Of a stretch of 32,000 bases of DNA, positions 1-32,000 are shown one piece after another. The translations under genes and the position numbers were made by a program. Numbering within the stretch: the stretch's first letter is position 1; every line of letters begins with the position of its first letter. Origin of the DNA: Roseovarius aestuarii. Lineage in GTDB: Bacteria; Pseudomonadota; Alphaproteobacteria; Rhodobacterales; Rhodobacteraceae. A model generated the notes under the pieces. The model made no database searches, was not told the DNA's origin, and worked only from the letters and a program-made list of their open reading frames with translations. The stretch covers positions 141,348 through 173,347 of the forward strand of contig JAPWHL010000006.1 in the NCBI GenBank assembly GCA_027214255.1, given 5' to 3'.

Positions 1-903
1 CCGGTTGTTCAGCTGGATCTGACAAGGTTGGTCAATCAGGATTATTGGTTTGTGCACCGCGCCGATCTGATCGACATCCTGCATCGCGGCGCATGTGCCG
101 CCGGGGTGGAAATTCGCCTGAACGCGCGGGTCAACGATCCGTCGCATTTGGACGCGGATGTGATTATCGGCGCGGATGGGCTGCATTCGGTCATGCGCAA
201 AGGGTTGAATGGAACACTTGCGCCGTTTTTCACCCGTCAGGTTGCATGGCGCGCCGTCGTACCCCATGACGGGAGCCGTTCGGGCGAGGCGCGTGTTCAT
301 ATGGCGCCGTATCGGCATTTGGTGAGTTATCCATTGCGCGGCGGCAACGCGTTAAACCTGATTGCAGTCGAAGAACGGGCCGAGTGGTCAGAAGAAAGCT
401 GGAGCGCGCCGGGCGACCCGAACGAGCTGCGCACGCGGTTTGCAGATTTTGGCGCAGACGCACAGTCAATCTTGGCCAAGGTGGAGCGCGTTGGGAAATG
501 GGGCCTGTTTCGTCATCCAGTCGCGCCGGTCTGGGGACAGGGGAACCACGCGCTATTGGGCGACGCCGCACATCCCACCCTGCCATTCATGGCGCAGGGC
601 GCGTCATTGGCGCTGGAGGATGCGTGGGTTCTGGCCCAGTCCTTGAGCGACGCGCCGAGTGTCGAAACCGCTCTGAGCCAGTACCAGGCCGTGCGCGTGC
701 CGCGCGCAACCAAGATCGTGAATGCCGCCAGTGGCAATGCGTGGAAATACCACCTTTCGTCGCGCCCGTTGCGCTTTGCCGCGCATAGCGCGCTGCGGCT
801 GGCAGGGGCCGTGGCACCGAGACGGATGATGGGACAATTCGCGTGGATTTATGATCATGATGTCACCGGCGGCCAAACCCTTGCGACGTCTGCTATTTCT
901 TAA
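1..903 (+). CDS. FAD-dependent monooxygenase (UbiH/salicylate-hydroxylase-like), N-terminus outside the window
   Basis: Frame 1 is open from nt 1 with no stop before listed ORF 28..903, so the gene starts upstream of the window. It carries the flavoprotein-monooxygenase fingerprint GDAAHPTLPFMAQGASLALEDA. Stop TAA at 901-903. Confidence 0.8.
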   Translation, partial: PVVQLDLTRLVNQDYWFVHRADLIDILHRGACAAGVEIRLNARVNDPSHLDADVIIGADGLHSVMRKGLNGTLAPFFTRQVAWRAVVPHDGSRSGEARVHMAPYRHLVSYPLRGGNALNLIAVEERAEWSEESWSAPGDPNELRTRFADFGADAQSILAKVERVGKWGLFRHPVAPVWGQGNHALLGDAAHPTLPFMAQGASLALEDAWVLAQSLSDAPSVETALSQYQAVRVPRATKIVNAASGNAWKYHLSSRPLRFAAHSALRLAGAVAPRRMMGQFAWIYDHDVTGGQTLATSAIS

Positions 904-1315
904 CAGGGTTCTTGAGAGGCTCGCCGTAAAGTTCCATCTTGTGCCCCTTAAGGCGATAGCCCAGACGCGCCGCGATACGCTCTTGCAAGGCTTCGATCTC
1001 GGGGTCGAAAAATTCAATCACATCGCCCGTATTGAGATCAATCAGGTGGTCGTGATGGGCGCGTTCGGCGTCTTCATAACGTGCGCGTCCATCGCCAAAA
1101 TCGACCCGATCAAGAATGCCGGATTCCTCAAACAGCTTGACGGTGCGATAGACCGTTGCGATGGATATGCCCGGATCACGCGCCACCGCGCGCGCAAACA
1201 GCTCATCCACGTCTGGATGGTCGTCGGCTTCCTCCAGCACAGCAGCAATGACGCGGCGTTGGCCAGTCATGCGCAGGCCCCGGGCGGCGCAGCGGTCGGT
1301 AATGGTGTCAGACAT
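893..1315 (-). CDS. irr: Fur-family transcriptional regulator, Irr-type (iron response regulator-like)
   Basis: Winged-helix Fur fold pattern (RMTGQRRVIAAVLEEADDHPDVDELF...ISIATVYRTVKLFEESGIL). His-rich HHDH motif and no C-terminal CxxC pairs, as in Irr. The ATG at 1315 (MSDTI...) is preferred over 1327 because GAGG lies about 6 nt upstream. The 3' end overlaps the convergent monooxygenase gene by 11 nt (893-903). Confidence 0.7.
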   Translation of the reverse strand: MSDTITDRCAARGLRMTGQRRVIAAVLEEADDHPDVDELFARAVARDPGISIATVYRTVKLFEESGILDRVDFGDGRARYEDAERAHHDHLIDLNTGDVIEFFDPEIEALQERIAARLGYRLKGHKMELYGEPLKNPVKK

Positions 1316-1676
1316 GTGCGGCCTCATCGGAACGTAGCATTAAGTTTACTGGACGACCGCGCGGGTTTCCACCGCTTTTCGGTCAGGGTGGTTGACTTTG
1401 GCAGGCAAGGGGCGCATATGCCCTTTAACCGATATGTCCTGCCGCGTGAGCAGTCGGGCCGCCTAATGCGCCGCCCATATCTTTGACATATCGCTGAATG
1501 ATCCCAAAATCACGCGTGGGGCCAGCCGCCGGATCGGCGCGACAGGCATTCGGCCTGCGTGTCAGGGCTTGGCGGAACCACGACGGGCCGGGCGCAATGA
1601 TGCGCGTGCGCCCCTTCGGGCCATTTGGGCCCGTGACTGGTGTGGGGCCACGCCCCGCGCTGAGAGGAATAAGAAT

Positions 1677-3011
1677 TTGAATTTGTTTGAAGAAATGGGC
1701 CTGCCAACGGTCCTCGTGCGTAAACTGGGCCATATGGGTATTACCGAGCCTACCCCGATTCAGACCCATGCCATCCCCTATGCGCTGGATGGTCATGACG
1801 TGATGGGCCTGGCCCAGACCGGTACGGGCAAAACGGCGGCTTTCGGTTTGCCTTTGATCGCGCAGATGATGGAGGCGGACGAACGTCCAGCCCCGAAAAC
1901 CGTCAGTTCGCTGATCCTTGCACCGACGCGCGAATTGGCCGGGCAGATCAAAGATACATTGATGCCGCTGGTCAAGGATACGCCGATGAAAATCGGGGTG
2001 GTTGTCGGTGGGGCTTCGATCAATCCACAGATCAAGCGGCTGGAAAAAGGCACGCATATCCTTGTGGCCACACCCGGCCGCCTGCTGGACCTGATTGACC
2101 GGCGCGCGATCCGTCTGGACGCGACCCGCTTTCTGGTGCTCGACGAGGCGGATCAGATGTTGGACATGGGGTTCATCCACGCGCTGCGCAAGATTTCCGC
2201 ATTGGTACGTCCCGAGCGTCAGACCATGCTGTTTTCGGCCACCATGCCAAAACTGATGGAAGAAATCGCCGCCAGCTACCTGAAAAACCCAAAACGCGTG
2301 CAGGTTTCGCCTCCGGGCAAGGCTGCTGACAAGGTCACGCAAGAGGTGCATTTCGTTGCCAAGGCAGCCAAGCCTGATCTGTTGATCGAGCTGCTGGCCA
2401 AGCACCGGGACGAGCGCGCGTTGGTTTTTGGACGCACAAAACACGGGTCCGACAAACTGGCCCGCAAACTAGAAAGCGCCGGCTTCAAAGTGGCCGCGAT
2501 TCACGGCAACAAAAGCCAAGGACAGCGCGAGCGCGCGTTGAGAGCGTTTCGTGACGGGGATGTCAAAATCCTTGTTGCCACCGATGTGGCCGCACGCGGA
2601 CTGGATATTCCTGACGTGAAGCATGTCTACAACTTTGATCTGCCCAACGTGCCAGAAAACTATGTTCACCGCATCGGGCGGACCGCACGGGCGGGCAAGG
2701 ATGGTGCGGCTATTGCCTTTTGCGCGCCTGACGAGATGGGTGAATTGAAAGATATCCAGAAAGTGATGGGCATTTCGATCCCGATCGCGTCGGGTCGTCC
2801 TTGGGAAGACCTGCCTGATCCCAAGGCCAAATCGGGCCGTGGTGGCGGTGGTGGCGGTGGTCGTGGCCGTGGTCGCGGTGGTAAGCCGGGCGGCGGTGGC
2901 GGCGGTGCCAAGGGTAACGCCCCTGCGGGTGACGGAGCAGCGAAGCCCCGTCGCCGGCGTCGCAGCGGCGGTGGTGGGGGCGGTCGCCCGAATGCCTCTC
3001 ACGCGGCCTAA
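1677..3011 (+). CDS. rhlE: DEAD-box ATP-dependent RNA helicase (RhlE-like) with a Gly/Arg-rich C-terminal tail
   Basis: Q-motif (F..GL...TPIQ), motif [19 protein letters not shown] (VLDEAD), SAT, HGN..Q..R and HRIGRTAR. The start is placed at TTG 1677 (MNLFEEMGL) with GAGAGG at 1662-1667, because the Q-motif Phe must be included and upstream ORF residues look non-coding. The start is uncertain (alternative 1569). Confidence 0.88.
2832..3008 (+). repeat. Low-complexity GGC/GGT/CGT-rich stretch encoding the RhlE Gly/Arg tail
   Basis: Encodes [59 protein letters not shown]. The DNA is degenerate ggtggc/ggtcgt triplet repeats, which also creates spurious ORFs in other frames and on the other strand. 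Confidence 0.8.
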
Positions 3012-3091
3012 GGCGGCATCGGCCAACTGCATGTTTGGACATCGGGCAGGGGGAAACCCCTGACGCATTCCAAGCTTTGAGACATGAATTT

Positions 3092-3131
3092 AACGCCTGT
3101 CGGATTTTTGATCCGGCAGGCGTTTTGTTTT
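3092..3131 (+). terminator. Rho-independent terminator downstream of rhlE
   Basis: A 13-bp stem AACGCCUGUCGGA (3092-3104) pairs with UCCGGCAGGCGUU (3112-3124) with one G:U pair. The loop is 7 nt. It is followed by TTGTTTT (3125-3131). Confidence 0.75.
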
Positions 3132-3239
3132 GGACCCAGCCGAGCGATTTGTGACAGTTGCGGACCAAACCGATGTTTTGAGTGCGACCGGACCTGCATC
3201 ACGTCGAACAGTCCGAAACGGGATGGTTACACCGTGCGT

Positions 3240-4661
3240 TCAGGTGCCGCAGAAGGTTTGCTGAACCACCTCATGCGGGGCAGGTGGTGCCTGCAGGTCT
3301 TCTGCGCCGGGCTGGTCAGAATAGGGCATGGAGAGGACCTGTAACAGGCGCTCAAACGGGGCGTAATCACCGGCGACGGCCGATTGGATCATCTGTTCAA
3401 TACGGTGGTTGCGTGGAATGAAGGCCGGATTGGCGGTTTTCATCCGCTCTTGCCAACCGTTTTCCTTCTTGATTCGCGCGCGCCAACGTGTGTCCCATAC
3501 GTCAAAAACTTCAGGGTTTACAAACTGATCCCGTGCACCGGGGGATCCCAAGGCACGGAACGTATTGGTGAAATCGGCGCGGCCATCCTGCATGATGCTT
3601 AGCAGATCATTGATCAGGCTTCGGTCTGTTTCGTCGGCGTGTGTCACGCCGATCTTGGGCGCAAAGGCGGTCAGCCATTCCGCGTCGATCATGGCGGGCA
3701 TGGCGTGAACAGCCTTGGTGAAATCAATAACCGCGGCGTCTTCATCCGGCGTCATCGGGATCAGCGCGCTTGCAAGTTGTGCCATGTTCCACACGATGAC
3801 CTCGCGTTGATTGTCATAGGCATAACGCCCCTGCCGGTCGATGGAGCTGAACACCGTGACTGGGTGATAGCTATCCATAAAGGCGCAGGGGCCATAATCG
3901 ATCGTTTCGCCCGAAATCGCGCTGTTGTCGGTGTTCATCACCCCGTGGATAAAGCCGACCGCCATCCAGCGCGCGACCAGATGCGCCTGGCGCGCAATCA
4001 CTGCGCGCAAAAAGTCACCGGGTGTCTTGGTGTCGGGGTAATGCCGCGCGCGGGTGTATTCAAACAACTGCCGCAGTCCCTCAATATGTTGACGTGCCGC
4101 AAAGTACTGAAACGTGCCGACCCGGATATGGCTGGAGGCGACACGGGCCAAAACGGCACCGGGCAATCCGCCTTGCTGGCGAAACACCATCTCGCCTGTC
4201 AGGGTTGCGGCCAAGGCACGGGTGGTCGGGATGCCCAAGGCATGCATCGCTTCGCTGACCACATATTCGCGCAACACAGGCCCCAGCCACGCACGTCCGT
4301 CGCCATTGCGCGAGAAGGGTGTCGGCCCCGAACCTTTTAACTGAATGTCGCGCCGGTGCCCGTTAGGATCAACAATTTCGCCCAGCAAAACAGCGCGTCC
4401 ATCGCCCAACTGTGGCGAGAAGCCGCCAAACTGGTGCCCTGCATAGGCCTGTGCCAAGGGAAACGCGCCTTTGGGCAGTGCATTTCCGGCGAATATGGTT
4501 GCCAGTTCGTCGCTCACACCGCCATCAATGCCGAGTTCGGACGCCAAGGCGGTGTTGAAACGGATCAATTGCGGGTGTTGTACCGGAACCGGGGCCTGAC
4601 GCGCGTAGAATTCAGGCGGCAAGGTGGCGTAGGTATTGTCGAAGGGAATATTTATGCTCAT
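3240..4661 (-). CDS. selO: Protein adenylyltransferase SelO/YdiU family (UPF0061 pseudokinase-fold AMPylase)
   Basis: 473 aa. The N-terminus MSINIPFDNTYATLPPEFYARQAPVPV and the internal HGVMNTDN.. / GETIDYGP motifs are typical of YdiU/SelO. Confidence 0.85.
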   Translation of the reverse strand: MSINIPFDNTYATLPPEFYARQAPVPVQHPQLIRFNTALASELGIDGGVSDELATIFAGNALPKGAFPLAQAYAGHQFGGFSPQLGDGRAVLLGEIVDPNGHRRDIQLKGSGPTPFSRNGDGRAWLGPVLREYVVSEAMHALGIPTTRALAATLTGEMVFRQQGGLPGAVLARVASSHIRVGTFQYFAARQHIEGLRQLFEYTRARHYPDTKTPGDFLRAVIARQAHLVARWMAVGFIHGVMNTDNSAISGETIDYGPCAFMDSYHPVTVFSSIDRQGRYAYDNQREVIVWNMAQLASALIPMTPDEDAAVIDFTKAVHAMPAMIDAEWLTAFAPKIGVTHADETDRSLINDLLSIMQDGRADFTNTFRALGSPGARDQFVNPEVFDVWDTRWRARIKKENGWQERMKTANPAFIPRNHRIEQMIQSAVAGDYAPFERLLQVLSMPYSDQPGAEDLQAPPAPHEVVQQTFCGT

Positions 4662-4763
4662 GCGTTCTATCTAATCCCGGATGTGGCAATTGCCAGTGGC
4701 GGCGCGTGTCGAGGTGGGGGGATTTTGGGTATTTTCCCCAAGAAAAAGCCACTTGCGGTCGTT

Positions 4764-5213
4764 TTAAAGATAGCGCGACATGAGCGAATAGTGATCGCGT
4801 GCTTCAAAATGCAAGGATTGATAAAGGGCGCGTGCTTTGGAGTTGTCGCGGTGCACTTCAAGATGCAGCGCTTTCATGCCCGCGCCAGCCAGTGCCTTGG
4901 GTAAGCTGCGCAACACGTCGCTGCCAATACCGCGCCCGCGCACGCCGGGGCGGATATAGATTTCATCAAGGAAACCGTCCATTCCACCGAAGGCCAGCGA
5001 CCAGCCAAAGCTGATACAGACATAACCGATGGGCGCACGCACCGGACCAATGATATAGATTGCCCCATGCGGCGAGCCATCCAGCAAGGGCGCGACCCCC
5101 GCGCGGCGGGTGGCATCATCGACATCGTCAATACCTTCTTCGGCATGAAAGGCCGCCACCAAGGGAAGCAGCCGTTCCAGATCGTCGGGTTTGGCAAGGG
5201 TCAGGGCAGTCAT
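4764..5213 (-). CDS. GNAT-family N-acetyltransferase
   Basis: 149 aa with acetyl-CoA-binding motif A (IRPGVRGRGIGSDVL). Its ATG overlaps the stop of the upstream hydrolase gene (ATGA at 5210-5213). Confidence 0.8.
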   Translation of the reverse strand: MTALTLAKPDDLERLLPLVAAFHAEEGIDDVDDATRRAGVAPLLDGSPHGAIYIIGPVRAPIGYVCISFGWSLAFGGMDGFLDEIYIRPGVRGRGIGSDVLRSLPKALAGAGMKALHLEVHRDNSKARALYQSLHFEARDHYSLMSRYL

Positions 5214-6148
5214 AGCCGGGCCAGCCTTTCTGTCATCAGGTTAAACAATGCTTCGGCGTCAACGTCGCCAAGAAACAATGCGTTTGCTGAGCGATCCGTA
5301 ACCCCCCACCAGTCGGCGACGGTCATGCCCATTGTCAGCTCGGACGAGGTTTCGATTTCGACATTGATCTGTCGGCCCGAAAATAGGTGGGGGGCCAGCA
5401 GCCAGGCAATAACGCAGGGGTCATGTAACGGGGCACCGGGGGCGCCATACTTCGTGCTGTCATAACGGTCGGCAAATGCCGTGAGCTGTGCCACGGCGCG
5501 ACCAACGGCTGTGCCGATCGCGTTAAAGGCGGCGTTACGTGCCGGTGTCACAAGAGCCTTGTGCGTGACATCCAGTGGCACCACCGTGAGTGCAACGCCC
5601 GAAGCAAAGACCATTGCGGCTGCGTCAGGATCAACATGGATGTTGAACTCGGCCGCGGGTGTGACATTGCCCGCCTTAAAATGAGAGCCACCCATCAAAA
5701 CGATCTGGCGCACGCGGGTGACAATATCGGGGGCTCGGGCAAAAGCCGTTGCGATGTTGGTCAGCGGGCCCAAAGGGCACAGCGTGATGGTTTTGGGCGG
5801 GGCCGACCGAAGCGTGTCGATCAGGAAGCCCACCGCATGAACGGGTTGCAAAGGCATGTCGGGCAAAGGCAGGTCCGGCCCGTCCATCCCGCTGTGCCCG
5901 TGCACATGCTCGGCTGTGATCAAGGCGCGTCCCATAGGGCGGTCACACCCGCCGTAGACGGGGATGTCAGCGCGTCCCGCCAGTTCGCAAATCTTGCGTG
6001 CATTCAATGTGGTAAGGTTCAGCGCCACGTTGCCAGCCACACAGGTCAGGCCCAGAACCTGAAGTTCGGGGCTGGCCAAGGCCAAAAGGATCGCCACGGC
6101 GTCGTCTTGCCCCGGGTCCGTGTCTATGATGATCTGTTGCGTTTCCAT
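5210..6148 (-). CDS. Nucleoside hydrolase (inosine/uridine-preferring family)
   Basis: N-terminal IIIDTDPGQDDAVAILLAL, the DxDxxxDD Ca-binding fingerprint of IU-nucleoside hydrolases. 312 aa. Confidence 0.88.
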   Translation of the reverse strand: METQQIIIDTDPGQDDAVAILLALASPELQVLGLTCVAGNVALNLTTLNARKICELAGRADIPVYGGCDRPMGRALITAEHVHGHSGMDGPDLPLPDMPLQPVHAVGFLIDTLRSAPPKTITLCPLGPLTNIATAFARAPDIVTRVRQIVLMGGSHFKAGNVTPAAEFNIHVDPDAAAMVFASGVALTVVPLDVTHKALVTPARNAAFNAIGTAVGRAVAQLTAFADRYDSTKYGAPGAPLHDPCVIAWLLAPHLFSGRQINVEIETSSELTMGMTVADWWGVTDRSANALFLGDVDAEALFNLMTERLARL

Positions 6149-6211
6149 TCACGGGGACAATGGCGTTCGCGCGCGGAATTGTCCATGCGTCGCCCGGTGT
6201 CCTGTGTCGCC

Positions 6212-6433
6212 TTATGCCTTGTCGCGGTAATGGTTCAGCACAAAGACGCGGATGGCCGAGGCCAGCCCGATGTCCGGCCCGCGCGCGGCGTCAATACGGG
6301 CCGCGAGCGCGTTGATCGGTGAGCCGGATTGTGCGGCAATGTCGCGAAAGGCCTGCCAGAACTCGGCCTCAAGCGAGACCGAAGTTCGGTGCCCGTGTAA
6401 GGTAAGCGAGTGTTTGACAGGCCGCTGTGACAT
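6212..6433 (-). CDS. Ribbon-helix-helix domain protein (RHH_4-like small protein)
   Basis: 73 aa. The pattern HSLTLHGHRTSVSLEAEFWQAFRDIA...LAARID matches the small RHH proteins commonly found beside fumC in alphaproteobacteria. This is recognition from memory, not a search. Confidence 0.65.
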   Translation of the reverse strand: MSQRPVKHSLTLHGHRTSVSLEAEFWQAFRDIAAQSGSPINALAARIDAARGPDIGLASAIRVFVLNHYRDKA

Positions 6434-6444
6434 GCGCGGTATGT

Positions 6445-6639
6445 TCAGGCCGTGCCGTTGCCGTCATCGCTCAGCTTTTTGCCACTGAGGTTTGCGGCAA
6501 TTTTCGCCGCTTTGGCCTTGAGCAGGTCCTTTTGGGCCTTGCTTTGGCCAAAACCGACTGCGTTTTCATCCGCGCGGGCTTTGCGAGAGGCGCGATTACG
6601 CTCTTTCTTGACTTGGTTCAGGTTGATGGGGGCGCTCAT
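6445..6639 (-). CDS. DUF4169-family small basic protein
   Basis: 64 aa. [37 protein letters not shown] resembles DUF4169 proteins. Its ATG overlaps the fumC stop (ATGA at 6636-6639), suggesting translational coupling. Confidence 0.65.
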
Positions 6640-8027
6640 TTGGGTCCTACCATGTTTTCGGGCCGCACAACGCGGTCGAATGTTTCGGCATCGACAAATC
6701 CAAGGGCAATTGCTTCGTCCTTGAGTGTCGTGCCATTCTTGTGGGCGGTTTTGGCCACCTTGGTGGCGTTGTCATAGCCGATTTCGGGGGCCAGTGCCGT
6801 GACCAGCATCAGGGATTCGCGCATCAGCTTGTCGATGCGAGGTTCGTCGGCTTGCAGGCCGTCGACGAGATTGTCAGTGAACGCGCTGGCCGCGTCGCCC
6901 AAAAGCTGCATGGATTGCAAGACGTTGTAAGCCATCATCGGCTTATACACGTTCAGTTCGAAATGCCCCTGAGACCCTGCAAAGCCGACAGCGGCGTCGT
7001 TACCCATGACATGGGCGCAGACTTGCGTCAGGGCCTCGCATTGGGTTGGGTTGACCTTACCGGGCATGATCGAGCTACCCGGTTCGTTCTCGGGCAGGAT
7101 CAACTCGCCCAGACCACAGCGCGGGCCCGATCCCAATAGACGGATGTCGTTGGCGATTTTGAACAGTGAGCCCGCAACCACGCGCAGTGCGCCCGAGATT
7201 TCGACCATCGCGTCATGGGCGGCAAGCGCCTCAAACTTGTTGGGGGCCGTCACGAAGGGCAGGCCGGTGATCTGCGCCATATTACGCGCAACCATCACGT
7301 CCCAGCCTTTGGTGGTGTTCAGACCCGTGCCGACGGCCGTGCCGCCCTGCGCCAGTTCATAAATCCGTCCGAGCGCGTCTTTAATGCGTTGGATGCCCAT
7401 GGCAACTTGGTGGGAGTAGCCGGAGAATTCCTGCCCCAACGTCAGCGGTGTGGCATCCTGTGTGTGGGTGCGGCCGATCTTGATGATGTGATCCCAATCC
7501 TTGGCCTTTTTGGCCAGCGCGCTGTGCAGTTTTTCGAGCCCGGGCAAGGTCACGTCATGCGCGGTCATTGCTGCGGCGATATGCATGGCAGTCGGGAACG
7601 TGTCGTTGCTGGATTGGCCCATGTTGCAATGGTCATTGGGGTGCACTGGATCTTTGGAGCCGATAGTGCCGCCCAACAGCTCAATCGCGCGGTTAGCGAT
7701 CACTTCGTTGGCGTTCATGTTGGACTGTGTGCCTGATCCGGTTTGCCAGACCACGAGGGGAAAGTTGTCGTCCAGCTTGCCTGCGATCACCTCGCCAGCG
7801 GCTTCGATGATGGCGTTGGCGCGGGTATCGTCCAGTTTGCCCAGTTCCTGGTTGGCCTGGGCACAGGCCTTTTTGATCACGCCAAGGCCGCGCACGATGG
7901 CGATAGGCTGTTTTTCCCAACCGATGGGAAAGTTCAGGATCGAGCGTTGGGTTTGAGCGCCCCAATATTTGTCTGCGGGGACCTCAAGGGGGCCAAAGCT
8001 GTCGGTTTCTGTGCGTGTGGCGGTCAT
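6636..8027 (-). CDS. fumC: Class II fumarate hydratase
   Basis: 463 aa with the fumarate-lyase signature [16 protein letters not shown] and an N-terminus [24 protein letters not shown] typical of FumC. Confidence 0.95.
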
Positions 8028-8235
8028 ATGCGGCTCTCCTTGCGCGGCGTTGGCTCTGTCATAGCTATTGCAGCGGAAAGTGCAACATTATGGGCAACAA
8101 GGGGCAGGGCCTGAGCGCGAAGGCCCGGTGGCGGGCGCAGAGCGGAACATCCGACGGGATATCTGTCCACATTCCGATCCAAGGCCACGTTTGGCAGAAG
8201 CGCCAAGCAGGGTTGGGGGCGCGCAGTTGCGCAGG

Positions 8236-8709
8236 CTATTTGCGGAAACTGTCCAGACTCACGACTTCGCCATCGGTCTTTGCGGGAGTTGGAGCGGGCG
8301 GTTCGTCTGAGAATGCGTCGGCATCCAAATCATCGTCCAGATCGTCGTCATCCTCGGGTTGTGTTTCAAAACGCAATCCGAATTCGACGGAAGGGTCGAC
8401 AAAAGTCTGAATGGCGTCATAGGGCACATAAAGATCTTCGGGTGCGTCTCCGAAATTCAGCGTGATGGCGAATCCGTCGTCGCCAACCTCAAGATTGTCG
8501 TACCAGTGCTGCATCACCACGGTCATTTCCGCCGGGTAACGTTCCCGTAGCCAATCGGCAAGCCGGGCATCGGGGTGTTTGGTATCAAACGTAATAAAGA
8601 AGTGATGCGCCCCCGGCAGGCCGTTTTCCAGCACGCCTTGCAATACTTCCTGAATCAGGCCCCGCATGGCCCTGTGCATCAGGTTTCCATAGTCGATGGT
8701 TTGAGACAT
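8236..8709 (-). CDS. sspB: ClpXP specificity-enhancing adaptor SspB (alpha-type)
   Basis: 157 aa. It has the N-terminal SspB-like fold pattern (DYGNLMHRAMRGLIQEVL...GLPGAHHFFITFDT...MTVVMQHWYDNLEV...). An acidic disordered linker and a short C-terminal tail follow, as in SspB adaptors. Confidence 0.75.
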   Translation of the reverse strand: MSQTIDYGNLMHRAMRGLIQEVLQGVLENGLPGAHHFFITFDTKHPDARLADWLRERYPAEMTVVMQHWYDNLEVGDDGFAITLNFGDAPEDLYVPYDAIQTFVDPSVEFGLRFETQPEDDDDLDDDLDADAFSDEPPAPTPAKTDGEVVSLDSFRK

Positions 8710-8781
8710 CCGTGCCCTCGGTTTCTTGGTAGGTCAATCATACGGGATTCGGAGCAAAACAAAAGAGCCTGCGCGCAGGGA

Positions 8782-10035
8782 TCAAAGGATCGTTTGCACC
8801 ACGGCCCCTGCGATGGCCATTAATCCCAGTGAGACAAGTAGCCCTAGCCTGAAAATCAGCATCAACACAACGGCCAGAACGGTCAATCCAGCTGCTGTAG
8901 TATCAAAACTGGACCAGTCGGGTAACGGGCCAAAACGGGCGGGCGTGACACGGGAAAACAGCACATGCAGTGCGAACCAGATCGACAGATTGGCAATCAC
9001 ACCGACCACAGTCGCCGAAATTGCGCTTAATCCCCCCTTTAGGCGGGGTTGGGCCAACAGGCGCTCGAGATAGGGCGCACCAGTGAAAATCCATAGGAAA
9101 CACGGAACAAATGTCACCCACAGCGTGATCGCTCCGGCCAACAGGGCCAGACTTAGCCCGCCGGCCTGATATCCGGCCAGATGCGCAACGAACTGTGTCA
9201 CAAGGATCAGCGGGCCGGGGGTGGTCTCGGCCAATCCCAAAGCGTCGATCATCTGCGCGGTGCTGAGCCAGCCATGGGTTTGGGTGACCGTTTGGGTCAT
9301 GTAGGCCAGAACGGCATAGGCCCCGCCAAAGGTGACGATCGCAAGTTTGCTGAAAAATAGGGCGACTTGCAGTAGAAAGTCTGCACCGGCGGCCCAAACA
9401 ACCAAAATTGGCGCGCTCCACAGCGCACTCCAAATTGCGATGGTACGGATGGTTCGTCCGGTTTGTCCGGGTGGCGAGACGGCCGGTGCCATAGGCGCGG
9501 GATCACGTATCGTGACTGCGCCATAAACAGCGGCAACCGCAATGACGGCTGGAAAAGGCAGGCCAAGGGCAAAGATCGCAACAAAGCCCATCACAGCCAA
9601 CGCCCAATGGGCCGCCCCCTTTAGCGCTTTTTGTGAAAGACGCCACAAGGCTTGAACGACAATCACCATAACGGCGGCTTTGATCCCCAGAAACGATGAC
9701 TGCACCAAAGGCAGTTGGCCGAAACGGGCATAGGCCAGTGCCAGTGCCAAAATCACCACCGCGCCGGGTAGAACAAACAGCAGTCCGGCAATCAATCCGC
9801 CGATTGTGCCACGCAGCTTCCAGCCCGTATATGTGGCCAGCTGCATCGCCTCGGGGCCGGGAAGAAGCATGCAAAATGACAGCGCGCCCAGAAACTGTTG
9901 TTCGTTCAGCCAGCGACGTCTGTCGACCAGCTCGCTGTGCATCAACGATATCTGCGCCGCTGGCCCCCCGAAGGACAGCAGGCCTATCCGCGCAAAACTG
10001 CGCAAGAAGTCCGTCCAATTGTTATGCAATTTCAA
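8782..10035 (-). CDS. chrA: Chromate ion transporter ChrA (long, two-CHR-domain form)
   Basis: 417 aa polytopic membrane protein with the CHR-domain motif FGGPAAQISLMH near the N-terminus and a second half with FGGAYAVLAYM. The start appears to be TTG at 10035, overlapping the upstream stop (TTGA). Confidence 0.85.
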   Translation of the reverse strand: MKLHNNWTDFLRSFARIGLLSFGGPAAQISLMHSELVDRRRWLNEQQFLGALSFCMLLPGPEAMQLATYTGWKLRGTIGGLIAGLLFVLPGAVVILALALAYARFGQLPLVQSSFLGIKAAVMVIVVQALWRLSQKALKGAAHWALAVMGFVAIFALGLPFPAVIAVAAVYGAVTIRDPAPMAPAVSPPGQTGRTIRTIAIWSALWSAPILVVWAAGADFLLQVALFFSKLAIVTFGGAYAVLAYMTQTVTQTHGWLSTAQMIDALGLAETTPGPLILVTQFVAHLAGYQAGGLSLALLAGAITLWVTFVPCFLWIFTGAPYLERLLAQPRLKGGLSAISATVVGVIANLSIWFALHVLFSRVTPARFGPLPDWSSFDTTAAGLTVLAVVLMLIFRLGLLVSLGLMAIAGAVVQTIL

Positions 10036-10862
10036 GTCCTTTGAACTGCCGGTGGGCTGGGCCAGTCATGCCCTTCGCTGTGACCATCGCGCGCCCAACG
10101 ATACAATGCATCATACAGCGCCAAGCCGGCCTCTAACTGGGCCTGATCGTTGCGAAACTGGCGTGACAATCCGACTGAAACCGCCAGCAATCCGGCAGCA
10201 ACCGGATGCATGTCTTGTCGGTTGGTATCGGCTGCGCGAATGGCCAAGGCCATTCGGTCCAGCGCCGGGGTATGCAGGCAAAAACGGTCCAACATCACGT
10301 CAAAAGTACAATGATCCCCTTCGTGCGTGAAGGGCGCATCCTGCGTGTCAAAGGGCGTTGCGTTAAACATGGACGCTCCGGTTCCCACTTCGCTGTCTGC
10401 CACGAATAAAAAACGCGCGTTTGGGTCGACAAACCGCCGGATCAACCAAGGGCAGGCGATGCGGTCTATCTTGGGGCGGGTACGCGTGATCCAGCAGGTC
10501 TGCCCGTCAGGGTCGAACGGCACGGCAGCGACAGGTACCATGGGCGCGCCACTTTCGGCCCAGGCTTGAGCGCCACCCGACAGGTATTCACTTGTTAATC
10601 CTTCGGCTTGCAGGGCGCTGACCATCACTTGGCTAAGTTTCTGTCCTCGGTGACAGGCAATGACCGAGGGTCGCCCCTGTAAACGCCGCATCAATCCGGG
10701 AATATCAGTATGGCTGTGACGGATCGAGGAAGGGATCAGGCGTGGATCGACGGCAAAATCATCAACAAGACGCATATCCACGATAACAGGGCAGTGTGGC
10801 GTGCCGATCAAACGAAACAAGTGTTGGCAGGTGATCTCGTTCGGGGCCGGCATGATTGACAC
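10032..10862 (-). CDS. Rhodanese-domain / ChrB C-terminal-domain fusion (chromate resistance protein)
   Basis: The N-terminal part resembles a rhodanese with candidate active-site loop CHRGQKLS. The C-terminal part carries RIACPWLIRRFVDPNARFLFV, typical of the ChrB chromate-resistance domain. It is coupled to chrA. Confidence 0.7.
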   Translation of the reverse strand: MSIMPAPNEITCQHLFRLIGTPHCPVIVDMRLVDDFAVDPRLIPSSIRHSHTDIPGLMRRLQGRPSVIACHRGQKLSQVMVSALQAEGLTSEYLSGGAQAWAESGAPMVPVAAVPFDPDGQTCWITRTRPKIDRIACPWLIRRFVDPNARFLFVADSEVGTGASMFNATPFDTQDAPFTHEGDHCTFDVMLDRFCLHTPALDRMALAIRAADTNRQDMHPVAAGLLAVSVGLSRQFRNDQAQLEAGLALYDALYRWARDGHSEGHDWPSPPAVQRT

Positions 10863-11087
10863 TTTGCATCCTGCGATAATCCGCGCAAAACGGATGTTGG
10901 ATGCAACCTTGGGTCACAACCTTGCGGGGCAGTCGTCGTCGTCCCCATAGGTCAAAGATTGCTTTAGGCTGATTGAATTGTCAATCAGCGGATTGGAACG
11001 GGCTGGGCCAAAGGCAACGTGGCAGGACCCGCGATATGATCCAGAAATTGGGATATTGGCAGACCGTACCGCACGTCGCGCCAATTC

Positions 11088-11125
11088 CCATAATGAAATC
11101 CCCCGGTGTATATTTCACACCGGGG
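11088..11125 (-). terminator. Candidate intrinsic terminator (possibly the end of the primary ssrA transcript)
   Basis: A 9-bp GC-rich stem pairs 11101-11109 with 11117-11125 around a 7-nt loop. On the minus strand it is followed by AUUUCAUUAU. No T-tract follows on the plus strand. Confidence 0.4.
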
Positions 11126-11239
11126 CATCAAGTGCGCGGGGGGCTAAGCTGCGGATGCTGCCGCTGCGCCTTCCGTGACCAGCGAACATGCCGTGCGACT
11201 TCGCAATCACATGCAACGTTACCGTGCGTTTATGAAATG

Positions 11240-11560
11240 AGGGGAAAGTGCAGGCTTCTGTTGCCAGGTGCCTGCGGACCCCGCCTTACGCGGCTAGGCG
11301 CAAGGGCTTAAGTTTCAGTCTCTCCGACCGCTTACGCGGCCATCGCTACTGGAGCACGATTGTCATTTGCAATTGTACTTTTCGGGCCGATACGGTGGCA
11401 CCCCGCCGAAACAAAGCATAACCCCTTTAGACGTTCGTCGATCCTGTTTCGACCCCCTCCGCCGCCAAATGAACGGGTATTGGTGGAGTCGCCGGGTACC
11501 GCCCCCGGGTCCGATCCGCGTATTACGAGCGCGTTTATGTTCATAGTCCCCGAGGGGACA
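11240..11560 (-). ncRNA. ssrA: tmRNA, circularly permuted two-piece form (acceptor piece, intervening segment, coding piece)
   Basis: Read on the minus strand. The acceptor piece ends GGAC-CCGGG-GGCGGUA-CCCGG-CGACUCC-ACCA (T-arm 11492-11508, 3' acceptor strand 11485-11491, ACCA 11481-11484). A 24-nt intervening segment follows (11457-11480). The coding piece begins GGGGUCG at 11456, which pairs with CGACUCC and gives a G3:U wobble, the Ala identity element. The tag frame is GCA AAU GAC AAU CGU GCU CCA GUA GCG AUG GCC GCG UAA = ANDNRAPVAMAA* (11370-11332). The stop codon sits in a GCCGC-GUAA-GCGGU hairpin. The 5' end is inferred from the promoter; the 3' end (about 11240) is only an estimate. 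Confidence 0.9.
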
Positions 11561-11565
11561 CAGGC

Positions 11566-11593
11566 AATATAGGGGCACACAGCGTGAATGCAA
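11566..11593 (-). promoter_or_regulatory. Sigma-70-type promoter of ssrA
   Basis: On the minus strand: TTGCAT (11593-11588), a 16-nt spacer, then TATATT (11571-11566). The predicted start near 11559-11560 gives an acceptor piece of about 80 nt ending at the CCA. Confidence 0.6.
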
Positions 11594-11706
11594 CGGGGCA
11601 TGATCGTCAAAGAAGAAAATTCGTATATGGTGTCGCTGGCGTCGGTGGGGCGAAGGCCATAGAACGGCTGAGGCAGGGAAGCATGGATTACACAGAGGGG
11701 GCCGAC

Positions 11707-12528
11707 ATGACGCAACATTCGCTGGTTTCGGTCCTGATGCCCGTGTTCAACGATATCGCGACCTTATCTGCGTCGGTCGCGTCGGTGCGTGCCCAGAGCT
11801 ATGCGGATTGGGAGCTCTTGCTGATTGATGACGGCTCGGATGATGACACGGTGGTGCTTGCGACGGCCCTTGCCGCCGAAGACCCGCGCATCCGGCTGTT
11901 ACGCATGCCTGCCAACGCTGGTGCGGCGGCAGCGCGCAACATGGGGCTGGATCACAGCCGGGGGCGGTATATCGCGTTGCTGGATGCAGACGACATTTGG
12001 CACCCCGAGAAGTTGAGCCGCCAACTGGCGTTTATGGACAGGCGCGGTGCAGCGCTTAGTTTTACGGGCTATTCCCGCGTCTCGCCGGACGGTGCGCAGA
12101 TCGAACGGGTGCATGTCCCCGATAGGGTTGAGTATCGGACACTGCTCAGGCGCAATATTATGGGTGCATTGACGGTGATTTATGACGCCGAGGCATTGGG
12201 CCGTGTACCGATGCCTGAGCTTGCACGTCAGCACGATTTCGCGCTGTGGCTGCGTTTGACGCGGTTGCACGGCCCTGCGCACGGATTGGACGAGGATCTG
12301 GCGACGTATTTGGTGCGGCCCGGATCGCTGTCAGGCAACAAGCGGCGCGCGGCCTGCGACGCATGGCGGGTCTATCGCCACTGCGAAGAGTTGCCGCTGT
12401 TTTCCGCGCTCAAGTATTTTGCATGCTACACCTACTACGGCCTGCGTTATAGGCTGTTTCAACGAGCCAAGCTCACACCAGAGACGGTGTCGCCTAAGGG
12501 ATCAGTTGACGCAGATCTTCGGCGATAA
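11707..12528 (+). CDS. Family 2 glycosyltransferase (TuaG-like pattern)
   Basis: VSVLMPVFND...WELLLIDDGSDDDT...ARNMGL...YIALLDADDIWHPEKL...YRTLLRRNIMG is the GT-A/GT2 DxD architecture. ATG 11707 is preferred over GTG 11584, with GAGGGG at 11695-11700. The 3' end overlaps the convergent gene by 35 nt. Confidence 0.85.
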   Translation: MTQHSLVSVLMPVFNDIATLSASVASVRAQSYADWELLLIDDGSDDDTVVLATALAAEDPRIRLLRMPANAGAAAARNMGLDHSRGRYIALLDADDIWHPEKLSRQLAFMDRRGAALSFTGYSRVSPDGAQIERVHVPDRVEYRTLLRRNIMGALTVIYDAEALGRVPMPELARQHDFALWLRLTRLHGPAHGLDEDLATYLVRPGSLSGNKRRAACDAWRVYRHCEELPLFSALKYFACYTYYGLRYRLFQRAKLTPETVSPKGSVDADLRR

Positions 12529-13813
12529 CTTCGGACGAGGGCGGACCGGGGGGCAGAACCAGCGCGATTTTCTCCTGTCGCAAATCGTGCAGGGGGTCGT
12601 CACCGTGCACAGCCACCCGTTCAAACTGCTGGCGCAGCTCGTCAGGGCTGTAGACTTGATAGAATGCTTGTTTCAGGTCCTGACCGATGTCGTTCAACGC
12701 CCCGGTGCCGGGGTTGCGCATACGGATGATCGGTGCCCCCGTCGGCAGGTATTCGGCTAGAAAACTTCCGCTGTCGGTGATCAGTAAATCTGATGTTCGG
12801 AAATGTTTGAAATATCGCCCGCCTTTGAAGACGGTGCAATTCTTCCGTGTTTCCCAGCCTTTGAACCACTTGTTAATGTCCGCTTGGGACATTTCGCCGT
12901 TCTGGCCAAGCGCATAGCGCATGTTGGGATGTGGTTTTAGCAGGAAGTCGATCTCGGGATGGGTGGTCGCCAACTCTTCCATCACCGGGCCGGACCATGC
13001 AAAGGTCGACAGGCCCAACGACGCTTCGCCGATGGCGTGGTGGGGGGCATAGATGACGCGGAGTCGGTCTGTATCTTTGCGATGTGACCAACGGCGCACG
13101 CTTTTGCGCTCGGGCGCGGGGCGGCGGTACATGTCCAACTTGGGATAGCCTCCCAGACGCAGGGACGTTTCGGGGGGGCGGCCGGGTGCATTGCTGGCGC
13201 GCATCAGGTCAAGATGGCGTTGGGTCTGTGCGTAGTACCGCCACAGATAGCCGTGAAAATATGGTTTTTGCCACTGCATGCTTTCGTTATCCAACACAAC
13301 GAAACCATAGTGCATATGTGCGCCCAGAACATCGCGCGACAAATGACGGGGGAGCTCCTGCATACCCCATGGCTGCTGATAAAAGATGACATCACAGGGC
13401 GGATGGCGCGGAATACGAACCTCGTCCAAGGTGGGCTCATAGAAATCGGCCCAGATCGGGCCAATCTTTCTGAAAAACGCGCGCATCTTTGTATAGGCGC
13501 GGCGTCGTGCGTCGGGGCGCATGCGTAGGGCGGTGTCGGACAAGGCGGGAAAGAAACCGCATTGAAAGGCGGGGTCGCTGTCAAGCGCCTTGAACAGGGA
13601 TCCGGCGCTCCACTTGGCACGTTCGCATACGACAAACCCGACGCGCAGGGGGTGATCCGGCGTGGCGTTTAATCGCGCACGGATTGTTGCCTCGGTTTTG
13701 GCAATGCGATGCGCGATACGGGCACGGCGATAGGACAAAGGCAGGATTCGATCCTGAAGGTGCCAGGCTAGTCGGCGAAGAAGAGATGTGATGCGATAGG
13801 GCAGAACGCTCAT
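12494..13813 (-). CDS. CDP-glycerol glycerophosphotransferase-family (TagF/TagB-like) phosphotransferase
   Basis: 439 aa. C-terminal-half motifs are GGYPKLD, RVIYAPHH, LLKPHPNM and SDLLITDSGSFLAEYLPTGAPII. These correspond to the G.PR.D / YAPT.R / H-P / ..LITDYSS...D....P.I pattern of TagF-type enzymes. Its ATG overlaps the upstream stop (ATGA at 13810-13813). Confidence 0.65.
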   Translation of the reverse strand: MSVLPYRITSLLRRLAWHLQDRILPLSYRRARIAHRIAKTEATIRARLNATPDHPLRVGFVVCERAKWSAGSLFKALDSDPAFQCGFFPALSDTALRMRPDARRRAYTKMRAFFRKIGPIWADFYEPTLDEVRIPRHPPCDVIFYQQPWGMQELPRHLSRDVLGAHMHYGFVVLDNESMQWQKPYFHGYLWRYYAQTQRHLDLMRASNAPGRPPETSLRLGGYPKLDMYRRPAPERKSVRRWSHRKDTDRLRVIYAPHHAIGEASLGLSTFAWSGPVMEELATTHPEIDFLLKPHPNMRYALGQNGEMSQADINKWFKGWETRKNCTVFKGGRYFKHFRTSDLLITDSGSFLAEYLPTGAPIIRMRNPGTGALNDIGQDLKQAFYQVYSPDELRQQFERVAVHGDDPLHDLRQEKIALVLPPGPPSSEVIAEDLRQLIP

Positions 13814-15330
13814 ATCACCGGCTCGGCCTCGCTGGGTAGGGGGTAGAGGGGTTGCAAGGAAATCGGCAGGAAATGATCCCCCAGTCCGGCGGCCTCCAGC
13901 CGGTCAACCAATGCGCGCTGCTCGGCAAGGGTCAGGCAGGTTTGGTTCAGCATTTGCGCGGCACGGCGGGGCAACATGTGATTTGAATAGGTGAAATACG
14001 GATTGGGCGTCGCCCAGTCCTTGCCGTAGTAAGCCGCCAAAAACGAAGCGGTCTCGCGCGGCTTTTCCACGGGCATCGAGCACATGTCGACGGTGATACA
14101 ATCGCGTAAACTGTCCAGTTCCAAAGGTAGGCACGCCATTTTATGCAGCAAAACGTGCCCATGACCGTCTGAAAAAATCGGCGTCACGTCAAGATGCAGC
14201 GCCGGGCCGGTTTCAGGAGCCGCGATGCGAAACGGTTTGCCTTCGCGATTGACCACCACGGTCAGACCAGCATGCGCCAGTTTTTCGATCCGCTCGATTG
14301 CATCCGCCTTGACCTCCGGGCCGGTGGTGGCGTCCGTAACATAACCCACGTCGAAATCATCATCACCGGGGATAAACCCGTCTTCACGGTGCTGACCCAA
14401 AAGCGTGCCGCACATCAGCAACAAGGGACGTCCCCAGACATGGTGAAAAACCTTGTTCGCCCGTTGGTACAGTTCAAGATAAGCTTTGTGTTTTTCAATT
14501 AAAAGCTCGGGGGGCGGGGGCAGGTTGCCCTTTTTGTCCAGTTTTCCACAGATCGCGACCTGTTCGGCCAATGTGCCGTCGCCGTGCGGAATGGTGAGGC
14601 AAACTTCGGCACCCAATTCGCGTGATTGTAGCAGCCTTCCGTCGCTGAAGCGCAGACGTAAACAGCATTCCCGTGGAAAATGGGCCAGTGTGTCGCGTTT
14701 TATCGTATAGTGGAATTCGGCCCGCCCATCGCGATAGGTCAGGCGGTTGCGGCGCAATGCAATGCCATCGACCTCAATCACCAGCGCGTCGGCAGGGGTT
14801 TCTGACAGGGCCAGAACCTTTAGGCCCATATAGCTGAATTCCAGGTGAAACTGCGCGGTTTTCAGCGTGGCAACACGTGGCGCGTCGCCATTTTTTGCGG
14901 CGGGGGCCATAGAGCAATGGAACAGCGGATCGACCAACGGCTGGCCGGGCTGGACGCCCTTACCCCGATGATAAAGCGCCCCGGCGCGATGTGCCTTGCC
15001 ATGGCGCACAAGATAGCGGGCATGTTGAAACACCAGATCCGGATGCGGGTGCACCCGGTTCAATACGCCTGCGCCCAGCCCGATTACCATTTCCGGCACC
15101 AACCGCTTTAAGAACAGCGGCATGCGGCGCCGATAGAAGTTAAGTAATCTTCGTTTCATTCGGGTTCCAAGGCGCTTTATCGGGTTGCCAGACATGACGC
15201 AGGGGCGCGTCGCATGCAAGAGATTTCGGGTAGGGGCAGCACGCCGGACGGTGCTATGTTGCAGACTTCTGACCCTAGTGCGCGGCAACCATTGATCAAG
15301 TCCGGCTAACCATACTTTCGATAAAAACAC
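13810..15330 (-). CDS. LicD-family phosphotransferase with a large N-terminal extension of unknown function
   Basis: LicD core LLLMCGTLLGQHREDGFIPGDDDFDVGY plus the C-terminal FLAAYYGKDWATPNP motif. The first 290 or so residues have no family I recognise. The start is uncertain (alternatives ATG 15195 and ATG 15159). Confidence 0.7.
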   Translation of the reverse strand: MFLSKVWLAGLDQWLPRTRVRSLQHSTVRRAAPTRNLLHATRPCVMSGNPIKRLGTRMKRRLLNFYRRRMPLFLKRLVPEMVIGLGAGVLNRVHPHPDLVFQHARYLVRHGKAHRAGALYHRGKGVQPGQPLVDPLFHCSMAPAAKNGDAPRVATLKTAQFHLEFSYMGLKVLALSETPADALVIEVDGIALRRNRLTYRDGRAEFHYTIKRDTLAHFPRECCLRLRFSDGRLLQSRELGAEVCLTIPHGDGTLAEQVAICGKLDKKGNLPPPPELLIEKHKAYLELYQRANKVFHHVWGRPLLLMCGTLLGQHREDGFIPGDDDFDVGYVTDATTGPEVKADAIERIEKLAHAGLTVVVNREGKPFRIAAPETGPALHLDVTPIFSDGHGHVLLHKMACLPLELDSLRDCITVDMCSMPVEKPRETASFLAAYYGKDWATPNPYFTYSNHMLPRRAAQMLNQTCLTLAEQRALVDRLEAAGLGDHFLPISLQPLYPLPSEAEPVI

Positions 15331-15382
15331 GCGAAGGCCCGGTGTGGCACGATCCCGGTGGGATCATGCCAACCGGCGGTTA

Positions 15383-16417
15383 TTATTTGCCAAACCCCAG
15401 TTCTTCTGGCGTGGACAGTTTAAGGCCGCCATCCTCCAGCCAGTAAATCCAATCCTCTTTTGGCACATCCCAATCCGCGCCATATCGGAGCGCCAGATAA
15501 GCCTCGGGGGCCTTGGGCATTGGCACGTTGATATCGTTCAACGTCAACTGGGACAGTTCCTCAAAATGGTGTGCGGGCAAGACCCAGCATGCCGTCCGGT
15601 GCAAAACGCGAAACGGATACCGTGTGCTCCAGACTTCGCGGGGATATCTGCTGCGGATCCGCACGAAGACACGCCAGATAAGGCTGAGAACTTTGCGCGC
15701 AAAGGGATGGCGAGAATTCTTGTGCTTGTGAACGGCATAGGTCAGCTGCATCGCGCGGCGCATGCGTTTGTTGCCCGGGAAGTGCTTTTCCATTTCGGGA
15801 CGGTTGCGGCGGTAATAACTGATCGTTTGCGGCCGCCAGAGGGTGTCCCCCTGACGGTAGTTGATGTGCACATGAACGGTCTTCATTTTCGGCAATTTGA
15901 TCGTGTAACCGAAATTGCGACCTTGATAGATGCGCTCTGTCACCCGGATGCCTTGGGCACGCAGGTCTTCGGCTAGCGCTTCCATCAATGGTAACTGATC
16001 GTCCCACGCCCCGAAATCAATATCACTGTCCCACGCGATAGGGCCGCCATCGCGCAAGGGCCCCAACAGTGATCCACTGTCCAGCCAGAAATGCGTCAGC
16101 TTTTGCGCCAGAACCACTGTTGCACGCAGGACGTTGCCGTGGGTGATCGCGGGATCGCACGGGGTAGTCAGAACCATTTTGAGCGCGAACGCCTCAAGAT
16201 CCTGTGCCAATTTTACATCCACGCGCCCGCGTTGCTTTGGCAGGGCCTGTAGTTCGATCAGGAATCTGGGCCAATGACCAATCTGGGCAAGTAAAGCCAG
16301 TTGCGCCCAAGCCTCACGCGCGGTGGGCAGGGGGCCAACGGCCCCCCGTTTACCTGCCAGCAGATCGACCAGATAGGCGCGTGCTGGGCACGCCTTTACC
16401 CATCCTTGGGCAGACAT
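15383..16417 (-). CDS. LicD-family phosphotransferase
   Basis: FWLDSGSLLGPLRDGGPIAWDSDIDFGAW (LicD DxD core) and YLALRYGADWDVPKEDW (C-terminal LicD motif). The ATG directly abuts the upstream stop (TAGATG at 16415-16420). Confidence 0.72.
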   Translation of the reverse strand: MSAQGWVKACPARAYLVDLLAGKRGAVGPLPTAREAWAQLALLAQIGHWPRFLIELQALPKQRGRVDVKLAQDLEAFALKMVLTTPCDPAITHGNVLRATVVLAQKLTHFWLDSGSLLGPLRDGGPIAWDSDIDFGAWDDQLPLMEALAEDLRAQGIRVTERIYQGRNFGYTIKLPKMKTVHVHINYRQGDTLWRPQTISYYRRNRPEMEKHFPGNKRMRRAMQLTYAVHKHKNSRHPFARKVLSLIWRVFVRIRSRYPREVWSTRYPFRVLHRTACWVLPAHHFEELSQLTLNDINVPMPKAPEAYLALRYGADWDVPKEDWIYWLEDGGLKLSTPEELGFGK

Positions 16418-18052
16418 CTACTGAGCGCCGTTTGCCGCGGCAGCAGCTGCTTTTGCCTGTTCTTTCTCGGCCAGCGCCTGCTCTGCTTCGATATCGATGG
16501 CTCGCTGGCGGTTGGCGATGATGCGCAGACGTTCCAGCCATGGGTTCTGGGCAAGAACTTCGGCATCCTTGTCGAGATACTTCAGGACCTTTTCCCAGTC
16601 GCGAACTTTGAGGCCTTCGAACATTTTCCGCCAGCGCGAGTAACGCAGGAAATCGTGACGCACGACTTCGACGTTAGGTGCGTCCGTGTAAACGTCAAAC
16701 AGCGAGTAAGGGACGCGCCATTCCGTGCCATAGTTCCATTCCAGATACTTTTCGGTCTCTGCGGGGATCATGAACTCGGTGCCATCAACCTCATAGGGTT
16801 TCAGTTCGAACTCAGGGTGCCACCAACGGGCCACTGTTCCTGCGTGCCACTGACGGTCGCCTTCTTTGAAGTAGGGGAACACATCAATCCATACGCCATT
16901 GCGGTGAATGGCACGAATACGGTCGGCGTGATCGTCAACGCGTTTGATCTGGAAATTGCCGCTGTCACGCAGCAGGGTTTCAATTGCAGGACGATCCCAG
17001 TCTTTTTCAAAGACCCCGCAATCGACATCCTTGTCCCCAACCAGAAGTTGACCGTCTCGGATATAGCCCAGAACGGTGCCAGCCATCAGGAAGAATGGCA
17101 CGTTGCCTGCTTCCAGAGCGCTTTTGAAATCTTTCAGGCAGGTTTCGCCTTTGCCACCGGCCAAATCGTTGGATTTTGCCTTGATGACCTTGGCAATCGG
17201 CGCGTCGATGCCGTTTTTGGCAACCTGCGCGGTCAGGGTCTGTGTTTGGGTCGCAATCAGGCGACGATAGATGCTGTAGGCCAGTTCGAAATCATCAACC
17301 AATGTCGCAGATTTGGCCACAGCACGTTCAATCGCATCGCTCAACTTCTTGGTGGCCAGCAGGTTACGCCAGCGGATGGCCAAGGCATCGTGATGCTCGG
17401 GCTTTTCGACCAGAGCGGCGTAATCCCACCACAATTGCCAAGCGGCCGGTTCACGGTCGATGGCCGCCAGCAGCAAGGCGCGGGCGCTGTCGCCTTGACC
17501 GGCACCATCCAGCGCCTCGGCCCAGTTGCGGCGGCGCGTGCGGTCGTATCCGGCAATCGCTTCCGCCTCGCCGAACAACATCGCGGCCTCGGCGGGGTCG
17601 TTTTGACGTAGGCGGCATGTTCCCAGCAACGTCAGGCATGGCGCGTCCAGCGGTTCTTCGGCCAAATAGGGGCGCAACAGACTTTCGACGCGTTCAAATT
17701 TACCTTCCTCCAATGCCTGCTTGTAAAGCGACATGTAAGGGTTTTTCACCTTGTTGCGGTTCGCTGCGGCGGCCTTGGCGGCGGCGGCTTTTTTCGTTGC
17801 GGCTGTTTTGGCAGCGGCTGCTTTTTTGGCAGCGGCGGTTTTGGCGGCAGCGGCCTTTTTAGCAGCAGCGGCTTTCTTGGCAGCGGCTGTTTTGGCAGCG
17901 GCTGTTTTGGCGGCTGTTGTGCTCATACTCGGTGCTTTCGTTGCGGATGTCGGTTTTTTTGCTGTGGCGGCTGTTTTTGAAGCGCTTTTGCGAGGTTGTG
18001 TTCCTGCAAGTTCGCGACCAACCCGCCCCTTTATTCTGGACATTAAACTCAT
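16418..18052 (-). CDS. LicD-family phosphotransferase with an N-terminal Ala/Lys-rich basic repeat region and a helical (TPR-like) middle region
   Basis: LicD core PFFLMAGTVLGYIRDGQLLVGDKDVDCGVF and KYLEWNYGTEWRVPYSLFD in the C-terminal half. The N-terminus carries AAKTAAAKTAAAKKAAAAKKAAAAKTAAAKKAAAAKTAATKKAAAAKAAAA. The true start could lie further in (for example Met43). Confidence 0.7.
   Translation of the reverse strand: MSLMSRIKGRVGRELAGTQPRKSASKTAATAKKPTSATKAPSMSTTAAKTAAAKTAAAKKAAAAKKAAAAKTAAAKKAAAAKTAATKKAAAAKAAAANRNKVKNPYMSLYKQALEEGKFERVESLLRPYLAEEPLDAPCLTLLGTCRLRQNDPAEAAMLFGEAEAIAGYDRTRRRNWAEALDGAGQGDSARALLLAAIDREPAAWQLWWDYAALVEKPEHHDALAIRWRNLLATKKLSDAIERAVAKSATLVDDFELAYSIYRRLIATQTQTLTAQVAKNGIDAPIAKVIKAKSNDLAGGKGETCLKDFKSALEAGNVPFFLMAGTVLGYIRDGQLLVGDKDVDCGVFEKDWDRPAIETLLRDSGNFQIKRVDDHADRIRAIHRNGVWIDVFPYFKEGDRQWHAGTVARWWHPEFELKPYEVDGTEFMIPAETEKYLEWNYGTEWRVPYSLFDVYTDAPNVEVVRHDFLRYSRWRKMFEGLKVRDWEKVLKYLDKDAEVLAQNPWLERLRIIANRQRAIDIEAEQALAEKEQAKAAAAAANGAQ
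17762..17914 (-). repeat. Degenerate 15-18-nt tandem repeats encoding (K[KT]AAA[A])n inside the LicD gene
   Basis: About nine successive KTAAA/KKAAAA units (residues about 47-97). On the plus strand this reads as gcggc(t/g)g(c/t)ttt(t)ttggca-type iterations. It also generates a spurious Ala/Val/Leu-rich ORF on the plus strand (17751..18065). Confidence 0.8.
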
Positions 18053-18090
18053 GTTTGGTGCCTAACTCTTCTCGGTCTTAAAATGTCGCG

Positions 18091-19224
18091 TTAAATGCGA
18101 AAGATGCGGGACATGGCAGTGTCATCTAGCCCCACTGGATTATTGGACATCCGCTGCATGTTCACCTGTTGTGACAAAAAGCGGCGTTGTTCGGGCGTGT
18201 CCGCGCCCAATTTCTCCATATCAGGTTCGGTCCCGATCTTTATCATGAAATCGCGCAGAACCTGCGTGGCTTCGTCGGGGGAGCCCGCATTTAGCATAGG
18301 AAGTAGGCGATCCATGATGGCGCGCACATGCGCCGGGCCACGGGGATCCGTGATCTGATCATCCGTTGCGGCGGCGTGAATGCCTACGATTTCGGGCAGG
18401 GTCAGCCAAACTGCGTGTCCGTGGGGCACATCATGATGGCCCGTCAATCCATAGGCCCACGCATGGGCGGCTGTGGTTTTCGAGATGTTTATCGCACGCC
18501 CGGCAAGGTTGGCGGAAACGATCATGTCCTGAAACGCCTGATCGTCAGCCGATTTTGCCACGACAGCGGGTAAGTGGCGCATCACCTTTTCGATGGATTC
18601 CCACGAATATTCGCGGCTTTCCTCGGTCGAGCCTGCGGCCCATGCACTTTCTATGGCCTGTGCCAGCGCGTCCAGACCGTTACACGCCCGCTGATAGGGC
18701 GTGGACGAGGCAAGAAGGCTGCCATCGAGAATGATTTCTTCGGGCAACAACAATTGCGAGGCCAGCGAATATTTGTCCTTGCCGATATAGACCACGGCAA
18801 AATGGGTCGCCTCCGAGCCGGACCCGGCCGTTGTCGGAACGGCGATCAGGGGCAGGCCGGGATCGGTCATCTGAAGCTCACCCTTGGCCAATGCGTGTGA
18901 TTGGCTGGGGTCGGCATAAAATGCCTTGATCAGTTTGGCCATGTCCATCGGGCTACCGCCGCCGACCGCCAGAATGAGGTCAACACCCTCTGCGCGTGCA
19001 AGGGCAGTGCCGCGCTCGGCGTCTTCGATCTTGGGGTTCACCGCAAAATCGCTGAACCGCACAACGCTGCCGTCCTCAAAAATCGGATCAATCACCGCTG
19101 CTGCGCCGCAGGCGGCATAGGATGCCTTGCCTGTCACCAGTAACGTTTTCTTAGCGTTGTATTTTTTCAAAAGCTGAGGCAGCTCGCTCAGGCTGCCAAT
19201 CCCGCTCGTGTAATTTGGTGTCAT
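18091..19224 (-). CDS. Iron-containing (group III) alcohol dehydrogenase; probable phosphonoacetaldehyde reductase
   Basis: Fe-ADH motifs GGGSPMDMAK and PLIAVPTTAGSGSE plus His-rich metal ligands (AHAWAY...HDVPHGHAV). The function is inferred from position directly downstream of ppd. ATG 19224 (MTPNYTSG) is preferred, with GGGGGGA about 8 nt upstream; the ORF track starts at 19245. Confidence 0.7.
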   Translation of the reverse strand: MTPNYTSGIGSLSELPQLLKKYNAKKTLLVTGKASYAACGAAAVIDPIFEDGSVVRFSDFAVNPKIEDAERGTALARAEGVDLILAVGGGSPMDMAKLIKAFYADPSQSHALAKGELQMTDPGLPLIAVPTTAGSGSEATHFAVVYIGKDKYSLASQLLLPEEIILDGSLLASSTPYQRACNGLDALAQAIESAWAAGSTEESREYSWESIEKVMRHLPAVVAKSADDQAFQDMIVSANLAGRAINISKTTAAHAWAYGLTGHHDVPHGHAVWLTLPEIVGIHAAATDDQITDPRGPAHVRAIMDRLLPMLNAGSPDEATQVLRDFMIKIGTEPDMEKLGADTPEQRRFLSQQVNMQRMSNNPVGLDDTAMSRIFRI

Positions 19225-19297
19225 CGCGTGTGTCCCCCCACGCATAAATTTTTAAGGTGCGGCCCCGGCGATCATTCAAACGCCGGGGCCGTATCTT

Positions 19298-20434
19298 TTA
19301 ACCGCGCAAGCGGGCCATAAAGTTTGCCTTGTTTTCGGCAGGTGTTTCTTTTGGCCGCCCCAGATCGCTGCGCGATCCGGTATTTACGCGTACTTCTAGA
19401 AAACGACGGCCGGGCAGGGCGGTCAGACGCGCTACTTCTGAGGCAACTGCGTCTTTGTCCGTTACGGGGCCGACAATTTCATCGTATCCACAGGCGCGGG
19501 CGATATCGGTCATGGCGACGTCAAACCCGACGGTTGGCTGGCCACCGACACTGTCATGGGCACCGTTGTTCAACACAATGTGCAACAGGTTGCCGGTTTT
19601 GGACTGACCGATTGTCGCCATGCCGCCCATATGCATCAGAACCGCGCCGTCACCGTCGATGCAGGTCACGTCCTTTTCAGGGGCCGCGATGGCGATGCCC
19701 AATGCAATCTGGCTGGCGTGGCCCATACCGCCCACGGTCAGGAAGTCCGACGCGCGGTCCTGTCCTTTGAAGCCGCGCTGTTCATACAGTTCGCGGCTGA
19801 TCATACCCGTCGTGGCAACGATGGTACTGTCGCTGCGCACGGTTTCCGTGACCAGCGAAATTGCCTCTTCGCGCTCCATGATCGACGGGTCTTTTTCGCG
19901 TGCGGGGCGTTTTTGCTCGGCTTTGCCGAAGGCGCCCTTATGGACCAGAAGGACAACGGGACCGTTGCGATCACGGGCTGTGTCGGCCGCCCATTTGGCG
20001 TTCTCGGCAGCAGCGGATTCGTCACCGTCCAGCTCACGATAGGGGATTTCCATAGCGTCCAACGAGGCAGGTGTGACCCGGCCCTGTTTAACGTGCTGGG
20101 GTTCGTCCTTGACGCCGGGCTTGCCGCGCCAGCCCACGAGGATGATCATCGGCAGGCCGTAAACCTCGGGGTCTGCAATCGACAAGGCGGGGTTCACGAT
20201 GTTCCCCAACCCTGAGTTTTGCAGATAGACCATTGGCAGATCACCTGTCGCCAGATAATAGCCGGTCGCCAGACCCATGGCTGTGCCTTCGTTGGCTGCG
20301 ATCACATGTTTTTCGGCAGGCAGAGCCGCGTCAACATAGGCGCAGAACTCTTTCAGCAGGCTGTCGGGAACCCCGGCCAGAAAGCTGACGCCTTCTGCCG
20401 CGAGGGATTCATGAAAGGATTTGGGCGAGATCAT
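19298..20434 (-). CDS. ppd: Phosphonopyruvate decarboxylase (thiamine-diphosphate dependent)
   Basis: 378 aa. The N-terminus FHESLAAEGVSFLAGVPDSLLKEF is typical of Ppd/AepY. ThDP motif GDG-x25-NN (GDGAVLMHMGG...HIVLNNGAHDSVGGQ). Its ATG overlaps the pepM stop by 1 nt (TAATG, 20432-20436). Confidence 0.88.
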   Translation of the reverse strand: MISPKSFHESLAAEGVSFLAGVPDSLLKEFCAYVDAALPAEKHVIAANEGTAMGLATGYYLATGDLPMVYLQNSGLGNIVNPALSIADPEVYGLPMIILVGWRGKPGVKDEPQHVKQGRVTPASLDAMEIPYRELDGDESAAAENAKWAADTARDRNGPVVLLVHKGAFGKAEQKRPAREKDPSIMEREEAISLVTETVRSDSTIVATTGMISRELYEQRGFKGQDRASDFLTVGGMGHASQIALGIAIAAPEKDVTCIDGDGAVLMHMGGMATIGQSKTGNLLHIVLNNGAHDSVGGQPTVGFDVAMTDIARACGYDEIVGPVTDKDAVASEVARLTALPGRRFLEVRVNTGSRSDLGRPKETPAENKANFMARLRG

Positions 20435-21735
20435 TATTTCGTCCCCGGGATCAGTTCGAGGATCTCCTTGATCGGCATCATGTTCTCGTCACATTCTTTC
20501 GAACGCTGGTGCGTCAGGATCGATTTGGCCGTGTTCATCATGGCCGGATAGGCCGAGCGCAGCAGTTGGTTGGCGTAAATCACGATGTTCGCGCCATGCT
20601 CTTTCAATTCGTCCTCGGTGACGTGGTTATAGGAGGACGGCACGACAACCAGCGGCTTGCGGTTCTCCAGCTTGTTGTATTCCTTGCAGAAATCAAAGAT
20701 TTCCTGACCATCTTTGTGGCGGCTGTGGATCATGCAACCATCGGCGCCCGCTTCGATAAACGCCTTGGCGCGTTCCATCGCATGTTCAACGCTATGGCCA
20801 AGGATCAGGCTTTCCAGACGGGCGATGATCATGAAATCATCCGAATGCTGCGCGGCTTTACCGGCGCGGATCTTGTCGGAAAACTCTTCGATGCTGGCCT
20901 GCGTTTGGGCCACATCGGTGCCAAAAAGCGAGTTTTTCTTCAACCCGGTCTTATCTTCGATGATAACGGCCGAAACGCCCAGACGCTCCAATGTGCGCAC
21001 GGTAAAGACGAAGTGCTCGGTTTTGCCGCCAGTGTCGCCGTCATAGATGATCGGTTTGGTGGTGACTTCGAGAACTTCGTTCAGCGTGATCGCACGGGCG
21101 GTGGTATCGACCGCTTCGATGTCGGGCTTGCCCTTGGACGTCGAGTCGGTCAGCGAGCTGGCCCACATGCCATCAAATTCGCGGGTGCCGTTCTCGGTTT
21201 CGACCTTGGCTTTTTCGATGATCAGGCCGGACAGACCGCTGTGCAAATCGGCAAAACGCACCAGTGGTTTGGCGGCCAACATGCGGCGCAGGCTGGCGCG
21301 GCGGATGTCAGGCGTGGTGCCGATTTCCTTCATCGCCTTGTGGAATTTGGTCGACGAAATGCCCTGGGTGTAGGGAACTTCTACCAGTTTTCCGCCCCAT
21401 TCGCCCAACACGTCGATGACGCTTTGACGGACTTTGGCTTGAACGCCTGTCTGCCAGTCGTCACCGTGCACGACGATGTCGGGCTTGTAGGTGCGCAGGT
21501 TGGGGATATAGTCCAACGTTTCCTGAGGAACGACGCGTGAAACGCCCTTCAAGGCGCCAATAACGGCCCGGCGCTGTTCGAAGTCCATGAAAGGTACGCG
21601 TTTGTAGCTTGCGATGGCCTGATCGGTGAGCAGACCCACGGTGACGTCACCATGTTCAGCGGCCTGATTGATGATGTTGATGTGGCCCGGATGGATCAGG
21701 TCGGCGCTCATACCTACGTAGACGGATGCGGTCAT
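20434..21735 (-). CDS. pepM: Fusion protein: N-terminal HxGH cytidylyltransferase domain plus C-terminal phosphoenolpyruvate mutase
   Basis: The N-terminal 135 or so aa read [18 protein letters not shown]...VVHGDDW...TQGISSTKF, the TagD/ECT-type CTP-transferase fold (HxGH and RTxGISTT-like motifs). The C-terminal 290 or so aa belong to the ICL/PEP-mutase superfamily and carry [12 protein letters not shown]. That is the EDK-x5-NS motif used to separate true PEP mutases from relatives. ATG 21735 is preferred over TTG 21747. Confidence 0.88.
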
Positions 21736-22160
21736 GTTTATTCCCAATTGTGAGTACTCAAAGTGCGTTTGTCGTGACTGTATTAAAGTTTTTACAAATC
21801 AATGTTATCATCCAAGATAGGAATGAGTTTGCTTTGGCGAACTATAAATCCACAGCCCAGACTTCCGTGCGGCTTTTAATAGAGCGGCCCTGGTTTCGCA
21901 ACCGTTTCTTCCTTGTGAAACGGGTTCGGATAGGTATCGGATGGTGGTATTTGCGTGGTATGTTGGTTCGATTTGGAAGCTGATGCTCTCAACGTCGATG
22001 TGCGCAAGTTGATTTGAATTCTGTCATTTGCTGGTCTTTTCGGTGATTTTGATTTGTTTTTTCTCATTAATGCAAGCGATTGCAGCATTAATGGAAGTGG
22101 TATTAGAAAACGGTTATCGGACGGCGGAATCCTGCCCGTCGAAGTTTAGCCGCCATTAGA

Positions 22161-22197
22161 CATTATAAAACCGCCCCCCGAAGGGGCGGCTTTTTGG
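22161..22197 (-). terminator. Rho-independent terminator downstream of the 839-aa gene (bidirectional in appearance)
   Basis: Stem CCGCCCC (22171-22177) pairs with GGGGCGG (22083+100, i.e. 22183-22189) around a 5-nt loop. On the minus strand it is followed by TTTTATAATG; on the plus strand by CTTTTT. Confidence 0.75.
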
Positions 22198-22239
22198 GTG
22201 TCTAAATTTTGTGCGGTCCTTGGTGCGCAGCCCCAAAAG

Positions 22240-24759
22240 TCAGGCTGATTGGCGAAACTCTGTTTCATCGGTGACGGCAAAGCGACCGCCTTTCAGTTTC
22301 TGCAACTTGCCCTGACGCAGAAGTTGACCGAACGAGCGCAGGCCCTCTTCGCGGGTAAATTCACTTTGATCTACCTCACGCAGCTTTTGCATCAGCATGG
22401 GGCGCGAAAACTGCTCCATACCTTCGACATCCGACATGTAGGCAGCGGCGGCCTCTAGCAGATCGGTCAGGCCGCGTGCGCCCATGTTCTCTGCAAATTC
22501 GCCAAAGCTGCCTTGGGCGGCTTGCGGTGTTTGTTTGGGCGATGATTTGGACGGTGCAGCGTCGTGTGCAGGCTCGTTTGGGGTGGGGCGGGCGGAAGCG
22601 GCACCGGTCGTGGGGCGTGCCCGGCTTTCCAGATCCGCACGCGAGATGCGGCGCGGGCGCACTGGCTGGGCCGGGGCGTCGATGCGCTGTTCGGCGACCA
22701 GTTTCAGTGGCGCGGGGCGCGTTGTCACCGGGCGCTCTGATCGCGATGCGTTGCTGGCAATTGCCTGTGGGCGACGGGGGCGCACGGCGCTTTCCAGATC
22801 CATCCTGTAGGGTTGATCGTCTACGTCGCGTGCCATCGCGCCACCTGCGTTGCGTTCGGCCTTGGTCGCGGCAACTGCGGCGCGCAAGTGTTGGATGGCG
22901 CTGCGCCGTTTGTTGGATTCGGGCTCTTCCAGTTGCGATGCAGCCTCGTCGAAAATGCGTGGTGCCTGCGCATCGGTGCCGATTTTGTCCAGACGAACGG
23001 CCCGCTTGGGGGTGATGATAACCTCGGGCGTGTCGTCGCCTTGGCTGTCGTCATCCTCGAGGGAGTCTGAATCCAGATCGTCGGCCTGACTGTCGATGTC
23101 GCTTGTTGCGGAAGTATTGGCGTCATCCGCCTGCTGAACATCTTCTGATTCTGGGGCCGTCAGGCTGGCGATGTTGGCGGTGATTGCGTCGATCTGATCA
23201 ATGTCCGATGTGGCGTCTGGGGCGTCGTTCTCCAGAATTGTGCGGGTCTGGCGCAATTCGGCTTCGACTTCGGCCAGCTCACGCTGCAACTCGGCCTCGG
23301 CTTGCGGGCTGAGGCTGGACGTTACGTCGGAGTCGTCATCCTCTTCCGCGTCGAGCGTGTCACCGGCCAAAACGGCATCCAAATCGGCACGCTTCATTTT
23401 AACAACGCGGGCACGCAGCGGTGCAATGTCCGTTGTTTCGCTCGTGTCCTCGGATGGTTGATCGTCGTCCTGAACGTCGGCTGTTGGCTTATCCGCCGGG
23501 GCCGGGGCGTCTTGACCCAGCGCGTCGGCCAGCAACTGTGACAGCGTGTCTTCGGCGGAATCCGACGAATCCTGTTCGGCGATGTCATCGCCAAGCCCGT
23601 CGTCATCTGCGTCATTGTCGTCATGGCTTTGGGCCGAGATCGAGTTCAGAAGGTTTGTCAGTTCGTCGTCGGCGTCATCTGTGTCGGTGTCGTCCGCGTC
23701 TTCCATCTGAGCGCTGATTTCGGCGTTGTCCGTTTCATCCACCATATCGGATGCAGGCGTGGTTTCCTCTTGCGCAAAATCGTCATTGGACGCGCTAAAC
23801 CGTGCCAGCATGTCGTGATCGTCATCGACCGCCTCGGCGCTTACGTCGGTTGAAGCGGCGGCAGTTGCGTCATCCTCCACAGCTTCCTGTGTTTGCCCCT
23901 GGTCAATGGGGACGTCGGTATCTGCTTTTAAATTGTCCTCGGACTCGTCGTCTTCGGCCAATGCGGCGTCCAGATCGGCAGCAGTTTCGCTGAGGAAGTC
24001 ATGCGCATGTTCGTCTTCGGCGTAAAATGACTCCTCGGCCTCGGAATCTTCGGCGTCAAACTCGGACATCATGCTGCTTGCTGCGGTGGTTCCCAGTGCG
24101 GGCGTGGCGACGGCGCGGATACGGCGCAATTTGTCTGCGACGCTGTCGCCAAAGGGGGCGGCCTGTGGCGCGACGGGTTGGGCAGCAGGGGCTTCCATAG
24201 CTGGGGCGATGTTCGCGGCCTGTGCGGCAGGCTGTGCCGGTGCGGCAGGTGCCGGAGCGCGTTGCGCCTGAACCGGTTGAGCATTGGCCTGTTGTGTCGG
24301 GGAGGGTGTCGCAGGGGCCGGTGTGGCAGGGGCGTTCACGTCCGGCGTCACGACTGCCTCAGGGGCGCGTTCCTGAACGTCGGTCGGTGCCTGTGTCTCT
24401 TGTGGCAAAGCCGCTGCCATGTCCTGAGCAGTGGACATGGCAGGGTTTTCGACCGCTGCGCCGTTTTGAGCGGCAGCTTCAAGCGCAGGGGCCGGTCCGG
24501 CACGCAGGTGGATACGCCCATCAGTACTGTGGGCTTCGACACGGCGTGCAATTTCGCGTTCGGCAATACGAGCCAGCATTTCTGCGTCGGGCGATGGAGG
24601 TTCGGCACCAAAGTACCGGTCATCCGCTGCTAGGTCGCGAAAATACTCTGCAATCGCCTTCATGGTATCGAAGGAATCGTCGAACCCTTCCAAGGTGCAC
24701 GAGAACGTGCCGTAGGAAACGGTAAGGATTTTACTTGTGCTAACCATCTTTTTGCTCAC
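22240..24759 (-). CDS. Large hyper-acidic, largely low-complexity protein of unknown function with small structured-looking N- and C-terminal domains
   Basis: 839-aa ORF with GTG at 24759 (an ATG lies 4 codons in). N-terminus: ILTVSYGTFSCTLEGFDDSFDTMKAIAEYFRDLAADDRYFGAEPP. An Ala/Pro/Gln-rich segment comes next. A stretch of about 370 aa follows, dominated by Asp/Glu/Ala/Thr/Ser with almost no Lys/Arg. The C-terminus reads FGEFAENMGARGLTDLLEAAAAYMSDVEG...LLRQGKLQKLKGGRFAVTDETEF. There is no signal peptide or TM segment by eye. The length and consistent GC3-rich frame support coding. Confidence 0.7.
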   Translation of the reverse strand: MSKKMVSTSKILTVSYGTFSCTLEGFDDSFDTMKAIAEYFRDLAADDRYFGAEPPSPDAEMLARIAEREIARRVEAHSTDGRIHLRAGPAPALEAAAQNGAAVENPAMSTAQDMAAALPQETQAPTDVQERAPEAVVTPDVNAPATPAPATPSPTQQANAQPVQAQRAPAPAAPAQPAAQAANIAPAMEAPAAQPVAPQAAPFGDSVADKLRRIRAVATPALGTTAASSMMSEFDAEDSEAEESFYAEDEHAHDFLSETAADLDAALAEDDESEDNLKADTDVPIDQGQTQEAVEDDATAAASTDVSAEAVDDDHDMLARFSASNDDFAQEETTPASDMVDETDNAEISAQMEDADDTDTDDADDELTNLLNSISAQSHDDNDADDDGLGDDIAEQDSSDSAEDTLSQLLADALGQDAPAPADKPTADVQDDDQPSEDTSETTDIAPLRARVVKMKRADLDAVLAGDTLDAEEDDDSDVTSSLSPQAEAELQRELAEVEAELRQTRTILENDAPDATSDIDQIDAITANIASLTAPESEDVQQADDANTSATSDIDSQADDLDSDSLEDDDSQGDDTPEVIITPKRAVRLDKIGTDAQAPRIFDEAASQLEEPESNKRRSAIQHLRAAVAATKAERNAGGAMARDVDDQPYRMDLESAVRPRRPQAIASNASRSERPVTTRPAPLKLVAEQRIDAPAQPVRPRRISRADLESRARPTTGAASARPTPNEPAHDAAPSKSSPKQTPQAAQGSFGEFAENMGARGLTDLLEAAAAYMSDVEGMEQFSRPMLMQKLREVDQSEFTREEGLRSFGQLLRQGKLQKLKGGRFAVTDETEFRQSA

Positions 24760-24893
24760 TTTGCTTTGCCTGCAAAGACAGGGTTTACCATGATCGACGC
24801 GTCTAAAGCGGCCCGAATCTGCGATGTTTACCGTATCATTTCATGGCGAGATTGTGATTTGTTTCCTATGTTGCCCCTAATGCGGAGAGTTTT

Positions 24894-25562
24894 ATGAAGA
24901 TTGTCCAGATTTCGGAGCCAATGACTCTGGTTGGCGGGGCGGATGTGAGTGCCGCGTTATTTCAGATGGCCTTTACCCGAGCACCGCGTCTGGTGGCTGC
25001 GGATGGCGGAGCGGACCGGGCCTTGGCCTGTGGCGCCGTGCCCGAGGCCGTTATCGGTGATTGCGATTCAATCAGCACCGCGGCACGGGCAGCACTGCCA
25101 GCGGAGCGACTGTATGAGGTTTCCGAGCAAGATAGCACTGATTTCGAGAAATGTCTGGCGCGAATTGATGCGCCTTTGATCCTTGGGGTCGGTTTCAGCG
25201 GCGCGCGGCTGGATCATCAGCTGGCTGTGTGTAATGCGCTGACGCGCGCGCCTGATCAACGATGTGTGTTGCTTGGATCGGACGATCTGGTCTTTCTGGC
25301 TCCAGCCTCCATGTTGCTGGATCTACCAGAAGGCTGTCGGGTGTCATTGTTTCCGATGGGCGCGGTCGAAGGGCATTCGGAGGGGTTGAAATGGCCTATT
25401 CGTGGCCTGAACTTTGCGCCTGACGGTCAGATTGGAACGTCCAACATGGCAACTGGGCCTGTGCAGCTGAGCGTGACGGCGCCCAAACTGTTGGTGATCG
25501 TGCCGCTGGCCCAGTTGGACGCGGTGATCGACGGTCTGCGTCAGGCAAAGGCGGGCTGGTAA
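24894..25562 (+). CDS. Thiamine pyrophosphokinase (thiamine diphosphokinase)
   Basis: 222 aa. The pattern LVGGADV...VAADGGADRAL..G..PEAVIGDCDSIS and a C-terminal beta-rich thiamine-binding-like part fit TPK. GGAGAG lies 5 nt upstream of the ATG. Confidence 0.7.
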   Translation: MKIVQISEPMTLVGGADVSAALFQMAFTRAPRLVAADGGADRALACGAVPEAVIGDCDSISTAARAALPAERLYEVSEQDSTDFEKCLARIDAPLILGVGFSGARLDHQLAVCNALTRAPDQRCVLLGSDDLVFLAPASMLLDLPEGCRVSLFPMGAVEGHSEGLKWPIRGLNFAPDGQIGTSNMATGPVQLSVTAPKLLVIVPLAQLDAVIDGLRQAKAGW

Positions 25563-25576
25563 GCGAGACGCCGCGG

Positions 25577-26485
25577 TTATGGCTGGGGCGGAATGCGCCG
25601 TTCCAGATGACGCTCGCGCAAGAATACATAAAGGCCCGAGGCAACAATCAATGCGATTCCGACCATGCTGAGCGGGCCGGGAAGATCGCCAAACGCCCAG
25701 AAACCCAGCAGTGTGGCGCTCACAATTTCAAGATAGTGAATGGGCGCAATGGTTGATGCAGGCGCAAAGCGCAGTGCATAGCTTAGGCAGATGTGGCTGA
25801 TGGTCGCCATGCCGCCCAATCCCAGCAACAGCCAGATGTTGCGCATTTCGGGCCAATGAGCGTCCAGTTCGACAACACCGGATCCGTTGAACGCAAAAAG
25901 GATCGGAAGGGCCAGAAACAGCGCGGCCAGACTGGTATAGGTTTGCAGCGCGATAGGGTGCATGCGTGTCGCCATGCGCCGGGTCAAAATCATATAGCAC
26001 GCAAACAACATCGCAGTTCCCAGCGGTGCCAATGCCACCAATCCGACGTCATCGAACTTTGGTTGGATGATCAGCAATGCGCCCAAGAAGCCTAATGTAC
26101 AGGCGATGATCCGGCGCGGGCCGATGGCTTCGCCCAGAAACAATGCGCTCAGAAGGGTCAGGATGAAGGGCTCGACAAAAAAGATCGCCAAGGTATCGGC
26201 AATGGGCATGAACCGAAGCGCATAGAAAAAAAACGAAGTAGCGATCAGCGTAAGAGATGCCCGTACAAGATGAAGCCCCATTTCCGCCGCAGCGGGGCGG
26301 TGCAGACAGCGCAAGGCCAGCGCAAGCGGCAACAACAGTGAGGCCTGCACGCCAAAACGTATGGCCGTGACCTGCCCGACAGGGAGCGAGTCGCCAATGA
26401 ACTTGGCGAACATGTCCATGACAGGGGCAAAAATGGCAAAGCCCAGCATCAATAGGATGCCTAAAGTGGCGCGATCAGTATTCAT
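25577..26485 (-). CDS. DMT-superfamily transporter (EamA-type, 10 TM)
   Basis: 302 aa that is hydrophobic throughout, with two EamA-like halves. Confidence 0.8.
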   Translation of the reverse strand: MNTDRATLGILLMLGFAIFAPVMDMFAKFIGDSLPVGQVTAIRFGVQASLLLPLALALRCLHRPAAAEMGLHLVRASLTLIATSFFFYALRFMPIADTLAIFFVEPFILTLLSALFLGEAIGPRRIIACTLGFLGALLIIQPKFDDVGLVALAPLGTAMLFACYMILTRRMATRMHPIALQTYTSLAALFLALPILFAFNGSGVVELDAHWPEMRNIWLLLGLGGMATISHICLSYALRFAPASTIAPIHYLEIVSATLLGFWAFGDLPGPLSMVGIALIVASGLYVFLRERHLERRIPPQP

Positions 26486-26617
26486 GCCGCGACGCTAGGC
26501 GGCGAGAATTAGGGTGTAAATGGGCAAAGTGACAAGTTGTCCAAATGCATGTGCAGCGCCACGCGCAGACGGCGCGTGACACGCGCAACATTCTGGCCAT
26601 ACACCGTGCGCGCAAGG

Positions 26618-27991
26618 TCAGCAGTTAGGGACGTTCACGGCCAACCCACCCAGAGATGTCTCTTTGTACTTGTCCATCATATCCGCCCCGGTTTGGCGCA
26701 TGGTTTCGATGCAGGCGTCCAGCGGGACCAGATGCGTGCCATCCCCGCGCAGCGCCAGAGAGGCGGCGGAAACGGCCTTGATCGCGCCCAGACCATTACG
26801 TTCGATACAAGGCACCTGTACCAGACCCTTTACCGGATCACATGTCATGCCCAGATGGTGTTCCAGTGCGATCTCGGCCGCGTTTTCAATCTGTTGGGGG
26901 GTGCCGCCCAAAACGGCGCAAAGACCAGCAGCCCCCATGGCGGCGGCGCTGCCGACTTCGGCCTGACAGCCAGCCTCGGCGCCTGAGATCGAAGCGTTGA
27001 ACTTGACGAGCCCGCCGATGGCAGCGGCAGTCAGAAGAAAATCCTCTACATGCGCCTGAGATGCACCGGGTACGTGATCAAGATAATAGCGGATGACAGC
27101 AGGCACGACACCGGCCGCGCCGTTGGTGGGCGCAGTGACGACCTGCCCACCGGCCGCGTTTTCTTCGTTTACCGCCATGGCATAGGCGCTCATCCAGTCG
27201 TTGATCTTGTGGGGGGCGTGCAGGTTGGTGCCCCGTTCGGCGATCAACGCATCATGGATGCCTTTGGCACGGCGTTTTACGTTCAGACCACCCGGCAATG
27301 TGCCGTCTGTGGTCATACCGCGATCAATGCAGTCGTTCATCACCTGCCAGATGCGTTTCACGCCGGCGGTCATGTCGACCTCGCCCTTGCGTGAGATTTC
27401 ATTGGCGCGTTTCATTTGGGCGATGGATTTGCCTGACGTTTCGCACATCGTCAGCATTTCGGCGGCGGTTTTGAACGGGTAGGGCACAGGCGTGCCGTCG
27501 TCGGTATCGCGTCCGGCGGCCAGTTCGGCCTCGGTCAACACGAAACCGCCTCCGATAGAGTAATAGGTTTCTTGCAAGATCACATCGCCTTGGGCGTCCG
27601 TGGCCATCAGGACCATGCCATTGGCGTGCCCTGCCAGGTTAGGGCCAAAGTCAAACAAAAGGTCTTCTTTGGGATTGAACCGTAAGGGTGGCAGATCAGG
27701 GGGACAGACCGTGTGTGTGTCGCGGATCTGGTCCATGGCGGCCTCGGCCTTTTGGGCGTCATAAGTGTCGGGCACGAAACCGGCGAGTCCGAGAATGGTG
27801 GCGCGATCCGTTGCGTGCCCAACGCCAGTGAATGCCAGTGAGCCATGCAACGAGCCTTTGACGCCAGCAGGGGCAAAGGGGGCGGCGCGCATTTTGTCCA
27901 GAAATCGTGCAGCGGCTACCATTGGCCCCATCGTGTGCGACGATGACGGACCAATGCCCACTTTGAACATATCAAAGACTGAAAGGAACAT
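26618..27991 (-). CDS. sdaA: L-serine ammonia-lyase (iron-sulfur-dependent L-serine dehydratase, single-chain form)
   Basis: [24 protein letters not shown] is the canonical SdaA N-terminus. The protein is about 457 aa with the C-terminal alpha-domain Cys residues. ATG 27991 is preferred, with GGAG 9 nt upstream; the ORF track begins at 28024. Confidence 0.92.
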
Positions 27992-28435
27992 AAGCGCCAT
28001 CTCCATCGGGTTGGCCCTGCGCAAGGCAGGGGTGTTGTCGGCTGTATATAGGGCGGATTGAGCCGCACGTGTACCTAAAGCGACAGGAATAGATGAAAAA
28101 CGCGTCCTCGCTACAGTCAGGAGATTGAACCCAGAGGGGCGGCTGCGCCGCGCAGTGTTGAGGGATGTGTCGCACGGTGCCGATGATCGTGCCGGGCGAC
28201 GTTTGCTGCGCCGTGGGAATGGGTATTTGTCCCAAGAAAAAGAGGGGGCAGGGGTGTTTTTCCGTTGGCGCGTGAGGCAGGGAATAAGGGGGCGGATTGT
28301 GTGGTATGCGACAATTCGCGACGGGTTGGGCGCCGGAAATGTTACGCAATCCAGTTGGAACCGAGGCCCGATGGGCCTAGGTTTCTTGACAACGGATGGC
28401 CGGGAGGGCGATCCAGTGATCCAAAAGGAGTTCCC

Positions 28436-28903
28436 ATGAAAAAGTGTATGGTTGCAATGACTGCCCTAATGTTGGCAGGACCCGTCTATGCCGACAGCGC
28501 TGCTGCGGATGCGATGATGGCTCCCAGCGGGGATAGTGCCGCTGGTGAAGCCGTGTTCAAGAAACAATGCGTGGCGTGTCATGTGGTGGTGAACGACGAG
28601 GGAGAGACCTTGGCCGGGCGTCGTGGCCGTCAGGGCCCAAACCTTTATGGCATTGCGATGCAGCATGTCTCGACAGTTGAAGGGTTTAAATACAGCAAGC
28701 CGATGATGGCTGCGTCAGACCTGCCAGATTTGCGGTGGAACGAGGCAAACTTTGCGGCGTTTGTTCAGGATCCAAGCGGGTGGTTGACGGAGCAACTGGG
28801 AGAAAAGTCGCGCAGCAAGATGACGCATAAGGTGCGCAAGGAACAAGATGCTTTGGATGTGTATGCCTTTATCTATTCGCTGGCTCCACCTGCGAACGAA
28901 TAA
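28436..28903 (+). CDS. Class I c-type cytochrome (cytochrome c2 / c550-like), periplasmic
   Basis: ATG 28436 is preceded by AAGGAG (28425-28430). Signal peptide MKKCMVAMTALMLAGPVYA. Heme motif CVACH. GPNLYG, GFKYS and the distal-ligand region KMTHKV are as in cytochrome c2. Confidence 0.88.
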   Translation: MKKCMVAMTALMLAGPVYADSAAADAMMAPSGDSAAGEAVFKKQCVACHVVVNDEGETLAGRRGRQGPNLYGIAMQHVSTVEGFKYSKPMMAASDLPDLRWNEANFAAFVQDPSGWLTEQLGEKSRSKMTHKVRKEQDALDVYAFIYSLAPPANE

Positions 28904-28933
28904 ACGTTTGGGTTGAATGGCGCTGTATTTCGG

Positions 28934-28970
28934 GGCCGAGGCAGGAAACTGCCTCGGCCTTACTTGTGTC
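28934..28970 (+). terminator. Rho-independent terminator after the cytochrome c gene
   Basis: An 11-bp stem GGCCGAGGCAG (28934-28944) pairs with CTGCCTCGGCC (28949-28959) around a GAAA loop. It is followed by TTACTTGTGTC, a modest T-tract. Confidence 0.6.
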
Positions 28971-29009
28971 TGCTCCCTGGTTTGCGGACAGGGGGCACGC
29001 TGCGTCAGA

Positions 29010-31454
29010 TCAGCATTTCACCTTTTCCATGCGCGGATCATAAAGCGGCTTGAGATGTGCCTGGGCCGGGACACGTTGCGTAGCGACCTCGAGCTCGTAA
29101 TTGCCCTCTAGTACGTAGTCGCGGCTGACGCCGTCGGCGTCGCGCACATACCCCATGCCAATGCTCTGATTGAGGGTGTGACCAAACCCTGCCGAGCTGA
29201 GCCAACCCACGCGCTTGCCGTTGCGATAGATCGTTTCACGCCCCGACAGGATGACATCCGGGCTGGCGGTAAATGTTACCATGCGTTTTTTGACGCCGCT
29301 GTCGCGCTGGGCCTGAACTGCGGCGCGGCCTTTGAAGTCGATGTTTTTCTTCAATTTGACAGCCCAGCCCAGCCCGGCCTCGTCGGGGGAGTGATCGGGG
29401 CCGATGTCGGAGGACCATGCGCGATACCCCTTTTCGAGGCGCAGTGTCTCAATCGCGCGGTAGCCTGCATTGCGCAGACCATGGGACGCACCTGCGGCGT
29501 GCAGGGCGGCATAGACCGTTTGGGCATATTCGACCGGCAGATGCAGCTCCCAGCCCAGTTCGCCGACATAGGTCACGCGCAGGGCATGGACCGGGCAGCC
29601 GGCGATGCCGATGGTTTGCGCCGTGCCAAAGGCAAAGGCCGCGTCGCTGACGTCATCGCGGGTGACGGCCTGAAGAATATCGCGAGCGCGTGGGCCAAAC
29701 AACGACAGGACCGCGCTGCCCGAGGTGACATCGACCAATTGTGCGTTCATGCCGTCAGGGATGTTTTTGGCGATATGATCAAAGTCATGCGTGGCATAGC
29801 CTGTGCCAGTTACGATATAGAACTCGTTCTCGGCCACACGCACAACCGTCAGGTCACATTCGATCCCGCCGTTGTCGTTCAGCATCTGGGTATAGGTCAG
29901 TGTCCCGACCGGACCGGTCACGTCATTGGCCGCGATCCAGCTTAGGGCGTCTTCGGCGTCAGGACCTTTTAGCACGAACTTGGCAAAGCTGGTTTGATCG
30001 AACAGCACCGCTGCTTCGCGCGCGGCCTTATGTTCGCGTGCGACCGCCACATGCCAGTTGGGGCGGTCGAACGTGTAGATGTCGCGGGCCTCTTCGCCCG
30101 CGTTGGTGTCGGCAAACCAGTTGGGGCGCTCCCAACCCAGTTTTTCACCGAACACCGCGCCTTCCGCCTTGAGCGTGTCATAAAGCGGGGATTTTCGGCA
30201 GGGGCGGCCGCTGTCGTGTTCCTCGGAGGGCCAGGCCATGGTGTAATGTTTGCCATAGGCCTCGTACGTGCGCGCGCGGACCCAGTCGGTGTCGAAATGC
30301 GGACGACCAAAGCGGCGGATGTCGACGGCCCAAAGATCATAAGGCGGTTCGCCATTGGCGACCCATTCAGCCAGCGCCATGCCTGCGCCGCCCCCCGCCG
30401 CGATGCCATAGGCGTTAAAACCCGCGCCGACGTAGAAATTGCGCAGTTCGGGGGCCTCGCCCAGAATAAAGTTTCCGTCGGGGGTGAAACTCTCTGGGCC
30501 GTTGGTCAGCGTTTTGATGCCGGCGGTCTCCAATGCCGGAACGCGGCCCAAAGACAGCTCCATCAACTGTTCGAAATGGTCGAAATTACTGTCCAGCAAG
30601 GTATAGTGGAACCCCTTGGGGATGCCGTCTTGTGCCCACATGATCGGGTTTTTCTCATACCCGCCCATGACCAGCCCGCCGACTTCTTCCTTGTAATAGG
30701 TCAGGCGATCAGGATCGCGCAGCGTTGGCAGGTCGGATGTGACGCCGTCAATCTGTTCGGTGACCATGTACTGATGCTCGACTGATACCAGTGGTACGTT
30801 GACGCCCACCTGTTTGGCAAAGTCGCGGGTCCATTGACCGCAACAGGCAATAACCACGCCACATTCAATGCGGCCCTTGTCTGTTTCGACGCCTTTGATC
30901 ACGCCCTTATCGACAATCACCTTGGTGACTTTGGTGTCTTCGAAGATTTGAGCACCCTTCATGCGTGCGCCTTTGGCCAGCGACAGGGTGATGTCGGATG
31001 GGTTGGCCTGACCGTCGGTGGGCATGAATGCGGCACCAACCACGTCGTCGACCTGCATCAGCGGCCACAGGTCCTGCGCCTCTTTCGGGGTCAGAAGCTC
31101 CATTTCAAGGCCAAAGGAATGCGCAGTGGTGGCTTGGCGTTTGACTTCGGTCCAGCGCTCTTCGTTACAGGCCAGACGCAGGCCGCCGTTCATCTTCCAT
31201 CCCGTTGCCTGACCTGTTTCGGCCTCAAGCGTCTTGTAGAGATCCACCGAATAGCCCAGCAACTGGGTGATGTTTGCCGATGACCGCAACTGCCCGACCA
31301 AACCGGCGGCATGGAACGTGGTACCCGATGTCAGCTTCTTGCGCTCTAGCAGAACCACGTCCCAGCCAAGGCGGCTGAGGTGGTAGGCGGTGGAACAGCC
31401 GACGATACCGCCGCCGACGATGACCGCGCGGGCCGTTGTGGGAAAGTCGCTCAT
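29010..31454 (-). CDS. Dimethylglycine/sarcosine-dehydrogenase-family flavoenzyme (DAO domain plus GcvT folate-binding domains)
   Basis: 814 aa. N-terminal FAD fold AVIVGGGIVGCSTAYHL. SGTTFHAAGL is the covalent-flavin His context of DMGDH/SARDH. The C-terminal half is aminomethyltransferase-like. Confidence 0.85.
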   Translation of the reverse strand: MSDFPTTARAVIVGGGIVGCSTAYHLSRLGWDVVLLERKKLTSGTTFHAAGLVGQLRSSANITQLLGYSVDLYKTLEAETGQATGWKMNGGLRLACNEERWTEVKRQATTAHSFGLEMELLTPKEAQDLWPLMQVDDVVGAAFMPTDGQANPSDITLSLAKGARMKGAQIFEDTKVTKVIVDKGVIKGVETDKGRIECGVVIACCGQWTRDFAKQVGVNVPLVSVEHQYMVTEQIDGVTSDLPTLRDPDRLTYYKEEVGGLVMGGYEKNPIMWAQDGIPKGFHYTLLDSNFDHFEQLMELSLGRVPALETAGIKTLTNGPESFTPDGNFILGEAPELRNFYVGAGFNAYGIAAGGGAGMALAEWVANGEPPYDLWAVDIRRFGRPHFDTDWVRARTYEAYGKHYTMAWPSEEHDSGRPCRKSPLYDTLKAEGAVFGEKLGWERPNWFADTNAGEEARDIYTFDRPNWHVAVAREHKAAREAAVLFDQTSFAKFVLKGPDAEDALSWIAANDVTGPVGTLTYTQMLNDNGGIECDLTVVRVAENEFYIVTGTGYATHDFDHIAKNIPDGMNAQLVDVTSGSAVLSLFGPRARDILQAVTRDDVSDAAFAFGTAQTIGIAGCPVHALRVTYVGELGWELHLPVEYAQTVYAALHAAGASHGLRNAGYRAIETLRLEKGYRAWSSDIGPDHSPDEAGLGWAVKLKKNIDFKGRAAVQAQRDSGVKKRMVTFTASPDVILSGRETIYRNGKRVGWLSSAGFGHTLNQSIGMGYVRDADGVSRDYVLEGNYELEVATQRVPAQAHLKPLYDPRMEKVKC

Positions 31455-31457
31455 GTC

Positions 31458-32000
31458 TCAGATGTCCTTTGAAGTGAAGTCGGCCAGCGTGCTGCGGAAC
31501 CGGTCCAGATTTTTGTCGGTATACTCACAATAGTCGAAATCAAGGGTCGAGCTTTGCTCGGATACCATCGACCACATTGTTTCGCGCAGAAGGGACGCGC
31601 ATTTCATTGCCTCATAGCTGCGCCACAGGGGCGCGTCGGGTATATGGCCGTAATAACGCGTCAACATGGCCTCTTCGGCGTCATGCTCCAGCGCACAGTT
31701 GCTGGCCAAGCCGCCCAGATCAAACAGGGGCGAATTGAAGCCGCCATATTCCCAGTCAATCAGCCACATCCGGTCCGGCGTTCGCAGGATATTGGCGGGC
31801 AGTAGATCATTGTGCCCCGGAACCAATTGGACTGGCCCCACTGCGCGTTCCAACATGTCCGCCTGCTCTAACAGGGCGGGCAGGGCCGGGATGTGGCGGG
31901 ACCCTTGGGCATGCAAGGTGGCAGCATAATCGCGCAAGATATGAAAGACCCAAAAGCTCAGGATTGGGCCGCGCAGATGTTTTGGCATGTCACGGTGCAA
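31458..32000 (-). CDS. Choline/ethanolamine-kinase-like (APH-fold) phosphotransferase, C-terminal part only
   Basis: The ORF is open to the window edge. Catalytic-loop motifs HNDLLPANIL and WLIDWEYGGFNSPLFDLG are present. It ends 4 nt before the start of the dehydrogenase gene. Confidence 0.75.
   Translation of the reverse strand: MHRDMPKHLRGPILSFWVFHILRDYAATLHAQGSRHIPALPALLEQADMLERAVGPVQLVPGHNDLLPANILRTPDRMWLIDWEYGGFNSPLFDLGGLASNCALEHDAEEAMLTRYYGHIPDAPLWRSYEAMKCASLLRETMWSMVSEQSSTLDFDYCEYTDKNLDRFRSTLADFTSKDI

Follow-up and report, generated by a model that had tools for sequence, protein, structure and literature searches.

The window, the 32,000-nucleotide stretch of Roseovarius aestuarii DNA analyzed here, contains seven minus-strand open reading frames at the coordinates given in the preliminary description, which had also rightly placed the host among the alphaproteobacteria (Rhodobacterales). 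In order, they encode a cytidylyltransferase (CyTase)-PEP mutase (PepM) fusion, a phosphonopyruvate decarboxylase (Ppd), an Fe-dependent alcohol dehydrogenase (Fe-ADH), three LicD-family phosphotransferases (L544, L344, and L449) and a TagF-related transferase (U439). The extent first proposed, 12494-21747, encloses these genes but stops short of a convergent GT2 glycosyltransferase gene that also belongs to the system. The 5′ boundary of the cluster is marked by the intrinsic terminator of the upstream gene U839 (22171..22189; CCGCCCC-ttcg-GGGGCGG followed by TTTT on the minus strand), and the related contig from KMM 6894 (L001) has a stem-loop and T-run in the matching position. Between this terminator and the first gene lies an AT-rich leader or promoter region of ~435 nt without an ORF (21736..22170, minus strand), where the GC content of the window reaches its minimum (0.543 for 21001-22000). 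Several blocks of the leader, including the RBS/start TTGGGAATAAACATG, are conserved with KMM 6894, and no sigma-70 consensus was found in it.

Profile searches bear out the identities proposed for the first three genes. The fusion protein (20434..21735, minus strand, 433 aa) matches PF01467 (53 bits), PF13714 (184 bits), and TIGR02320 (402.8 bits, cut-off 319.6), and carries the EDKxxxxxNS motif by which PEP mutases are defined (PMC6697681). Its mechanical ORF begins at TTG 21747. The start is most likely ATG 21735, giving 433 aa as in homologues, and the TTGGGAATAAACATGACC motif is conserved in KMM 6894. Ppd (19298..20434, minus strand, 378 aa) contains TPP_enzyme_N/C domains and scores 465.4 bits with TIGR03297 (cut-off 312.5); PepM and Ppd thus both score above their equivalog cut-offs. 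Fe-ADH (18091..19224, minus strand, 377 aa) matches PF00465 (138 bits) and PF25137, and its start is most likely ATG 19224, given an in-frame stop ahead of this codon in KMM 6894. Among NCBIfam models, Phn_Fe-ADH (TIGR03405) fits best, with 163 bits against a cut-off of 423.7. The gene follows Ppd, the position of PhpC/FomC, in every related cluster, and we infer that it encodes a phosphonoacetaldehyde reductase of the PhpC/FomC type. The score far below the cut-off, and an identity of only 28-36% with the Fe-ADH of most sister clusters, count against the reading we favor below.

The CyTase domain aligns with PDB 5X3D (213 bits, 71% identity over 135 aa), a chain that we take to be the CyTase domain of Fom1. 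By its domain family, the fused CyTase is assigned to the Fom1 type (PF01467) and not to the LicC-like PntC type. The product of the Fom1 PF01467 CyTase is CMP-2-hydroxyethylphosphonate (CMP-HEP; Rice 2019, PMC6697681), and this assignment points to HEP rather than 2-aminoethylphosphonate (AEP). Genes 1-3, found with no aminotransferase in the 32-kb window or in nine related contigs, suggest a fosfomycin-style route to CMP-HEP. Alternatively, a transaminase, which could be encoded elsewhere in the genome, would make AEP, the fused CyTase would form CMP-AEP, and Fe-ADH would be accessory or act in salvage. AEP is typical of most phosphonoglycan clusters and accounts for 56% of ppm neighborhoods, and PF01467-PepM fusions also occur in AEP-type, AEPT-encoding clusters (Li & Horsman 2022, PMC8942020). 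In addition, phnW for AEP catabolism is common in Rhodobacterales (PMC9381506), and the sub-cut-off score of Fe-ADH also speaks for this route. However, the missing aminotransferase, the invariable place of Fe-ADH after Ppd and the closeness of the CyTase to a presumably HEP-specific domain make the AEP route improbable.

The first three genes share the CyTase-PepM fusion (Fom1), Ppd (Fom2), and Fe-ADH (FomC) with the early fosfomycin pathway of Streptomyces wedmorensis. A fosfomycin-like small molecule could be imagined on this logic, with CMP-HEP as a transient intermediate and the LicD and GT-B enzymes conjugating it to a small acceptor instead of a surface polymer. Against this, Fom3, Fom4, and FomD are missing from the Roseovarius cluster, and in the window and the related loci the cassette is accompanied by no radical-SAM methyltransferase, epoxidase, HEPD/MpnS-type dioxygenase, ATP-grasp/NRPS enzyme or CMP-phosphonate hydrolase. 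The genes found with it are of the LicD, GT2, TagF-related, Wza, ABC-2, Bac_transf, and KpsE-like kinds, and we regard a small-molecule product as very hard to credit. In fosfomycin biosynthesis CMP-HEP is a transient handle for C-methylation, whereas in this marine alphaproteobacterium it is followed by four group-transferases and GT2 and would be a putative donor for glycan modification.

All three LicD calls hold, one directly and two at the family level by catalytic motifs, one of these also by an FKRP-like fold; the DxDxD motifs are intact. L544 (16418..18052, minus strand) combines an Ala/Lys-rich tail, TPR repeats and a LicD-family phosphotransferase domain. Its own PF04991 score (18.2 bits) is below the cut-off of 22.6; in its family, PF04991 is matched by 10/10 members and TPR by 9/10. 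It carries the motifs GTVLGYIRDG...GDKDVD and NYG..W..P. Of the transferases, L544 has the closest link to the HEP cassette: homologues (55-66% identity) come after PepM-Ppd-ADH in L064, L065, L068, L070, L071, and L072. L344 (15383..16417, minus strand) matches PF04991 directly (33.3 bits, cut-off 22.6, profile positions 8-227) and has homologues (33-42% identity) in L062/L065, L064, L068, L071, and L072. The third LicD protein was described as 506 aa long, but that ORF is over-extended: 16 aligned homologues and the NCBI gene model place the start at MKRRLL (ATG 15159), giving L449, a protein of 449 aa (13810..15159, minus strand). L449 consists of a helical N-terminus, an Ig-like beta-sandwich and a LicD/FKRP-fold phosphotransferase domain. 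PF04991 is matched by 23/24 members of its family, in which GTLLG...GDDDFD and YYG..W..P are invariant, and hhalign relates the L449 and L544 families with a probability of 98.5% (E 1.9e-15). The only significant PDB matches of its AF2 model (pLDDT 87.5) are to FKRP (E 1.5e-6 to 1.4e-4).

The tight junctions reported earlier are present: Ppd overlaps the PepM stop in TAATG (20432-20436), L344 abuts the L544 stop in TAG-ATG (16415-16420), and U439 overlaps the L449 stop in ATGA (13810-13813). The other gaps, given as 38-52 nt, include two that are longer. The ppd/Fe-ADH gap is 73 nt with Fe-ADH starting at ATG 19224, and the L344/L449 gap is 223 nt (15160..15382, minus strand) and not 52, because L449 starts at ATG 15159. 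The shorter of the two contains a GC-rich hairpin (19261..19290, minus strand; ΔG -26.9 kcal/mol, z -4.6, 0/200 shuffles equally stable) whose stem, CCCCGGCG/CGCCGGGG, is retained in both KMM 6894 and L064 while the loops vary; it may be an attenuator or mRNA stabilizer. In the longer one, a hairpin (15346-15370) immediately follows the L344 stop, the segment 15260-15382 folds with -51 kcal/mol (z -3.3), and KMM 6894 and L063 share conserved sequence over the ~90 nt next to L449. This region is a possible internal promoter or partial terminator. The single transcription unit originally proposed from the tight junctions is made less certain by the 223-nt gap and the two strong hairpins. Since that gap coincides with the boundary of two evolutionary modules, a single transcript is unproven.

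U439 (12494..13813, minus strand, 439 aa) is a TagF-related GT-B transferase with an HP motif. Profiles recover the expected families for PepM, CyTase, Ppd, Fe-ADH, and L344, but U439 itself has no Pfam match; PF04464 is found in 19/30 members of its family, in the C-terminal half only. Its AF2 model (pLDDT 94.3) has a GT-B fold, the nearest solved folds by Foldseek being UDP-GlcNAc 2-epimerases. The family is large (2,104 representatives at E<=1e-30), with H258, H295, D347, and E354 invariant. The KPHP histidine (His-Pro motif) is invariant, and in TarL/TagF the HP histidine donates a proton to the phosphate of the CMP as it leaves (PMC10901376). Like the TagF-like capsule polymerases (Litschko et al. 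2018, PMC5974469) and TagF/TarL, U439 thus has the GT-B fold and the HP-motif histidine. Unlike them, the whole U439 family lacks the catalytic-base histidine (TagF H444 / TarL H300, in WHG/WHA), with QQPWG instead, and has APHH in place of PT(W/F)R; the presumed donor, a CMP-phosphonate, also differs from that of TagF/TarL. U439 is therefore related to TagF, as the preliminary description recognized, without being a canonical TagF-like enzyme, and the missing histidine counts against the reading we favor below.

The GT2 gene (11707..12528, plus strand) encodes 273 aa from ATG 11707; the mechanical start, GTG 11584, falls inside the tmRNA gene. GT2 matches PF00535 (123 bits), and its top NCBIfam model is TuaG (243 bits, below 400). 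Its 3′ end overlaps that of U439 by 35 nt; L001, L060, L068, and L072 likewise have a convergent, 3′-overlapping U439/GT2 pair. In 7/10 long relatives sampled, GT2 is fused to a U439-like domain. On this gene arrangement, GT2 is the predicted partner of U439. The TagF-like capsule loci show a comparable association with glycosyltransferases, fused in U439 relatives and convergent here, and relatives of U439 also occur in capsule loci with a small cytidylyltransferase and an ABC transporter. A TagF-like enzyme in a Gram-negative bacterium, presented earlier as unusual, is not unusual in itself (Litschko 2018, PMC5974469).

At least eight further contigs contain this gene set, and one of them, from a genome of 46% GC (L071, protein identities 33-80%), is collinear throughout. 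The seven-gene order also occurs in KMM 6894, and a 5.9-kb metagenome contig (L063) has 4/7 genes in the same order. Because of this shared order, the arrangement is not due to chance. The four transferases that had seemed novel are thus present, but as a recurrent, conserved design and not a one-off. A U439-like gene accompanies the HEP/TPR-LicD core in 7/9 contigs (the window, L001, L063, L071, L068, L072, and L065). In another contig, L057, which has no LicD, the HEP cassette is independently paired with two Glyphos_transf proteins, and a Wzx-type flippase and rhamnose genes are also present. In evolutionary terms the cluster is a composite of module A, the HEP cassette and TPR-LicD with an L344-type LicD, and module B, L449, U439, and GT2, which in other Rhodobacteraceae is served by a stand-alone TagD-like cytidylyltransferase.

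The putative donor-alcohol loop of U439, QQPWGMQ(D/E)LPR, does not differ between PepM-linked and TagD-linked members, and U439 homologues linked to HEP resemble TagD-linked ones at least as closely as they resemble one another; therefore, U439 may use another donor. In that case CMP-HEP would serve module A (L544, L344) alone. Module B would use a phosphate-based CDP-alcohol, such as CDP-glycerol, supplied by a cytidylyltransferase whose gene lies elsewhere, to build or decorate the glycan that module A modifies or a different one, and a teichoic-acid-like glycan with HEP as a side decoration would result. In PepM-less Rhodobacteraceae (L059 and L062), U439-like/L449-like genes adjoin a stand-alone TagD-like CTase and a HIT-like protein, and the top model of this CTase is glycerol-3-phosphate cytidylyltransferase. 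In Natronohydrobacter, the U439-like gene lies beside its own TagD-like CTase with the HEP cassette nearby, and GDPD genes are present in the cluster. In addition, the U439+GT2 pair also stands alone amid housekeeping genes (L060), and the modules are parted by the 223-nt gap with its hairpin. Conversely, no nucleotidyltransferase other than the PepM-fused one, and no second cytidylyltransferase, is visible in the window, L001, L068 or L071. Even at the deep divergence of L071, L449-U439 keep their order and orientation relative to the HEP cassette, and L015 places an L449-like and a U439-like gene immediately after Ppd and Fe-ADH. The TagD-like CTases score 71-84 bits against an equivalog cut-off of 165, so their substrate is uncertain. 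Two separate donors are a possibility to keep in view, though an unlikely one.

We favor, with a probability of about 0.62, the reading that the products of this cluster synthesize a nucleotide-activated phosphonate and attach it to a cell-surface glycan. PepM is predicted to convert PEP to phosphonopyruvate and Ppd to convert phosphonopyruvate to phosphonoacetaldehyde, both on strong family assignments. Fe-ADH would reduce phosphonoacetaldehyde to HEP, and the Fom1-type domain would join HEP and CTP into CMP-HEP. L544, L344, and L449 would then use CMP-HEP to load hydroxyl acceptors with the HEP-phosphonyl group, releasing CMP, in parallel to LicD enzymes, which use CDP-choline, and FKRP, which uses CDP-ribitol. 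U439 probably does likewise with CMP-HEP, acting together with the convergent GT2, since fused GT2-U439 proteins occur in other bacteria. Because of this cooperation, sugar and alcohol-phosph(on)ate may be added alternately or one after the other to a lipid-linked glycan on the inner side of the membrane. HEP would be a decoration or a backbone unit of the glycan. Tandem ribitol-phosphate transfer by FKTN/FKRP offers a precedent, and with FKTN/FKRP and pneumococcal LicD1/LicD2 a single glycan is modified by LicD-family paralogues one after the other, each with release of CMP. The proposed use of several LicD-family paralogues and a CDP/CMP-activated donor on one glycan is similar here. Sequence identity is only ~21%, however, the N-terminal domains differ (here TPR with the Ala/Lys tail, and the Ig-like sandwich), and the donor would be a phosphonate. 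Export would rely on capsule/EPS machinery encoded elsewhere in the genome and next door in related clusters. The window has no export or initiation genes, which counts against this reading; the absence of Wzx/Wzy, an ABC exporter and an aminotransferase, first remarked for the cluster, extends to all 32 kb. The surface-glycan role already suggested in the preliminary description gains support because the relatives' clusters often adjoin Wza, Bac_transf, ABC_tran, ABC2_membrane, a KpsE-like gene or YjbH/YjbF.

We found no published description of the cluster in the literature. Its gene content suggests that it belongs with known phosphonoglycan clusters, as a variant with the HEP branch and four transferases. 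With AEP phosphonyl-tailoring clusters (Rice et al. 2019, PMC6697681) it shares PepM/Ppd, cytidylyl activation and LicD-like transferases that direct the phosphonate to surface glycans. Those clusters have an AEP transaminase and the LicC-like PF12804 PntC, whereas the Roseovarius cluster has Fe-ADH, no transaminase, a PF01467 Fom1-type CyTase, three LicD paralogues with TPR or Ig-like extensions and a TagF-related enzyme. HEP is found on Stackebrandtia/Glycomyces exopolysaccharide, methylphosphonate (MPn) in Nitrosopumilus, and HEP and MPn esters in marine HMW-DOM polysaccharide (PMC8942020, PMC13576164, PMC9381506). These systems share the PepM-Ppd-Fe-ADH (HEP) branch and, as proposed here, a polysaccharide-bound product; they belong to actinomycetes and archaea, unlike Roseovarius, and MpnS and HEPD are absent from our cluster. 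The papers cited for these glycans identify no HEP-attaching transferases. The Roseovarius cluster is a testable candidate source of phosphonate-bearing polysaccharides in seawater.

The PEP mutase (PepM) of this Roseovarius aestuarii (Rhodobacterales) cluster scores 402.8 bits against TIGR02320, above the equivalog cut-off of 319.55, and 184 bits against PF13714. Its translation carries the EDKxxxxxNS motif, the mark that divides PepM from other isocitrate-lyase-superfamily enzymes (Rice 2019, PMC6697681). The phosphonopyruvate decarboxylase (Ppd) also exceeds its equivalog cut-off (TIGR03297, 465.4 bits against 312.5). Fused to the N-terminus of PepM is a cytidylyltransferase (CyTase) domain (PF01467, 53 bits, cut-off 21), which matches PDB 5X3D, presumably the CyTase domain of Fom1, scoring 213 bits and sharing 71% identity over 135 aa. 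In Fom1, the PF01467 CyTase converts 2-hydroxyethylphosphonate (HEP) to CMP-HEP, and a PF01467 fusion is carried by 23.6% of PepM enzymes (Rice et al. 2019, PMC6697681). Judged by sequence, the fused domain is of the Fom1 type and not of the LicC-like PntC type. The third gene encodes a protein of the Fe-ADH fold (PF00465, 138 bits; PF25137, 74.7 bits). Its top NCBIfam match is the phosphonate-associated Fe-ADH TIGR03405, at 163.3 bits and thus far under the 423.7 cut-off; PhpC-type enzymes are reportedly very divergent, with 26.8-39% identity (PMC13576164). The Fe-ADH gene directly follows ppd in strain KMM 6894 (L001) and in the related loci L015, L057, L064, L065, L068, L070 and L071. Two lineages, ~30% identical, occupy this position, one in the window, L001 and L070 and the other in L064, L065, L068 and L071, which suggests displacement within the family. 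No aminotransferase gene is found in the 32-kb window or in nine related contigs. Because the CyTase identity is 71%, the Fe-ADH always comes after Ppd and an aminotransferase is absent from these contigs, we infer that the cassette follows the Fom1/Fom2/FomC route to CMP-HEP, with HEP as the CyTase substrate; 2-aminoethylphosphonate (AEP) as the cassette product is a minority alternative.

The preliminary description called three LicD-family proteins in the cluster, and all three calls hold, that of the 344-aa protein (L344) by its own Pfam score and those of L544 and L449 at the family level, by motifs and, for L449, by fold. Against the PF04991 gathering threshold of 22.6 bits, L344 itself scores 33.3, L449 and its longer 506-aa form (L506) 21.6-21.9, and L544 18.2. 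PF04991 is matched by 23 of 24 members of the L449 family and by all ten of the L544 family, and the two families align to each other in hhalign with 98.5% probability (E 1.9e-15). At the family level, the LicD assignment of L544 and L449 is robust. All three proteins have the N-terminal G(T/S)LLG/GxLLG...R...DxDxD metal/nucleotide motif and the C-terminal YG..W..P, which read GTVLGYIRDG..GDKDVD and NYGTEWRVP in L544, GSLLGPLRDG..WDSDID and RYGADWDVP in L344, and GTLLGQHREDG..GDDDFD and YYGKDWATP in L449; these motifs are invariant in our alignments A2, A5 and A6. The AF2 model of L449 (pLDDT 87.5) finds FKRP in all of its 13 best PDB matches (E 1.5e-6 to 1.4e-4), and other matches are not significant. 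FKRP is a LicD-family CDP-ribitol phosphotransferase. The N-terminus of L449 is predicted to be helical and followed by an Ig-like beta-sandwich. In L544, the catalytic domain comes after a histone-H1-like tail rich in Ala and Lys and after a TPR region. The tail (17750-17990, minus strand; residues ~21-100) is an ~80-residue stretch rich in Ala, Lys and Thr (39 A, 18 K), similar to repeats of the histone H1-like or AlgP type. It is present in KMM 6894, lies outside the matches to other L544 homologues, and might serve to bind the membrane or an anionic polymer. The same repeat gives several terminator-like matches on the plus strand and a weak Rfam isrG match (19 bits), which we attribute to chance as it falls in Ala/Lys-repeat coding sequence.

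The last protein of the cluster, U439, is 100% identical to NCBI O4H61_07955 and had been described as TagF-like. This holds in part: PF04464 at the family level, the GT-B fold and the histidine of the HP motif speak for it, but U439 has no Pfam match of its own and no canonical catalytic histidine. U439 alone matches no Pfam family at E<=0.01, and neither its sequence nor its family profile finds TagF or TarL in the PDB, where only chance matches appear. Nineteen of 30 U439 homologues match PF04464 (best E 1.1e-10), with the match confined to the C-terminal half (profile positions ~133-367). With the AF2 model (pLDDT 94.3), all 205 PDB matches at E<=1e-3 are GT-B proteins; the top structural matches are UDP-GlcNAc 2-epimerases (E 1.6e-13, TM about 0.55), and TagF lies outside the top 50. 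Two histidines are invariant in TagF-like enzymes, the catalytic base (TagF H444, TarL H300) and another that protonates CMP; in TarL, H433 protonates the departing CMP and a Glu contacts the ribose (PMC10901376). In U439, the canonical WHG/WHA loop reads QQPWG, and positions 146-150 are Q/Q/P/W/G, with no histidine, in 141 family representatives, the register being set by motif and secondary structure. A canonical neighbour, the 388-aa protein of the related locus L057, has LWHG. The PT(W/F)R motif is replaced by APHH in the U439 family, with H258 in 139 of 141 representatives. The second histidine, H295 of KPHP, and E354 (ITD..SF.AEY) are each found in 141/141 and correspond to TagF H584 and TarL H433 (the 'HP' loop) and to TarL E497, respectively. 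Because the WHG histidine is absent, PT(W/F)R is replaced and PF04464 matches the C-terminal half only, U439 is best regarded as a TagF-related protein with a re-arranged active site, and not as a canonical member. Its family has 2,104 representatives at E<=1e-30. An MpnS/HEPD-type dioxygenase, considered for U439 and for the N-terminal extensions of the LicD proteins, was rejected: U439 is a confident GT-B protein, the N-terminus of L449 is helical and Ig-like, and that of L544 is TPR.

Facing U439 is a TuaG-like GT2 gene (11707-12528, plus strand), whose convergent 3' end overlaps that of U439. The convergent overlapping pair is found in the window (12494-12528, 35 nt), L001 (11283-11317), L060 (11272-11305), L068 (13304-13322) and L072, with listed overlaps of 19-35 nt. 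The overlap persists between genomes that share only 43-60% protein identity, and elsewhere the pair is one fused protein. Conservation of such an overlap between convergent genes is unusual, and the overlap might link the expression of U439 and GT2. At least 650 aa long are 46 of the 140 best U439-family representatives; among ten long relatives sampled, seven join an N-terminal GT2 to a U439-like region and one joins a GT4 to it. A glycosyltransferase joined to a TagF-like domain is the architecture of Gram-negative teichoic-acid-like capsule polymerases (PMC5974469), and compared with these, GT2 and U439 of the window represent a split form.

The seven-gene order recurs in L001 (80-97% identity), L063 and L071 (46% GC, 33-80% identity), with four of the seven genes visible on the short L063 contig. 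In L068 and L072, the order PepM-Ppd-ADH-TPR-LicD-LicD-GT2 faces a U439-like gene and an ABC ATPase, and L068 additionally has Wza, an epimerase/dehydratase and Bac_transf. The HEP/TPR-LicD core adjoins ABC-2 transporter, KpsE-like or YjbH/YjbF genes in L064 and L070. In Natronohydrobacter (L065/L062), it lies within a ~25-kb cluster with a canonical Glyphos_transf, more nucleotidyltransferases, GDPD genes and a U439-like gene beside a TagD-like CTase. No LicD occurs in the gammaproteobacterial MAG contig L057, where the neighbours of a HEP cassette are two Glyphos_transf proteins, a Wzx-type flippase and genes for rhamnose. Since PepM is missing from most of the 56 genomic loci that have U439 homologues, and many of these PepM-less loci carry a stand-alone TagD-like CTase and/or GT2 and an L449-like LicD, the cluster is, on these neighbourhoods, a composite: module A comprises the HEP cassette and the TPR-LicD (with the L344-type LicD), and module B comprises L449, U439 and GT2. 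The TagD-like CTases near U439 homologues (at least 10 loci), together with the HP motif, suggest that CMP leaves in the U439 reaction. The donor of U439 is the main caveat to the mechanism proposed below. A two-donor arrangement, where module A uses CMP-HEP and module B a phosphate-based CDP-alcohol, is credible because the putative donor loop of U439 is the same in PepM-linked and TagD-linked members and the HEP-linked homologues form no distinct clade by identity. In PepM-less Rhodobacteraceae, the TagD-like CTase adjoining the U439-like gene always has as its partner a ~150-aa protein (L059 3348-3800, minus strand; L062 9451-9909, plus strand) that has a HIT-like HFHI(F/L)PRYD motif and no profile match; a search of the window found no homologue of it. 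In addition, the L449-type LicD of L062 (10001-12643, plus strand) is 880 aa long, with the N-terminal region of L449 matched more than once before the catalytic domain, and is followed by a GDPD phosphodiesterase.

All seven minus-strand ORFs of the preliminary description are present, and the tight junctions TAATG, TAG-ATG and ATGA are as it gave them. Its 506-aa LicD is corrected: 16 aligned homologues and the NCBI model agree on a start at MKRRLL (ATG 15159), which gives 449 aa, and because L449 starts there, the gap after L344 is 223 nt instead of 52 nt. For the PepM fusion, ATG 21735 is the probable start (433 aa), as in its homologues, and the ribosome-binding and start sequence there is kept in KMM 6894. 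For Fe-ADH, ATG 19224 (377 aa) is the most likely start because KMM 6894 has an upstream stop codon, and this leaves a 73-nt gap after ppd with a strong hairpin inside. The GC-rich hairpin (19261-19290, minus strand; L001 ~4500-4530; L064 ~6400-6430) has a folding energy of -26.9 kcal/mol (z -4.6); its stem is kept in three clusters and its loop varies. It could act as an attenuator or an mRNA-stability element, or mark a recombination joint. Directly upstream of the corrected L449 start, ~90 nt (15160-15250, minus strand) are kept in KMM 6894 and L063 (CTTGCATGC...CCATGTC...AAAGCGCC), and the remainder of the 223-nt gap is without conservation in these two. The conserved segment may act as a regulatory site or an internal promoter. 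The boundary between modules A and B coincides exactly with this gap, its hairpin and the conserved segment. The case for a single transcription unit is weakened: three junctions overlap or abut, but a strong, conserved hairpin lies in the 73-nt gap, and the 223-nt gap holds a hairpin and a conserved upstream segment.

On the upstream side, a canonical terminator (22171-22189) sets the cluster apart from the 839-aa acidic protein U839, and between this terminator and the cluster lies an AT-rich leader of ~435 nt with conserved blocks. A sigma-70 consensus scan gave fewer promoter matches than shuffled sequence and is uninformative in a GC-rich alphaproteobacterium; the Rfam scan of the region found no riboswitch or leader family. 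U839 (22240-24759, minus strand) contains 21% Asp+Glu; its N- and C-terminal domains are conserved and flank a long, acidic middle of low complexity. We reject it as a part of the unit: it ends in a canonical terminator of its own, it matches no Pfam or NCBIfam family, and its synteny is limited to the close relative KMM 6894. The GC content of the cluster is only marginally below that of its flanks, and composition gives no clear signal of a genomic island.

We propose that CMP-HEP is made by the cassette and that its phosphonyl group would be moved onto hydroxyls of a lipid-linked surface glycan by the three LicD enzymes, and probably also by U439 with GT2. What sequence supports is the identity of the families, the conservation of gene order and the setting among glycan-export genes in relatives; we infer the specificity for HEP, that every transferase uses CMP-HEP, which acceptor is modified and where the product is located. 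A more radical and rather unlikely version places HEP units in the backbone of a teichoic-like polymer, whose repeating linkage would contain C-P bonds, and not just in a terminal decoration. CMP-HEP has a free hydroxyl like glycerol phosphate, which GT2 could glycosylate, and the next sugar could be attached to the phosphonyl group by U439 or the LicD paralogues. Such a scheme would mirror that of capsule polymerases with a glycosyltransferase and a TagF-like domain; alternatively, HEP units might be linked head-to-tail. If so, the product would be a 'phosphono-teichoic' capsule or EPS made by a TagF-related family whose canonical catalytic histidine is replaced. The polymer would be phosphodiesterase-resistant and could directly supply the HEP-bearing polysaccharide of marine dissolved organic matter.

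Several elements of the proposed transfer to a surface glycan are already known, including PepM and LicD pairings (Rice 2019, PMC6697681), the Fom1 route to CMP-HEP (PMC6697681), HEP-bearing polysaccharides in actinomycete EPS and marine HMW-DOM (PMC8942020, PMC9381506, PMC13576164), and TagF-like polymerases in Gram-negatives (PMC5974469). Only two HEP-branch clusters have known products (PMC8942020). In the searchable literature, we found no account of three LicD paralogues and a TagF-related/GT2 pair joined to a HEP cassette, and no roseobacter characterisation of such a cluster; the enzymes that attach HEP to glycans and cultivable heterotrophic producers are not defined in the accessible literature. 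The cluster offers a compact conserved candidate in a roseobacter, with a CMP-HEP donor pathway, three LicD-type transferases and a TagF-related/GT2 pair, and lets phosphonate installation on surface polymers be tested directly. It bears on whether a phosphonate can stand in for polyol phosphate in a teichoic-like polymer, and on the role of the re-arranged active site in a TagF-related family of roughly 2,100 members. The breakdown of marine phosphonates also feeds aerobic methane production.

Beside the cluster, the window contains a complete two-piece (permuted) alphaproteobacterial tmRNA gene (11247-11598, minus strand; RF01849, 290.5 bits against a gathering score of 50), which covers the GTG start called mechanically for the GT2 ORF. 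Given this gene, the ORFs at 11332-11718 (minus) and 10973-11311 (plus) are spurious. On its 3' side lie the gene for SspB, the ssrA-tag adaptor (8236-8709), and chrBA (8782-10862). At the other end of the window, 29010-32000 (minus strand) holds a dimethylglycine-dehydrogenase-like gene (DAO and GCV_T), then a choline/ethanolamine-kinase-like ORF truncated by the window edge; these genes probably serve choline/glycine-betaine metabolism, unrelated to the cluster.
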